A stretch of 64,000 nucleotides of DNA from Synechococcus sp. (lineage in GTDB: Bacteria; Cyanobacteriota; Cyanobacteriia; PCC-6307; Cyanobiaceae), in the NCBI GenBank assembly GCA_047285805.1, contig JBJBCN010000003.1, forward strand, positions 256,001-320,000, written 5' to 3'. The notes beneath the pieces were generated by a model that worked only from the letters and a program-made list of their open reading frames with translations, was not told the DNA's origin and made no database searches. Shown here piece after piece: positions 1-64,000 of this stretch (position 1 is the first letter of the stretch; each line of letters begins with the position of its first letter). The translations under genes and the position numbers were made by a program.

Positions 1-342
1 CACCCGCCAGCTTCGGGAGGCGGCTTCAACCAACAGCTGACGTGCGAGCTCAATGCCAGGACTGCGCCGCACCCGCCAACCATTGCGCTTCAGGGCCCAG
101 ACCACACCGGCCCCATCCGGGATCACGAGGTCAGCAGCCTCGATCGCCCCACCCAGGGCAGGATTGACAAGGGCCGCCATCGTCATTTCGGCGTTCAAGG
201 TGACGATCTGGCCGCCGCCCTGCTGCTTCAACGCCAGAGCCGCCTCGAGGACATCGGCGGCTACGGCCACCTGCACACCCAGGACCTGGGCGACCTCCCA
301 GGCAGGCTGATCAAATGCTTGAGGGCTGGCGGGAGTCGCCAT
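1..342 (-). CDS. WecB/TagA/CpsF family glycosyltransferase (5' part; runs off window start)
   Basis: Not in ORF track. Manual translation from ATG at 342: MATPASPQAFDQPAWEVAQVLGV...QIVTLNAEMTMAA...ADLVIPDGAGVVWAL...RSPGIELA; IVTLN and PDGxGVVWA are WecG/TagA motifs. Confidence 0.85.
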   Translation of the reverse strand, partial: MATPASPQAFDQPAWEVAQVLGVQVAVAADVLEAALALKQQGGGQIVTLNAEMTMAALVNPALGGAIEAADLVIPDGAGVVWALKRNGWRVRRSPGIELARQLLVEAASRSWRV

Positions 343-405
343 TGATGCCGTGGGGGATAGGCCGCACGAGAGAATCTATGGCTGGCCTTCAGGCAGTGCT
401 CGCCC

Positions 406-3400
406 ATGCCCCTCAGCAGCGCCCCGGTTGCGAACAGCGCCGCACCGCTGCGACTGAGTGCCGCTGAAGCCTGGCAGCACCTGAAGGAACTGGACCGCCA
501 AATCGATCAGGTGGTGCTACAGCGCCAACACCCGATCACCGGCCTGCTCCCCGCCAGCACCGCCAACAACGTTCACGGCAACTATGGCGATGCCTGGGTG
601 CGGGACTGCGTCTATTCAATCCAATGCGTCTGGGGCCTCTCTCTGGCCCACCGGCGCCTCAGTGGTGCCACCTCCCGCGTCTACGAGCTAGAGCAGCGGG
701 TACTGCAACTGATGCGGGGCCTGCTCAACGCGATGTTGCGCCAAGCCCACAAGGTCGAGCGCTTCAAGCAGACCCTCTCACCGCTCGATTGCCTGCACGC
801 CAAGTACGACACCGGCAGCGGCGATCCCGTGGTCCCAGACGACGGTTGGGGTCATCTGCAGCTCGATGCCACGGCCCTGTTTCTGCTGCAGCTCGCCCAG
901 CTGACCCGCTCGGGACTGGTCGTGGTCCAAACCAGCCATGAGCGGGACTTCCTGCAAAACCTTGTGTATTACGTCGCCCGCGCCTATCGCGTGCGCGATT
1001 ACGGCATTTGGGAGCGGGGCGACAAGGGCAACCACGGCCTACCGGAGCGCAACGCCAGCTCTATTGGCCTCGTCAAAGCGGCCCTCGAAGCCCTGGAGGG
1101 TCTGGATCTCTATGGCCCCCACGGCAGCGGGCACTGCCATCTGCACATCCCCCACGACGCCATCGTGCGGCTGCGGCGCGCCCTGAGCGGCCTGCTGCCG
1201 CGCGAGTCCGCCAGCAAGGAGGTGGATGCAGCCTGCCTCTCAGTGATCGGCTACCCGGCCTGGGCCGTGGAAGACCGCGCCCTGGTGGAGCGCACCCGGG
1301 ACAAAATCCGCACCGAACTAGGCGGCCCCTACGGCTACAAGCGCTTCCGCCGCGACGGCCACCAAACCGTGGTAGAGGACCACAACCGGCTGCATTACGA
1401 GCGCGAGGAACTGGCCCAGTTCGAGCACATCGAATGCGAGTGGCCCCTGTTCTTGGCCTACGAGCTGATCACGGCATGCTGCGAAGAGCGCTGGAGTGAG
1501 GCCTGGAGCTGGCGGGAGCGGCTGCGCAAGGTGGCCGTGGAGGTTGACGGGATCGCGCTGCTCCCTGAGGTGTATGTGGTCCCCAAAGAACGTGTTGAAG
1601 CAGAGCGCCAACAACCGGGAAGCCAGGAGCGGATCGCCAACGACAACGTGCCGTTGCTCTGGACGCAGAGCCTGACCTGGCTGGGTGATCTGATGCTGCT
1701 AGGCCTACTGGAGCCGCAGCAACTCGACCCCAGCGAGCGGCGCCGCAGCCGCAGCCTTGGCGCAACGGAGGTGCTGGTCAGTTTTGTTCCCGCACGCGAG
1801 AGCATCGCGGCGGCACTCGAGCAGGCCGGCCTCGCCGTGAGCAGGCCGACCGGTGCCATCAGCATTGCCAGCTCCAAGGAGCTGGCAGTGCTGATGGCAC
1901 CAGTGGGAGCCAATGCCCGTCTGGGGATGAGCGGCCACCCGCGCTTGCGAATGGAGACCATGGCCACAGCCCGTTTCTACCGCCAAGACCGTCAAACGCT
2001 GGCCTTTCTGCCCGCGGTACTGGAAGAGAGCACCTTCTACCTCTCCGATGACCCCGAGCAACTGGTCGATGCGGTCGCCAACGAAATCAGTCAGTTGCAG
2101 CGCCACTGGCGCGGCAGCGGTCTGCCGCTGTTGCTGATCCCCGTCGAAGAAGGTCCATTCCAGCGCAGCCCAGCTACCTTCGTGCGGCTGGGGGAAACCC
2201 TGCGAAGCGGCGTCCTGGGTGGCACCGCTGTTCAACTCGGCAGCCTGGATGACCTCGCCAGCCAAGGCTGCTGGGCCGACCTACCCAGCCACCAACCCAA
2301 AGCGGACGAGATAGCAGCAGCGGAGCTGACCCAGGGGCTGCAAAGCAGCAACCTCGACAAACGGCTAACCGCAGCAGACGAGCAGGAGCTAGAGGAGTCC
2401 AGCCTCGATGCCCTGATGGAGCGGCTCTGGCAAAGCGGATCCCTACAAGAACAAGCTGAGCTGCTGGAACTGCTGGTGCGCCGGCTAGGGCTCTCCACAG
2501 TTCTGACGGGGCCCAGCGGCAACGCCACCCCCAAGGCCCTGCTGGAGGAGGCTTACCGCCGGGGCCTCAAAGAGGGGGACTGGAATGTGGTCCGGCGCTG
2601 CGCTGGCGTCCTGGGCTTGGTGCATCCCCAACTCGAAGATGCACTGACCGATCTATTAGTGCGCCAAAAGCAAGTCGTGGTTGGACGCAATTACACCAAT
2701 GACTCCCTAATCACCCAGCCCCTCAGCAGCAAAACCATTTCTGCACGGATCAGGCGCTATAGCGGCGAGGACAGCCGCGAATGGGTGCTGCAACAGGAGC
2801 TCCTGCTCGCCCTCGATGGCCTCGCCCGGCGTGATCCAGCCCTCCTCAGCGGCAGCCTGACCCTGCAGCTGGGGCAGCTCTTACTGCTACTCACCAGTGA
2901 AGTGGCTAGTCAGAAGAACCTCTCACCAAGCGACGCATTCGAGGCCCTCTGCGATACCCCTCCCCACGCTATTGGGCGCCGGCTCAAGCAGGTTCTCAGC
3001 GATGTGGAACACGCCAAGGCCGCCCTCCAACGCAAAGAGCAACTTCACCTCAGCGGCCGGGTGAGCTGGGAGGCGCCAGCACCCCTCGAGGAACTCGAAA
3101 AGGGCGAGAACTGGCTCAAGCACCGCGAGCGCATGGGAGCGCTACAAAACGTTCCGCGGGACTTCCACCCGGGGATATGGAGCCTCCTGCACCATTGCCA
3201 CGGCCTAGTCATCGGCGACAAGCTCGAGCGCCGCAACCGGCTCGAGAGCGCGCCGCTGCTGAAGGAGAAAACCCCCGGCGAGCGCAACTTCGCGGTGCAC
3301 GTGGAGCACCTGCTCAGCAAGATCGAGGCCCCGGAGTACCGGCGCCTCTGCATCGAGACCCTGGTGACCCTGATTGCCTTTGTCGATACGAACCCGGAGG

Positions 3401-3612
3401 TCAGCGTCGATGACGACATCGTGCTGGATGTAGTGATTGGCCACGCCGTTCGGGTCGGCTGGCAACAACGCCATCCCGACTCCGATCCCTCTGACTACGG
3501 CAGCAACAAAGGCGATGCCTGGGATCAGTTTTATCGCTCGTCTCCAGCCGAATGCCGCCGCTGGCAACTGAAAGCTCTTCAAGAACTATCAAATCCTCAA
3601 AGCAACAACTGA
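406..3612 (+). CDS. Glycoside hydrolase family 15 / phosphorylase kinase alpha-beta-like protein
   Basis: 1068 aa; YGDAWVRD, WGHLQLDAT, DYGIWERGDK, LPRESASKEVDA, GYKRFRRDG, ECEWPLF motifs. Confidence 0.85.
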   Translation: MPLSSAPVANSAAPLRLSAAEAWQHLKELDRQIDQVVLQRQHPITGLLPASTANNVHGNYGDAWVRDCVYSIQCVWGLSLAHRRLSGATSRVYELEQRVLQLMRGLLNAMLRQAHKVERFKQTLSPLDCLHAKYDTGSGDPVVPDDGWGHLQLDATALFLLQLAQLTRSGLVVVQTSHERDFLQNLVYYVARAYRVRDYGIWERGDKGNHGLPERNASSIGLVKAALEALEGLDLYGPHGSGHCHLHIPHDAIVRLRRALSGLLPRESASKEVDAACLSVIGYPAWAVEDRALVERTRDKIRTELGGPYGYKRFRRDGHQTVVEDHNRLHYEREELAQFEHIECEWPLFLAYELITACCEERWSEAWSWRERLRKVAVEVDGIALLPEVYVVPKERVEAERQQPGSQERIANDNVPLLWTQSLTWLGDLMLLGLLEPQQLDPSERRRSRSLGATEVLVSFVPARESIAAALEQAGLAVSRPTGAISIASSKELAVLMAPVGANARLGMSGHPRLRMETMATARFYRQDRQTLAFLPAVLEESTFYLSDDPEQLVDAVANEISQLQRHWRGSGLPLLLIPVEEGPFQRSPATFVRLGETLRSGVLGGTAVQLGSLDDLASQGCWADLPSHQPKADEIAAAELTQGLQSSNLDKRLTAADEQELEESSLDALMERLWQSGSLQEQAELLELLVRRLGLSTVLTGPSGNATPKALLEEAYRRGLKEGDWNVVRRCAGVLGLVHPQLEDALTDLLVRQKQVVVGRNYTNDSLITQPLSSKTISARIRRYSGEDSREWVLQQELLLALDGLARRDPALLSGSLTLQLGQLLLLLTSEVASQKNLSPSDAFEALCDTPPHAIGRRLKQVLSDVEHAKAALQRKEQLHLSGRVSWEAPAPLEELEKGENWLKHRERMGALQNVPRDFHPGIWSLLHHCHGLVIGDKLERRNRLESAPLLKEKTPGERNFAVHVEHLLSKIEAPEYRRLCIETLVTLIAFVDTNPEVSVDDDIVLDVVIGHAVRVGWQQRHPDSDPSDYGSNKGDAWDQFYRSSPAECRRWQLKALQELSNPQSNN

Positions 3613-3726
3613 AGACAAGTTTTCCTATTCAGCAATAAACGTGCAGGCAAGTCTACATACAACAATAAGAGAGGAAGACAGAGCAGATGCACACCACACA
3701 GATGGTCGGCGGGTTCAAGATCGAAG

Positions 3727-4446
3727 TCAATTAGAGAGCTTAGTAGCAATAATATAGTGGTTATTCGGCTCCTCAGACAAATCGGCCAATGAGAATAACA
3801 GGCAAACAGGAATAGCAATGACTGCAAAAAGAATCATAAATGGCAATAAAGGATAAAAAAGACGCGTTCTTCGATGAATGCCTATATCAGACAAGCCTTG
3901 AACCCTTAATGACTGGAGGATCATATAGAACAAGCGAGATGCAATAGTAAACCAAGCTCCACCCCTTGGCTCAAGCGTGTCAATCGTGAATCCCGCGCTG
4001 TCAAGGGCTTTTTGAATCCAAAAACGCGTGAAGTTATAATAGTGAAATGGAATCATATGTATATTACTAGTCTGCGGGATCAAAAGAATAATTCTTCCTC
4101 CAGTACGGCAGAGTCTGGCACACTCCGACAGCATTAAGGCAGGATCGTAGACATGCTCGAGGACTTGTATGCTGAGCACCAAGTCAAAAGATTCGTCAGG
4201 CAAAGGAACACAACAACCATCGGCACAAATTAGCTCTACCCTGGGATACTGCTGAACAACAGAAGATCGACCAATGGAAGGATCCACAGTCGTCCACGAA
4301 GAAAATTTAATTCCACGACGAAGAACATCCTTATAGAAAGAACCTCCCCCCATGTCTAAAACATCCCCATTTCCGTAAATCTGCAGATCAGAGAATAACT
4401 TCTGACTCAGAAGATTTCTAATGAAATAAAGGAAGCCGCGAACCAT
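3727..4446 (-). CDS. Class I SAM-dependent methyltransferase (type 11-like)
   Basis: VLDMGGG motif I, PLPDESFDLVLSIQVLEHV; hydrophobic C-terminal segment. Confidence 0.8.
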   Translation of the reverse strand: MVRGFLYFIRNLLSQKLFSDLQIYGNGDVLDMGGGSFYKDVLRRGIKFSSWTTVDPSIGRSSVVQQYPRVELICADGCCVPLPDESFDLVLSIQVLEHVYDPALMLSECARLCRTGGRIILLIPQTSNIHMIPFHYYNFTRFWIQKALDSAGFTIDTLEPRGGAWFTIASRLFYMILQSLRVQGLSDIGIHRRTRLFYPLLPFMILFAVIAIPVCLLFSLADLSEEPNNHYIIATKLSN

Positions 4447-4567
4447 CAGAAGGAGGGAGATGGAACATAATCATGCCACAACCTGAAACCATGGAAAAGA
4501 AGCTAAGTCAATCTAGAGCAATCAAGAGCAACCAAAGTAGTAAGCTGATGGTGCCACTCCAGAAAAC

Positions 4568-5497
4568 ATGTCACAACTAGTATCAGTCATAATTCCAGTA
4601 TATAAAACGACAGACACTTTAATCCAGCTGTGCGCTAGGATCAAAGGAGCGCTCCAAGATTATTGCGCTTACGAAATAATTCTGGTTGACGACAACAGCT
4701 CCGAGGAGTCCTGGCCAACAATTAGAGGCATATGCAAAAAAGAGAGACTGGTGCGTGGAGTAAAACTCTTAAAGAATTATGGTCAGCATAATGCACTAGC
4801 TTGCGGCATAAGCAGATCAAAAGGAGACATTATTGCAACACTAGACGATGACTTACAACATCCACCAGAATGCCTGCCTGAACTCATTGCAGAACTAGGG
4901 AGCACGTTTGACGTTGTTTATGGCAAGCCACAAGAAAGATCAACAACATTAATTAGGCAGTTAATAAGCAAAGCAACCAAGAATGTTCTTTCTATATTGG
5001 CACGAGACGAAAATATAGCAGTGAACGCTTCCGCATTAAGAGTGTTCCAGGGTAGATTGAGAGTACTCTTTAACAGTCATGCAAACCCAAGTACAAATGT
5101 GGATGTAGTTTTAAGCTGGGGTGCTAGTAATTACTGCATTAGGCCTGTAAATTTTAACTTCAGAGCCCAGGGCGACTCAGGCTACTCACTTAAAAGACTG
5201 GCGAGACATGCAACTAATATACTTACTGGCATGACAACTACACCACTTAGGCTTGCAAGCATTCTTGGAGTGACGATGTTCGCTTTTGGCCTCTTATTGA
5301 TCATCTACTTGGTAAGCATCGGTATTGCTTATGGGACACCGGTTCCGGGGTTCATGTTCATAGCTACAACGATCTGTCTTTTTAATGGTGCTCAAATGCT
5401 TGCTATTGGTATCATTGGTGAATACCTGGCTAGAGTTTACCTTCGAGCCTCTGATAGACCGTGTTTCATTGTAAGAGAAGAATTGAATGCAACCTGA
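4568..5497 (+). CDS. GT2 polyprenol-phosphate glycosyltransferase (GtrB/ArnC-like)
   Basis: VSVIIPVY, ILVDDNS, NYGQHNAL, LDDDLQHPPE, two C-terminal TM helices, GIIGEYLAR. Confidence 0.85.
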   Translation: MSQLVSVIIPVYKTTDTLIQLCARIKGALQDYCAYEIILVDDNSSEESWPTIRGICKKERLVRGVKLLKNYGQHNALACGISRSKGDIIATLDDDLQHPPECLPELIAELGSTFDVVYGKPQERSTTLIRQLISKATKNVLSILARDENIAVNASALRVFQGRLRVLFNSHANPSTNVDVVLSWGASNYCIRPVNFNFRAQGDSGYSLKRLARHATNILTGMTTTPLRLASILGVTMFAFGLLLIIYLVSIGIAYGTPVPGFMFIATTICLFNGAQMLAIGIIGEYLARVYLRASDRPCFIVREELNAT

Positions 5498-6260
5498 GGA
5501 ATTTCACTTAAAGTCGTGCTCGGTGAAGCTAAGACTAAATTCTTATGATTCATCAGTTTTCAACGGACCTGTCTATGATCTATTTTCGTTGAAGCTTGAT
5601 GATAGCGAACACGCCGCCAGAGACCTAGGATCATTACTATTTGACCTAAAGGCATTTGCAGCGACTAGTTCATCTTCGATATTAGATTACAGGGTTAATG
5701 CGGCTCTACAGCGCTGCGGATTCGTAGTCGCCGATAGCACGATCGAGCCATATCTACTTCATGAGGATTATTTAGATAGTTGCAATGATTACGCTGAGGA
5801 CATCATGGTCATAGATCAGCCTTCTAAATTTGAGAGACGTGCTGCATGTGAGATTGCACGTTTATGCTTTAGAAATCAGCGCTATCATATAGACGATAGA
5901 TTCGATAATAATCTAGCTGATTTGCGCTACGTAAAATGGGTAGAAAGCACGGAGATCTCTGATGAACAAAGATTAGTGATTTTAGCGAATACGGAAGGTC
6001 TGATAAGTTTTTTTGTAACTCAAGAAGTCAGAGATTCAAAATCTGTCTATTGGCATCTTAATGCTATCAATCCAAAATCACAAGGTAAAGGTCTTGGCAA
6101 GATTTGCTGGCAAAAGATGCTAGACTATCATTGGTCAAAGGGAGCATTATCTATTAAGACCACAATCTCCTGCCATAATACGAGGGCTTTGCGTATATAC
6201 TCTTCTTTAGGATTTAGATTTAAGAATCACAATCTTAAGATGCATTGGCAACGGCTTTAG
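5487..6260 (+). CDS. GNAT N-acyltransferase (WecD/RffC-like)
   Basis: RYHIDDRF...RYVKWV segment and QGKGLG acetyl-CoA motif, NTRALRIYSSLGF. Confidence 0.7.
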   Translation: MQPEEFHLKSCSVKLRLNSYDSSVFNGPVYDLFSLKLDDSEHAARDLGSLLFDLKAFAATSSSSILDYRVNAALQRCGFVVADSTIEPYLLHEDYLDSCNDYAEDIMVIDQPSKFERRAACEIARLCFRNQRYHIDDRFDNNLADLRYVKWVESTEISDEQRLVILANTEGLISFFVTQEVRDSKSVYWHLNAINPKSQGKGLGKICWQKMLDYHWSKGALSIKTTISCHNTRALRIYSSLGFRFKNHNLKMHWQRL

Positions 6261-6351
6261 AATCACACCAGCGAAAACTCGTGGACTACGAGTCGGTGGA
6301 GCTGTTGGCTTGTTATGGCTGCTAAGATTAAGATTAAGTTCGGACTACGTC

Positions 6352-6966
6352 ATGCAAAGGACAGACGGATGGCGTAGATTTTTAGGAAAAGCTTCAATCT
6401 ATAACTTGGTGCAGAATATACTTGGTGCCGAAGCCTTTAGAGCAATCTATGTAAAAGACTATATAAAACCAAAGAGTGGGGACAGGGTTCTGGATATTGG
6501 ATGCGGAACTAGCGAAATTCTCAAGCACCTAGATCCTTCTATAGTTTATGTGGGATGCGATATGTCTATAGATTATATTGGATATTCACGAAGCAAGTAT
6601 GGTAATCGAGGCGAATTTCATAATAAGAATGCTTCAGACCTAGAAGGTTTAGCGGATTCAAAATTTGATATCGTGTTGGTCAACGGTCTTTTACATCATC
6701 TTGATGACTCAGAGGTAATTGAGTTACTCAGATATGCAAAGAGGAATCTTGTTCAGGGAGGACGACTGAGCACATTTGATCCTTGTTTGGTTGAGAGTCA
6801 GAATTGGTTGGCCCGGTTTTTAATTAATAGAGATCGCGGCAAGAATGTAAGAACAATAAAAGCATATCTTGACTTGGTTAGCAGTGAGTTTTGTGAAGTT
6901 TCGTATTCAGTTAGGCATGATTTGCTCAGGGTCCCCTATACCCACATAATTATAGATGGAAAATGA
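6352..6966 (+). CDS. Class I SAM-dependent methyltransferase
   Basis: RVLDIGCGT, FDIVLVNGLLHHL; ATG 6352 preferred over TTG 6310. Confidence 0.8.
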   Translation: MQRTDGWRRFLGKASIYNLVQNILGAEAFRAIYVKDYIKPKSGDRVLDIGCGTSEILKHLDPSIVYVGCDMSIDYIGYSRSKYGNRGEFHNKNASDLEGLADSKFDIVLVNGLLHHLDDSEVIELLRYAKRNLVQGGRLSTFDPCLVESQNWLARFLINRDRGKNVRTIKAYLDLVSSEFCEVSYSVRHDLLRVPYTHIIIDGK

Positions 6967-8102
6967 AGATGATTCCCTTCAATAAGCCGTATCTAACAGG
7001 TGATGAGCTTATAAATATCCAGGCAGCACATCAAATAGGACAACTTGCTGGTGATGGTAATTTTACTAAAGACTGTCAGTCTTGGCTGCAGTCTTACTTT
7101 AATGCTGAACTAGCTCTCATTACTCACTCTTGTACAGCGGCCTTAGAAATGTCAGCGCTTTTGGGTGACATTAAAGCCGGTGATGAAGTGATCTTGCCAT
7201 CATATACATTCGTTTCGACAGCAAACGCATTTGCATTGAGGGGAGCCACACCCGTATTTGTTGATATAAATCCAGAGACGCTGAATGTTGATGAAGATAA
7301 GATGATTAATGCAATTACGAGTAAGACAAAGGCCCTTGTTCCTGTTAATTATGGTGGTTCTTGTTGTGATTTGGATAGGCTCGTCGAAGCCAAGATTGCA
7401 TCTTCGTTGCTTCTCATTGAGGATGCTGCACAATCAATTTTATCGACATATCGAGGAAAGCCACTCGGTTCCATTGGTGATCTGAGTACAATAAGCTTTC
7501 ATGAAACGAAGAATATTATCAGTGGAGAAGGAGGAGCCTTAATTATTAATAATCCTAATTTTTCCGCTCGCGCTGAGATTATTAGGGAGAAGGGAACTGA
7601 TCGTAGTTTGTTTTTCCGTGGGATAACTGATAAGTATACCTGGAGAGATATCGGAAGTTCGTTCTTGCCGGGTGAGTTGATCGCAGCATTCCTCAATGCG
7701 CAGCTAGTGAAGTCTTACGAAATTACCGATAGACGAAAGAGGTTATGGATGCGTTATCACACAGCTTTCGCAGATATTGAATCCATTGGAATTGTCCGTC
7801 GACCAAGAATACCGGAATACTGCAATCACAATGGACATATATATTATCTTCTGCTTAATTCAGAAGCCTCAAGGGATCAGTTTATATCCAGGATGATGGA
7901 GAAGGGGATACGATGCGTTTTTCACTATATTCCCTTACATTCTGCTCCCTTTGGAATTAAAGTCGGTAGAGTTGCTTCTGAAATGAATGCAACGAATCAG
8001 GTCTCTTCAACCATTGTTAGACTTCCTCTTTGGGTTGGACTAGAAGAATACCAAGAATACGTCATAGATGAAGCAATAAATACTCTCAAGACTCTCTTGT
8101 AG
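6963..8102 (+). CDS. rffA: dTDP-4-amino-4,6-dideoxygalactose transaminase (WecE/RffA)
   Basis: MIPFNKP, SCTAALEM, SFHETKN PLP lysine, IIREKGTDRS..FFRG..DKYTW. Confidence 0.9.
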   Translation: MKMIPFNKPYLTGDELINIQAAHQIGQLAGDGNFTKDCQSWLQSYFNAELALITHSCTAALEMSALLGDIKAGDEVILPSYTFVSTANAFALRGATPVFVDINPETLNVDEDKMINAITSKTKALVPVNYGGSCCDLDRLVEAKIASSLLLIEDAAQSILSTYRGKPLGSIGDLSTISFHETKNIISGEGGALIINNPNFSARAEIIREKGTDRSLFFRGITDKYTWRDIGSSFLPGELIAAFLNAQLVKSYEITDRRKRLWMRYHTAFADIESIGIVRRPRIPEYCNHNGHIYYLLLNSEASRDQFISRMMEKGIRCVFHYIPLHSAPFGIKVGRVASEMNATNQVSSTIVRLPLWVGLEEYQEYVIDEAINTLKTLL

Positions 8103-9372
8103 AAGCATTAAAGAGTTCGTATGTATATTTTAGAGTATATGCAAGCATGATTCCAAATATGGCCGGACACCATACGAAGTCAAATAGGTCTTGACTAAGG
8201 AATTGCAAACTGGGGTCATAGGGCCTGTAATTAAAAATCAAGACTGGGATGCATAATACATGCAATACAGCACAAGTAGCGCGATTTAGTTTGAATTTAG
8301 TTATCGCGCTCGTATTAATCAAGATGATTTTTGATGGATTTATAAGATGAGCATAAAAGGCAGATGCTCCAATATAAAAGAAACCTACGGATACAAGCTT
8401 GTAGTTTGCAGATGTAGCAAAGAGATACAGCAAACAAAAAGCAGATGCTCCCATTGCTGCGGTCAACGCGGACATTGTTAATTGTGGGTTTAGTCTAAGT
8501 TCTGTTGAGATATTGACTTTTTTCCCTAAGGATAAAAAAAGCATACTCGTCACTACGATGATCGAGATCTTTATAAATAAGTCGCTGTGAGAGTCAACAG
8601 CTACTAGAAGTCCATGTATCTCTCCTGGCTCTATCTGTATACGAGTGGCATTTTTTCCAGGAAGCCCCGAAGGGAATAGGATGAGTACTGCACACAATGT
8701 GGAGAATATTGATGCAACTAATATTGCTTTTTTCTTGCTAAAATGATTGCTTATAATCCCATTTAAAAAAAGCATTGGAAACGTAAAGACTTTAATGGCT
8801 GCACTCAGTAGAATCAAGACCTGGGACAAAAGCATTTTAATGCTAGTCTTGCGAGATTTATGTCTTGATTTATTTGTCAGCGGTATAACCAGACAGCCAA
8901 GAATGCACAAACTCCAAGATATCGAATCAAGTTGTCCTCTTTCAAGCATATACCTTACAGGATAAGAGAGCCAAAAGACTAAGTAAGCTAAATAAAAGCT
9001 TGTACTACCTGGAGCTCTTAAGCTGACCATAAAGACGGCGACTGCAAAAAAGGTAGCAAAAATAATAGCTAGTATGCTCGGGGATAAAAATAAAAACGAT
9101 GGCAGTACTCTTGCTAGCAGAAACGGGAGTATCGGATAATCAAATCCACCTGGAGGAACGCCATAGAATTGATCACTACAAGAACCTGTTGAGTAGAATT
9201 CAAATACTGGTTTAGAGCAAATAGCATTGATTGTAAGTATATAGATGTCCCTAAAAGGCGGGAATGCGGTTGGAATTCCTGCAAATGGTAGGCCTGCATT
9301 ATCTAAGGCATAAAAAATTACCTCGCCAATGACCAATACTGGAGGCAATACCAAGACTAGATATCTAAGCAT
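8086..9372 (-). CDS. Polytopic membrane protein, GT87/GT-C-like glycosyltransferase
   Basis: Many hydrophobic segments; PFRD, FDYP, ERGQLD and AAIKVF resemble GT87 (DUF2029) motifs. Confidence 0.55.
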   Translation of the reverse strand: MLRYLVLVLPPVLVIGEVIFYALDNAGLPFAGIPTAFPPFRDIYILTINAICSKPVFEFYSTGSCSDQFYGVPPGGFDYPILPFLLARVLPSFLFLSPSILAIIFATFFAVAVFMVSLRAPGSTSFYLAYLVFWLSYPVRYMLERGQLDSISWSLCILGCLVIPLTNKSRHKSRKTSIKMLLSQVLILLSAAIKVFTFPMLFLNGIISNHFSKKKAILVASIFSTLCAVLILFPSGLPGKNATRIQIEPGEIHGLLVAVDSHSDLFIKISIIVVTSMLFLSLGKKVNISTELRLNPQLTMSALTAAMGASAFCLLYLFATSANYKLVSVGFFYIGASAFYAHLINPSKIILINTSAITKFKLNRATCAVLHVLCIPVLIFNYRPYDPSLQFLSQDLFDFVWCPAIFGIMLAYTLKYTYELFNASTRES

Positions 9373-9640
9373 ATTCGGGAAGAGTATATGCCAAAATAAT
9401 CCATATTACTGTGCTGACGAAGTAGCCAATCAGCAAAGAGAATATGATCGTTATAATCTTATACCGCCAACTTGATTTGCTAGACTGCACAGAATTAAGA
9501 ATCAACAATGAGGCGCAGACCTGGAAGATCAAGAATATGATAGTCCAAACGCGAAGCGGAAAAATATCAAAACGCGAGTTAATCGCTCTTGCTGGTCCTA
9601 TCAAGATTTGAACTAGACTAGTCATAGTCAAATAGACCAC
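9365..9640 (-). CDS. Small hydrophobic hypothetical membrane protein
   Basis: 91 aa, two hydrophobic stretches, 8-bp overlap with downstream gene. Confidence 0.4.
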   Translation of the reverse strand: MVYLTMTSLVQILIGPARAINSRFDIFPLRVWTIIFLIFQVCASLLILNSVQSSKSSWRYKIITIIFSLLIGYFVSTVIWIILAYTLPEYA

Positions 9641-9771
9641 TCTTTACTCGCAGCAAGGAAACCTGAAGAAATTTGGCCCTGAACAAGCAAAATCATAAGA
9701 TTGAACTTTTATCACACTTGAATAGGCAATTAAATATCTAAGGGTTGGGACTCATGAAATTTATCAATGGT

Positions 9772-10764
9772 TTATATGGGACTTGGCAGTGTCATACAAA
9801 TGTTGGACTGCTCAACGCACTGCTCGATCAAGTCAGCCAGTAGCAAAGCGCGCGAGGCCTGGGGGCCATCTACCGCTGGCTGTTCTTCACCTCGAACACA
9901 CTGGAGGAAGTGCTCGAGCTCAGCTACTAGAGGGTCCACCGGGGAAGTGCTGACCTCTTCGATGAAACCGTCATTGCGGTAAAGCAGTTCGCCGTGGTCT
10001 GCGCTGAAAGACTGATGAGTCCGCCTGTGAATCTGAAGGCTTCGGTTAAGGAAGTCGGTTTCCACAAGGGCGCTGCGGCAGTGGGCTGAGAGGCTGCGAA
10101 TTTTGCGGTGGGCCATCTTGCTGGCGGTCAGGCTGGCGACCACACCATTGGCAAAGCCCAAGGTGGCATTGACGTAATCGATCGGACCAGCGGCGCTGCG
10201 GCCGCCGGCGGCCGCAAGACGAATGACGGGAGCCTGAGCAAGTTCCAGCACCAAATCAATATCATGGATCATTAGATCCAGCACCACCGATACGTCATTG
10301 GCGCGGTCCGGGTTGGGGCTATGGCGACGGGCCTCCAGCACCACCACTTGTTCGCCAGCGACCACCTTGACTAACTCGCGGAAGGCTGGGTTGAAGCGTT
10401 CGATGTGGCCTACCTGCAGCAAACGGCCGGCGGCTTTCGCTGCTCGAATCAGATCGGAGGCCTCGTCTTGGGTGGCTGCGATCGGCTTCTCAATCAATAC
10501 ATGGACCCCGGCATCGAAGCAAGCCATCCCGACGCGATGGTGCAACAGAGTCGGTACCGCGATGCAGACCGCTTCAACTTCCTTCAGCAGATCGGTGTAA
10601 TCGCCAAACCAGCGGCAGCCAAACTGCTCAACCGCGAGCTGACCGCGATGGGGGTCTGGGTCAGCAACGCCGACCAGCTCGGCATCCTTGAGCAAGCTGA
10701 GCACCCTGGCGTGGTGCCAGCCCATATTTCCGATTCCAATCACTCCAACGCGGACTGGCTTCAT
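9772..10764 (-). CDS. Gfo/Idh/MocA oxidoreductase (GnnA/WbpB-like)
   Basis: GVIGIGNMG, HVLIEKPIA, VGHIERFNPA, DLMIHDID. Confidence 0.9.
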   Translation of the reverse strand: MKPVRVGVIGIGNMGWHHARVLSLLKDAELVGVADPDPHRGQLAVEQFGCRWFGDYTDLLKEVEAVCIAVPTLLHHRVGMACFDAGVHVLIEKPIAATQDEASDLIRAAKAAGRLLQVGHIERFNPAFRELVKVVAGEQVVVLEARRHSPNPDRANDVSVVLDLMIHDIDLVLELAQAPVIRLAAAGGRSAAGPIDYVNATLGFANGVVASLTASKMAHRKIRSLSAHCRSALVETDFLNRSLQIHRRTHQSFSADHGELLYRNDGFIEEVSTSPVDPLVAELEHFLQCVRGEEQPAVDGPQASRALLLADLIEQCVEQSNICMTLPSPI

Positions 10765-10798
10765 GGAGTTGGAGTTCCGGCTCGGCCATTATCAGGGA

Positions 10799-12082
10799 TC
10801 ACAGGTCGTCTTCGCTGCTGGTTTCAGGCAAACGGCGACTGATCTCTACACGCTCAATCCGAGGGCCATCCATCGCCAGGACCTCGAACTGGTGCCCCTT
10901 CCAAAACACACTTTCACCCGGTGAGGGGATGTGCTGAAGGCGCTCCAAGAGGAAACCGGCGAGGGTGTGATGTTCGTCGGATTCAGGCAACAGGAGGTTG
11001 AGCTCCCGGTTGAGCTCGTAAATCTCCAGATCTCCGGCCACCAGCCAGCTGTCGTCCTGGAGCTGCTGGAGGTCCTCCTCGGGATTTTCGGGATCCTTTT
11101 CTTCGCCGACGATCTCGCTGGTGAAATCCGAAATCGTAACCAGACCCTCGGTGCCGCCGTGCTCATCCACCACGAGCAACAGCGGTTGACCACTACGAAT
11201 CAAGGGCAGCAATTCAGCTACCGGTGTGGTCTCTTGGACCTTGGTAACTGCGGTTACATAGGGAGCCAAGGGTGTATGCCGCTGCAGCAGTCCCTTGGCA
11301 ATGGGTTCCGCCAAACGCCTTAGGTCCAGCACTCCGCGCACGTCATCGAGGCAGCTACCCAAGACCGGGAATCGGGCGTGGTGGGTCGTATGGACCGCCT
11401 CCATCAGCTCACCAAAGCGCACCTCCAAAGGCAGGGTGACCATGCCCGAACGGGGGACCATCACCTCCCGCACCTGGGTATCGCGCAGAGAAAAGAGACC
11501 CTCCAACATGTCGCGCTCATCAGGCATCAATCCAGTGACGCTGTTGGACTCAATCAGGGTTTCGAGCTCACCCGCTGAGAGCGCCGGCACCAACTGATCC
11601 CAGTTGCGCGGCAAGCCCAGCAGGCGCAGCATCCCATCGCCCAAGCGCTCCACCACCGCCAAAAACGGCGCTAAAGTTCGAATGATGTTCTCCAGCACCG
11701 GAGCGAGCCGCAGAGCGGTGGCTTCCGGGCGATGCAAGACCCAGGCCTTGGGCACCAAGCCACCCAAAACAGTGGCCAGGAGCACAAGGAGGGCAAAGAC
11801 AGCAATGTCCCACCAGACCTGCTGGCGGGACACAGTGGAGAGCCGTTCCGCCAGGGCGCGGCCGCTCCAACCCAAGGCCAGCATGGCCATGGCCATGCCG
11901 AGCTGCGTCGTCACTAGGGCCCGAAGCAAACGCCGCTGTAGGCGTGCCACGGCAGTCGCGCCGGCGTGGCCGTCCTCCTCGAGCAACTGCACCCTGGTCG
12001 GGCGCAGGCGAATCAGGGCCAATTCGGAGGCGGCAAAAAATGCCAGCAGGATCAGCAGGGCCGCCGGAGCCAGAAATCGCAT
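10799..12082 (-). CDS. Hemolysin/CorC-HlyC family CNNM-CBS protein
   Basis: FFAASELAL, VREVMVPR, HARFPV, VVDEHGGTEGLVT, TLAGF; ATG 12082 (alternative TTG 12088). Confidence 0.9.
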   Translation of the reverse strand: MRFLAPAALLILLAFFAASELALIRLRPTRVQLLEEDGHAGATAVARLQRRLLRALVTTQLGMAMAMLALGWSGRALAERLSTVSRQQVWWDIAVFALLVLLATVLGGLVPKAWVLHRPEATALRLAPVLENIIRTLAPFLAVVERLGDGMLRLLGLPRNWDQLVPALSAGELETLIESNSVTGLMPDERDMLEGLFSLRDTQVREVMVPRSGMVTLPLEVRFGELMEAVHTTHHARFPVLGSCLDDVRGVLDLRRLAEPIAKGLLQRHTPLAPYVTAVTKVQETTPVAELLPLIRSGQPLLLVVDEHGGTEGLVTISDFTSEIVGEEKDPENPEEDLQQLQDDSWLVAGDLEIYELNRELNLLLPESDEHHTLAGFLLERLQHIPSPGESVFWKGHQFEVLAMDGPRIERVEISRRLPETSSEDDL

Positions 12083-12092
12083 CGCCAAAGAA

Positions 12093-12165
12093 TGGGGGTC
12101 GCGAGGATCGAACTCGCCTAAGGCGGATTATGAGTCCGCTGCATTCACCAGATTGCTAGACCCCC
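12093..12165 (-). tRNA. tRNA with CAT anticodon (probably Ile2/lysidine type, otherwise Met)
   Basis: Reverse complement GGGGGTC-TAGCAATCTGGTGAATGCA-GCGGA-CTCATAA-TCCGC-CTTAG-GCGAG-TTCGATC-CTCGC-GACCCCC-A folds as a cloverleaf; paired 1-72 position, so not initiator; no encoded CCA. Confidence 0.95.
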
Positions 12166-12180
12166 GGCTGTTGTGGTTTA

Positions 12181-12651
12181 TCACACGCCCCGCACTGGAG
12201 CAGAGAGGTTGCCGCAGCCGCCTTGGGACAACCCTTGGCAGAAGCCATTGGAGGCATCGGTTGTGCGCCAAGGCAGGGGGATGCTCTGCTGATCCAGGAG
12301 AACTTGATAACTGTTATGGACCGCCGAGCCGTCCCAGACGATCGTCTGATCCGGGAAGCCCAGGCCCATCACCCGATTACCCTCACGGCGGCCCATGGCA
12401 ATGCCTAGAACATCAGTGATCTGATTGACGACGCTCACCCCACGTGCATACGGCCCTGTGTAGCGGAAGAAGAACTGCTCCATCAGCTCAGAAGTAGTCG
12501 TCACCGGCGCGCAGCGATTCACCTCCACAAGCAAAGAACCATCGAGGGGGGCCTCGATGCTGGTGCGACAGACAACGGGGCGCGCTGAAGCAGCCGGGCT
12601 CAGTGATCCCCCCGTGGTGGCAGCGATAACGAGTGAATGGAGCAGCTGCAT
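12181..12651 (-). CDS. Hypothetical protein, probably exported
   Basis: 156 aa GC-rich ORF with signal-like N-terminus filling the tRNA-pyrE gap. Confidence 0.65.
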   Translation of the reverse strand: MQLLHSLVIAATTGGSLSPAASARPVVCRTSIEAPLDGSLLVEVNRCAPVTTTSELMEQFFFRYTGPYARGVSVVNQITDVLGIAMGRREGNRVMGLGFPDQTIVWDGSAVHNSYQVLLDQQSIPLPWRTTDASNGFCQGLSQGGCGNLSAPVRGV

Positions 12652-12711
12652 CCCTTAGGGCTCTGGGCTCTAGGCGCAAACTAGACAGAACGAGAGTTCG
12701 ACGCCAGCGGA

Positions 12712-13296
12712 GTGACTACCACCGTTCCCCTCCCTTCCACCAGCACCGAACAGCGGCAGCTGCTGCTGGAGCTGCTGGCCACGCGGGCTTACCGCCACGG
12801 CAACTTCACTCTGGCCTCCGGCCGAACCAGCACTCACTACGTCAACTGCAAGCCCGTCAGCCTCAGCGGATTGGGGCTCGCGCTGCTATCAGCCCAAATG
12901 CTGGAACTCGTCGAGCCCGGCGCTGTGGCAGTCGCGGGCCTCACCCTCGGCGCCGACCCACTGGTCAGTGGCGTGGCGCAAGCCGCGGCCTTGGCAGGCC
13001 AAGCCCTGGATGCCCTTATCGTCCGCAAGGAAGCCAAAGGACATGGCACCGGTGCCTGGCTAGAAGGGCCCCTGCCGGAAGCGGGCAGCCTGATCACCGT
13101 GCTCGAGGACGTGGTCACCACTGGGGGCTCCTCCCTCAAAGCGGTGAAGCAGTTGCGCAAAGCGGGGTATGTGGTCGAGCGCGTCGTGACGATCGTCGAT
13201 CGCCAAGAAGGTGGCCTTGCTGCAATGCAGGAAGACGGTCTTGAACTGCGCAGCTTGTTCCAGCTGGATGAAGTCGCAGCCGCACACCAAGCATGA
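12712..13296 (+). CDS. pyrE: Orotate phosphoribosyltransferase
   Basis: [29 protein letters not shown]. Confidence 0.95.
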
Positions 13297-14153
13297 GCGC
13301 AGCCAGCCGCTGGGGCACTCCCGTAAGCGTGATCCGTCTGGAGGGAAGCGACACCCGTCGCTTTCTCCATGGCCAGAGCAGTCAAGCAATTGAACTGGCC
13401 AAACCCGGAGACTGTCTGCCAACGTGCTTGATAAGCCCAACGGCCCGAATGCGCGGCCTTGCGCTGGCCTGCGTCGATGACGCAGGCGCTGACCTGATCG
13501 TCATCGCAGGCAATGGCGAAGCCATCCGGTCCGGCTTAGACCGGGTACTTTTCCCTGCCGACAACGTGCAGCTGGGTGCTGTTGAGCGGGCCACCCTCTG
13601 GCAGTGGCAGGGCGGCGCCCAAGCCGAGGCGACAGTGCTGCTTCGCCCAGGCGTCGACCTCGGCAGCGGGTCCGATGCCGAGGTTGTCTTGCAGCGATCC
13701 GGCGCGGAGCTGCCACCGTGGCTGGGTGACCTTCAGGAATGGTCCAATGAACAGGTGGAAGCCAACCGGCTGCACCATGGCCTACCCGCCGAACCTGGCG
13801 AACTCAATGACGACACCAATCCGTTTGAGCTGGGACTAACCAATTGGGTGAGCCTGCACAAGGGTTGCTACGTGGGCCAGGAGACCCTGGCGAAACTCGC
13901 TACCTATGACGGGGTGAAGCAACAGCTGCGCTACTGGGAAAGCAGCGAAGCCGTCGAGCCCGGCACAACCCTGAGCAGCTCTGGCGGTGAACGCGCTGGA
14001 GTAGTGACCTCCTCTCAGGGGTGCCGGGGGCTCGCGATGATCCGCCGCTCTCAGCTCAAGGCCAGCAACCTTCAGGCAGATGGCACCGAGGTGACCATCA
14101 GCACACCCCTTGCCTTTGTCGCTCCTCCGATCGGCACTGGCGGTCAGGGCTGA
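13293..14153 (+). CDS. ygfZ: Folate-binding protein YgfZ
   Basis: KGCYVGQE signature, RRFLHGQ. Confidence 0.9.
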
Positions 14154-15595
14154 TCGAGAAGCCAACGGGCGACCACCCAGGTCGCCAAGGCATCGTCGTG
14201 GTTGTAGCGGAAGATCCGGCGCAGGTTCAGACGAGAGCCACGGCCATCGGCGCCGGCTCCACCCAGGCGCCAGCGGCGCCACCAGAGCAAGGCCCGAGCG
14301 CCATCAACCCCCTGCTGGCTCCAACGGAAGCCAAGCCAACTGGCTACCGCCTTCAGCCCGTAGCTGTTGGTGGGCATCCACCAGTGCTGGCGCAGGCGCT
14401 GATGCACATCCAGCATCCGAGCCCGCAAAGCCTTGAGCTCCCGCTCGCGCAGGCCCAAGCGTTGGCCCATCCTGACCAGGGCCAAGACCTCCGTTTCGCC
14501 GAAGTGCAAGACCGGCCAATCGGGATAGGCCTCGAGTAAGCGCATCAGTCGCTGCCAGAGCCGCTCTTCGCCGTGCTCGAGCAAGGCCAGGATTGGGTGA
14601 TAAGGCGCTTCTGACGCCTGAGCAAGATCGGGCCAGCTGCCATCGGGATTGCGGGGCAGGCGCACAAAGCCATGCAAGAAATCGTCCCGGGCATCGGGAT
14701 CCGATTCGATGTCGTAGATCAGCACCCCAGGGGCATCCAACAATTCTGGCAAGGCCGCCAGAGGGTCACGCCGTAGCGGTTCACCCTTCGCCTGCACCTG
14801 AGCCTGGGTCACCAGCTGTGGGGCGATCTCGGCGTGCTGCTCGCCGTAGGTCATCAGCCGAGCGGCCAGCTCGCTTGGATCGGCCTGAGCCAGGGCCGTC
14901 AGGCGATCAATCCCCAGCTCAAGCAACATGTCGCGCCGCTTCGCGCCAATGCCGCTGACTTCGCTGAGGTGCCCTTCCGCCGCCGCCACTTGATCGCAGC
15001 TGGACTTCCAGCTGCAGAGCACGCACTTCTTGCGATCCGCCACCAACGGGGGAGGCATCGAACGGCATAGGTCGTCGGCGAGGCGGTCCAGCGCCTCATC
15101 CAACTGACGCGGGAGGCTGCCGGCCAACGGCACGGTCTCCTGCTGCAGGCCGCGCCCGGAGCCTGAGAGCACCAAGGCCGTTCGCACCGGCGACTGTTGC
15201 GCCTCCGCCAGTAAGCGACCCCAGAGGGCCAAGACATAACGATGCTCACGGGTGGTGCGCCGGCCGGGCCGGAACAGCACCGGCCGGTAGCTGTGGGAGC
15301 CCCAACGGCTGGAGCCTTTAACCCGCTGCAGCAGAGGGGGATGGGCTTCAATACCGTCACCCTTTAGACGAAAACCGACTAGCGCCGAGGCTCCCGCGCG
15401 AGCCGCCGCCTCGCCATGGCCCGGGCGCTCGGGAAACAAGGTAGCAAAACTGCGGCGCTGCTCATCAAGCTGCAGCTCCCGGTGGGAGGTCCACTGGCGC
15501 TGGGTGCTGTCGCCGTGGCAATCAAGCCAGGCGCGGCGCTTGCAGCGCAGCCAACTGCGCAACAGCCGGTCGGTCAGCAGGATTTGTCCAAGCAC
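14144..15595 (-). CDS. TM0106 family RecB-like putative nuclease
   Basis: CKRRAWLD, CxxCxW...C, HhH (SGIGAK), YDIESD, SYGLKAVA, YNHDD. Confidence 0.85.
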   Translation of the reverse strand: MLGQILLTDRLLRSWLRCKRRAWLDCHGDSTQRQWTSHRELQLDEQRRSFATLFPERPGHGEAAARAGASALVGFRLKGDGIEAHPPLLQRVKGSSRWGSHSYRPVLFRPGRRTTREHRYVLALWGRLLAEAQQSPVRTALVLSGSGRGLQQETVPLAGSLPRQLDEALDRLADDLCRSMPPPLVADRKKCVLCSWKSSCDQVAAAEGHLSEVSGIGAKRRDMLLELGIDRLTALAQADPSELAARLMTYGEQHAEIAPQLVTQAQVQAKGEPLRRDPLAALPELLDAPGVLIYDIESDPDARDDFLHGFVRLPRNPDGSWPDLAQASEAPYHPILALLEHGEERLWQRLMRLLEAYPDWPVLHFGETEVLALVRMGQRLGLRERELKALRARMLDVHQRLRQHWWMPTNSYGLKAVASWLGFRWSQQGVDGARALLWWRRWRLGGAGADGRGSRLNLRRIFRYNHDDALATWVVARWLLDQP

Positions 15596-15695
15596 CCATT
15601 GACGCTAGGTGGCCGTCTTCGGGTCCGGCACCTGGATCAACGCAGGCGGTGAGGCGGGCTGCTAGCACCATGAATAACGCCCGTGCCCTACTCCG

Positions 15696-17198
15696 ATGGC
15701 TTCAGCGCCCCTGCCCTTGGAGGCCAGCCCGATCGCCTTCGGAACCGATGGCTGGCGCGGCATCCTCGGCTTGGACATCACCGTAGAGAAGCTGCTGCCG
15801 GTGGCGGCGGCTTCGGCGCGTGAGCTCGAGGCTTCGGCTCCGGCCGGCCTGACCAGCCGCGAAGTCGTTATCGGCTACGACCGCCGTTTCCTCGCGCCCG
15901 AACTCGCCGAAGCGATATGCAGCGCCGTCCGCGGAGCCGACCTGGTGCCGGTGCTGGCGGGAGCGCCCATCCCCACTCCGGCCGCCAGTTGGGCCGTGGT
16001 TGAGCGTAAAGCCCTTGGCGCACTGGTCATCACTGCGAGCCATAACCCGCCAGAGTGGCTGGGCCTCAAAATCAAAGGCCCCTTCGGCGGGTCGGTAGAA
16101 GGCGACTTCACACAGCGCGTCGAACGGCGGCTTCAGGCGGGCGGCATCTCCGTGCCGGTCCAAGGGGAGACCCTGCGCTTTGACGCCATGGGGACCTACC
16201 TGGCCGGACTGAAAGCCAAGGTCGACACCCAGTCCCTGAGCGACGGACTGGAACGTCTCGGCCTGCAGGTGATCGTCGATCCCATGCACGGCTCAGCGGC
16301 CGGCGGCCTAAGCCGCCTGCTGGAGGGCGCCGCCCAACGCGATCACCTGCGCGAAATCCGCTCGAACCGCGACACCCTCTTTGGCGGCAATCCACCGGAA
16401 CCCCTAGCCCCCTATTTACAGGAGCTGATCACGGAGGTGCGGGCTTCAACCCTGACGGGCAGGCCAGCGGTGGGCATCGTGTTTGACGGCGATGGCGATC
16501 GCATCGCTGCAGTGGATGAACACGGACGCTTTTGCAGCACCCAGCTGCTGATGCCACTGTTCATCGATCACCTGGCCCGCGCCAAGGGGCTGAGCGGTTC
16601 GGTCGTGAAAACCGTGAGCGGCTCGGACCTTATGCAACTGGTGGCCGAAGACCTGGGCAGGCCCGTGCTGGAGAAAGCAGTGGGCTTCAAGTACATCGCG
16701 GCGGAAATGCTCAGCAGTGACGTGATGGTGGGCGGCGAAGAGTCAGGCGGTGTGGGCTTCGGGAGCCACCTACCGGAGCGCGATGCTCTCTACGCCGCGC
16801 TGCTCTTGATTGAGGCCCTCGTAGAGGGAGGAAAGCCCCTTGGCGTCCGGGTCAGCGAACTCCAAGAGCGCTGCGGAGGTGCCGCGGCCTATGACCGCTT
16901 GGACCTGCGACTACGAGACATGGCCACCCGGCAACGGCTCGAGCAGTACCTAGCCAGCACGCCACCGGCAGAGGTCGCCGGGATCGCGGTGCAAGAGGTG
17001 ATCACAACCGACGGGGTAAAACTGCGTCTGGGCCCCAGCCACTGGTTAATGCTGCGCTTCTCCGGCACCGAGCCATTGCTGCGGCTCTACTGCGAGGCAC
17101 CGTCAGAATCAAGAGTAAAAGAAGTTCTTGCGTGGGCGCAAAGTTTCGCAGGGAGGCAGTCTGAAGCAGAGACATCCCGAAGAGAAACCAGGCCATAA
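15696..17198 (+). CDS. Phosphoglucomutase/phosphomannomutase
   Basis: FGTDGWRG, TASHNP, FDGDGDR, GGEESGG, RFSGTEP. Confidence 0.95.
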   Translation: MASAPLPLEASPIAFGTDGWRGILGLDITVEKLLPVAAASARELEASAPAGLTSREVVIGYDRRFLAPELAEAICSAVRGADLVPVLAGAPIPTPAASWAVVERKALGALVITASHNPPEWLGLKIKGPFGGSVEGDFTQRVERRLQAGGISVPVQGETLRFDAMGTYLAGLKAKVDTQSLSDGLERLGLQVIVDPMHGSAAGGLSRLLEGAAQRDHLREIRSNRDTLFGGNPPEPLAPYLQELITEVRASTLTGRPAVGIVFDGDGDRIAAVDEHGRFCSTQLLMPLFIDHLARAKGLSGSVVKTVSGSDLMQLVAEDLGRPVLEKAVGFKYIAAEMLSSDVMVGGEESGGVGFGSHLPERDALYAALLLIEALVEGGKPLGVRVSELQERCGGAAAYDRLDLRLRDMATRQRLEQYLASTPPAEVAGIAVQEVITTDGVKLRLGPSHWLMLRFSGTEPLLRLYCEAPSESRVKEVLAWAQSFAGRQSEAETSRRETRP

Positions 17199-17223
17199 TG
17201 ACGAATAGGTAATTGCCAAGTGA

Positions 17224-18153
17224 ATGAAGGCTCTAGTCACAGGTGGCGCAGGCTTCATCGGCGGTCATATCGCTAGAGACCTCTGCAGAAAGGGAGAGGA
17301 CGTAACCGTAATTGACAATTTGAGAACGGGAAACATGAAGAATGTGCCGGCTTCATCAAGGTTCCTGAGATTAGACTTAGGAAGAGACAGTCTAGAAGAG
17401 GCTTTCAAGGAAGGTTATGATGTTGTTTATCATTTTGCGGGCCAGAGCTCAGTAGAGATCTCTTATTCCGACCCTCTATACGACCTAGACACGAACTGTA
17501 GATCTACGCTTCAATTGCTAGATCTTTGCAGAAGAAGCGGCACAAATAGATTCATTTTTGCCAGCACTATGTCTGTCTACGGAGGAGAGGGTGAAATGCC
17601 GAAGGATGAAAGTGCACCAAGAAACGGGAAGAATTTTTACGCAATCTCAAAGAAGGCAAGTGAAGACTACCTTTGGATTTATGAGAGGTTTGGAATAAAA
17701 AGTACTGCGCTACGGCTCTTCAACATCTACGGACCAGGTCAGAATTTAGAAAACCTTCGGCAAGGCATGCTCTCTATCTACCTGGCTCAAGCAATGAGAA
17801 CTGGCAAGATTCTTGTCAAAGGAAGCCTTGAGAGGACAAGAGACTTTGTCTATATAGACGATGTCATAGGTGCAACGAGAGCCGTGACAGCAAGTGAATC
17901 ATGCTGGGGCAGAGCCTTGAATGTATGCTCGGGCAAAGAATTCAGCGTTAAAGACATAATAGACTTAATATCCAAGGCACTAATGAAAGATGTGAGCATA
18001 GAGATTGCAGCAGGTACACCCGGAGATATTGACCGGATGGTTGGGTGCCCGGAATTGCTTAAAGAGTTAACCGGGTACGAATGCCGAGTCGGTCTACAAG
18101 ATGGAATAGAATCGATGATAAGCTCAGTCAAAGGAGACAATTACTATGCATAG
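17224..18153 (+). CDS. NAD-dependent epimerase/dehydratase (GalE-like extended SDR)
   Basis: TGGAGFIG, YAISK, RLFNIYGPGQ, RDFVYIDD. Confidence 0.9.
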   Translation: MKALVTGGAGFIGGHIARDLCRKGEDVTVIDNLRTGNMKNVPASSRFLRLDLGRDSLEEAFKEGYDVVYHFAGQSSVEISYSDPLYDLDTNCRSTLQLLDLCRRSGTNRFIFASTMSVYGGEGEMPKDESAPRNGKNFYAISKKASEDYLWIYERFGIKSTALRLFNIYGPGQNLENLRQGMLSIYLAQAMRTGKILVKGSLERTRDFVYIDDVIGATRAVTASESCWGRALNVCSGKEFSVKDIIDLISKALMKDVSIEIAAGTPGDIDRMVGCPELLKELTGYECRVGLQDGIESMISSVKGDNYYA

Positions 18154-18892
18154 CAACAGAAAGATAGGGATTGTAACTGGATGCGGCAAAGGAATTGGAA
18201 GAGCAATTCTGGAGGAACTCGGCAAAAAGCCCGAATGGCATTTGGTAGGTATTCACAGGAGTGGGGTTGATAAAGAGCGTCAGCTTAAACAAGTAATAGG
18301 GAATAGGTTGAAGCTAATCCAGGGTGACGTGACATCAACAACGATTTGGGATGAGGCGATTGATGCAGCTACCAATGCATTTGGCAATTCACCGAAACAC
18401 TATATAGCGAATGCTGGCATGAGGTGTAGGGATAGGATAGAGAATGTTTCAACTGAAAGGCTGGGACAATTGTGGAATACCAACTACTTTGCTCTGCGCG
18501 AGATGATTTGTACAATGACAAGGAAAAAAGTAATTGAGACTTCTAATGTAGTATATATATCTTCCATAGTTGGTCAGCTTGGATTTGCCGATTTAGATGA
18601 TTATGGAGCCACTAAAGCCGCTTGCGACTCGTTACTACGATCAATGGCATCAAGGCACGGACAAGCCAGGTTCAACTCAATCGCACCAGGCTTTACAAAA
18701 AGCTCATACGCCGAAGCATTTGAAAAGAATCAAAGAGATCTGCACGAATGGACATTAGAAAGAGCACGAATGCGCAGGTGGGGTGAGTGCCAAGAAGTCG
18801 CGAAGGTTGTTGAGTTCTTGTGCTCAGAAAGCAGCTCATTCATTACAGGTCAAGTCATCAACGTTGATGGAGGTTGGACTACAAATGCCTAA
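18146..18892 (+). CDS. Classical SDR oxidoreductase
   Basis: TGCGKGIG, ANAG, YGATK, NSIAPG, ITGQVINVDGG. Confidence 0.9.
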   Translation: MHSNRKIGIVTGCGKGIGRAILEELGKKPEWHLVGIHRSGVDKERQLKQVIGNRLKLIQGDVTSTTIWDEAIDAATNAFGNSPKHYIANAGMRCRDRIENVSTERLGQLWNTNYFALREMICTMTRKKVIETSNVVYISSIVGQLGFADLDDYGATKAACDSLLRSMASRHGQARFNSIAPGFTKSSYAEAFEKNQRDLHEWTLERARMRRWGECQEVAKVVEFLCSESSSFITGQVINVDGGWTTNA

Positions 18893-19673
18893 TGCAAGAT
18901 TTATGGTTCTGATTCCTTGCCGCCTTAATTCGACAAGGCTACCAGGGAAAGCGCTGAAAAAACTAGGCAACAAAACGCTGATTGAGACTGTTTATTCCAA
19001 TGCAAAGCAAGCATTAGAAGAGATACGCCTTGATGCAGACATTGCAGTATGTACTGACTCAACAGAGATCGTGGCTGTACTCGCCGCAGGTAGGGTGCCT
19101 ACATACATGACTTCTAGCACTCACAAGAACGGAACAGAGCGGATTGCCGAGTGCATAAGGAGATACGACTTAAAGCATGAGTTTATAATCGACATACAGG
19201 GAGACGAGCCCTTTGTCAATGCAGAGATTTTAGAGGTTGTAGCACATGAAATTCTGGCTCAGCAAGATCGAAACAGTCAACGTTCATACATTGTCCTCCC
19301 GCATCAGCAAATGAGCTACGAGGAAGCTGTAAGGGAAAGCGTCGTAAAACTTGTGCTCAATCGCCATGGCAATGTCATGTACATGAGCAGAGCACTGATC
19401 CCACAAACACACAAACCGAACGACGCAGCCAATTCTGTGCTTTACGCGAAACATCTTTCTGTAATTGGTTTCACAAGATCTGCGTTGTCACGGTATGCAG
19501 AGTTAGAAAGAGGTGAGAATGAATCACGTGAGGATATTGAGTTATTGCGAGCCCTTGAAGATGGAATCATGATAGTATCTCCCAGATCAGAATCCAGCAC
19601 ATTTTCAATTGACACAGAAGATGACCTGCATAAGGCTAGAGGCCTTATATGCACAAACGACGATGGCAACTAA
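18885..19673 (+). CDS. kdsB: KdsB-like ulosonate cytidylyltransferase
   Basis: IPCRLNSTRLPGKAL, NGTERIAE, IQGDEP, MYMSRA, EDIELLRALE, IDTEDDL; ATG 18885 overlaps the SDR stop. Confidence 0.8.
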   Translation: MPNARFMVLIPCRLNSTRLPGKALKKLGNKTLIETVYSNAKQALEEIRLDADIAVCTDSTEIVAVLAAGRVPTYMTSSTHKNGTERIAECIRRYDLKHEFIIDIQGDEPFVNAEILEVVAHEILAQQDRNSQRSYIVLPHQQMSYEEAVRESVVKLVLNRHGNVMYMSRALIPQTHKPNDAANSVLYAKHLSVIGFTRSALSRYAELERGENESREDIELLRALEDGIMIVSPRSESSTFSIDTEDDLHKARGLICTNDDGN

Positions 19674-19682
19674 AATGGTTAA

Positions 19683-20834
19683 ATGAGCATGACTGGAGAC
19701 TCAATTTGTGCTTACGCAGGTTCAGATTTTGCATATAAGATTTTCATCTGTGCTGAACAACAGGATCTAAAGACGTTTGTTGAAGAAGTCGTCAGAAGTA
19801 AGTCTTCAATTGTATTGTTCATTGACTCGTACATTGTAGATTCTCCTGCCTGCAAAGACATTATTCAAGAGTTCACAATTGCCCTAGATGAGGGCATAGG
19901 ATGCACACTGTTTGTCAAATGCTTAGATGCCGGGAAACAAGCAAAGAGCCTGTCAACATTAGGTGATCTAGCTGAATGGTTAGTTGACACGGGAGTTCAG
20001 AGAGATAGTTTGTTTGTGGGCATTGGTGGAGGAGTTATTGGGGATTTGGTTGGACTTCTTTCTGCACTTTATTATAGAGGTGTAGATCTAGTACATATCC
20101 CAACCAATTTATTGTCGATGACGGATTCGGCAATAGGAGGTAAGACTGCTGTCAACACTAGTCGACATGTAAATAGTCTCGGTACGTACAAGCATCCTAT
20201 AGGAACACTCGTTTATCTGCCATTCTTGGAAACGCTGCCTACGAGAGATCTTTGTGCCGGCTTAGCAGAAGTATTAAAGATTAGTCTCTTAAGAGATGAT
20301 GGGCTTTTAGAAATACTTGAAAGCGCAGACAACCTGCACTCATTACTTAGAAATGGGCAAGGTGCACTTATTATAAAGAAGGCCATAGAGTATAAACTGG
20401 TATTTACTGGCAGCGACATTGAAGAAAGGCATAGAAGGCTATTTCTGAATATCGGGCATACATTCGGACATGCCATTGAGGCAATCCAGGATTTGCGGAA
20501 TGAAGAGTATTACCGTCACGGCGAGGCTGTGGCACTTGGTCTGCTATGTAGCTCATATATATCTGAATCATTGTATGGTATTAATGTGCTAGACAGGGTA
20601 AAGACGTTGTTAGAGAAGTACAACCTGCCTGTCAAGTTAGATCGAATTTTTCATGAAGGTTTTTCCGATGCAGATGAGCTTGTTGAGAGTTTAGTCAGGC
20701 TATCATTAAAGGATAAAAAAGGTCAGCGCGGAAAACTGCGCATTGTTTTAATGGAGAACTATTTTTCACCTGTTATTTTGGAGACTGATAATAGGAGACT
20801 CCTGATAGAGGCGTTTAAATGCATAATAGATTAG
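19683..20834 (+). CDS. 3-dehydroquinate synthase-like sugar-phosphate cyclase (accessory AroB paralogue)
   Basis: GGGVIGD, YYRG, PTNLLSMTDSAIGGKT, AEVLK, RLFLNIGHTFGHAIE, HGEAV, DKK; AT-rich codon usage. Confidence 0.85.
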   Translation: MSMTGDSICAYAGSDFAYKIFICAEQQDLKTFVEEVVRSKSSIVLFIDSYIVDSPACKDIIQEFTIALDEGIGCTLFVKCLDAGKQAKSLSTLGDLAEWLVDTGVQRDSLFVGIGGGVIGDLVGLLSALYYRGVDLVHIPTNLLSMTDSAIGGKTAVNTSRHVNSLGTYKHPIGTLVYLPFLETLPTRDLCAGLAEVLKISLLRDDGLLEILESADNLHSLLRNGQGALIIKKAIEYKLVFTGSDIEERHRRLFLNIGHTFGHAIEAIQDLRNEEYYRHGEAVALGLLCSSYISESLYGINVLDRVKTLLEKYNLPVKLDRIFHEGFSDADELVESLVRLSLKDKKGQRGKLRIVLMENYFSPVILETDNRRLLIEAFKCIID

Positions 20835-22102
20835 TTAGGGAGATAGTCAGAAGAAGCAATTATCGATGGGGCCGGATAAGCAAGCGAGATGAAGCAGCAA
20901 AGTATGTGGGGGCTACTATCAGGGATCTGCTACGTCGAGCATATTACGCTTTCAGAGTTTTAGTCCAAGCAGAGCGCATTAATAAGCTAGAGAATATTTG
21001 CAGCAAAAGACAGTTAGTTGCCTATAGTAGAAATAGCGATGGATCAATCAATCATTGGTTAGACAAATACTTTGGTGAAGGGACAGAGTTGATTGACTCT
21101 GTAATCGTTGAGATATCAGCATGCGGAACGGTAAATCTCTGGGAAAGCAAAATGATTGCGGGATCATATGTCCAGTTAGTGCTGCCAGGCCTTGCGTGTA
21201 GGGATTATGTTCTTTTGTTATTAAAAGCAATACGCGTGTATAAAGAGGCGATAAGTCAGCGATCGGCATATTATGCGCAGGTCGAGTCATTCAGAATAGC
21301 AATAGACTACATTCTTAAGCATTTTGCACCGAGCAGTATTGCTTTCCCGTTTGAAGGACAATATTGGGAACAGGTAATTTGCATGATGAGTCGAATAAAT
21401 GGATGCAAGACATATGGCGTATTGCATGCTTTGAATATTAGCTGCTCATTGAATAGTCGACTTGAATTTCATAATGTGCTTTCCCCGGATCATTTTATCT
21501 CGCAATCAGTATACACAAGTTTATTCCTGCAAAAGTTCTTTGGATGGCCTAGACATAAAGCTTGCCTGAAGCGACTTAAGGGTAAGTATCCCTTGAGTCG
21601 TGTCATCGGTGTGCAGAATAAAATAAAAGACACTTCGGATGCCAATGAGATCTTGATACTTGGTAGCTACATGCTGACTGAAGATCTTTCAGCCTTTAGG
21701 TTGCTTAAGTTGCACTTCCCTGGCGCAGTTTACTACTATAAGTCTCACCCACTTAGACGTTCAGACAAAGAGTTTATGTTGTCAATCCATAAGCATTGTG
21801 AGATTCTTCTATGGGATGGAGAAGATAGTGTAGTTTTTGATATCATATTGTCACCACTATCTAGTACAGTTTCTCTAGAATTATTCTTGGCCGGTCAGGA
21901 AAATTTGCTTGTGTATGGACTTTCTAATGGATGCACGCCAAACCCATTTGAGCAGTTTGAGATCAAGCTTCGTACTGAAGCAGCGGCGGATGATGCCAAG
22001 CTATGGTCTTTAGAAAGTGAGCAATCTGTAGCTTCTATAAAAGAGGAGATTTGCGCCCATCAACCCTTAGAAATCGGAAAGCTGGCCCGCTGTCCCAAGT
22101 GA
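20819..22102 (+). CDS. Hypothetical protein, possible CMP-sugar-dependent glycosyltransferase
   Basis: 427 aa; YKSHP motif followed by SSTVSLE; operon context with KdsB-like gene. Confidence 0.45.
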   Translation: MHNRLVREIVRRSNYRWGRISKRDEAAKYVGATIRDLLRRAYYAFRVLVQAERINKLENICSKRQLVAYSRNSDGSINHWLDKYFGEGTELIDSVIVEISACGTVNLWESKMIAGSYVQLVLPGLACRDYVLLLLKAIRVYKEAISQRSAYYAQVESFRIAIDYILKHFAPSSIAFPFEGQYWEQVICMMSRINGCKTYGVLHALNISCSLNSRLEFHNVLSPDHFISQSVYTSLFLQKFFGWPRHKACLKRLKGKYPLSRVIGVQNKIKDTSDANEILILGSYMLTEDLSAFRLLKLHFPGAVYYYKSHPLRRSDKEFMLSIHKHCEILLWDGEDSVVFDIILSPLSSTVSLELFLAGQENLLVYGLSNGCTPNPFEQFEIKLRTEAAADDAKLWSLESEQSVASIKEEICAHQPLEIGKLARCPK

Positions 22103-22144
22103 AGTCTTTTGATAGGTTAAAATAGAAGTTGGCCAAAACAACCA

Positions 22145-24184
22145 ATGACGAGTATTAGTCCTAAATACATAAGGTATATAGATGGGCTAAGAGCACTTGC
22201 TGTTGGTGGTGTGTTCATGAACCACCTCAACGAGGAGCTGCTGAAGAGTGGTTTTTTGGGTGTTGATATATTCTTTGTGATTTCAGGTTTTGTAATTACG
22301 GGGTCGCTTGTAAAGAGCAGAGATCTTTCTCTCGGTGCTTTTTTAAAGCATTTTTATAAACGACGGATCCTAAGGATATTTCCTGCCTTACTATTTTATC
22401 TTCTTGTCGTTGGGTTACTTACAGCATTAATGGTACCCGAGCCATCTTTCTACCTGAAGACAGGCACAAGTGCTGTGTTCGGCTATTCGAATATATTGCT
22501 TGCTAAGGAAGCTGTGAATTATTTCGGCTCTGATGCTGCTTTTAACCCTTTTACTCAGACATGGTCTCTAGGTGTTGAAGAGCAGTTCTATGTATTAATA
22601 CCTGTAATACTCTGGTTGTTCTTTAGATTTAGAGGGCATACTCAATCTGATGGCGACCAAGAGTTGCCTGCTCCCCTGGTCAGATTTATAAGCCTGTTTT
22701 CATTGCTATCACTTTTGTTTTTTGGTGCGGTAGCCGTTATCAGACCACATTTTGCATATTTCTTGATGCCCTTCCGATTTTGGGAAATGGGTCTTGGTGT
22801 CTTAGCATTCCATTTTAGGAACAAGGTTTTTGCGAAAGGGAACCAGCAGCAAGTCCTTTGTAAAGCCATATCAGCAGCTTCCCTTATTATTATCGGCTGT
22901 AGCCTATTTGCGATTAGGGATTATCAGATAGTTTCGACAATAAGTGTGTGTCTTGCGACTACGCTTTTAATAGCTACAACAGCGGATTTGTCTCCTGCCT
23001 CGAGGATACTTTCCTGGAGGCCGTTGGTTTACTTAGGGAAGATTTCCTACTCATTATATCTATGGCATTGGGGCTTGATTGCTTTAAGTAAGTGGAGTTT
23101 CGGGTATACCAGATATTCTTACGTGTTAGTAGTAGTCATGACTTTTGTGCTATCGGTTGCCTCTTATCACCTTATAGAGCAGAAGTTCAGATACATCAAG
23201 CAAAGTCCTGACAGATTAGTTTTTGGCGTTGGTATATCATCCCTTCTTTTGTCATCAGCTGTTTTGTTCGGACTTGAGAATATTTCTAATCTTATTCCAA
23301 TTGGCGTTAATAATAGGCACAAGCCACAAAATATGCTCGTGAACCAGGGGCATATCCATGATCAATTAACGAAGTGCCATACTCCTAAAGATATTTCAAG
23401 GATGGCGAAAAAGTGCTTAGGTACTGAGATAAGTCTATCCTCGAATAAACAAGCGGTTTATATATTAGGTGATAGTCATGCGTCACAACTCTACCCCTCG
23501 GTTGTAAGTGCATTAGACGGACTGCGACGCAATGCTTACGTCTTTTATTTGGCAGAGAATGGCTTTGTGATGAGTATTACAAGCTCAGGTTTTCTGAATC
23601 AGTTTCTTGAAAGAGATGCTTGTTTTGGTTTTACAAGTAGTTCTTGCCTTCCCAACAGCTTTTCTATAATTAAAGACATATTGAGAAACCGACTGAGGCA
23701 CGGAGACGTTGTGATCTTTTCGCTTGCAAGCTATAGGGTAAGTAAGGATAGTGAGGCGAAGCTGCCGCGGAGCTACAATCCGGAATCTGTTTCCAACCTT
23801 GAACATAGCCTCAAGGAATTAGGTAGAGCAATTAAACCTACAAAAGCAACTCTCGTTCTCCTTGACGATATCATTGCAACATGCAGGTATCCCGGGTTGA
23901 ATTACGAGTTCCTAGTCTTGGATAAAGGTAATATCGAGGCATGCACAATCGATAAGTCTATTGGCATTCAAGATAGGGCAGGTTTTACAATGGCGCTCAA
24001 GAATTCAGCTAAAGCTTTAGATAACGTTTTGTATTATGATTTTGCCAGTGAGCTATGCGATAAGAATACCTGCTCTGTTTTAGATCCACGGAGTAAGCGT
24101 CTTCTCTATTCAGACAGCCGCAACCATTTCACAGCTACCTATCCTGACCCATTAAGGGATCAGATGATGAGAGTACTTGAGTAG
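22145..24184 (+). CDS. O-acyltransferase, acyltransferase-3 plus SGNH domain (OafA-like)
   Basis: IDGLRALAV, GVDIFFVISGF, RRILRIFP, WSLGVEEQFY, SYSLYLWHW, GDSHA, DSRNH. Confidence 0.9.
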   Translation: MTSISPKYIRYIDGLRALAVGGVFMNHLNEELLKSGFLGVDIFFVISGFVITGSLVKSRDLSLGAFLKHFYKRRILRIFPALLFYLLVVGLLTALMVPEPSFYLKTGTSAVFGYSNILLAKEAVNYFGSDAAFNPFTQTWSLGVEEQFYVLIPVILWLFFRFRGHTQSDGDQELPAPLVRFISLFSLLSLLFFGAVAVIRPHFAYFLMPFRFWEMGLGVLAFHFRNKVFAKGNQQQVLCKAISAASLIIIGCSLFAIRDYQIVSTISVCLATTLLIATTADLSPASRILSWRPLVYLGKISYSLYLWHWGLIALSKWSFGYTRYSYVLVVVMTFVLSVASYHLIEQKFRYIKQSPDRLVFGVGISSLLLSSAVLFGLENISNLIPIGVNNRHKPQNMLVNQGHIHDQLTKCHTPKDISRMAKKCLGTEISLSSNKQAVYILGDSHASQLYPSVVSALDGLRRNAYVFYLAENGFVMSITSSGFLNQFLERDACFGFTSSSCLPNSFSIIKDILRNRLRHGDVVIFSLASYRVSKDSEAKLPRSYNPESVSNLEHSLKELGRAIKPTKATLVLLDDIIATCRYPGLNYEFLVLDKGNIEACTIDKSIGIQDRAGFTMALKNSAKALDNVLYYDFASELCDKNTCSVLDPRSKRLLYSDSRNHFTATYPDPLRDQMMRVLE

Positions 24185-24247
24185 ATAAAAGCTATGACGC
24201 ACTAAAGTCAGCTACAATAAACATGTACTTTTCGGCCTCAATACGTA

Positions 24248-25042
24248 GTGTTCACAAGACTTCTGCGATACTTTTGGGATGCAAGGCTTGAGTCCACAAC
24301 CGCTGTTAAGGCAAAGGGTCAGTATCTGTTCGCTGTTTACGACTTTGGGCCAATCACTCGGATGAGGGCGAAGACCTTTGAAGTGAAGGAACCAGATACG
24401 CTTAAATGGATTGATAGCTTTAAAGAAGGCGATACTTTTCTGGATATAGGTGCAAACATAGGCATTTATAGTATATATTGCGCGATGCGCGGGGTTCGAA
24501 CTGTTTGCATAGAACCAGATGCACTAAATTTTGCATTATTAAACCTAAATACGAGGCTAAACTGCTTAGGTGGGCTAATAAGTTCTTACTGTGTCGCAGT
24601 TTATGACGCATGCAAGTATTCTCTCTTTTATAGTTCTTCTAATACATGGGGTGGTGCATTAAACAGTTTTGATCAATCGCCGACAGAATCAAGTCAATAC
24701 ACAAGGCTTGACTCTGAGATCTATGCTCAAGGATGTTATGGAACTACTTTGGATGGTTTCTTATGTTCAATAGATTTTTTTCCATCTCATATCAAGATTG
24801 ATATTGATGGAAACGAATTAGCAACCCTAAGAGGTGCATCAAAGACTCTACATGACACCAGACTCAAGTCGGTACTTATAGAACTTGACGAGTCAGACAC
24901 AGAGTATAAAGACTGCCTCAGCCACCTAGAGTCGTCAGGCTTGGTCTTAGCTTCAAAGCAAATATCTGACTACGTAAAGAGTGCGGGACTAATCAAAAAT
25001 ATTAGCAATCATATTTACTATCGACTGCAAAGTCAGAATTGA
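24248..25042 (+). CDS. FkbM family methyltransferase
   Basis: FLDIGANIGIYS, IKIDIDGNE. Confidence 0.85.
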   Translation: MFTRLLRYFWDARLESTTAVKAKGQYLFAVYDFGPITRMRAKTFEVKEPDTLKWIDSFKEGDTFLDIGANIGIYSIYCAMRGVRTVCIEPDALNFALLNLNTRLNCLGGLISSYCVAVYDACKYSLFYSSSNTWGGALNSFDQSPTESSQYTRLDSEIYAQGCYGTTLDGFLCSIDFFPSHIKIDIDGNELATLRGASKTLHDTRLKSVLIELDESDTEYKDCLSHLESSGLVLASKQISDYVKSAGLIKNISNHIYYRLQSQN

Positions 25043-25070
25043 CTTTTGCCTTGGTTCTGAAGTGGATGTA

Positions 25071-25886
25071 TTAGCTATGAAATATATTTAGGCATGAATC
25101 ATCGAGGTCAGGGTTCTGGAATATTACTGGTCTGCAAATCGGCATTCGTGACTTTATAACTAATAGACCTTCAAGATTTGAGATTCTTAGTGACTTTGTT
25201 CCCTTAGCTGAAATTCTTAGCGAAGACAGTACTTGATGATAACTGGTTTGGGCATGGCTTTTTATTGTTATTTCTAAGTTTTTGTCAGTCGGATTATTGA
25301 AGACAAGATCATATATGGATTCAGGATCAAATAGGTAGTTAGGAATGTATTCAAATTCATACCGCCGCTGCTTCGCTGCGTTTTCCTCATAACTTTGAGG
25401 GCTCATGCCTCCAAAGTTACCATGAACAACACTCCCCATTTGACCAACGAGTTTTGATTGACGAAGATAGCCTCTATGAAGAGGTATGGGTTGAATGTCG
25501 TTTACACAGAAGTCATATTGAGTATCTTGGTTAAGATAGACGCTGTGCGTAAAAGAAATATACGGATGGTTAGGCGCTACTGAAGTGCGCGGTGGATCAA
25601 GTTCAAAACGAGGAAAGTACTTATCTGTGTAGAAACGATTTTTCCCCATGGGAAGGCCTTCTGCGTTAAAAAAGTGAAATTCATGGGTTGCATTGCAAGA
25701 TGAGGTCATCAGTAATGCGTAGATATTCTCAGCGAGAAACGTGGAGCTGGCATAGTCAGCTCTCATCACAAATAAGTCGCTATATTCCTGTGCAGGAGCA
25801 AGAGCAGAGCTTAGAGAGTACGGCTTAAAGTCTCTATTCTTGAGGTGTTCAAGTAGTATAGCTATTTTGGCTTTAGTATCAGTCAA
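25071..25886 (-). CDS. Hypothetical protein
   Basis: 271 aa ORF in AT-rich DNA, 8-bp overlap with upstream ORF; no recognised motif. Confidence 0.65.
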   Translation of the reverse strand: MTDTKAKIAILLEHLKNRDFKPYSLSSALAPAQEYSDLFVMRADYASSTFLAENIYALLMTSSCNATHEFHFFNAEGLPMGKNRFYTDKYFPRFELDPPRTSVAPNHPYISFTHSVYLNQDTQYDFCVNDIQPIPLHRGYLRQSKLVGQMGSVVHGNFGGMSPQSYEENAAKQRRYEFEYIPNYLFDPESIYDLVFNNPTDKNLEITIKSHAQTSYHQVLSSLRISAKGTKSLRISNLEGLLVIKSRMPICRPVIFQNPDLDDSCLNIFHS

Positions 25887-26781
25887 TGTGTTCAGCCCAT
25901 GAAGATTTCAGCACGGATACTAGCTCAAACTTACTGCTTCCCCATAGCATTTCATGGGGTGGATGAGTATGTTCTACGTCTATTTCTTCGTACTGTGAAT
26001 TGGCTGATATATTCAGAAAGACTGGTATGAATGATGCAGATTTCGAGACGAGCAAATGCGAATCATCAAACAGGGATGGAAATAGACTTGTGATGTTAAT
26101 TAAGTTTGCTGAATTGGTCTTGACGCTAATCTGACCAACCGTCTCTTTAGTATTTGGGTTTAATATTGAGATTTGATGGCTACTTGAGTTCTCCGCGTCA
26201 GCCACTAAGTTCATGAAGAAGCAATATGTCATACATTCTGCTGGGCTTCTATCTGCTCGCAGACTATCAAAACTTAGGAAAGAGCCATTGCATCTCTGTG
26301 CCATACGAGCCGGATATTCACCTTGATAACACGCGACTGAGCGTCCATACTTAAATTGATAAGAAACTCTCTCTGATACAGGCGCCAGGTCAAGCTTTCG
26401 TGAACACGGATCCGGTAGATATCGAGTCTCCTTAGGGCTGTTCACAGAAAGAGTCGGAATCATAATCAAAAATGAAGAAGGCTCATAAGAAGAAGCGCTT
26501 ACCACTCTGCTATCCCCAGGTTCGCATTTAATCGTTTCGAGTAGATGCCACTTGAAAGAATTCAAGTTATATATATGCAGATAAATAGTTTTTGTCAAAT
26601 AACTTAGATCTGAGCCTTTGCTGATCTGATTTGCAGGAGAGTTGACGAATAGCAAGTTCGTCGAAATAATCCTGGAATGTTGACCTAAATCGTTTTGGAA
26701 GGAGTGTGTGAAAGAAGGGAAAAGAGGGAAGTAGCAACTCATGCAAAAGATGTTAGGCGGACGGCCGCGATTATGCGACAA
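25879..26781 (-). CDS. Hypothetical protein
   Basis: 300 aa ORF (ATG alternative at 26742); no recognised motif. Confidence 0.65.
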   Translation of the reverse strand: MSHNRGRPPNIFCMSCYFPLFPSFTHSFQNDLGQHSRIISTNLLFVNSPANQISKGSDLSYLTKTIYLHIYNLNSFKWHLLETIKCEPGDSRVVSASSYEPSSFLIMIPTLSVNSPKETRYLPDPCSRKLDLAPVSERVSYQFKYGRSVACYQGEYPARMAQRCNGSFLSFDSLRADRSPAECMTYCFFMNLVADAENSSSHQISILNPNTKETVGQISVKTNSANLINITSLFPSLFDDSHLLVSKSASFIPVFLNISANSQYEEIDVEHTHPPHEMLWGSSKFELVSVLKSSWAEHID

Positions 26782-26803
26782 TTAGGTCGACTGTAAGTGA
26801 CGC

Positions 26804-27406
26804 ATGGAGTATCTAACAATCGCGAGCAGTAATCAGGGAAAATTAAATGAATTTCGTGAGCTCTTGGTTCATGTCCCTGTGTATGTGCAGAGTCAACCCG
26901 ATGGTTTAAACATACAGGAAACTGGTGCAACCTTCTCCGCCAACGCCCGCCTCAAAGCGGAAGCCGTCGCACAAGCAACGGGACAGTGGGCCTTGGCGGA
27001 CGACTCCGGCCTAAGCGTTGATGCCCTCGGTGGCGCGCCTGGGGTGCACTCGGCCCGCTACGCCACTACGGATGCCGCACGCATTGAGCGTTTGCTCCAG
27101 GAGCTCACGGCAGCCGGTGCCCAAGACCCAATCTCCCGTTCAGCCCGCTTTACCGCTGCCTTAGCTCTCGCTGCCCCCAGCGGACAAGTAGTGCTGGAAG
27201 TGGAAGGGCACTGCCCCGGCCAAATCCTGACGGAAAGCCGCGGTGATGGCGGCTTTGGCTACGACCCCGTCTTCTACGTGCCGGAAGTAAAGCTCACCTT
27301 TGCGGAGATGCCGAAGGAGCTGAAAGCGGAGTTGGGGCATCGAGGTCGCGCCTTCGCTGCCCTGAAACCCCAACTGCAGGCCCTCTTGGCTCAAGACAGG
27401 CAGTAA
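26804..27406 (+). CDS. rdgB: Non-canonical purine NTP pyrophosphatase (RdgB/HAM1)
   Basis: ASSNQGKLNE, ADDSGL, APGVHSARY, GFGYDPVF, HRGRA. Confidence 0.93.
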   Translation: MEYLTIASSNQGKLNEFRELLVHVPVYVQSQPDGLNIQETGATFSANARLKAEAVAQATGQWALADDSGLSVDALGGAPGVHSARYATTDAARIERLLQELTAAGAQDPISRSARFTAALALAAPSGQVVLEVEGHCPGQILTESRGDGGFGYDPVFYVPEVKLTFAEMPKELKAELGHRGRAFAALKPQLQALLAQDRQ

Positions 27407-27875
27407 TCGAGGGCCAAGCTGACCGAGTTGCGCGGGGCAGGCTCTTCATCCAGGTTGAAGCTGGCCGAGAGCACGCGGTTGTAGGCCATCGGCCGTGGCC
27501 TGGGCTTGGCCCTGGCCATCCGCCAGGGCCTGACGCATCAATTGGGCTTGCACGATCTCGCTCTGCCGCTCGCAACCAATGAGGTGAAGCCGTTGAGGTT
27601 TACTCCAGCCACTCACCAAAGGCTTCAAAGCAAAGCGCAATCGCTCCAGCCGAGCGTTGATCTGCTGCATGACGTCAGCCTTGCTCGCCGCCGCCTCCGA
27701 GAGGCACAAGTTGAAGCGAAAGCGATCGAAGGCGGTCGCTTCCGCTCTCGTTGACCTGCAGTTGGTACAAGGTGCCGCTGCAACGATTACCACCCCCGGC
27801 CTGGGCGGCTTGGACCACGGCCAAAGGCATCAGGACGAGAGCGCGGCTGAAGGCGGAAGAACGCAAACGGAACAT
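27391..27875 (-). pseudogene. SIMPL (DUF541)-like gene, frameshifted and internally deleted
   Basis: One protein spread over three frames: signal+CSGTLYQLQVNESG / DRFRFNLCL..INARLERLR..LMRQALADG / FNLDEEPAPRNSVSLALDYCLS* (stop 27391-27393). Confidence 0.7.
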
Positions 27876-27968
27876 GGCTCCAACGGCTGAGAATTGCGGT
27901 CTAGGGGCGATCGAAGGTGCGGTCACAACAGGACCCAGCCGGAGCTGCGACGAAATCCAACTGGCCCC

Positions 27969-28265
27969 TCAAATCACCCCGAGATCACCCACAACAGAGC
28001 GCCACTGCTGCAGCGTCCACTCGACCCCGCCACTGAGGAGCATCGGATCCTGCTGAATCAGCGCTTCGGCTTCGCGGTAATCCTCCGCCTGCAGCAACAG
28101 CAATCCCCCGCCACCCGGCTGACCCTCGCCGTCAACGAGATAGCCGCTGCTGAGCACCAGACCCTCAGCACGCCGTTGCTCGACCCAGCGGCGATGGGCC
28201 TCGAGATGAGGTTTCATCTCGACGTAGGGCCGCAGGAAGCGCTCTGTTTTAACAAACCAGGGCAT
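27969..28265 (-). CDS. YciI family protein
   Basis: HLEAHRRW, SG...GGGGLL, DPM. Confidence 0.85.
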   Translation of the reverse strand: MPWFVKTERFLRPYVEMKPHLEAHRRWVEQRRAEGLVLSSGYLVDGEGQPGGGGLLLLQAEDYREAEALIQQDPMLLSGGVEWTLQQWRSVVGDLGVI

Positions 28266-29707
28266 CAGGCTTGAGCCCAGCTCCCATGCAAGCCGTGGGG
28301 CACCGCCAAGGGCAGCTCCAGCACGGCCACCTCAGCCAGGCTGGCCGCATCCAAGATCACCAGATCGCTGGCACAGCGGGCGCCGTTCCAAACCAGGCAA
28401 AGCACCCAGCCGTCATCCTCAGCCGTGGCACCGGGGCGGGGCACCATCACGGGCTCACTGACAAAGCCACGGGGCGCCGCACTCCAAACCTTGCCAGCAC
28501 CAGTAGTCAGATCCAACTTCTTGATCGCCTGCAGCGGGTCGTTCCCGCGCTTCCGCTCCGCTACCGCCATCCAGCTGTAGCGGGCATCCAAACCCTGCCG
28601 CTCGGGGGTGACCATCGCGAACTCACAGGTACGAGCCTCCAGCACCTCTGTGCTGACCGCACCGCTGGCCAGATGAATGCGGCAGCGCACCAGCTGACCT
28701 TCCGGGATCGATTCGAAATCGACCTGACGGAAGTCGACATCCGGGCCGATTGAGGGGAAATCGTCGTAGTAGATCGAATCAACCACGAGTTCCTCACCCT
28801 CTTCAAAGGCGTTGAGATGATGGAAAACAAAGCCCTCAGGTGCTGGGATTTGCAGCGGCTTCCCTTCACCGCTGCGGGGGATCAGCCAGAACTGTCCCTT
28901 CTCTCCAGGCTTCGAGGCCAAGCACTGGGCCGCACCCTTTTGGCCAAGAACAAAACCGGTTGGGTTGAACGCCACCGCGTTCTGCAGGAACACCGCCCAG
29001 TTAGGGGTGATCGCGAAGTCATGCAGGAAAGCAAAGCCCTTGAAGCTGTGGCGGCTGTCCGCCAGCAGAACACCGCTGCTGGAGAACTCCATCACCCGAA
29101 TCGTGCTGCGGGGGCCGGTCTTGACCCCGAAAGTCACCATGCGGGGGTCGCCATGGTGGCCGGGGTCGAAGCGCGGGTGGGCACTGAATGCCTCACCCGG
29201 CTTAAGCAACCCCTCCAGCCGACTTAGGCCACGGGTCTCCAGGGTTTCCGGATCCAGCGCGTGGGGCTCTGCTGCTTCCCAGAGCGCCAGCAACTGATCC
29301 CCGAGCCGCACAACATGGGTGTTGGCGATGTTCTTCAGACGCAGGTCAAACGCGTTGGCGGCCAATCCGCCGGGCTTCTGGGTGCCAAAGACACCCCGGT
29401 AAAGGAATTTGTCCGCCTGCTCTTCCGCCTCAAAGCCTTCCGTGCGCACGAAGCGATTGCGCAGCTTTGCTTCACCCCCCTCAAACGTCAGGGCCGTGAT
29501 CATCCCGTCGCCATCGAAGGGGTGATGCACCCACTGCCCGCCACGCTCGAGCCGGCCAGGACCGTTCCGATACAGCGTGCCCTTGAGCTCAGACGGAATC
29601 GCGCCGCGGGCGGCAGTCAGCGCCACGCCGTCGAGCTCCACACCCACGTTGCGGAAAGCGCTTGCCCAATCCGAGCGGTCGTAGCCGATAACAGGAGCAG
29701 CGGTCAT
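28265..29707 (-). CDS. Carotenoid oxygenase (apocarotenoid oxygenase/lignostilbene dioxygenase family)
   Basis: GTLYRNGPG, HPFDGDG, Fe-ligand histidines FSAHP, FLHDF, FHHLNA, HGLHG; EPVMVPR. Confidence 0.92.
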   Translation of the reverse strand: MTAAPVIGYDRSDWASAFRNVGVELDGVALTAARGAIPSELKGTLYRNGPGRLERGGQWVHHPFDGDGMITALTFEGGEAKLRNRFVRTEGFEAEEQADKFLYRGVFGTQKPGGLAANAFDLRLKNIANTHVVRLGDQLLALWEAAEPHALDPETLETRGLSRLEGLLKPGEAFSAHPRFDPGHHGDPRMVTFGVKTGPRSTIRVMEFSSSGVLLADSRHSFKGFAFLHDFAITPNWAVFLQNAVAFNPTGFVLGQKGAAQCLASKPGEKGQFWLIPRSGEGKPLQIPAPEGFVFHHLNAFEEGEELVVDSIYYDDFPSIGPDVDFRQVDFESIPEGQLVRCRIHLASGAVSTEVLEARTCEFAMVTPERQGLDARYSWMAVAERKRGNDPLQAIKKLDLTTGAGKVWSAAPRGFVSEPVMVPRPGATAEDDGWVLCLVWNGARCASDLVILDAASLAEVAVLELPLAVPHGLHGSWAQA

Positions 29708-32525
29708 GAGCGAAGACGCAGAGCGACAGCGCCATCATCGCGTAACGGAGTATTAAGCGGGACCCTGAACGTTTAACGCAGGCGCCTTGCGCGGAGAAAC
29801 AACGCGGAGGGGAATGCATAGAGGACTAAAAAAACCGGGAGAACCTTCACAAAGGCCATGAACTCACCCACACCACCAGTGACCACGCCCAAATACACAA
29901 CGGGCACAAGCAAAAAACCCGCTACCTCTATAGAAAGAAACCTGAGCAAGAACCAGAGCAATACACAAATTCCTAATCGGGAAACGGCAAGCCACATGGC
30001 ATAAGACAAGACCGCCAAAGCACTGTCGAATTGGAGAAAAAATGGCAGCGCCTGGGTCTCAACTAAATCGACTTGATTTTTCCCGTAGCATTGACCAATC
30101 AGATATTCAGGAAGTCGGGATGGCTCATATCCGAGCAATCGCCTCAACGGAAGAGGTTGCGAACCAATGAACTCTGATGCTAAAGGCCCTTTGAGCAAGC
30201 TCAACTCAGGCGCGAATGGGCATTTCTTTTCCAAAATCAGATTTCGCGCATGAAGCGCTGTCGAAGAGGAGCCAACACCACTCAAACGATAGCCAAAGTC
30301 TAGAGATAGACGCCGATGCAATGAAAAGAAATGCTGCTCGATTTGGTCTACATTTGGAGCAAAACCTGTTGGACCAAACTGACCCTTAAGCACCGTTGGG
30401 AACGAGTATCCGACGACCAACAATGAACATAAGAGTGCAGAAAGCGTGAGCAGCTTACGTAACGCATGCTGCTGCCAAACCCCCAAAAGGGACGCTAGCG
30501 AGAGCGCAAAAGAAATAGAAGAGATTAGACAGTAAAGACGCTGGCGAAAAACAACAAATAGAATAATGTTCAAAAGACATGCAGTCAATACAAAATAAAG
30601 ATACGACCGTTTTTTGACCGAAACCCCCAAAACCCCAAGGGCAATTGCGGGTCCAGCAGGCACAGAGAAGTAGGTCGAAACAATCGCCTTATCAAAGAAA
30701 TTAAGTGAGCCAAAGTCAAAATATTCCGTACCAATGATTGAACCAAAGCGAAAAGCAATGATTGCGAGAAGCGCAGTTCCAACGAAGCCGTAGATACGCA
30801 GAGAAAACGATTTGACAATCTGCAATATCTGCAGCTCACAAGCAACAAGTCGCCTAGGAAAATTAGCAACTTGCGGACCAGCAATCAGCAATAGAAGGGA
30901 AAGAACAGAGGAGGCCCCAACCATCAAAGCGGCTTTCTGAAATAAGGGAGAATAAATATTCCAGTTGAGGCCTGACGAAGGATTTTCAATGAGATCTGGT
31001 CTCAGCGCCCCAACGATGTTCGTCAAAGGACCAAAAAACCAAAACCAATATAACGAAATCAATAGAGACGCAGCCAAAAGCAAAGAGCTTCTGCCATATA
31101 GTCGTCGAGAGACAAGACATACCCCGAGCAGGGCCAAGGCAACCAAGAGCTCAAGAATTAAAAACACACTCCCTTCCCTGACCTAATATGGGGAGACTCC
31201 ACTTGAGCTCAAAAAGATGTTGGGCTCAATTGTAGCCTTCGCCCTTGGCCTCAACCCTCCCAGGGCAGTACTGCTATCTGGGATCGCCTTAGCTGGACAT
31301 TCCGCATATCTACTCCTGCGTGAAAAACAAAGGAATAAAAAGTTTTCACTATCAATAACTGTCAGATCTAGCTTTCAAGGATTGCATCTTGAAAGCAAGG
31401 GTAATCAATCACTACTCGTCCTTGGGCTACTTTTGACCTTTGGATTTTTGGTTACTTATTCTAACCTGATCAACGACCAAGACAGCACTTCTTCGACCAT
31501 AGAATACTTGGCATTAATTCCTATCTGCATATCTCTCGCCGCAGGCAGGCTGAATGACATAACCCCAAAAGAACTCACGCAATTAGCAATTTCCTACTCA
31601 GCTGGGAGCCTCATTTACGTTTTAGCATGCCTAATTTATACAAGATCACAGGGAGACTTCAATCTCTTGTCTCTGTTCTTTAAACAATCGCACAATGAAC
31701 TACTCGCTCCCTGGGGACACTTAAACAATTCCGTCAATCTAAGGACAATTGAACAGTCGCTACTCTTCCCAATATCCTTGCTTCCCGTGTCGATTGTCGC
31801 TTTTGCAAGAAGCAAAGCAAAAGCGACAGGCTGGCTTTTCGCTTTACTCACTGGAACGCTTGCGCTTTTTCTTTCACGCGCATTCAATTCATATTTCACT
31901 CTGTTGGCTTTATCTCTGAGCAGTGCGGTAGCGCTCGCTTCGGTTACGTCGACACAAGACAGAATGAAACATTGCTTTATAAGATGCAAAAAGCTCATCA
32001 CAATTTATGCAGCAACCTTAATCACAACGATTGTCTGCTCTTATCTGATGACCAAAGGTTGCATCATTATTGATGAGCGCCTCTCGAGGGCGGCGGCAGC
32101 TATTCACCATTTGCCTTTCTTGCCACAAGAGGCCGTAGGTCTCTCATTCTCCTATCAGGAAGCATGCACCAATAAGACAGTCACTTTTATCTCAACAGCT
32201 GGGGACTCTCTTCACAACATTTTTCTCGACTACTCCCTGCAAGCCGGGCTAATTGCTGGAGTTTCTCTTTTTGCATGCACTGCACTCTTAACTGGAAGAG
32301 TCTTTTCCAAGTACTTTGAATCTCTTGGTAATAAGAATCAGGAAAACATGGGCACGGTTCTAAAGATGAGCGCGGCCGTTTCTATGACTGGGACATCCTG
32401 GGTTCTTTGGCTATTTCAACCCATATCAAGCTCGAATTTCTCAATGTTCCTATGTTCACTATACTTTCTAGCACTTTGCTCTAGTGCAGTCCTAGCCCAT
32501 CCAGAGAAAAAACCACCAATCCGGC
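29708..32525. other. AT-rich islet C (two divergent membrane-protein genes)
   Basis: GC drop between carotenoid oxygenase and hisB. Confidence 0.8.
29773..31167 (-). CDS. Polytopic membrane protein, putative polysaccharide polymerase (Wzy-like)
   Basis: 464 aa, many TM-like segments, FRQR after a TM helix, long hydrophilic loop; function inferred. Confidence 0.5.
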   Translation of the reverse strand: MFLILELLVALALLGVCLVSRRLYGRSSLLLAASLLISLYWFWFFGPLTNIVGALRPDLIENPSSGLNWNIYSPLFQKAALMVGASSVLSLLLLIAGPQVANFPRRLVACELQILQIVKSFSLRIYGFVGTALLAIIAFRFGSIIGTEYFDFGSLNFFDKAIVSTYFSVPAGPAIALGVLGVSVKKRSYLYFVLTACLLNIILFVVFRQRLYCLISSISFALSLASLLGVWQQHALRKLLTLSALLCSLLVVGYSFPTVLKGQFGPTGFAPNVDQIEQHFFSLHRRLSLDFGYRLSGVGSSSTALHARNLILEKKCPFAPELSLLKGPLASEFIGSQPLPLRRLLGYEPSRLPEYLIGQCYGKNQVDLVETQALPFFLQFDSALAVLSYAMWLAVSRLGICVLLWFLLRFLSIEVAGFLLVPVVYLGVVTGGVGEFMAFVKVLPVFLVLYAFPSALFLRARRLR

Positions 32526-32536
32526 TCACGAATTAG
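31217..32536 (+). CDS. Polytopic membrane protein, O-antigen ligase/Wzy_C-like
   Basis: 439 aa; DER...R loop followed by [17 protein letters not shown], like the WaaL HN.(Y/F)L...G.G motif. Confidence 0.6.
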
Positions 32537-33140
32537 AGCCTGCTCGCTCCAGCATGCCCTTGCTACTGGGAATAGCCCCAGCCCGGCGCGGGTCCACCTC
32601 GGTTGCCAGGCGCAAGGCACGAGCGAAGGCCTTGAAGCAGGCCTCAACAATGTGGTGTGAGTTCACCCCATCCAGTTGGCGGATGTGCATAGTGAGGCCA
32701 GAGTTGTTCACCACCGCCACGAAGAACTCTTTGACGAGCTCGGTGTCGTAAGTGCCGATCTTCTGAGCAGGAATCTGAAGCCCAAAGCTCAGGTGCGGGC
32801 GGCCGCTGCAATCGAGGGCCACCTGTACCAAGGCCTCATCCAAGGGCGCCACAAAGTGACCGAAGCGGTGAATCCCGCGCCTGTCCTCCAGAGCCTGAGC
32901 CAAGGCTTGGCCCAAGGCGATGCCGACGTCCTCATTGGTGTGGTGATCGTCAATGTGGGTGTCACCCAGAGCCTTGATCTCCAGATCCACCAGCCCATGG
33001 CTGCTGATCTGGTGAAGCATGTGATCGAGGAAGGGCACGCCCGTGCTTGCAGTGCACTGACCCGTGCCATCGAGATTCAGCTTTACGCGCACATCGGTTT
33101 CACCGGTGACGCGATGGATCTCGCCCGTGCGCATGGTCAT
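32526..33140 (-). CDS. hisB: Imidazoleglycerol-phosphate dehydratase
   Basis: [28 protein letters not shown]; start 33140 or 33134. Confidence 0.97.
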
Positions 33141-33164
33141 GCCCTCCTCAGATCAGTCTGCCGC

Positions 33165-33944
33165 TCACATGCCGGTGATGCAGTAACCGGCGTCGACATA
33201 GATGGTTTGACCGGTAATGCCGGAAGCAAGGTTGCTGGCCAAGAAGGCGGCGGTGCCACCTACCTCGTCTTGGGTGACGGTGCGGTGCAGGGGAGCCTTC
33301 TCCTCGACGTTGTGGATCATGTCGAGGATGCCACCAATGGCGGAGCTGGCCAGGGTGCGGATCGGACCGGCGCTGATGGCGTTCACGCGCACCTGCTTCT
33401 CACCCAGCTCAGCGGCCAGGTAGCGGACGGATGCCTCCAGAGCGGCCTTGGCCACTCCCATGACGTTGTAATTGGGGATCGCGCGCTCAGCGCCGAGGTA
33501 GCTGAGGGTGATCACGCTGGCGCCTTCGCTGAAGAGGGGCTTGGCGTGCTTGCAGAGCGGGGCCAGGGAGTAGGCGCTTACCTCGAGAGCCCGGGCAAAG
33601 CCCTCCGGAGAGATGTTCGAGTAGTCACCGATCAGCTCGTCCTTGCCGGCGAAGGCCAGGCAGTGCACGAGTACGTCGATCTTGCCCCACTGCTCATTGA
33701 CCTTGGCAAACACCGCCTCGATCTGAGCAGGATCTTGCACGTTCAGGGGCTCGAACAGGGTTGGGGCCAGGGGAGCGGTGAGCTCGCGCACCTTGCCTTC
33801 AAAGCGCCCCTTGTCATCGGGGAGGTAGGTCACCCCGAGCTCAGCACCGGCGGCGTGCAGCTGCTGGGCGATGCCCCAAGCGATCGACTTGTTGTTGGCG
33901 ATGCCCGTGACGAGGGCCTTCTTACCGCGCAGATCGAGGAGCAT
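33165..33944 (-). CDS. fabI: Enoyl-ACP reductase
   Basis: MLLDLRGKKALVTGIANNKSIAWGIA, YNVMGVAK, AGPIRTLA; start trimmed to ATG 33944. Confidence 0.96.
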   Translation of the reverse strand: MLLDLRGKKALVTGIANNKSIAWGIAQQLHAAGAELGVTYLPDDKGRFEGKVRELTAPLAPTLFEPLNVQDPAQIEAVFAKVNEQWGKIDVLVHCLAFAGKDELIGDYSNISPEGFARALEVSAYSLAPLCKHAKPLFSEGASVITLSYLGAERAIPNYNVMGVAKAALEASVRYLAAELGEKQVRVNAISAGPIRTLASSAIGGILDMIHNVEEKAPLHRTVTQDEVGGTAAFLASNLASGITGQTIYVDAGYCITGM

Positions 33945-34011
33945 GAATTGGGCACTTGCTATCAGGGGATTCTCACCCAGCCGCGGCCGTGGACTCAACC
34001 CGACAGGATCA

Positions 34012-34965
34012 ATGGCCCCCAAGACCCCGCCGTTGGCTAGTCCCACCCTGCGCGGAGTGCCCCTTAATTGGGATGCGCACCCGGGCGATCTCCCCCGACA
34101 GTTCACAGACCGCAGCGAGCTCGAGCGCACGCTGCAGCAGCTATTTCCCGAAGCCAGCGGTTGCTTGAGCCCGATCCAAGGGGGCCGACGCCAGGCGGAG
34201 GCCCTGCTCAGCAAGGTCAAGCCCGAGCGCTACGCCAAAGCTCGCAACTTCCTCAGTGGCCCCGTCACCCGGCTCTCGCCCTATATCCGCCATGGGGCAA
34301 TCAGCCTGGCGGAGGTGCGCGATGCGGTCTTTGCCCGCACCAAGCAACGTCAGGCCAGCGAGAAGCTGATCAATGAGCTGGGCTGGCGGGACTACTGGCA
34401 ACGCCTCTGGGCTGAGCTGGACGATGGGATCTGGAGCGATCAGGAGCCCCTCAAAACCGGCCATCACCCTGAGGCCTACGCCGAAACGCTGCCGGCTGAT
34501 CTAGGTGAGGGTCGGACCGGCTTAGCTTGCATGGATGGATTCATCCAGGAGTTGCACCAGAGCGGCTGGCTCCACAACCACGCCCGGATGTGGCTGGCAG
34601 CCTATGTAGTGCACTGGCGGCAAATCCGCTGGCAGGCCGGCGCCCAGTGGTTCCTGCGCCACCTGCTCGATGGGGACCCGGCAAGCAACAACCTCAGCTG
34701 GCAGTGGGTGGCCAGCAGCTTCAGCCACAAGCCCTACTTCTTCAACCGCTCAAACCTGGAGCGCTACAGCGATGGCCGCTACTGCCAGGACTGCGGACTG
34801 AGCGCCAAGGGCTGTCCGTTTGAGGCCAGCTACGAGCAGCTCGAGCAGCGCCTGTTCCAGCAGCATGCCGCCATCCGCGACACGGGCGATCGCCCCTACC
34901 GCCGTCAAGGCCGCTCGAGTTCCAAAGCCTCTGCCTTCAGCCGTCCCGCCAAGCCGAACCGATGA
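34012..34965 (+). CDS. Short photolyase-like protein (FAD-binding domain only, Cys cluster)
   Basis: RLSPYIRHG, ELGWRDYW, WLHNHARMW, LLDGDPASNNLSWQW; C-terminal CxxC...CPF; no N-terminal antenna domain. Confidence 0.85.
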   Translation: MAPKTPPLASPTLRGVPLNWDAHPGDLPRQFTDRSELERTLQQLFPEASGCLSPIQGGRRQAEALLSKVKPERYAKARNFLSGPVTRLSPYIRHGAISLAEVRDAVFARTKQRQASEKLINELGWRDYWQRLWAELDDGIWSDQEPLKTGHHPEAYAETLPADLGEGRTGLACMDGFIQELHQSGWLHNHARMWLAAYVVHWRQIRWQAGAQWFLRHLLDGDPASNNLSWQWVASSFSHKPYFFNRSNLERYSDGRYCQDCGLSAKGCPFEASYEQLEQRLFQQHAAIRDTGDRPYRRQGRSSSKASAFSRPAKPNR

Positions 34966-35435
34966 ACCATCCGATCCTTTGGCTGCACGGCGACGCCCTA
35001 GGCCCCAGCAACCCCGCTCTGTTGGCCCACCCCGGTCAGCCTGCCGTATTCGTCTTCGACCGCGAACTCCTGCTGGGCAACAGTCCCACCACCGCCGATC
35101 CCCAGGACGCAGCGCCGGAGGCCGTCAGCCTCAAGCGCATCGGCTTTGTCTACGAATGCCTGTTGGAGTTGCCGGTCGGCCTGCGCCACGGGGATGTGGC
35201 CGACGAGGTTCTCCGCTTTGCCCAGGCCCATGGCGCCGATGGCATCGTCACTAGCTCCAGCGTCGATCCCCGGGTGGAAAGCATCTGCCGCCGGCTCGAG
35301 CAAACCCTGCCGGTGCTGCGGTTGGATCCGGCGCCGTTCGTCGAACTCGACGGGTGCGTGAATCTGGGGCGCTTTAGCCGCTACTGGAGGCAAGCCGAAC
35401 GGGAAGTCTGGGCCGACTGGGCGCCTCAGAGTTAA
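34962..35435 (+). CDS. Stand-alone photolyase antenna (alpha/beta)-like domain protein
   Basis: ILWLHGDALGPSNPAL, AVFVFD, KRIGFVYECLLEL, RFSRYW; ATGA overlap with upstream gene. Confidence 0.7.
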   Translation: MNHPILWLHGDALGPSNPALLAHPGQPAVFVFDRELLLGNSPTTADPQDAAPEAVSLKRIGFVYECLLELPVGLRHGDVADEVLRFAQAHGADGIVTSSSVDPRVESICRRLEQTLPVLRLDPAPFVELDGCVNLGRFSRYWRQAEREVWADWAPQS

Positions 35436-35917
35436 GAAACTCCGTTCTCCTTAGGGGTACTGAGCAGGTCCCTCTCCTCCAGCATCGGGAAGGCCGGAGC
35501 GCTGACCTCAGCGGCATTGCGTGGCGGCGGCTTCCACTGCCAACGGGCCTTGGGAGCACGCTGACGGCAGAGCGCTTGGAGCTCGTGTCGAAGCGCGCGC
35601 TGGACGTCCTTGCGGTGTACCGCCTCAAAAAACTCCTCACGAGACGCCAAACCCGTGCTGAAGGGGCGGCTGCCGTTGCCGTTAAAGAGCCGGGCCGGAT
35701 CCACCAACCAGCGGGGCTTACAGACCCCGGCCTCTCGGGTATCAGTGGCCAGCCAGATGTGCAGCCCATAGCCGTCGGGCTGGTTCACTACCGCTACACC
35801 GTCGTGGAGCTGAGAGCGTTGCAAGGGGTAGATCGTCCAGGTAGCGCTGCGGTGGGCGGGAACACAACCAACGACAGCCAAAGCCAGGAGAGCCGCTGCG
35901 GGACGGGGCCAACCCAA
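35432..35917 (-). CDS. Hypothetical lipoprotein
   Basis: Hydrophobic N-terminus with VVGC lipobox. Confidence 0.65.
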   Translation of the reverse strand: MGWPRPAAALLALAVVGCVPAHRSATWTIYPLQRSQLHDGVAVVNQPDGYGLHIWLATDTREAGVCKPRWLVDPARLFNGNGSRPFSTGLASREEFFEAVHRKDVQRALRHELQALCRQRAPKARWQWKPPPRNAAEVSAPAFPMLEERDLLSTPKENGVS

Positions 35918-35958
35918 GGCAGTTCAGGGCACAATCAGCCCATTCTGGTGGCGTTGTC

Positions 35959-36543
35959 ATGGTGCTCACCCCTTCTGAAATGTTGCCCCTGAGAACCCCC
36001 CTGCCTGCGTTCTCACTAGAGCGGGCTACGGGGGGACGCTGGGAGACTGCAGCACTGGAAGCCAAGCCCGTGCTGGTGCTGTTCATCTGCGCCCACTGCC
36101 CCTACGTGATCCACATCGAGCCCGAGCTGGGCCGCCTGGAGCGCGACTACGGAGAATGGGTGCAGATCGTGGCGATCTCCAGCAACAGCACGATCACCCA
36201 CCCCCAGGACGGCCCCGAAGGCTTACGGGCCCAGGCTCAGCGCCAAGGCTGGAACTTCCCGTACCTCTTTGATGCCAGCCAAGCGGTGGCCAGGGCCTTC
36301 CAGGCGGCCTGCACCCCCGACCTTTTCCTGTTCGACGGCCAGCACCAGCTCATCTACCGCGGCCAGATGGATGGGAGCCGTCCCGGCAACGACGAACCCC
36401 TCACCGGGGCGGACTTACGGACTGCGATCGATGATCTATTGGCGGGCCGGGCAGTGAACCCCGATCAGCGCCCCTCGATTGGCTGCAGCATCAAGTGGCA
36501 TCCGGGGGGGGCTAGAAGCCCGAGAACCGAATCAGGGCCTTAA
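35959..36543 (+). CDS. Thioredoxin-fold (AhpC/TSA-like) protein
   Basis: FICAHCPYV, FPYLFD, ACTPD, YRGQMD, GCSIKW. Confidence 0.9.
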   Translation: MVLTPSEMLPLRTPLPAFSLERATGGRWETAALEAKPVLVLFICAHCPYVIHIEPELGRLERDYGEWVQIVAISSNSTITHPQDGPEGLRAQAQRQGWNFPYLFDASQAVARAFQAACTPDLFLFDGQHQLIYRGQMDGSRPGNDEPLTGADLRTAIDDLLAGRAVNPDQRPSIGCSIKWHPGGARSPRTESGP

Positions 36544-36553
36544 GGTTGCCGGC

Positions 36554-37777
36554 ATGCAGGTGCCCCCTTTCAGCCTCACCGAACAGCTGGAGCAGCTCGG
36601 ACCTGAGCTGGACGCAGCCGTTTTAGAGGTCCTCCGTAGCGGTCAATACATCGGCGGAGGGGTCATCGCAGCGTTTGAGAAGGCCTTCGCCGCAAGCGTG
36701 GACAGCCCCTTTGCCGTGGGCTGCAACAGCGGCACCGATGCCTTGATCCTGGCCTTACGGGGCCTGGGCATCGGTCCTGGTGATGAGGTGATCACCGCCT
36801 CTTTCAGCTTCTTCGCGACAGCTGAGGCCATCAGCGCGGTGGGCGCAACCCCCGTCTTTGTCGACGTCGAGGAGAGCTCATATCTAATTGATCTTGATCA
36901 AGTCGAGGCCGCGATCACGCCGGCAACCAAGGCTCTGATCCCGGTCCATCTCTTTGGCCGGCCCGTAGACATGGAGCGGGTAAGTTCCATCGCTGAACTC
37001 CACAACCTGAAGGTGGTCGAGGACTGTGCCCAAGCCAGCGGTGCCAGCTGGGCAGGCCGACCGGTGGGCAGCTGGGGTGACGTGGGCTGCTTCAGCTTCT
37101 TCCCCACCAAGAACCTCGGTGGTGCCGGCGACGGCGGCGCTGTGACCTGCAAGGACGAAGCTCTCGCCCAGCGCATGCGGGAGCTAGCCGTTCACGGAAT
37201 GCCGCGCCGCTATCTCCACAGCCAACTCGGCTACAACAGCCGCCTCGATTCGATCCAGGCCGCGGTTCTGAGCGTCAAGCTGCCGCACCTGACCAGCTGG
37301 GTGGAGAAGCGCGCTGCAATCGCCCAGCACTACCGAGCCGAACTCACAGGCAGCAGCGGATTTATCTTGCCCGAAGCCGCTCCGTCTGGCCACAGCTGGA
37401 ACCAATTCGTTGTGCGGATCCCTACCTGCAACCCGACGCCTGCCTGCGGCTCCAGCTGCATACCTTCCGCTGACAGCTCCAACTTCAGTCTGCCGGAAGC
37501 CTGCTGCCGCGACTGGCTGAAACAACAGCTCCAGGACGCGGGGGTGACCACGATCATTTACTACCCGATCCCTATCCACCGGCAGCCGGCCTACGCCCAC
37601 CTGAACTACCCGCCCGGCTCGCTTCCCATCACCGAGCGCCTTTGTTCAGAAGTCCTCAGCCTACCTATCTACCCTGAACTTGAAGTCAAAAAGCAGTCTC
37701 ATACTATCGCATCGATCAAAAAGATCATTACCAAAGCAGACCGTCAAGACTGCCCTGAGACAACACCGTTCAAATAG
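36554..37777 (+). CDS. DegT/DnrJ/EryC1/StrS aminotransferase
   Basis: CNSGTDAL, EDCAQA, SFFPTKNLG, GYNSRLD; ATG 36554. Confidence 0.93.
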   Translation: MQVPPFSLTEQLEQLGPELDAAVLEVLRSGQYIGGGVIAAFEKAFAASVDSPFAVGCNSGTDALILALRGLGIGPGDEVITASFSFFATAEAISAVGATPVFVDVEESSYLIDLDQVEAAITPATKALIPVHLFGRPVDMERVSSIAELHNLKVVEDCAQASGASWAGRPVGSWGDVGCFSFFPTKNLGGAGDGGAVTCKDEALAQRMRELAVHGMPRRYLHSQLGYNSRLDSIQAAVLSVKLPHLTSWVEKRAAIAQHYRAELTGSSGFILPEAAPSGHSWNQFVVRIPTCNPTPACGSSCIPSADSSNFSLPEACCRDWLKQQLQDAGVTTIIYYPIPIHRQPAYAHLNYPPGSLPITERLCSEVLSLPIYPELEVKKQSHTIASIKKIITKADRQDCPETTPFK

Positions 37778-39319
37778 AAGGTCTGCAGACCTCCAAATAG
37801 ATCCTATCCATGCCTGTGGATCCAGCAACACGACAACTAGATTGAATCAATGTATTTGACAAACGAGGAATTGCCAATATCCACCTCTAACACTTCAGAG
37901 ATAATCATAGATACAGACTCACTCCATTCTGACTCAGAAGACAAATATGCGAAGTCAAGTGCTGACCTGAAATAGTTCCTATCAGGCGTCGAAGTCCAAA
38001 AATCTCCGCTTTCAGGCAGATCCGCAGGCCAGCCAAAAGACCAATCCTTCCACCCCAAAGCGTTTCCTCGACAGTGGAAAAGCGCTGTTCGGACACCAGC
38101 AGCCAACCCCTCAAGACAAAGAGTGGAATCAACTCCAGCTACCAGGGAGGAGCTCAAAACACTTGCGTAAGCCTCATCAGTAGTTGATGGCACCAAAAAC
38201 TCAAAAGCATCACTTTCACCAGAAGCCAGGTCTTCGTAAAATTTATATTCTTGCAGTGACAAATCAGAATGTTCTCTTGAGGGAGACAAAACCCGAACCC
38301 TCAAGGCTCTTTCACGCGCCCACTCCATAAGATATTTAAACGCCATAGCATCCACCTCGAAGCATGATTCATGAGAAACAGGAAGACCATTCGCCGAAAC
38401 ACAAAATGGCTGGTTGCCGCCTTTGGGCCTTCTCCAAGAAGAAACATATGTAATTGAGTTCGATCGCCCCCTTTTATCTGACGACGCAGGCTTAGACAAG
38501 AACTTATTCAGTCGAAATGAACCCGTTAATTCAAAAGATCCCATCACATATTCAGAATAGAGATCTGCTACAGGCAAAGAAAAAACAAACATCTTGTCAA
38601 CGTAGTTCTTAATTCGATCAGCCTTGTCAATACTAGAAAATAAATCTCTGTTAATGCTTCTTCTTCCATTCTGAATAAACACAGTTTTCACATGCGGGAG
38701 CAAGCCCTTGAGCCGGAAAAAGTCCAGATTATTATCAATCGCAGTCAATACGACAGAAGGCCTGGTTACCAACAAAAAAACATAGTAGTATGACATGCGA
38801 AGAGGCATAGGCTTAATAACTCGGACAAAAAGAGCCGCAATTAAAACTAAGAGCCAAATCTCTTCCTTCCTAGTCGATAAGTACGCAACTCGATGCTCAG
38901 ACAAATAGCCATCAAAAATATCACTTGATGTCCTATCAAAAATGACTATGTCCGCACACTGCGGCAAAAACCATCTAAAAGCAATGTGGCTGCGGGAAAA
39001 CGAACATGCTTTTAACATAAGCCAAGATCTAAACTGCAAAATGCCAAGATCATCATAAGCATATAGCGTCAATACAAGTCAACAAGGAGAAACCCTCTCG
39101 AGGTGAACTCGAAACCCAATCAAAATAGAGCCACAAGACGCATTAACGCCTTATGCTCATGCGATACAGAAAGTCACTGATAAACTATTACTAGTAAATT
39201 ATTTGCTAAACAAAGCGATCAGCTTTATAGAGAGCCCATGCCACAAGGCAGGTCGCTTTGCATCAAGACTGAATCAATAGAGCGCAGACTCGTCAGTAGT
39301 TACTTGCTTAAGCGCACGT
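37778..39319. other. AT-rich single-gene islet D
   Basis: GC drop between the convergent DegT and photolyase genes. Confidence 0.75.
37837..39072 (-). CDS. Putative surface-carbohydrate biosynthesis protein (LA_1612-like)
   Basis: 411 aa (ATG alternative 39018); TAIDNN, KTVFIQNGRR, DSTLCLEGLAAG GT-B-like tail; family recalled from memory. Confidence 0.5.
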   Translation of the reverse strand: MTLYAYDDLGILQFRSWLMLKACSFSRSHIAFRWFLPQCADIVIFDRTSSDIFDGYLSEHRVAYLSTRKEEIWLLVLIAALFVRVIKPMPLRMSYYYVFLLVTRPSVVLTAIDNNLDFFRLKGLLPHVKTVFIQNGRRSINRDLFSSIDKADRIKNYVDKMFVFSLPVADLYSEYVMGSFELTGSFRLNKFLSKPASSDKRGRSNSITYVSSWRRPKGGNQPFCVSANGLPVSHESCFEVDAMAFKYLMEWARERALRVRVLSPSREHSDLSLQEYKFYEDLASGESDAFEFLVPSTTDEAYASVLSSSLVAGVDSTLCLEGLAAGVRTALFHCRGNALGWKDWSFGWPADLPESGDFWTSTPDRNYFRSALDFAYLSSESEWSESVSMIISEVLEVDIGNSSFVKYIDSI

Positions 39320-40774
39320 TCACTCAGAACCTTTCATGGATTGATACAAATTCTTAAAGTGTGCTTGTTGGTTCTTATGGCTCACGATTGGGGCTGGATA
39401 ACCGCGACGCTCCATTGGGGTGATTTCACCGCTTAGCAGATCCTTTGTATTCACGTGCTTAAGCTCCGGCAGCCAGCTCCGGATGTAGTCGCCGTCTGGG
39501 TCGAACTTGCTGGCCTGAGTCGCGGGGTTGAAGATCCGCAGGGGCTTGGGATCCATCCCGCTGCTAGCGCTCCACTGCCAACCACCATTGTTGGCCGCCA
39601 GGTCGCCATCGACCAGGCGAGACATGAAAGCGGTCTCGCCTAGGCGCCAATCGCAGATGAGGTCCTTCACCAAATAGGAGGCCACAATCATCCGGCAGCG
39701 GTTGTGCATCCAGCCGCTCTCATTGAGCTGGCGCATCGCAGCATCAATGATCGGCATGCCCGTTAGCCCATCACACCAGGCCTGATAGCGCTTGGAGTCA
39801 TTCTCCCAGGGGAAACGCTTCCACTGGGGCCGGTAAGGACCATCGGCGAGCTCCGGGAAATGAAACAGCGCGTGTTGGTAGAACTCGCGCCACGCCAGCT
39901 CTTGCTCCCAAACCTGAATCGACTCGCGCTGCTCATCGCTGCGGGCCAAGGCCTTCGCTTGCAGCGCCGCATCCCAGGCCTGACGAGGGCTGAGGGTCCC
40001 GAACTTCAACGCTGCCGAGAGGCCCGACGTCCCAGCCACTCCGGGCATATTCCGCCCGGGCTCGTAAGACAGCAGAGGGCCTCCATCACAGAAGGCCTGG
40101 AGTTGCCGCACTGCGGCGGCCTCACCCGGGCGACAGGGGCAGAGATCGGCTCCAGCAAAAGTTTTACCAATTAACCCTAGGGACGGCAGGTCTCGAAGCA
40201 GTGGCAGTCGCTCTGGCAGCTCGGCCCCATGGGCCAGAAGTCCCTGGGGGGAGAGCCGCAGCGCCAACTCTCCGGCCGCAGCTCTGCACTCAACCTGAGC
40301 AAACCAGTTGCGTTTGAACGGTCCGTACACCCTGTACGGATCTCCACCGCCCGTCCTTAGGGCCTCTGGGGCAACCAGGAGCTGATCCCAGTCCACCAGG
40401 ACCTTTTGCCCCTGGGCCTGCAGCGCAGCGGCCACTCTCCGATCGCGCTCACGCCCATAGGGCTCCACGTCACGGTTCCAGGCAACGACGCCCGCCCCAA
40501 TCGCCGAGGCCAATTGCGGCAACAGCTCAGCGGGGTCGCCATGGAGCAGCAGCAACTCACTTCCCGCCTGGCGCCAGTTGACCTGGAGTTCCTTCAGGCT
40601 CTCGAGCAGAAACCAGAGCCGCGCCGGCGCCATATCCGCCGCGGAGAGGATCGCCGGATCCATCACAAACACGCCTGTGACCGCCGGTGTGGCTGCAGCC
40701 GCTGCCGCCAAGCCGAGGTTGTCAGCCAGACGCAAATCACGGCGATGCCAAAACAGCCAACGCTCCGCTGCCAT
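39320..40774 (-). CDS. phrA: CPD DNA photolyase (full length)
   Basis: WHRRDLRLADN, TSGLSAALKFG, ELAWREFY, WMHNRCRM, DGDLAANNGGWQW. Confidence 0.93.
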   Translation of the reverse strand: MAAERWLFWHRRDLRLADNLGLAAAAAATPAVTGVFVMDPAILSAADMAPARLWFLLESLKELQVNWRQAGSELLLLHGDPAELLPQLASAIGAGVVAWNRDVEPYGRERDRRVAAALQAQGQKVLVDWDQLLVAPEALRTGGGDPYRVYGPFKRNWFAQVECRAAAGELALRLSPQGLLAHGAELPERLPLLRDLPSLGLIGKTFAGADLCPCRPGEAAAVRQLQAFCDGGPLLSYEPGRNMPGVAGTSGLSAALKFGTLSPRQAWDAALQAKALARSDEQRESIQVWEQELAWREFYQHALFHFPELADGPYRPQWKRFPWENDSKRYQAWCDGLTGMPIIDAAMRQLNESGWMHNRCRMIVASYLVKDLICDWRLGETAFMSRLVDGDLAANNGGWQWSASSGMDPKPLRIFNPATQASKFDPDGDYIRSWLPELKHVNTKDLLSGEITPMERRGYPAPIVSHKNQQAHFKNLYQSMKGSE

Positions 40775-41334
40775 CAGATCCCCAGCACTTGCTTGGCGCG
40801 GAACCAGGCGGTCACGCTCTTGCCGTCGAGGTACTCGTCGCCGCTGGCGATCAGCTGATCAAGTTCCGCTGGCGTCATCAACACCACCTCAAGGTCTTCA
40901 TCGTCATCCCCTGGAGGCCGCTCGCTCAGTTCCGTGAGATCACGGGCCAAGAACAGGTGAATCACCTCATCGGAGTAGCCCGGACAGGGCAACAGCGCAC
41001 CCAGGGAATCCCAACAGGTCGCGAAATAGCCGGCTTCCTCCTGCAGCTCACGCTGCATCGTGCTGAGCGGGGTCTCGCCTGGATCCAAGGTGCCGGCCGG
41101 AAACTCCAACAGCCGGGTCGCGACCGCAAAGCGGTACTGGCGCAGAACCACAACGCGGCCATCGGCAAGCACAGGCACCGCCAGGGATGCACCCGGGTGC
41201 TTCACCATCCCGAAGGTGCCCTCGACACCCATCGGGAGCTGCATCCGATTTACCTCAAAGCGCAGCTTGCGCACATCGAGGCTGGCCGTTGTCTCGAGCT
41301 GGCGCGCAGGCTCTGGAGCGGGCAGTGGCGCCAT
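40774..41334 (-). CDS. nudF: NUDIX hydrolase (ADP-ribose pyrophosphatase-like)
   Basis: EFPAGTLD...RELQEEAG Nudix box, QYRF. Confidence 0.85.
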   Translation of the reverse strand: MAPLPAPEPARQLETTASLDVRKLRFEVNRMQLPMGVEGTFGMVKHPGASLAVPVLADGRVVVLRQYRFAVATRLLEFPAGTLDPGETPLSTMQRELQEEAGYFATCWDSLGALLPCPGYSDEVIHLFLARDLTELSERPPGDDDEDLEVVLMTPAELDQLIASGDEYLDGKSVTAWFRAKQVLGI

Positions 41335-41378
41335 GGGAATGGGTTAACAAGCAATGCCATCAAGCATCGCAGTTGCAT

Positions 41379-41948
41379 CTACTCAACCCAACCAGCACTG
41401 GAGGCCAAGGGCACAGCAGCCTGCTGCTCGCTGATCAAGAGCTGGTCGAGCTGGGGCTGAAAGCCTGCGTCAAGGGCCACCAGTGGAGTCAGAACAAACG
41501 CCCGTTCACGCCAACGGGGATGGGGCAACTCCAACTCAGGGCTCTGGAGATGCAACGTCCCCCACCAGAGCAGATCCAGATCCAGGGTCCGAGGACCCCA
41601 GCGTTCCTCTCGCACCCGATGAAATTGCAGTTCCAAGGCCTGCAGCCGGCTCAGCAACCCAAGCGCCGCGGCGGCGGTGGGCTCAGGTGGCTGATCCACG
41701 ACCACCACCGCATTGATGTAATCAGGCTGGTTCGGTGGACCCCCGATCGGAGCCGTACGAAAGAGCGGTGACCAGCGCAGGGGCACCTCGCCCAAACAGG
41801 CCTGCATTTCGGCGCTCAAATGGGATCGCAACGCAATCAAGGTCTCGACCGGTCCGCCCGCAGCGCTGGGCAAATTGGCCCCTAGCCCAATTGCCAGGCC
41901 TTGATCAGCGAGACTGGCGCCCACGACAAAGTCCTCCTGCGTCTCCAT
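41379..41948 (-). CDS. folK: 2-amino-4-hydroxy-6-hydroxymethyldihydropteridine diphosphokinase
   Basis: [33 protein letters not shown]; start uncertain (ATG 41948 or a later GTG). Confidence 0.9.
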
Positions 41949-44028
41949 GGTTGCAAGTGGTATTGCCGCCAGGGCCTTTCCCCTGGCCGCCATCACCGGC
42001 CACGGCACCCTGAAGCTCGCCCTGCTCCTGGCCGCCGTTGATCCGGGTCTGGGCGGTGTGGTTATCGCCGGCGGACGTGGGACAGGCAAATCCGTCTTAG
42101 CCCGGGGCCTGCATGCGCTACTACCGCCGATCGACGTCCTTGATGTCGGTGGCTATGGCCTAAACACCGATCCCCAGGCGCCCGAAGATTGGGATGCTCC
42201 TACACAGGCCAAGCTCACTGACCTGGGGGCTGACCCCAAAGGCCTGGACCGTCAGGAACTGCTGCCTACCAAGGTCATACCTGCCCCGTTTGTCCAGGTT
42301 CCCCTCGGCATCACCGAAGACCGTCTTGTCGGCTCGGTGGATGTCACCGCCTCCCTGGCCAGTGGTGAAGCCGTCTTCCAGCCGGGCCTGCTGGCGGAAG
42401 CACACCGCGGCGTGCTCTACGTGGACGAGCTGAACCTGCTCGACGACAACGTCACAAACCTGCTCCTGGCGGCCGTCGGTAGCGGCGAAAACCGCGTGGA
42501 GCGCGAAGGCCTGAGCCTCTCGCACCCCTGCCGCTGCCTGCTGATCGCTACATACAACCCCGAAGAAGGGGCCATCCGCGATCACCTGCTGGATCGCTTC
42601 GCTATCGCCCTTTCAGCCAACCAGGTTTTGGAGCTGGATCAACGGGTCGAGATCACCCGCAGTGCCATCGGCCATGCCGAATCCAGCGAGGCCTTCCGCC
42701 AGCGCTGGCAAGAGGAGACCGACGCCCTCTCCACCCAGCTGCTGTTAGCCCGGCAGTGGCTGCCGGATGTCCAGATCAGCCGTGAGCAGATCGCATATCT
42801 GGTGAACGAAGCCCTGCGCGGTGGCGTTGAAGGTCACCGCAGCGAGCTCTACGCCGTGCGCGTTGCCCGGGCCCATGCCGCCCTCAGCGGCCGGGACCAG
42901 GTCGAAGCCGAGGACCTACAAGTCGCAGTGCGCCTGGTGATCGCTCCGCGCGCGATGCAACTGCCGCCCCAGGATCCCGATCAGCAGATGGAGCCCCCAC
43001 CGCCGCCACCGCCGCCACAGGGTGAGGAGCCGCCAGAGGACAACGAGCAGGAGCCGGACGAACCCGAAGAGGACAACGAGAAAGAGGACGAACAGGACGA
43101 AGAAGACGCTCCGGAAGATCAGGCGCCGCCGTCGATTCCTGAGGAGTTCATGCTCGATCCCGAAGCGATCGCGATCGATCCGGACCTGCTGCTCTTCAAC
43201 GCCAGCAAGGCGAAGACCGGTGGCAGCGGCAGCCGGGCCGTTGTCTTCAGTGACTCCCGCGGTCGCTACGTCAAACCAATGCTCCCCCGCGGGCCGGTCA
43301 AGCGGATCGCCGTGGACGCCACGCTACGGGCCGCTGCGCCTTATCAAAAAACCCGGCGTGAGAGGGAACCACGCCGCAAGGTCGTCGTGGAAGACGGGGA
43401 CCTGCGGGCCAAGCAACTGCAACGCAAGGCCGGGGCCCTGGTGATCTTCCTGGTGGATGCCAGTGGATCGATGGCCTTGAACCGGATGCAAAGCGCCAAG
43501 GGCGCCGTCATTCGCCTACTGACCGAGGCCTACGAGAACCGGGACGAAGTGGCGCTGATCCCCTTCCGCGGAGAAGCCGCTGAAGTGCTCCTACCGCCAA
43601 CCCGCTCAATCACCGCGGCGCGCCGGCGTCTGGAATCCATGCCCTGCGGCGGCGGATCGCCACTGGCCCATGGCCTCTCCCAGGCCGCCCGCGTCGGTGC
43701 CAACGCCATGGCCACTGGAGAACTGGGACAGGTGGTGGTCGTGGCCATCACCGACGGCCGCGGGAATGTACCCCTAAGCCGCTCGCTGGGTCAGCCCCAG
43801 CTCGAAGGGGAAGAGCCGGTTGACCTCAAGGAAGAGGTCAAGCAGGTGGCCAGCAAGTACCGCTCCCTCGGAATCAAGCTGCTGGTGATCGACACCGAAC
43901 GCAAGTTCATCGGCAGCGGCATGGGCAAAGACCTCGCCGATTCTGCCGGCGGCAAGTACGTCCAGCTGCCCAAGGCCAGTGATCAAGCGATTGCAGCCAT
44001 CGCCATGGAGGCCATCAGCGGGGTCTGA
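41947..44028 (+). CDS. chlD: Magnesium chelatase subunit D
   Basis: [11 protein letters not shown], Pro/acidic linker, vWA DASGS. Confidence 0.95.
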
Positions 44029-44916
44029 TCAGCGGTTGGCTTCGGTCTTCTCGGGATAGACCTCGTCAAAGAAGGCCCCAAGGCCAATCGCCACGCTGCG
44101 CAGGCCAGCCATGAAGCGCTTGTCGGAGGTGAGCTTCTCGATGTCACCGCCCACCCGGTCCATGGTTACGGTGAGCTCCTCCAAGTTGGAAATGGTTCCT
44201 TTGAGCTCGCTGAGAGTCTTGGGGTTATCCAGGGCCCGCACGAAGTTGAGGATGTGCGCTGTGGACGCGGTGAGGTTGTTGATCGTCGGCTTGACGTCGC
44301 GCACGGTGGTCTGCAGGTCACCGATCAAGCCCTGGCCGTCCTTCAGGAAGGCCGTGGCTTCTTCAGCTGTGGTGTTAACGCTGCTGATGGTGGACGAGAG
44401 CTTGGAAATAAGCTTCTCTTTCTCCGCCTGAACCAGTAGCTGCTGCAACGTCGCAGTCACTTGACTCAAGGTCGCAGCGCTCTTGCCCTGAATCACGGAG
44501 CCATTGCAGACGGTCAACGCCCGGATGCAGTTGATCGCTTTCGGCCCCGGAGTGCCCTTGGGGAGCGGCTTGATCGGTGCCGTCAGGGCTACCACCGCAT
44601 CCCCGCCGAGGAGCGACGCCGCCTCGACCCGCGCATCCAGAGGTTGGGGCAGCAGCAGATTGGGTTGATCGATATCGATCTGGACTTCCACCGCCGTGGC
44701 CGTCGGGGTGACCTCTTGCACATGACCAACGGTCACGCCGCGGTAGGTCACCGCCGAGCGAGGAGCCAAGCCAGCAGCATCCGCAAAGTTGGCCTGGAAG
44801 CGCCAGGTGCGATTACTGACCGAGACCCCTTTCAACCAGAGCCAGAACAACCCAGCCGAGCTCACCGCTGCCAGCAGCGTGAAGCCGACGATCGCTTCTT
44901 TCACACTGCGGCGCAT
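44029..44916 (-). CDS. mlaD: MlaD/Ycf22 family protein
   Basis: N-terminal TM, FADAAGL..VTYRGVTVG MCE domain, coiled tail. Confidence 0.85.
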   Translation of the reverse strand: MRRSVKEAIVGFTLLAAVSSAGLFWLWLKGVSVSNRTWRFQANFADAAGLAPRSAVTYRGVTVGHVQEVTPTATAVEVQIDIDQPNLLLPQPLDARVEAASLLGGDAVVALTAPIKPLPKGTPGPKAINCIRALTVCNGSVIQGKSAATLSQVTATLQQLLVQAEKEKLISKLSSTISSVNTTAEEATAFLKDGQGLIGDLQTTVRDVKPTINNLTASTAHILNFVRALDNPKTLSELKGTISNLEELTVTMDRVGGDIEKLTSDKRFMAGLRSVAIGLGAFFDEVYPEKTEANR

Positions 44917-44921
44917 GGGAT

Positions 44922-45731
44922 TTAGAGCTCCGCGGGTTGCATAGGTCCGCTGAGACTAGCCGTGCGGAACTGAAGGACATAGGGATTGGTTGTGGTCCGA
45001 AAGTCCTCCACACTCCCCTGCCAACGGAAGAGGCCGTCGTAAAGCAACACCACCCGATCGGAGGTGCGCTCGATGGTGCTCATCACATGGCTGACGACCA
45101 CCGAACTGCCGCCGGCAATGCGGGTGGTCTGAACCATCAGGTCTTCGATGCGGGTGCAGGCCACCGGGTCCAAGCCGGCAGTGGGTTCATCGAAGAGCAG
45201 CAGGGGGACATTCCCCCCAGGCTGACTGGGGTCACTGATCACGGCGCGCGCAAAGCTGACCCGCTTCTGCATGCCACCACTGAGCTCGCCGGGATAAAGG
45301 TCCTCCGTGCCAGAGAGTCCAACTGCTTCAAGGGCTTCGGCCACCCGCTGACGAATTTCCAGCTCATTGAGGCGGCTGAAGCGATCGAGCAAAAAGCCGA
45401 CGTTCTGCCGCACCGTCAACGACGCCAGCAGGGCCGGGTTTTGAAAAACCATGCGTACATCCGGCGGATTGCGCTGATCCAGCCGCAGATAGGTCTGGTA
45501 GACCCCGTGGATCTGCAGGCAGCCACTGCTAGGCAGGAGCAAACCCGAGAGCAGCCGCAGGATCGTGGACTTACCAGCACCGGAGGGCCCGACCACCGCC
45601 AAACGCTCGCCGGCATTCAGGGTCAAAGCAACGTCGCTCAGAACCGTGTTGCGGCCCCAGCGCACGCTGACGTCGTCCATAAGGACCACTGGGGTGGTGG
45701 ATTGCACCGGATCTTTCACGAATAGGGGCAT
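44922..45731 (-). CDS. ABC transporter ATP-binding protein (MlaF/Tgd3-like)
   Basis: GPSGAGKS, LSGGMQKRV, DEPTAGLDP; start trimmed. Confidence 0.9.
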   Translation of the reverse strand: MPLFVKDPVQSTTPVVLMDDVSVRWGRNTVLSDVALTLNAGERLAVVGPSGAGKSTILRLLSGLLLPSSGCLQIHGVYQTYLRLDQRNPPDVRMVFQNPALLASLTVRQNVGFLLDRFSRLNELEIRQRVAEALEAVGLSGTEDLYPGELSGGMQKRVSFARAVISDPSQPGGNVPLLLFDEPTAGLDPVACTRIEDLMVQTTRIAGGSSVVVSHVMSTIERTSDRVVLLYDGLFRWQGSVEDFRTTTNPYVLQFRTASLSGPMQPAEL

Positions 45732-45759
45732 CTTGGCGGTTTCTCCGTAACCTGGCCCC

Positions 45760-47187
45760 ATGCCGGCTCGAGGACACCGAAGAGGGAACCATTCGAGACC
45801 GCGCCCAAGCTGGGTCGGCAACGGAGACCTTCGGCAAAAAGATCTCGTCAGCCGCTCCAAGCGTGCCGCCCGTTGGCTACAGCCCGGTCTGGTGGTCAAG
45901 CGTTGGATGCTGACCTCTGGCGTTGGCCTGTTTCTGCTCTTTCTGGGGGCCGCTGTTTGGGCTGACCTGCAGCCGATCTACTGGCTGCTGGAGTTCATCC
46001 GCTGGTCCCTGGCCAACATCACCACGGTGCTCCCCCGAGAGATCACCGGACCGATTGTGCTCGTGGTGGGCGGTGGCCTGATCTGGCTTGGACAAAGCCG
46101 CAGCTTCGGGGCGATCCAACAAGCACTGGCGCCAGACCGAGACACGTTGCTGGTGGATGCCCTGGCGGCCAAGAGCCGTCTCAACCGGGGTCCCTCGATC
46201 GTGGCGATCGGGGGCGGAACAGGACTCTCCACCCTGCTGAGCGGACTCAAGCGATACAGCAACAACCTCACGGCGATCGTGACCGTCGCCGATGACGGCG
46301 GCAGTTCAGGCGTGTTGCGCCGCGAACTCGGGGTGCAACCACCTGGTGACATCCGCAACTGCCTGGCGGCCCTGGCGACGGAAGAACCGCTGCTGACGCG
46401 ACTGTTTCAGTACCGCTTCCGCGCCGGCACCGGCCTGGAGGGCCACAGCTTCGGGAACCTTTTCCTCTCGGCCCTGACCGCGATCACCGGAAGCCTGGAG
46501 GGCGCGATTACGGCCAGCAGCCGGGTTCTTGCCGTGCAAGGCACGGTGGTCCCCGCCACCAACGTCGACGTGAAGCTCTGGGCGGAACTGGCTGATGGGC
46601 GCCGCATTGAAGGGGAATCCCAGATCGGTCATGCCACGAGTCCGATCGTGCGGGTGGGCTGCATCCCCGAGAGACCTCCGGCCCTGCCGAAGGCCCTCGA
46701 AGCGATCGCAAATGCAGACCTGATCGTGCTGGGTCCGGGGAGTCTGTACACCTCCCTGCTACCGAACCTGCTGGTGCCCGAGCTGGTACAGGCGATCAGC
46801 CGGAGCAAGGCTCCGCGCCTGTACATCTGCAATCTAATGACCCAGCCCGGAGAGACCGACGGACTCAATGTCGAAGGCCACCTAAGGGCGATTGAGTCAC
46901 AGCTGGCCAGCCTGGGTATCCAACAGCGGCTGTTCTCCTCTGTGCTAGCTCAGGAAGATCTTGGAACCTCCAGCCTGGTGGAGTACTACCGCCAACGCGG
47001 AGCAGATCCTGTCGAGTGCGACAGTCGCAAGCTGCGCAGCCAGGGATACGACGTCACCATCGCTCCCTTGCAGGGGGCACGCCCCACATCAACGCTTCGC
47101 CATGATCCCCGAAGCGTAGGGTTAGCTGTGATGCGCTTCTACAAGAAGCACCGCCGGGACAAGGAAAAAACGCAAGCGCCTCAGTAG
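45760..47187 (+). CDS. yvcK: YvcK/UPF0052 family protein
   Basis: [39 protein letters not shown]. Confidence 0.9.
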
Positions 47188-47729
47188 GCGTCCTGCATCT
47201 CGTAGAAATCCGGCTGGACATAGTCCTTGCGCAAGGGGAAGCCTTTCCAGTCTTCGGGCATCAGCAGGCGCTTGGGTTGAGGGTGCCCCTCAAAACCAAT
47301 ACCGAACATGTCGAAAGTCTCGCGCTCAGGCCAATCAGCACCGCGATAGAGCGGGTAGAGACTGGGAATCTTCAGATCGCCGTCACGGGCCAGGAAGACT
47401 TTTAGGCGAACCTCCTCTGGCTTGACCTCGGCGGGAAGGTGCTGAGAGGCGGTGGACTGGTCGGCCAATCCTGCCAACTTGACCAGGTGATAGAAGCTCA
47501 CCAGCTGACCGCCGGGGCCCTCGTCATAACCACCCTGGACTTGCAGGTAATCGAAGCCTGAAGCCTTCAAGGCCGCAGCGATGACGGGAAGGAAAGGCGC
47601 CTCAACGGCAATGACTTCAACGCCCAGGTGATCGGGATCGAGCAGCCGGTGCTCAAAACCCTGGCTGGTGAGCCACTGGCTGACGGGGCCAGCATGGGGT
47701 GTGGTGACGGCAGCGGTGTCCTCAGGCAT
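47181..47729 (-). CDS. ndhJ: NDH-1 subunit J
   Basis: [20 protein letters not shown]. Confidence 0.95.
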
Positions 47730-47734
47730 TGATC

Positions 47735-48484
47735 TCAGGCTTGATCAGCGGGAATGGAGGCTTTGGCCGATACACCCATGGGAAGGCCAGCAGCAGCCTG
47801 AAGGGCCGCCTGTTGGGTTTCAGCGCGCAGGTAGCGACCGTCCACGATCGGCTCGACCAGCTTCATCTCGTGGGCGACCGTGAAGTAACGATGTGTCGGC
47901 ATCAGGTTGCCGCGCTCTGAGAGGGCTTCATTGCCGACCTTCTTACGCAGCTTGACTACCGCATCGAAGATCGCCTCTGGACGAGGCGGGCAGCCAGGGA
48001 GGTAGAGGTCAACGGGGATCAGCTTGTCCACACCGCGCACCGCTGTGGTGGAGTCAGCCGAGAACATGCCGCCGGTGATCGTGCAGGCACCCATAGCGAT
48101 CACGTACTTCGGCTCAGGCATCTGCTCGTAAAGACGCACCAGAGCCGGAGCCATTTTCATAGTCACCGTTCCAGCAACGATCAACAGGTCCGCCTGGCGT
48201 GGACTGGAGCGGGGGACCAAGCCGAAGCGGTCAAAGTCAAAGCGTGAGCCGATCAGAGCAGCGAACTCGATGAAGCAGCAGGCAGTTCCGTAGAGCAGGG
48301 GCCAGAGGCTGCTGAGGCGGGCCCAGTTGTGCAGGTCATCAAGAGTGGTGAGGATGACGTTCTCGGAGAGATCCGAGGTGACTGAAAGGGCACCAACGGG
48401 GTTGCAGCTGGAATCGCGTTGATCGCGCAGGCTGGCAACCGAGAGGGCTTCGGACATGCCGGACGTGACAGAGGAGGGGGTCAT
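47735..48484 (-). CDS. ndhK: NDH-1 subunit K
   Basis: [23 protein letters not shown]. Confidence 0.96.
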
Positions 48485-48490
48485 CTCAGA

Positions 48491-48853
48491 TCAGCTCCAC
48501 TCAAGGGCGCCTTTGCGCCAGGCGTAGGCGAGGGCCACCACCAGGATGGCGATGAAAACCAGGGCTTCGATGAAGGCCAGCAGCCCTAAGCGGTGAAAGG
48601 CCACGGCCCAGGGATAGAGGAAGACAGTCTCCACGTCGAAGATCACGAAGACCAGCGCAAACATGTAGTAGCGGATGTTGAACTGGATCCAGGCACCCCC
48701 GATGGGCTCCATGCCCGACTCGTAGGTGAGATCCCGTTCACCCACACGCGACTTGGGGGAGACGAGCTTGTTGGTGACGAGAGCCAGCACTGGCACCGCC
48801 GCTGCAATCAGCAGGAAGCCGAGGAAGGCGTCGTAACCGGAGAGAACGAACAC
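48491..48853 (-). CDS. ndhC: NDH-1 subunit C
   Basis: GTG start 48853; [25 protein letters not shown]. Confidence 0.95.
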
Positions 48854-49041
48854 AGGGCGAAAGCGGCCCAACCTGAGGGGCAGTCTGGCATCCACCTCTC
48901 AGGACTGGGACCGCGCTGAGAACTCACACAATCCTGGCCGCTGCACGGAGAACGTCTGAGAAGAAGCAGCCTGAACATGGATAAAGGCTCCTAGCCGGTC
49001 TTGACCTTCTTAGAGTCGACGGCGCCGATCAGTGGTTGCCA

Positions 49042-49443
49042 ATGAGCGAGGACACCCTCCCGGAGGAATTCAATTCGCCAGAACCAACAGCGGAGAGCAC
49101 CGAGATCGCTGTTGAAGCCACTGACGACCCTGACACGCACCGATTCGAGTGCCGCGCTTGCGGCTTCGTCTATGACCCCGATGAGGGAGTCAAAAAACTG
49201 GCAATCGAGGCCGGGACCCCATTCAGCGCTCTCGACCCCGATACGTTTCGCTGCCCGGTCTGCCGCAGCAAAACGCTCGCCTTCAAGGACATTGGTCCCC
49301 GGAACAAGCCGAGCGGCTTTGAGGAGAACCTCGGCTATGGCCTTGGCGTGAACACCCTGACACCTGGACAGAAGAACGTCCTGATCTTTGGCGGCTTTGC
49401 TTTAGCGATCGCCTTTTTCCTCTCCTTGTATTCCCTTCGCTGA
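49042..49443 (+). CDS. rubA: Membrane-anchored rubredoxin
   Basis: CRACG...CPVC, C-terminal TM, upstream of ycf48. Confidence 0.93.
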   Translation: MSEDTLPEEFNSPEPTAESTEIAVEATDDPDTHRFECRACGFVYDPDEGVKKLAIEAGTPFSALDPDTFRCPVCRSKTLAFKDIGPRNKPSGFEENLGYGLGVNTLTPGQKNVLIFGGFALAIAFFLSLYSLR

Positions 49444-49452
49444 GCTCAATTG

Positions 49453-50436
49453 ATGAAACGCCTGCTCTCGTCTTTGACCGCAATCCTGTTGGCGGCTGCA
49501 CTGACTGGTTGCGTCAGCACCTCCCTGCCGACTGCACAATCCAGTCCTTGGGAAGCCGTCGATATCCACACCAAGTCAAACCCGCTTGACCTGGCATTCA
49601 CGAACACACAGCACGGGTTCCTGGTCGGCAGCAACCGCTTGATACTCGAGACCAACGACGGCGGTGCGTCCTGGAACGAAATGGCGCTGGACCTGCCTGA
49701 AGAAGAAAACTTCCGTCTAATCAGCGTTGACTTCTCGGGAGACGAAGGCTGGATCGTCGGCCAGCCCGGCCTTCTGCTCCACAGCGAAGACGCTGGACAA
49801 AATTGGAGCCGATTGTTCCTGGACACCAAGTTGCCGGGGGAGCCATACATGATCACAGCCCTCGGGCCTGACAGCGCGGAACTCGCGACCAATGTCGGCG
49901 CGGTCTACCAAACTAAAGATGCGGGCAGCTCCTGGCAGGCCAAAGTGGAAGACGCCGCCGGTGCCGTCCGCGATCTACGCCGAAGCCCCGATGGGGATTA
50001 CATCAGCGTAAGCAGCCTCGGAAACTTCTTCGCGACCTGGAACCAGGGAGAAGCGCGTTGGACCCCCCACCAACGGGAAAGCAGCCAACGGTTGCAGGCG
50101 ATGGGTTTCCAGCCCAATGGGAACCTGTGGATGGTGGCCAGGGGAGCGCAGCTTCGGTTCAACGACAACGCCGGGAACCCCGAAGAGTGGAGCAAGCCGG
50201 TGGTGCCCATCACCAATGGCTATGGCTACCTAGATATGGCATGGGATCCAAGCGGCGGGATCTGGGCCGGGGGCGGAAGCGGAACGCTGCTGGTGAGCCA
50301 GGACGATGGGATGACCTGGCAAAAAGATCCTGTGGGCGCAAAGCAGCCAACCAACTTCAGCCACATCGCATTCTTCCCTGATGGCAAGGGCTTTGTCCTG
50401 GGAGAGCGAGGCTCACTGCTCCGCTGGATCGGCTGA
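49453..50436 (+). CDS. ycf48: PSII assembly factor Ycf48/Hcf136
   Basis: Lipobox, BNR repeats (TNDGGASW), position before psbE. Confidence 0.95.
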   Translation: MKRLLSSLTAILLAAALTGCVSTSLPTAQSSPWEAVDIHTKSNPLDLAFTNTQHGFLVGSNRLILETNDGGASWNEMALDLPEEENFRLISVDFSGDEGWIVGQPGLLLHSEDAGQNWSRLFLDTKLPGEPYMITALGPDSAELATNVGAVYQTKDAGSSWQAKVEDAAGAVRDLRRSPDGDYISVSSLGNFFATWNQGEARWTPHQRESSQRLQAMGFQPNGNLWMVARGAQLRFNDNAGNPEEWSKPVVPITNGYGYLDMAWDPSGGIWAGGGSGTLLVSQDDGMTWQKDPVGAKQPTNFSHIAFFPDGKGFVLGERGSLLRWIG

Positions 50437-50524
50437 GCAACAACGCTCTGTAACCAAGCGGTCGGACTAATCTCGCTGGCCGCAAGCTTCCCTTTAAGAT
50501 CGCCAAGCTGAACGCTTCAAGACC

Positions 50525-50773
50525 ATGGCCGCCGGCTCTACGGGTGAACGCCCGTTCTTCGAAATCATTACGAGCATCCGCTACTGGGTGATCCACGCAG
50601 TGACCCTGCCGTCGATCTTCCTGGCCGGTTTCCTGTTCGTGTCGACCGGCCTCGCCTACGACGCCTTCGGCACGCCCCGCCCGGATGCGTATTTCCAGGC
50701 TCAAGACACCAAAGCCCCTGTGGTTAGTCAGCGCTACGAAAGCAAGTCCTCGCTCGACCAGCGCCTGAGATAA
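50525..50773 (+). CDS. psbE: Cytochrome b559 alpha
   Basis: GERPF..IRYWVIH. Confidence 0.98.
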
Positions 50774-50776
50774 GTC

Positions 50777-50914
50777 ATGACACAAGTCCCTGCCAGCACA
50801 ACTCCGCGCAACTACCCGATCTTCACGGTCAGGTGGCTTGCAGTCCACGCCCTTGGCATCCCGACGGTGTTTTTCCTGGGTGCCCTGGCTGCGATGCAAT
50901 TCGTCCGCCGCTGA
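50777..50914 (+). CDS. psbF: Cytochrome b559 beta
   Basis: Manual translation [45 protein letters not shown]. Confidence 0.97.
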
Positions 50915-50927
50915 GGTCACCTGAACA

Positions 50928-51047
50928 ATGGAACGCAAACCAAATCCGAACAACCTGCCGGTTGAACTGAACCGTACAAGCCTCTACCTAGGCCTGCTGT
51001 TCGTGTTCACCTGCGGGATCCTGTTCTCGAGCTACTTCTTCAACTGA
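50928..51047 (+). CDS. psbL: PSII protein L
   Basis: Manual translation [39 protein letters not shown]. Confidence 0.97.
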
Positions 51048-51062
51048 TCAGGAGATCCTCAC

Positions 51063-51263
51063 ATGAGCAGCAAGAAATCTGGACTACCCGACGGAAGAAT
51101 TCCTGACCGGCTGCCTGACGGACGTCCGGCAGTGGCTTGGAAATCAAGGTGGACTGAGGGCGTGCTTCCCTTGTGGCTAGTCGCAACTGCTGGCGGCATG
51201 GCAGTTATCTTTGTGGTTGGGCTATTTTTCTATGGATCCTATACAGGTGTTGGATCTGCTTGA
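51063..51263 (+). CDS. psbJ: PSII protein J
   Basis: [20 protein letters not shown]. Confidence 0.95.
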
Positions 51264-51593
51264 CGAGACACAAAGAAGTGCACAAACGACATGAAAGGAG
51301 TAGGCTTGAAGCTTATAGGTCGGATTCTGGAATAAACGTAGGATATGGTATTAGCTTAGGATAGTGTTTATTGAAAGATTACTCGACTGACTTTTTTAGG
51401 AGGAGTAGCGAGTCTAGGAATTTAGTGTTGATGGATGATTTAGGAAAGAGCTTTTCAGGCTGGAAAGAGGGCGTACAAGTGTTGTCAGCATGATCCAGAG
51501 GACGGAAGTTGGCGGAGGATTGATCTGGAAGCCCAATGCGGTTGACTCGATGGAATATTGTCGTTGGAAAGGTGCTTTGCGGGGACGGCTGAA

Positions 51594-52937
51594 ATGAACT
51601 GGAGGGCGCCGTGGCTAAAGGATCGATGGTTGCCGCTGATTCTAGTAGTCCTAGACGTGGTTATGATTCTTGTAGTACATGGAGCCGTCGCGAGGGCACG
51701 TACAGGTTATTGGTTGCTGCCTGGCAATGGTGCAGCCTATGCGACATGTACGTGGATATTTGTAAGCTACATTCTGGGGAGATACGATGATACCAGTAGA
51801 AACGATTACAAGAACCTAATAAGAGAGAGCGCAATACAGTCGACAAGCGCGACGGTATTTGTCTTCTTAGGGTTGGTAGTCCATTCGTGGTTATACCAAA
51901 TCGTAGATGCACAGACAAGGTTTAGGGGTTTTCTAGTTCCCACCTTAGCTGTGATTGGAATTGTGGGGATTTGCTCAAGACTGGGAATCCTAAGTGTCGG
52001 AAAGAAAGCCAAGGGATCTAGGTGGGTTGTGATCTGTTCGGAAAGAGAAAAGAGGGTGCTTTTGAATGGACTCCGTGAGTGGGAACGTTCAAAGTCGGAC
52101 TTTCATGACGTAGAGAGTTTTAAGTCGGAGATAATGCCTAACGCCAGGATGAATGTTGCCATAGGAGAGGATATTGGGCCGGGGGAGATTGGCTACTTCT
52201 ATCTAGCAAGGCTTAGGGCAAGCGGATACAAGGTAGTTCGACTTACTGACTGGTGCGAGATGGCGCTACAAAGGATACCTTCTGAGTTGATTGACGAGAA
52301 ATGGTTTCTGCTTAGTGAGGGATTCGCGATTCAGCCTGGACGTATCTGGTGGAGGGTTAAAAGGGTTGGGGATGTTGTTCTTAGCCTGATTTTAGCTGTG
52401 ATGACATTGCCATTAGTGGCGGTGGCATGTGCTGCAATATGGCTGGGCGACCAGGGTCCAATGTTCTATAGTCAAGTAAGGACTGGTATCTATGGAGCAA
52501 GGATAAAGATCTGGAAGCTAAGAAGCATGAAAGTTAACGCAGAGAAAGACGGTGCCAAGTGGGCCGTAAGAGATGACAAGAGAGTTACAAGAGTTGGAAA
52601 GATAATTAGAAAGACAAGGATAGATGAACTGCCACAACTGTGGAGTGTAGTCATTGGAGACTTAAGCTTGATAGGACCACGGCCAGAGAGGCCAGAGATT
52701 GAGAATAAGCTAGAGGAGTATATAGAGAATTACAGGACGAGAGAGTGGATTAGACCGGGATTGAGTGGATGGGCACAAGTTTCGTATCCATATGGAGCAA
52801 GCTTAAACGACACAAAGATGAAGTTATCATATGATTTATATTACCTCAAGAATGCGGGTCTATTGATGGACATTTTCATACTGCTAAAAACTATTAGGCT
52901 AGTAATACGGGCTGAAGGCAGCAACCCAAGTAACTAA
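51594..52937 (+). CDS. Priming sugar transferase (WbaP/WcaJ family)
   Basis: KRVGD, KLRSM, DKRVTRVG..RKTRIDELPQ, GPRPER, PGLSGWAQV, YDLYY. Confidence 0.92.
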   Translation: MNWRAPWLKDRWLPLILVVLDVVMILVVHGAVARARTGYWLLPGNGAAYATCTWIFVSYILGRYDDTSRNDYKNLIRESAIQSTSATVFVFLGLVVHSWLYQIVDAQTRFRGFLVPTLAVIGIVGICSRLGILSVGKKAKGSRWVVICSEREKRVLLNGLREWERSKSDFHDVESFKSEIMPNARMNVAIGEDIGPGEIGYFYLARLRASGYKVVRLTDWCEMALQRIPSELIDEKWFLLSEGFAIQPGRIWWRVKRVGDVVLSLILAVMTLPLVAVACAAIWLGDQGPMFYSQVRTGIYGARIKIWKLRSMKVNAEKDGAKWAVRDDKRVTRVGKIIRKTRIDELPQLWSVVIGDLSLIGPRPERPEIENKLEEYIENYRTREWIRPGLSGWAQVSYPYGASLNDTKMKLSYDLYYLKNAGLLMDIFILLKTIRLVIRAEGSNPSN

Positions 52938-52954
52938 GAGACTGAGTACAGATA

Positions 52955-53878
52955 ATGATTCTTTGGATTGATAGCGAGAATGGTAGGAGAGGGGGCTCGG
53001 TATATTTAAAGAGGTGTCATGGACAGTTGCAGAAGAATGGACAAGAAAGCAAGTATCTAATGATCAAGAGTATGTCAGACAGACTCAGAGTAATAATGGC
53101 GTCGTGGTTAAGAGGGAATGAGGTAAGAGGAACACTGCCACGCGAGTTAGCAGTACTGTTTTTTTGCAGAAAAGCCAGCGGATACATACAGAGCCCGATA
53201 GAGGAATGGTCGTTACTGTCAAGAAAGGTGACAGGACTATTGCTTAGGTTTAGTGGAATGAGGTGTGCTTGTGTGTCGAGGACGACTCAGCAGTCAGCTG
53301 TAAAGTGTGGGGCAAAGAGAGTCTGTATAGAGTATGCCAGGATAGACGGTACAAGTGTAGAAGCAGGTCGGAATGAATGGACTACCGGTTCAAGTGAGAT
53401 TGTGTTTGTGGTCATGGATAATGGCCTAATTGACAAAGGCTATCTAAGGCATATGTCAATCATCGAAGAAATCGGGAATGAATACGAGGTACGTGTGGAA
53501 GCCTACGGAATGGAGACTGGACGCGTATATAAACAAATAGGCAAGAACCGGAACAATGGCTTCATAAGAGATCCATTTGAGCATGCAAGAGTGAACAATA
53601 GAGAGAAGTATATGTTTTACCTCGGGTGTTCAAGATACGAGGGTTTGCACATGGCTGTAGTGGAAGCAGCTGTTGCTGGTATACCAAGTATATTAAGCGA
53701 CATACCAGCACACAGAGAACTTGAGGAAATTGCCGGCAAGCCCCTTGCTATTGGCAGAGGTGTAAACGACAATATATGTATGATAAGGAAGTTAGTGAAG
53801 GGAGGGAGGTACGCGAGTGAAGTGGAAAAGTGCGAGAGTCTTGCAAGAAGGTTTAGCCTACTGAGCGGGTATGACTGA
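52955..53878 (+). CDS. Glycosyltransferase, GT4-like
   Basis: SRYEGLHMAVVEA..GIPSILSDIP. Confidence 0.75.
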   Translation: MILWIDSENGRRGGSVYLKRCHGQLQKNGQESKYLMIKSMSDRLRVIMASWLRGNEVRGTLPRELAVLFFCRKASGYIQSPIEEWSLLSRKVTGLLLRFSGMRCACVSRTTQQSAVKCGAKRVCIEYARIDGTSVEAGRNEWTTGSSEIVFVVMDNGLIDKGYLRHMSIIEEIGNEYEVRVEAYGMETGRVYKQIGKNRNNGFIRDPFEHARVNNREKYMFYLGCSRYEGLHMAVVEAAVAGIPSILSDIPAHRELEEIAGKPLAIGRGVNDNICMIRKLVKGGRYASEVEKCESLARRFSLLSGYD

Positions 53879-53886
53879 GACTATAT

Positions 53887-55380
53887 ATGGGTAATATGCA
53901 GGCGGGAATTGGTATCAGCAGCTGTTTGGTTGCGCTGACTACTACGTTGCTATTCAGTACTCTGATTCGCAGAAGAGAAAGTGCAAGTGGATTTACGGTT
54001 ATATCTCCAAGTGCTGTATTTATGGCTGGCATTTTAGCCAGGTTTGGCTTGGGGAGTCTAATAATAGGTCTTATGCCAGAGTCTTTAGTGCTTGATGGTG
54101 AATATAGGCAGTACATAGTGTCATGGATATACAGTGAGGATGTGTCGCGACTATGGATAGTTTATGTGCTGGCGGGAGGGTTGCTGTATTCAATATTGGA
54201 AATAGTAATGTACAGGAAGAGTATGGGTACAGAGTCTGCACAAAGAGAGTGCAGCGACGGTTGGTTCAGCTGGATCAGGAGAGTAAGATCTGGAACTGGG
54301 AATGAATGGAAAATAGTAAAGCTGGTGTCAGCAAGTTGCTTGGGTGTGTTTTTTGTGGGTACTTGTATAGCAGCAATCACAGGATCTATGGATAGGGGAG
54401 GGGGGTATGAGTTCTGGGCGAGTATGCCTTTCAGACCAGAAGCGCCTTTCATAGCCTTCGTAAGGCTTAAACAGATAGGCTATTTTCTACTACCTATAAC
54501 TTGGAAGCATTGCAGTAGAGCTCTCAGGATTCTTCTTGGAATTAGCGCTGCGTCTCCACTATTATTAGAGGCGATAGCAGGCGGAAGAGGAGCAGTATTA
54601 TATCCATTGGCAATGGTTTTCTTGGGTTATATGTGTGTGTGCCTAAGGCCAAAGAGATTATTGCTAAATGGTGCTTTGATCGCAATATTTTTTGGTGTAG
54701 CAGTTCCATATATGGCGGCTTATAGAGACAGCTCCAAGATAAGAGAAATAAGCCATGGGGACGTTGTCGGTAGATTAGGAGCACTACTAGTAGGTGTTGA
54801 CCGGGATAGGATTGGCTATAGATATATGGCTTTAGGAAGAGAGATATATGCTTGCAGTGATGGCTATATAGTTGAGGCCGCAAAGAATAGAAATGGTACT
54901 TCACTAAGAGCAGGCCTTGACGACATTAATCTGAAGACCATTGGGAGGATAATACTGCCTAGGTGGCTATCGAAAGATAAGTCGTATGAAAAGGGTGATG
55001 GTGCACAGATAGCTAAGCGCTTAATGGGTGTTGAAAACAAGAATTGGTACCCATGCATTACTAGCCCAGCAGACCTGTTTAGACGCGAGGGTTGGTTAGG
55101 GGTACTGGTAGGTGGGGGTTTGATGGGTGGTGTGATCTGGAGTTTAGAAGTTGTCTGGTTGAGAGTTGGTGTGATGGGGAGGAGTGTCCAGACACTGATA
55201 CTAACGGTGCTACCAGCAGCGTATATTCAGTCTGGCTTATATGGGACAGTAAAAGAGCTTTTATGGCAGTTGGCTTGGGATCTACCGAAGTACGTGTTAG
55301 CTATATGCGTTATAGGTTGGATCGCCAAGAGGGTAGAAGCAGTTGCAGCAAGACAGGGAAAGAGCAGAAGCAATGTCTAA
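53887..55380 (+). CDS. Putative polysaccharide polymerase (Wzy-like)
   Basis: Polytopic; GGRG, YR, ILPRW motifs common in Wzy-like proteins. Confidence 0.6.
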   Translation: MGNMQAGIGISSCLVALTTTLLFSTLIRRRESASGFTVISPSAVFMAGILARFGLGSLIIGLMPESLVLDGEYRQYIVSWIYSEDVSRLWIVYVLAGGLLYSILEIVMYRKSMGTESAQRECSDGWFSWIRRVRSGTGNEWKIVKLVSASCLGVFFVGTCIAAITGSMDRGGGYEFWASMPFRPEAPFIAFVRLKQIGYFLLPITWKHCSRALRILLGISAASPLLLEAIAGGRGAVLYPLAMVFLGYMCVCLRPKRLLLNGALIAIFFGVAVPYMAAYRDSSKIREISHGDVVGRLGALLVGVDRDRIGYRYMALGREIYACSDGYIVEAAKNRNGTSLRAGLDDINLKTIGRIILPRWLSKDKSYEKGDGAQIAKRLMGVENKNWYPCITSPADLFRREGWLGVLVGGGLMGGVIWSLEVVWLRVGVMGRSVQTLILTVLPAAYIQSGLYGTVKELLWQLAWDLPKYVLAICVIGWIAKRVEAVAARQGKSRSNV

Positions 55381-56461
55381 ACATAAGTGGATTATAGTTT
55401 GCTCGTCGCCAAACGGCCGGGGCATTCATAACTTTGCGAGTTATTTAACTAACATAGTAAGGGGGAGGCTGGTCACTTGCAAGAGTAATACTCGATGGTT
55501 TGTTGCATGGGAGATGTTGGGAATAGTCCGATATGTTCGCATGATACGAATGGCTGATGAAACGGTTTTTGCAAACACGAGAGTTTCTCCGTTGTTATGG
55601 ACATTAATAGATTGGAAGAAGATCACAGTTGTAGTACATGACTTGATGGATACACGGGCAGAGAGATTGAATGATGATTGGAAGAATGGGATTCGCAAGA
55701 AGGTTGCAAGGAGGGTAAATTCCTGGATAATAGAGGTTTCAGTGAGGAAAGCGGGCAAAGTTATTTTTAATAGCCGTTATACAGAGACTCAAGTAAGTAG
55801 GTGGTTGAACGGTAAGATGGGTCGTGCATGTGTAATATACCCACCACCTTCCTTTGCTGGTATAGGAAGCGAGCTGACTATTGAAGAAGGATCAGAAGAA
55901 GTGGACAAAGGCAAGATAAAGATATTGGTGGTGACAGGCATGACGAAGAATAAGGTGTATGAGGAGTACAGGGTATTTCACGAAAGGCTTCAGGCTGAGA
56001 TTGGGAAGATAGTGTCTCTAGTTATCTATGGTGTACAACTTGAAAAGGCGGAGGTGGATTTCCAGAAGTGGGTAGTAGAGAGTAATGGCATTGTAAGCAT
56101 TAAGTATAAGAGAGATCTGCGGGAACTTTTAAGCGATTATCTCGAGTGCAATTTGGTATGCTCGTTATCGATAGAGGAAGGCTATGGGATGCCAGTAGCT
56201 GATGCAGTTGGATTCGGGATACCTGTGATTGCGAGGTCAATAGGTGCGTATAGAGAGGTTAAGCAGAAGTTTGACGAGTTCAACATGCTAAGATTGGGTA
56301 GAGATGTTGATGACTGTGTAGCGAAGGCTGCAAAGTTGTTGCAGGAGATGCCTAAGAAAGAAAGTAAGGAAGAGAGATTTACAAGGTATAGAAGGTTCTG
56401 CAGAGAGAGTGAGATAGATACATGGGAGAAACTCAGAAGGGAAAGGGGTGAATGCAGATGA
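55373..56461 (+). CDS. Glycosyltransferase, GT4-like
   Basis: VVHDL, IFNSRYT, SIEEGYGMPVADA..GIPVI. Confidence 0.8.
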   Translation: MSKHKWIIVCSSPNGRGIHNFASYLTNIVRGRLVTCKSNTRWFVAWEMLGIVRYVRMIRMADETVFANTRVSPLLWTLIDWKKITVVVHDLMDTRAERLNDDWKNGIRKKVARRVNSWIIEVSVRKAGKVIFNSRYTETQVSRWLNGKMGRACVIYPPPSFAGIGSELTIEEGSEEVDKGKIKILVVTGMTKNKVYEEYRVFHERLQAEIGKIVSLVIYGVQLEKAEVDFQKWVVESNGIVSIKYKRDLRELLSDYLECNLVCSLSIEEGYGMPVADAVGFGIPVIARSIGAYREVKQKFDEFNMLRLGRDVDDCVAKAAKLLQEMPKKESKEERFTRYRRFCRESEIDTWEKLRRERGECR

Positions 56462-57660
56462 GAGTATTGATGGTGTGCCTAACAAATCCAAAGGATGGAA
56501 AGAAAGGTGACACAAAGCTTGTGAAGAAGAGGCGGGACGTATTAGAGACGATGGGCTGCATTGTCGATGTACTCTATTTTGAATGGAGCTTTTATAGATC
56601 TTCGATAGGTATCAAGAGAAGAGGTGCAGCTAGCAAGAGTGTGGACATTGTTGCGAGGTTGAACACCTGGAGAATGCTCTGTTGGTTATTGAGAGCTGAT
56701 CTATTTGCAAGAAAGGAGCCGGTTCAGACTTGGGTATCGTTTGGCATCGCAGATTTGCACAGAAAGGATCTAGTACATATTTTTTCTTCTTATACGTGTA
56801 TACACTTTTTTCATATAAGGAGTATAGGATTATGGAAGTTGGTGTCAAAGAACAGTAGAGTAGTTGTAGACCTAATTGACTCCTACACACTAAACATAGG
56901 GAATCGATTGAAGACAGAAGACAGCTGGTGGAGAGGACTGATTTTGAGAGAGGAGTATAGGAGGATAAGGAGGATGGAGACCAATATTGAGAGGTATATA
57001 CTAAATAGCCGCAAGTCAGCGATTACGGCAGTTGCAGAAGCCGATTTAAGTTTTATCGGTGCGTGCTCTACAAAGAAAGTAGTTGTACCTGTAGGGATCA
57101 ACAGGGAAGTGCTCGGCGAGATGCGTAGACAAGAAGGGAATCTGAAGTGCGTATTCTTTGGAAACCTAGACTACGAACCAAATATAAAGGCCTGTAATAT
57201 CTTACTAGAGGTGGCTAGCTTGTTGAGAAAAAGAGGTATGTATAGCAAGATAGACATAACGATTGCTGGAAGGAATGTGGGCAATAGGTTACGGAAGAAA
57301 CTAGAACGGGAGGGTATACAGGTAAAGTCACCTGTTAAAGATATGTTTAAGCTTGTACACGCTTACGATCTAGCAATAATGCCGATGGTAAGCGGAAGTG
57401 GAATGCAGTCTAAGGTATTAGAAGCAATTGCATGGGGTGTTGTAGTTATGACAACAAGAAGAGCTGCAGGGCCAGTGGGGCTATCCAAGAGTAGTGAATA
57501 TATCGAGATAGAATCAGCTGAAGATATTGTTGTTAAGCTAAGCGATATTATGAATGGCGAATATAGGGTAGAGGAAATGAGGAGAAAGGCTCATTCAAAG
57601 ATAGGAAGGTTCGAGTGGGTAGACACATGCAGGGTTCTGGTAGGTTTATACAAGGGGTAG
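56452..57660 (+). CDS. Glycosyltransferase, GT4-like
   Basis: FFGNLDYEPN, PMVSGSGMQSKVLEA. Confidence 0.8.
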   Translation: MQMRVLMVCLTNPKDGKKGDTKLVKKRRDVLETMGCIVDVLYFEWSFYRSSIGIKRRGAASKSVDIVARLNTWRMLCWLLRADLFARKEPVQTWVSFGIADLHRKDLVHIFSSYTCIHFFHIRSIGLWKLVSKNSRVVVDLIDSYTLNIGNRLKTEDSWWRGLILREEYRRIRRMETNIERYILNSRKSAITAVAEADLSFIGACSTKKVVVPVGINREVLGEMRRQEGNLKCVFFGNLDYEPNIKACNILLEVASLLRKRGMYSKIDITIAGRNVGNRLRKKLEREGIQVKSPVKDMFKLVHAYDLAIMPMVSGSGMQSKVLEAIAWGVVVMTTRRAAGPVGLSKSSEYIEIESAEDIVVKLSDIMNGEYRVEEMRRKAHSKIGRFEWVDTCRVLVGLYKG

Positions 57661-57710
57661 GTTGCGGGTCACTGTTGTTGTAAGATGGCTAGTGAGATAA
57701 GGAATGGACA

Positions 57711-58775
57711 GTGGAGTATTTAGAACATTACAAAGGAAAAAGGGTCTTGGTGACAGGACACACAGGATTTAAAGGTTCGTGGCTAACAATATGGCTAAAA
57801 ATGCTGGGTGCTCATGTATATGGTTACGCATTACCGGCTGTAAGTAGGACATTATATAGTGATGCATCAATAGCGAGCATAGTAGAGAGAGAGAGATTGA
57901 CCGATATCGGGTTTGATCAAGATCTGGAAGGGTTTATAAGTAGTGCAAGGCCAGATATAGTTTTCCATTTAGCTGCAGAGGCAATTGTAGGTAGGGCTCA
58001 CAAGGATCCTGTAAATGCGTGGCAGACGAACGTGATGGGAACATTAAAGCTTTTGAATGTGCTGAAGTCGCTGAATAGTAATTGTCGCCTAGTTGTGATA
58101 ACAAGTGATAAGTGCTATGAGAACAATGAATGGATTTGGGGGTATAGGGAGAACGATGTGCTTGGGGGAAAAGATATGTACAGTGCGTCAAAGGCGGCGG
58201 TAGAGATCCTAGTAAGTGCATTCAATAGGTCTTATCTAGAGGACGAGGGAGGTAGAATGTTAGTGGCTACAGCAAGAGCAGGTAACGTAATAGGTGGTGG
58301 TGACTGGTCAGACTACAGACTCGTCCCAGATTGCATACGGAGCTGGGAGAGTGGGAACTCTGTAGTGTTGAGAAATCCAAATTCGACCAGGCCGTGGCAA
58401 CATGTGTTAGAACCCCTGCGGGGATATTTGAAGTTGGCATATACGCTGTCTATCGACGGGAAGATACATGGCCAAGCCTTTAACTTTGGCCCAGATGCTT
58501 CTGACACGAAGAAGGTTGGTGAACTAGTTAAGGAGCTCAGTCGGTACTGGAAAGATGTGACGTGGGCTTATGCATCGGATAAAGAAGAGTTCAGTGAATG
58601 CTCATTGTTATCCTTAAATTGCGATAAGGCAGGGTCGAAACTAAAGTGGAGGCCGTCACTTAGATTTGAGGAGACAGCAGCTATGACAGCCGAATGGTAC
58701 TTTGAGAATAGCAAGGGGAGTAGCGCCCATGAGCTATGCAGGAGACAGATCTTGTCGTATCAAGAGATAGGATAA
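57711..58775 (+). CDS. rfbG: CDP-glucose 4,6-dehydratase
   Basis: TGHTGFKGSWL, TSDKCYEN, YSASK, RAGNVIGGGDW, RPWQHVLEP. Confidence 0.95.
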   Translation: MEYLEHYKGKRVLVTGHTGFKGSWLTIWLKMLGAHVYGYALPAVSRTLYSDASIASIVERERLTDIGFDQDLEGFISSARPDIVFHLAAEAIVGRAHKDPVNAWQTNVMGTLKLLNVLKSLNSNCRLVVITSDKCYENNEWIWGYRENDVLGGKDMYSASKAAVEILVSAFNRSYLEDEGGRMLVATARAGNVIGGGDWSDYRLVPDCIRSWESGNSVVLRNPNSTRPWQHVLEPLRGYLKLAYTLSIDGKIHGQAFNFGPDASDTKKVGELVKELSRYWKDVTWAYASDKEEFSECSLLSLNCDKAGSKLKWRPSLRFEETAAMTAEWYFENSKGSSAHELCRRQILSYQEIG

Positions 58776-58779
58776 GCAT

Positions 58780-59226
58780 ATGATTCTATCAAGACTGGAT
58801 GTGATTAGTGGCCGCGGAAGCTCAGTTGTGAAGTTCCTAAAGGATTCGGATGATGACTATAGAGGGTTTGGTGAGATGTACTTTTCAAAAGTAAGCAGTG
58901 GAGTAGATAGAGGCTGGAAGATACATTCAAAGGCGACGTGCAATATAATGGTCCCTTACGGTAGAGTTCTATTTTGTGTGGCTCAGTATAACATTTCTAG
59001 TTGGCGCTTCGTAGAATTAGGACAAGAACCTGCAGAAAGACTGACAATAGAACCCATGAGTTGGTATAGGTTTCTCAATATAGAGAGTCATGATTCCATA
59101 ATAGCCAATGTGATAGATATTAAACATTCAGATGAGCAGGTGGATGGAGGGCAGGCCGAGTTGATGCTAAACAAGCCAAAGGCTGAGGTAGAATGGGATA
59201 AGAGGACTGTCAGGTTTCCCTTGTGA
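58780..59226 (+). CDS. RmlC-like cupin sugar epimerase
   Basis: FGEMYFS, GWKIH, LTIEP..W..F. Confidence 0.75.
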   Translation: MILSRLDVISGRGSSVVKFLKDSDDDYRGFGEMYFSKVSSGVDRGWKIHSKATCNIMVPYGRVLFCVAQYNISSWRFVELGQEPAERLTIEPMSWYRFLNIESHDSIIANVIDIKHSDEQVDGGQAELMLNKPKAEVEWDKRTVRFPL

Positions 59227-59996
59227 TGGAAGTAGTAATATTAGCTGGTGGTCTGGGAACGAGGCTGTCAGAATACACAGATAAGATACCAAAGCCAATG
59301 GTTCCAATTGGTGGCAAGCCGATCTTGTGGCATATTATGCAGAGATATGCTCAGTACGGGTACAAGAACTTTGTTATTGCCCTCGGGTATAAAGGTGACT
59401 TAATAAAGGAATATTTTCTTAGGTTTTCACAGATTAACAGTGACTTTACTGTCGACCTCAAAGATGGCAGTGTCGAGTTGCTGAGCAGATCTACTGCAGA
59501 CTGGAAGGTTACTTTGGTGGATACTGGAGAAAATACAGCAACAGGGGGAAGGTTAAAGAAGATTGGCAAGCACATTAGTGGAAGCAGATTTATGCTGACA
59601 TATGGTGATGGTTTATCAGATGTAGATATCGACAGATTAGTCGAGTTTCACGAGAGAAGCAGACGTCTGGCTACGGTAACTGCTGTAAGACCACCGACTC
59701 GATTTGGCGAGATTTCAATAACTGAAGATATAGTGACAAGGTTTGCTGAGAAACCTCAGATGGATGGGGGATGGATCAGCGGTGGATATTTCGTACTAGA
59801 CAAGAAGGTGTTAGATTTAATTGAGTCAGAAGATGAGATGTTTGAAAGAAGGGCCTTGGAGATGCTTGCCATTCAGAGAGAACTAGGTGCCTACAGACAT
59901 GAAGGTTACTGGCAATGCATGGACACCAAAAGAGATCTAAATACCCTGGAGGAGATATGGAACAAAGAATCAAAGGCTCCATGGATCTCAACGTAG
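59226..59996 (+). CDS. rfbF: Glucose-1-phosphate cytidylyltransferase
   Basis: LAGGLGTRL, PKPMV, TGGRLK, TYGDG, WQCMDT. Confidence 0.95.
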   Translation: MEVVILAGGLGTRLSEYTDKIPKPMVPIGGKPILWHIMQRYAQYGYKNFVIALGYKGDLIKEYFLRFSQINSDFTVDLKDGSVELLSRSTADWKVTLVDTGENTATGGRLKKIGKHISGSRFMLTYGDGLSDVDIDRLVEFHERSRRLATVTAVRPPTRFGEISITEDIVTRFAEKPQMDGGWISGGYFVLDKKVLDLIESEDEMFERRALEMLAIQRELGAYRHEGYWQCMDTKRDLNTLEEIWNKESKAPWIST

Positions 59997-60002
59997 ATAA
60001 GG

Positions 60003-60938
60003 ATGACAGTAGCAATAATTGGGCCAAATAGCTATATAGCCCTTAGATTCAGAAATAGTTTTGAGGAGCTGGGACACAACTGTCTTCTAATAAGTCTTAG
60101 AAACAAGATAGAGTCAAGTTATTTTGATGGGGATCAGGTATTATTCGCCGAAGATTTGACAGAGACAAGGGTTCAGAGTTTGTGCATTTCCTGTGTTGTA
60201 ATATGTGCATCTCTGACAGCTAGTGAGTGTGAAGCATGCCCAGAGAAGGCAAAGCTTGTAAATACACAGCTAGTTTGCGAACATGTGGATCTGCTGGCGA
60301 AGGCTGGTGTCAAGAGGTTCCTATACCTGTCAACAATCAAGGTGTATGGTGAGGAGTTGTGCGGCAATATAACAGAGAAAACTGATATATGTCCTTCGAC
60401 AGTGTACGCGAGGACACACTATACGACTGAACAAAGGATTAGGGAGCTTGGAAAGGAGAAGAAGTTGGAAGTTTTGACACTGAGACTGTCAAATGTATTT
60501 GGATCACCGTTGTGGGCAAATTCATCAGCATGGACACTTGCAACAAACAGCTTTGCAAAGCAAATGGCTACGCAGGGGAAGATATGCGTAAAGAGTCCGA
60601 CAGTAATACGTAATATCCTACCAATGAGCAGGCTGACGGAGTTTATAAAGATGTGGGTATTAGGAGAGATGGATACACGGGGTATCAAGATCCTAAATAT
60701 TGGTAGCAGTTTTTCGCTACCTATGGGAGAGATTGCTGGGATTGTTCAGAGGGTATATGAAGGGATGTGTGAGATAGATCCTGGATACGTCTTTGATGAC
60801 GTTAGCGAATACAAGCTGCATTACTCAGTAGCAAAGATGCTTGGGTGCATGAAGAGCCAGGGAGATAGTGATGGCGAAGTAGTTCTAAACGAGTTGAAAG
60901 AGCTATGCGCAAGAAGCAAGAGCATATTTGGAAGATAG
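60003..60938 (+). CDS. Extended SDR, putative CDP-4-keto-sugar reductase/epimerase
   Basis: IIGPNSYIA, YLSTIKVYG, YARTH, LRLSNVFG. Confidence 0.75.
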   Translation: MTVAIIGPNSYIALRFRNSFEELGHNCLLISLRNKIESSYFDGDQVLFAEDLTETRVQSLCISCVVICASLTASECEACPEKAKLVNTQLVCEHVDLLAKAGVKRFLYLSTIKVYGEELCGNITEKTDICPSTVYARTHYTTEQRIRELGKEKKLEVLTLRLSNVFGSPLWANSSAWTLATNSFAKQMATQGKICVKSPTVIRNILPMSRLTEFIKMWVLGEMDTRGIKILNIGSSFSLPMGEIAGIVQRVYEGMCEIDPGYVFDDVSEYKLHYSVAKMLGCMKSQGDSDGEVVLNELKELCARSKSIFGR

Positions 60939-60939
60939 A

Positions 60940-61845
60940 ATGAAGAAAGTATCAGTAGTTATTCCCACATATAATCGGGCATATTGCTTGAGACGGACAA
61001 TCCAGTCCGTTGTTGATCAGACTTACCATAATTGGGAGTTGTTGGTTGTGGACAACACGTCTAGAGATAATACTAGAGACGTTGTGGAGAGATTTGAAGA
61101 TGACCGTATCAAGTTTCTGCAAGTTAAAAACAATGGTGTTATTGGAAAGTCCAGAAACTATGGTATTCAAGTTGCAAGTGGTGAACTGATTGCCTTCCTT
61201 GATTCAGACGACTCATGGCTGCCAGAAAAACTGGAAAGATCAGTAAGTGCCTTAGAAGGAGGTTGCAGATTTGTGCACCATGACTTATATATCTCCAATG
61301 GTATAGAGATGGAGAAGGCTCGTATAACTAATATCGCGCGAAGACTTACAAACCCGGTGGTAGAGGATTTAATAAGGGGAGGGAATGCGGTATGTACATC
61401 GAGCGTTGTTGTAGAAGCAGAATTGATCAGAGATGTGGATGGTTTTTCAGAAGATCCAGAACTGGTAGGTATCGAAGACTATGATTTATGGGTAAGGGTG
61501 GCGGAGAGGAGTGAAGGGTTTGCATTTGTTGAAGAACCACTTGGTTTCTATACTATAGATGGAAATGGTACGCTTAATGTAGAATTAGCCATGCGGGGGC
61601 TAAAGGGGGTGGCTAGAGTTCACTCGCACCTGCATAAAGCCATTTGTGATGGAACACCGGGATGGATTCTTATCCCTCTGGCAAAGAATTCATTAAGAAG
61701 GAATCCAATAGATTCAGTAAGATATGCACTTAGGGCTCTGAAAAGAGAAGAGGGTCTTAGCATTAGATTGAAGTCGCTGGTCTTGTTGATTGGAGGAATA
61801 TTTAGCCTGGTCGCCAGTTTTAGCTGGAATAAGCTTGTAAGGTGA
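60940..61845 (+). CDS. Glycosyltransferase family 2
   Basis: VSVVIPTYNR, FLDSDD, EDYDLW. Confidence 0.9.
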   Translation: MKKVSVVIPTYNRAYCLRRTIQSVVDQTYHNWELLVVDNTSRDNTRDVVERFEDDRIKFLQVKNNGVIGKSRNYGIQVASGELIAFLDSDDSWLPEKLERSVSALEGGCRFVHHDLYISNGIEMEKARITNIARRLTNPVVEDLIRGGNAVCTSSVVVEAELIRDVDGFSEDPELVGIEDYDLWVRVAERSEGFAFVEEPLGFYTIDGNGTLNVELAMRGLKGVARVHSHLHKAICDGTPGWILIPLAKNSLRRNPIDSVRYALRALKREEGLSIRLKSLVLLIGGIFSLVASFSWNKLVR

Positions 61846-61852
61846 AGTAGAT

Positions 61853-63070
61853 TTAGAGATGTCTGTTCAAGGTGCTTGTGATAACGTCATAATATTGGGA
61901 TGAAGACTTGTCGACCCCGAAACAGCTAGTGTATAAGTTCGATGCATTTGCCGAGTAGACCCTAAGGATATCGGGGTTGGAAGAGAGGTAACGTAGAGTT
62001 TGTGCTACACCAAGAGGATCACCTGGGTCTAAGACAACCCCACACTGATTCTCTGTAATGAGCTTGGCAATATCAGTGGTGTGGCGCGCAAGGAGTAAAA
62101 CAGGCTTGGCGCTTGAGATTATGCCATAGAACTTTGATGGTGCGACTGTGTCTTCACTGCCGGGAATTAGTCCAATAGCAGAAACATCGCATGCGCCTAG
62201 AGAATAAGGAAGACGTGATCTGTCCTGGTATGGGTGGAGCGTAACATTGGTAAGATGGTAGTGATTGATGTAGGCAGATATCTGACTTTTCTTAGAGCCA
62301 TCACCAACGAAGAGGAAGTGGAATCTTTCGTTGGCAAGAATACGGGCAGCTTCAAGCAGAGTGATGATTTCATGTAGCCGTCCAAAGTTTCCAGAGTACT
62401 GAACGGTAAATGTGTCAGTAACATTCCAGTCACAAGCTATGGGATTGAAGGATTTTGGAATGGGTAAAGCTTTTTCGACGGCCCAGTTATGGATAACAGT
62501 AACCTTATCGGGTGACAGATTGAACTCCTTGAGACAGCGGGCTTTCATCGCATGACTCAATACAATTGTTGTGTTGCTATGTTTGCACACTTGCTGAACT
62601 AGTAGAGACCAGACTTTGGACAGTGGACCTCGAGCGGGTAGAATTCCGGCAAGCTGTGCCGACCTGGGGAAAAGGTCTTGCAATACAAAGATATAGTCTT
62701 GTCGACTCAGCATCCTCATGACAAGACCTACTACGCCGATAAATGGGGGGTTAGATACAATTAACAAGACGTCCTGGGGTCTCCTGCGATTAATGAGGAC
62801 GAGGAGGCTCCAGACCAGAAAGATAACGCCGTCTAGTGATTTTATAAATACGTTAACCGCACCAGCCTTGGAACGCGGGCATCTAGAGATAGAAAGGATT
62901 GATGAATGTTCCTGTGTGCTAGGGGTTGATGTAAGGATATTTGTATGACATCCTTGACGCGCAAGCGCATAGGAGAGGTCTGTAATAAGTTGAGCCGTAG
63001 CACCAGTACTGGGCTGAAAGTACTGAGTGAGGATAGTAATACTTCTATTGGCCTGAGGATTCAAGTTCAT
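61853..63070 (-). CDS. Glycosyltransferase family 4 (WbuB/WcaI-like)
   Basis: The track lists it as +, but CAT at 63068-63070 and TTA at 61853 place MNLNPQ... on the minus strand; TQYFQP, QDLFP, YSGNFG, PSKFY. Confidence 0.88.
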   Translation of the reverse strand: MNLNPQANRSITILTQYFQPSTGATAQLITDLSYALARQGCHTNILTSTPSTQEHSSILSISRCPRSKAGAVNVFIKSLDGVIFLVWSLLVLINRRRPQDVLLIVSNPPFIGVVGLVMRMLSRQDYIFVLQDLFPRSAQLAGILPARGPLSKVWSLLVQQVCKHSNTTIVLSHAMKARCLKEFNLSPDKVTVIHNWAVEKALPIPKSFNPIACDWNVTDTFTVQYSGNFGRLHEIITLLEAARILANERFHFLFVGDGSKKSQISAYINHYHLTNVTLHPYQDRSRLPYSLGACDVSAIGLIPGSEDTVAPSKFYGIISSAKPVLLLARHTTDIAKLITENQCGVVLDPGDPLGVAQTLRYLSSNPDILRVYSANASNLYTSCFGVDKSSSQYYDVITSTLNRHL

Positions 63071-63894
63071 AACGGCAAAGAGAGTCGGAGTCTTCTCTGT
63101 TCAATAATTTTGATGACAGTCATGAGGTCGTAGAAGCTGATGAGAAGACAGTAGATGAAGCCTTGCCAACCCTCAAGGAATCCGCACTGAAGGATATATT
63201 TTTGGATAAAGCGAAGGAATGGCCGTAATGGCCAGAGATATGAAGCAAACATACGCAAATAGGGCTTTCTGGATGTGACAAGTGCCTTTTTAGACAAATA
63301 CTGCTCAATCTCTTCAGCGTCCCAAGAAGCATAGCGTTGGTGTCTTTCTAGCCAGTCATCGAGTCCTTTGCTAAAAGCGTAGTGTTCGTAAGGCTCTGAG
63401 ATTCTGGAAGTTACTGCAGATTCTGAGAATGACTCCCAGACGCCGCCTTGAAAGCGTACAGAGCTTCGCTGAAGAAGTCGAGGATGCCAGTTGGGGAAAC
63501 CTTGAGTTCTTCTTAACCATTTACCGAGAAACCAATACCTCGGAGTAAGCTCATAAGAATTATATTGAGAAGGTCTAGAGACTAGAAGTTTTATCTCATC
63601 CATGAGGATAGGACTTACTTCCTCATCTGCATCAATGAACAAGACCCACTTGCTCTGGAGTCCGCATCGATCTAGGGCCCAATTACGCTGATCCGTAATC
63701 TGAAATGGGCTTTCTTGTATGTGTACGAAAAACTTTGCGTCGAACTGCCTTGCGATGGATTCTGTAGAGTCAGTACTTCCGCTATCAAGGACTAAGAGCT
63801 CGTCGCACCATAGTAATGAGGTAAGTACGCGGGAAAGGTTCCGTTCTTCGTTGAGAGTTAAGACAACCCCAGCTACTGATGAGTCCTTAGACAT
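63067..63894 (-). CDS. Glycosyltransferase family 2 (beta-1,4-glucosyltransferase-like)
   Basis: LTLNEE, LDSGSTD, IDADE, GFLEGWQG; ATG 63894. Confidence 0.88.
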   Translation of the reverse strand: MSKDSSVAGVVLTLNEERNLSRVLTSLLWCDELLVLDSGSTDSTESIARQFDAKFFVHIQESPFQITDQRNWALDRCGLQSKWVLFIDADEEVSPILMDEIKLLVSRPSQYNSYELTPRYWFLGKWLRRTQGFPNWHPRLLQRSSVRFQGGVWESFSESAVTSRISEPYEHYAFSKGLDDWLERHQRYASWDAEEIEQYLSKKALVTSRKPYLRMFASYLWPLRPFLRFIQKYILQCGFLEGWQGFIYCLLISFYDLMTVIKIIEQRRLRLSLPL

Positions 63895-64000
63895 GAGATG
63901 CAACGCTTCGATAGAGGCCGTAGGCTTTTTGCGAGATTAGTTCCCGAGAAAACTGAGTCTTAACGAAAGACGCAGATAAATTGCCTGGTCGACAGCAAGA
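63887..64000 (-). CDS. 3' end of a probable GT4 glycosyltransferase (partial)
   Basis: Open frame ...FVKTQFSRELISQKAYGLYRSVASHV*, a GT-B C-terminal pattern; 8-bp overlap with next gene. Confidence 0.5.
   Translation of the reverse strand, partial: SCCRPGNLSASFVKTQFSRELISQKAYGLYRSVASHV

Follow-up and report, generated by a model that had tools for sequence, protein, structure and literature searches.

A DHQS-like cyclase that is encoded next to an SDR and a KdsB-like CMP-transferase raises the question of which product such a set of enzymes could provide for the cell surface. The three genes are located in the window, i.e., the whole 64,000-nucleotide stretch of Synechococcus sp. DNA that has been analysed. 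A sequence-only reading of it had proposed that a repurposed sugar-phosphate cyclase and the SDR form an unusual acid, either a carbocycle or a terminally deoxy ulosonate, which is subsequently CMP-activated. Gene linkage and the clade of the cyclase back this proposal in part, and of the two products the deoxy-ulosonate is favoured over the carbocycle. We propose, with a probability of about 0.45, that DAHP is converted into a dephosphorylated, reduced and CMP-activated 3,7-dideoxy-heptulosonate for a surface glycan.

The Island and Its Setting

Seven genes at 17224-25042 run in the same direction on the plus strand (Table 1). Neighbouring genes overlap by 8, 8 and 16 nt, the start ATG of the KdsB-like gene overlapping the SDR stop, and gene GC ranges from 0.405 to 0.452 vs. 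0.61 for the two large contigs of the genome. The co-directional, partly overlapping, AT-rich operon described from the letters is thus borne out by coordinates, overlaps and GC, and the families assigned to its genes agree with the profile results, in which the orphan belongs to no family. The island as a whole is a 9.6 kb low-GC block between pgm and rdgB of this marine picocyanobacterium and extends past the operon to 26781 with two extra minus-strand genes, m1 and m2. As pgm directly adjoins rdgB in 14/14 other genus members (those for which an rdgB orthologue locus was fetched), the block is an insertion. No terminal repeat longer than 7 bp has been found at its ends, and the sole tRNA lies 5 kb distant from them. 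The island contains no KdsA/NeuB-type synthase, as had been noted, and the separate high-GC aroB, kdsA and kdsB are all present elsewhere in the genome, which also encodes neuB.

Table 1. Genes of the island in window coordinates.
Feature	Coordinates	Strand	Basis
NAD-dependent nucleotide-sugar epimerase/dehydratase, accessory	17224..18153	+	PF01370 E 1.9e-52
Classical SDR, core	18146..18892	+	PF13561
KdsB-like CMP-transferase, altered sugar pocket, core	18885..19673	+	PF02348 E 1.9e-35
DHQS-like sugar-phosphate lyase/cyclase, core	19683..20834 (database start 19689, P0001)	+	PF01761+PF24621
GT-B fold orphan with HP motif, candidate CMP-sugar transferase	20819..22102	+	predicted fold; no family
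AT3-SGNH (OafA-type) O-acyltransferase, accessory	22145..24184	+	PF01757+PF19040
FkbM-family methyltransferase, accessory	24248..25042	+	PF05050
m1, invariant HGN and C-terminal His	25071..25886	-	no family; alignment; 7 loci by HMM
m2, YQxEYP and EHTHP, predicted beta-rich	25879..26781	-	7 loci by HMM; alignment; model

The DHQS-like Enzyme

The motifs AEVLK, RxxLNxGHTFGH, HGEAV and DKK, and VN for KN, which the sequence-only reading had listed, are all seen in the DHQS-like enzyme. It is 33% identical to AroB of the same genome, and its best PDB sequence matches are DHQS (E 1e-46). Its TIGR01357 score of 252 lies under the cut-off of 305, as do the scores of five relatives (246-283), and one distant clade member, G455, is just over it (310). 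A check by tree, suggested along with that reading, has placed the module cyclases in a clade of their own (support 99/91), apart from DHQS, EEVS, DDGS, DOIS and EboD representatives whose labels stem from record annotation or context and not from assays. A topology joining the cyanobacterial module enzymes to cyanobacterial AroB has been rejected (p-AU 1.4e-75). A second cyclase match in the locus L003 is a 168-aa partial duplicate.

Ten positions, which we take to be the DAHP carboxylate, phosphate and Zn ligands, are kept in 77/77 module enzymes: K152, K236, R250, R130, N162 (predetermined by the search pattern), N254, K343, and E194, H257 and H277 as the presumed Glu-His-His ligands of Zn. 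H261 is replaced by Gln in 18/77. Two positions that presumably contact NAD are altered. Glu83 (GExxK), at a position left free in the search, occurs in 0/77 module enzymes vs. 80/80 housekeeping and 7/7 other cyclase rows, and the Lys of GKN at position 161 has become V/I, a change predetermined by the search pattern. Judged by sequence, the loss of Glu83 points to a changed chemistry.

The EEVS/DDGS/DOIS/EboD rows deviate at R250 and N254; the DOIS/EboD rows, one representative each, show A/E (L213) and A/D (L219) at 250/254, where the module has R250/N254 in 77/77. At positions 236, 254 and 261, the annotated S7P cyclases L214-L216 and the DDGS-like L217 carry M, D/A and P, and the module enzymes K236, N254 and H/Q261. 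EEVS/valiolone chemistry has been rejected, and so has membership in TIGR04425, with scores of 177 and 168 bits vs. a cut-off of 400.

CMP-Transferase and SDR

The KdsB-like enzyme passes NF003952 (207 bits, cut-off 193) and stays below the TIGR00466 cut-off (133 vs. 155). Its CTP_transf_3 domain has the CTP/Mg- and carboxylate-binding residues, and R13, K22, R86, D107, R169, E216 and D243 are invariant across 57 module CMP-transferases. The sugar-pocket motifs are HLSVI and IELLR vs. HLGIY and LEQLR in KdsB; among the KdsB-type module copies, the canonical Tyr is aliphatic in 48/48 and the canonical Gln is Leu in 47/48. The CMP-transferase has been recruited three times independently, with one intact copy per module. 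Eight NeuA-like copies possess an intact nucleotide-binding loop, none with a KdsB in the same locus, and 14 are degenerate, of which nine are accompanied by KdsB, four lie on short contigs and one occurs with a second intact NeuA-like gene. Given this pattern, CMP activation looks obligatory. No kdsA match has been obtained in the module carriers G034 and G394. The genome of G034 is 99% complete, and its sole full KdsB-like match is that of the module, which argues against Kdo as the substrate in this carrier. Kdo activation as the purpose of the module has been rejected.

In the SDR, S140, Y153, K157 and NAGxRxR (R93, R95) are invariant among 44 aligned module sequences, and position 38 is R/K in 51/52. 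It belongs to a dedicated subfamily and probably reduces an anionic substrate with NADPH.

Conservation of the Three-Gene Core

The neighbourhood of SDR, CMP-transferase and cyclase is strongly conserved in other genomes, where the sequence-only reading had suggested looking for it. Where a metagenome locus offers 1.7 kb or more of DNA to either side, both partners lie within 1.7 kb of the cyclase in 33/35 cases. Module loci are not independent of one another, 46 (SDR) and 43 (KdsB) being left after cyclases at least 80% alike have been removed. Among 79 control aroB loci (fetched DNA), a KdsB/NeuA-like gene has been found in none and an SDR within 2.5 kb in one. These loci, together with one clade member, were among the 600 matches listed in a contig scan with generic AroB motifs, which serves as a control and not as a census. 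Of the gene set read as one pathway, SDR, CMP-transferase, cyclase and the loosely conserved GT-B protein have been retained, and epimerase, O-acyltransferase and FkbM have turned out to be accessory. Exceptions are G394, with cyclase and NeuA-like gene and no module-type SDR (best match 29%, elsewhere), L098, with a cyclase and neither partner, and L110, with no CMP-transferase near the cyclase. In L144, a DAHP synthase lies near an outlying cyclase, which is weak evidence as SDR and CMP-transferase are both missing.

Every carrier tested has an intact aroB. Glycosyltransferase-type genes (GT-B or Maf) flank the module in 12/15 loci for which 4 kb is covered to either side, and NeuB homologues occur near some loci. 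Neither dehydroquinase nor shikimate dehydrogenase families have been found among 121 further module-locus proteins scanned, and the conserved core includes no phosphatase. The module occurs in the variable islands for surface glycans that picocyanobacteria and many marine contigs of very low GC carry, and in a T4-like phage. Searches of plasmid and phage records have returned matches of 27-39% identity, none identified as a clade member, and 401 genomes sampled from the class of G456 have yielded no clade member, one match (E 1e-100) being a housekeeping aroK-aroB.

In viral scans, the module has been observed in one contig only, L206 of a large T4-like phage, in which a CMP-transferase::DAHP synthase fusion follows two genes after the cyclase. 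The fused synthase reaches 361 bits with TIGR01361 (cut-off 268) vs. 103 with KDO8P synthase (cut-off 314) and contains the KPRTS motif. The fusion is found in seven protein clusters, its link to the cyclase resting on this one contig. Its position beside the cyclase points to DAHP, which, judged by such comparisons, is most likely the substrate rather than Kdo8P or S7P. Next to the SDR, the phage also encodes a Maf-type PF01973 domain just under the cut-off (33.9 vs. 34.6 bits), and Maf genes stand beside the cyclase in L110.

The Orphan GT-B Protein

The predicted model of the orphan (pLDDT 85.5) has a GT-B fold. Its fold matches include the polysialyltransferase 5wc6 (Z 10.7, rmsd 5.2, 256 aligned), and UDP-GlcNAc 2-epimerases rank top (Z 13.2-10.8); the fold by itself thus does not specify the donor. 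Comparison by hhalign with a TIGR04326-type cluster (97.9%) has indicated kinship to TIGR04326-family proteins, namely to their C-terminal part. H310-P311, an HP motif that we take to be typical of CMP-donor transferases, is present in at least 90% of 25 aligned rows. On the basis of the model, the orphan is a candidate CMP-sugar transferase, and its fold, together with the Maf-type genes near the cyclase, speaks for a glycoside as the product.

Proposed Pathway

The reactions below are inferred from what has been observed, namely the linkage of the genes, the separate clade, the patterns of residues, the gene fusion and the folds. DAHP would be drawn from the housekeeping DAHP synthase (C3:587013), and the phage would supply its own. 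Judging by its conserved residues, the DHQS-like enzyme would, like DHQS, use NAD+ and Zn2+ for oxidation at C5 and elimination of the phosphate from C7. The carbocycle would then be left unclosed, and the SDR would reduce the resulting ketone at C5 or C6 to give a 3,7-dideoxy-hept-2-ulosonic acid of unspecified stereochemistry, a logic that transfers RmlB plus RmlD to a ulosonate. In line with its family function, the KdsB/NeuA-like enzyme would turn this acid into a CMP-glycoside, from which the GT-B protein would transfer the sugar to O-antigen, capsule or surface glycoprotein, where the acyl- and methyltransferases may add further groups to it.

PMC7144000 ascribes to DHQS chiefly the redox step at C5 and considers that the ring may open, and close again by aldol reaction, spontaneously; the early steps can hence proceed uncoupled from the later ones. 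Counter to the deoxy reading, the DHQS catalytic set is complete in the module enzymes, and the same paper implies dehydroquinate as the default end product. Our literature search has found no paper on the module and none on 7-dideoxy-heptulosonic acids in a polysaccharide or CMP context, so no known natural example can be cited. The main text of PMC11898729 on Pelagibacterales O-chain clusters is free of the terms aroB, dehydroquin-, cytidyl-, Kdo and heptulos-, and its supplements could list such genes.

Alternative Readings

The main rival of the deoxy-ulosonate is a carbocycle: dehydroquinate or a stereoisomer would be converted by the SDR to a quinate-type acid that carries CMP on its tertiary hydroxyl or carboxylate, and the cyclitol would be built into a surface polymer through a step other than glycosyl transfer, or stay a free CMP-carbasugar. 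We regard this route as rather doubtful. All DHQS active-site positions for the full reaction are retained apart from the Gln at H261 in part of the enzymes, and both kinds of acid would suit the invariant Arg pair of the SDR. Quinate mimics a ulosonate. Furthermore, the characterised family members named in PMC4426668 and PMC12904256 are cyclases, CMP-quinic acid is known as a synthetic sialyltransferase inhibitor (title of a reference in PMC8470674), and caryose and bradyrhizose are known carbocyclic LPS sugars (PMC9671505). However, as aroB is intact in all carriers tested, plain DHQ supply fails to explain a fixed, divergent clade, and the missing dehydroquinase and shikimate dehydrogenase families among the 121 proteins likewise argue against the carbocycle. 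As it has no ring oxygen, a CMP-carbocycle cannot serve as donor for GT-B or Maf transferases, whose chemistry proceeds through an oxocarbenium ion, yet it is such genes that flank the module. An unlikely variant starts from DAHP and leads to a product that is not 7-deoxy, or follows another order of steps. Cyclase and SDR could act as a C5 oxidation-reduction epimerase towards a Kdo-like D-lyxo ring, or CMP could be attached first, locking the ring and leading to an exocyclic enol ether or its reduced form. With the residues at 83 and 161 lost, the cofactor could be held less tightly and oxidation no longer be coupled to re-reduction. An analogue unable to ring-open halts DHQS before cyclisation (PMC7144000). 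The Kdo ring is the substrate on which KdsB-type enzymes evolved. Such a route is at odds with the retention of all phosphate-elimination residues and with a core that includes no phosphatase, and no result points to a cyclase site roomy enough to take up CMP.

Quite improbable is another substrate, such as Kdo8P, a nonulosonate phosphate or sedoheptulose 7-phosphate, which would lead to a terminally deoxy octulosonate or a C7 cyclitol. The activating enzymes do derive from the Kdo and sialic-acid families, kdsA and neuB exist in the genome of the window and NeuB homologues near some loci; set against this are the two carriers without a kdsA match, the DAHP synthase score and KPRTS motif of the fused synthase, and the Met/Asp/Pro of S7P cyclase rows where the module has K236/N254/H261. 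The ordinary reading, in which a variable LPS island has by chance brought together a superfluous aroB and a second cytidylyltransferase for Kdo, is strongly disfavoured. It would fit the best database labels, 3-dehydroquinate synthase and KdsB, and the TIGR01357 score of G455, but it is contradicted by the linkage (33/35 vs. 0/79), by the separate clade with the rejected AroB grouping, by a module in a genome without kdsA and by the threefold recruitment of the CMP-transferase.

Relation to Known Systems

With AroB (TIGR01357), the module enzyme shares fold family, Zn ligands and carboxylate- and phosphate-binding residues; it differs in its score, its clade and the missing Glu83 and Lys161, and it is encoded in addition to an intact aroB, in glycan islands with SDR and CMP-transferase. 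EEVS, DDGS, DOIS, EboD and aminoDHQS are likewise AroB paralogues turned to another product, whereas the module active site is DHQS-like and the enzyme stands apart from these cyclases in trees. Secondary-metabolic cyclases provide free cyclitols, in contrast to the link with nucleotide-sugar activation found here. TIGR04425, the AroB-related putative sugar phosphate phospholyase (cyclizing), is also an uncharacterised AroB relative, whose cut-off is far above the module score. The KdsA-KdsC-KdsB, NeuB-NeuA and PseI-PseF (with Maf) pathways resemble the proposed route in the PEP-derived 2-keto-3-deoxy acid, its CTP_transf_3 activation and its attachment to a surface glycan by transferases of GT-B or Maf type. 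Unlike these CMP-Kdo and CMP-nonulosonate pathways, the module core has no dedicated KdsA/NeuB synthase or phosphatase; an AroB-type lyase appears to remove the phosphate before the SDR acts, and the C7 backbone would come from DAHP.

We consider it fairly probable that the module represents an undescribed branch of the shikimate pathway, in which a non-cyclising 'cyclase' clade (or a CMP-activated carbocycle) leads to a new seven-carbon acid in the surface glycans of abundant marine bacteria, and that a large T4-like phage encodes every step, DAHP synthase and transferase included, to alter the surface of its host or its own virion. If true, a new CMP-activated keto-deoxy acid would join Kdo, Kdn, sialic, legionaminic and pseudaminic acids, the sugar-phosphate cyclase family would gain a new reaction, and aromatic primary metabolism would be tied to surface diversity. 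With its occurrence in surface-glycan islands and in a T4-like phage, the module may shape phage recognition in the ocean. Where such islands contain a further gene annotated as aroB or kdsB, the label is probably wrong. The claim is directly testable with three small soluble enzymes and DAHP.

Accessory Genes

Close relatives of the epimerase (54-57%) have been found in L003, L087 and L141 only among the other fetched module loci, and the L003 copy has a 58% relative in L221. The O-acyltransferase has no relative in the other fetched loci, and the FkbM cluster occurs in 10 loci, window included. The three have been rejected as core genes. The predicted model of m2 (pLDDT 67.8) has an uninformative best fold match (Z 7.8). 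By HMM, m1 recurs near the module and m2 is usually paired with it (7 loci each).

A conserved three-gene core in surface-glycan loci

For the island between pgm and rdgB, a candidate pathway within a seven-gene operon had been proposed, and comparison with the fetched loci has sustained the SDR, the KdsB-like CMP-transferase and the DHQS-like cyclase as a conserved core (the module), whereas the epimerase, the acyltransferase and the FkbM gene are accessory. A protein search with the cyclase has returned 389 matches at E ≤1e-40, including a graded set of 44-79% relatives. The V/I-N variant motif, built from an alignment of relatives and scanned over metagenome contigs, has given at least 120 matches, 80 of them with flanks; a cyclase ORF was called in 79 of these 80 loci, and in 35 the contig extended for 1.7 kb or more on both sides. 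The expected aroB-like, kdsB-like and SDR neighbourhood does recur: both an SDR and a CMP-transferase lie within 1.7 kb of the cyclase in 33 of these 35 loci (29 KdsB-like, 10 NeuA-like, 6 with both), the exceptions being L098, which has neither partner, and L110, which has the SDR only. In contrast, none of the 79 control loci of other aroB genes, covered for up to 8 kb in each direction, has a KdsB/NeuA-like gene, and one of the 79 has an SDR no more than 2.5 kb away. When cyclases at least 80% alike are removed, 46 loci keep the SDR and 43 the KdsB, and pairwise identities of the partners correlate with the cyclase identities (Spearman 0.58 for SDR and 0.52 for KdsB, both inflated by shared ancestry). 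Gene order varies (SDR-KdsB-cyclase; NeuA-cyclase-SDR-KdsB; SDR-cyclase-NeuA), and the neighbours are surface-glycan genes (TIGR04326, TIGR04331, ABC exporters, CDP-sugar enzymes, Wzy_C, NeuB, Maf). GC is below 30% in 55 of the 80 metagenome loci, and many of these may be SAR11-like. In eight loci of very low GC (L086, L117, L119, L129, L137, L148, L152, L156), genes for a radical SAM protein, another SDR and a GT-B protein come after the core, and FkbM and a 2OG-Fe oxygenase-like gene often come next, possibly a tailoring cassette. Within the window's own family, the motif is found in 6/401 genomes from 5 genera; the five relatives there and one further carrier all have a separate aroB above the cut-off.

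The island and its genome

The seven genes are indeed co-directional, partly overlapping and AT-rich, with gene GC of 0.405-0.452 against 0.61 in the main contigs. Since pgm and rdgB are adjacent in 14/14 other genus members with a fetched rdgB orthologue locus, the island represents an insertion of 9.6 kb, at whose ends no terminal repeat longer than 7 bp has been found. The GC drop enters about 100 bases of both flanking genes, whose ends look as though brought in with the island. A same-genus genome (G125, locus L005) carries another module version (cyclase 36% identical and with Gln at 261; transferase of TIGR04326 type) on the opposite side of rdgB, inverted, with the same FkbM-m1-m2 order, which points to a recurrent insertion site.

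Judged by gene content, the host would be a marine picocyanobacterium. Its genome has a separate high-GC aroB and, as also anticipated, an above-cut-off kdsA beside a canonical kdsB; it further encodes a DAHP synthase, as well as neuB accompanied by a neuA-like gene. A kds-like cluster is present, yet no WaaA-type Kdo transferase has been matched in the genome, and Kdo may therefore be built into some polymer that is not the LPS core. A review passage describes LPS of marine Synechococcus WH8102 and CC9311 as free of Kdo and heptose (PMC4515613).

Coordinates of the island features and of related genes (window positions unless a contig or locus is named)
Feature	Location	Strand	Remark
GC drop, pgm 3' end	17100-17200
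KdsB-like ORF	start 18885		overlaps SDR stop
m1	25071-25886	-	no known family
m2	25879-26781	-	no known family; low-GC block reaches its end
GC drop, rdgB 5' end	26804-26900
Further low-GC surface-glycan blocks (four)	3727-9372, 29773-32536, 37837-39072, 51558-63903		include TIGR04441 (LA_1612 family) and CDP-glucose 4,6-dehydratase-type genes
Separate aroB	C2:789182-790300		GC 0.68; 33% identical to cyclase
Second low-GC FkbM-type gene	G000:C2:1132121-1134010		629 aa, long C-terminal extension; 24% identical to island FkbM
kdsD/kdsC/kdsB/kdsA-like cluster	G000:C3:474746-479089
Low-GC surface-glycan islands (several)	C3 259-426 kb
Near-exact copy of cyclase C-terminus	L003:6683-7189		168 aa; between cyclase and GT-B gene

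Residue patterns of the cyclase and its partners

Aligning 77 module enzymes with 80 housekeeping AroB and 7 further cyclases (named from record annotation or gene context) shows R130, D146, K152, N162 (fixed by the search pattern, as were V/I161 and Y167), E194, K197, K236, E246, R250, N254, H257, H277 and K343 invariant in the module enzymes, positions which we take to be the DHQS ligands of Zn, carboxylate and phosphate. Positions 250 and 254 differ in the S7P cyclase, DDGS-like, DOIS and EboD-like rows, and H261 is replaced by Gln in 18/77 module enzymes. At position 83, free in the search pattern, Glu occupies 87/87 non-module rows and 0/77 module enzymes (Lys in 65/77); positions 83 and 161 are presumably NAD contacts. 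Trees have been built from 101 rows (quick) and from 50 hand-picked rows (careful; 25 module, 18 housekeeping, 7 others), and the module enzymes lie on one side of a branch with support 99/91, set apart from DHQS and the other cyclases. A grouping of cyanobacterial module enzymes with cyanobacterial AroB was rejected (p-AU 1.4e-75).

The module SDRs form one subfamily with a Ser-Tyr-Lys triad, two invariant Arg that follow the NAG motif and, at the end of the second strand, a basic residue; by a general residue rule, this may be read as a reductase that uses NADPH and acts on an anionic substrate. The RxR motif is present in 56/64 SDR ORFs of the loci, the remaining 8 being second, different SDRs. 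In the KdsB type found in the window, the residues for CTP, Mg and carboxylate are retained, while the Tyr of HLGIY and the Gln of LEQLR are each replaced in 48/48 (the latter by Leu in 47). None of the eight intact-loop NeuA-like copies shares its locus with a KdsB, whereas of 14 degenerate copies nine do, four are on short contigs and one accompanies a second, intact NeuA-like gene, a distribution which argues that one working CMP-transferase, from three sources, is kept per module. Nine loci (L006, L096, L105, L127, L130, L134, L157, L161, L163) have a loop-less NeuA-like gene directly upstream of the cyclase, possibly a non-catalytic partner, and a second type, KdsB, after the SDR.

Substrate and product

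On a viral contig (L206), the cyclase, the SDR and a protein with a PF01973 (Maf-type) domain scoring slightly below the cut-off accompany a fusion protein of 498 residues that joins a NeuA-like domain to a DAHP synthase bearing a KPRTS motif, the synthase scoring 361 for TIGR01361 (cut-off 268) and 103 for KDO8P synthase (cut-off 314). Fusions of this kind make up 7 protein clusters with identities of 64-98%, one relative (P0166) sitting on a 280 kb contig. The glycan cluster of L206/G460 also holds two carbamoyltransferases and a HAD-nucleotidyltransferase. A family-B-type polymerase, clamp loaders, a helicase and a ribonucleotide reductase, with PHROG matches, together with a rating of 13% complete at 35 kb, indicate a large phage, read as T4-like. 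LPS genes have been reported in marine T4-like phages, in papers whose main texts lack the strings 'dehydroquin' and 'heptul' (PMC7029224, PMC5332604).

Beside the linkage, clade, residue patterns, fusion and fold, which are directly supported here, we propose that the product is DAHP-derived and CMP-linked (probability about 0.8). A substrate other than DAHP appears improbable; Kdo in particular is argued against by G034 (99% complete), which carries the module with no match to kdsA and no full KdsB-like gene besides the module's. Redundancy is the least credible reading of all. The last two steps of DHQS may be spontaneous, according to a passage in PMC7144000. In the module, DAHP would enter the cyclase, which would oxidise C5 and then eliminate phosphate as in DHQS; the SDR would trap a ketone, CMP would then be attached to the acid, and a GT-B or Maf enzyme would transfer it.

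As to the product itself, 3,7-dideoxy-heptulosonate leads, with a chance a little under one half, because a CMP-carbocycle, by general chemistry, cannot serve as glycosyl donor. Against this ulosonate speak the complete DHQS site of the cyclase, the genome G394, which is without the module SDR, and the lack of a natural example in the literature search. A quinate-type carbocycle is less likely; CMP-quinic acid is cited, in a reference title of PMC8470674, as an inhibitor scaffold. An epimerised or CMP-first variant, likewise DAHP-derived, is more doubtful still. The proposed pathway follows the logic of CMP-ulosonate routes already described, to which it would add a new entry enzyme and probably a new product. 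A full-text literature search (main texts, largely outside subscription journals) has found no paper describing the gene set, and a term search of the main text of a 2026 cyclitol review (PMC12904256) has found none of CMP, lipopolysaccharide and O-antigen.

Candidate transferase and the m1/m2 pair

A search with the island's orphan has found 38 relatives at E ≤0.001; by hhalign, the protein aligns to the C-terminal region of TIGR04326-type proteins (97.9%) and to a family in 15 loci (94.5%). Its predicted model (pLDDT 85.5) has a GT-B fold, matching UDP-GlcNAc 2-epimerases (Z 13.2-10.8) and a polysialyltransferase (Z 10.7, rmsd 5.2, 256 aligned), the latter at rank 2 in Foldseek. An orphan-type or GT-B gene is present in 12/15 loci with 4 kb each side; the proteins counted include five singletons added by HMM or TIGR04326 match.

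The m1/m2 pair lies near the module in seven loci (the window, L005, L096, L128, L140, L157, L160), often beside a methyltransferase. Neither protein matches a Pfam or NCBIfam family; the pair has invariant His motifs (HGN and a terminal FHS/FHG; YQxEYP and EHTHP), and m2 is predicted to be beta-rich.
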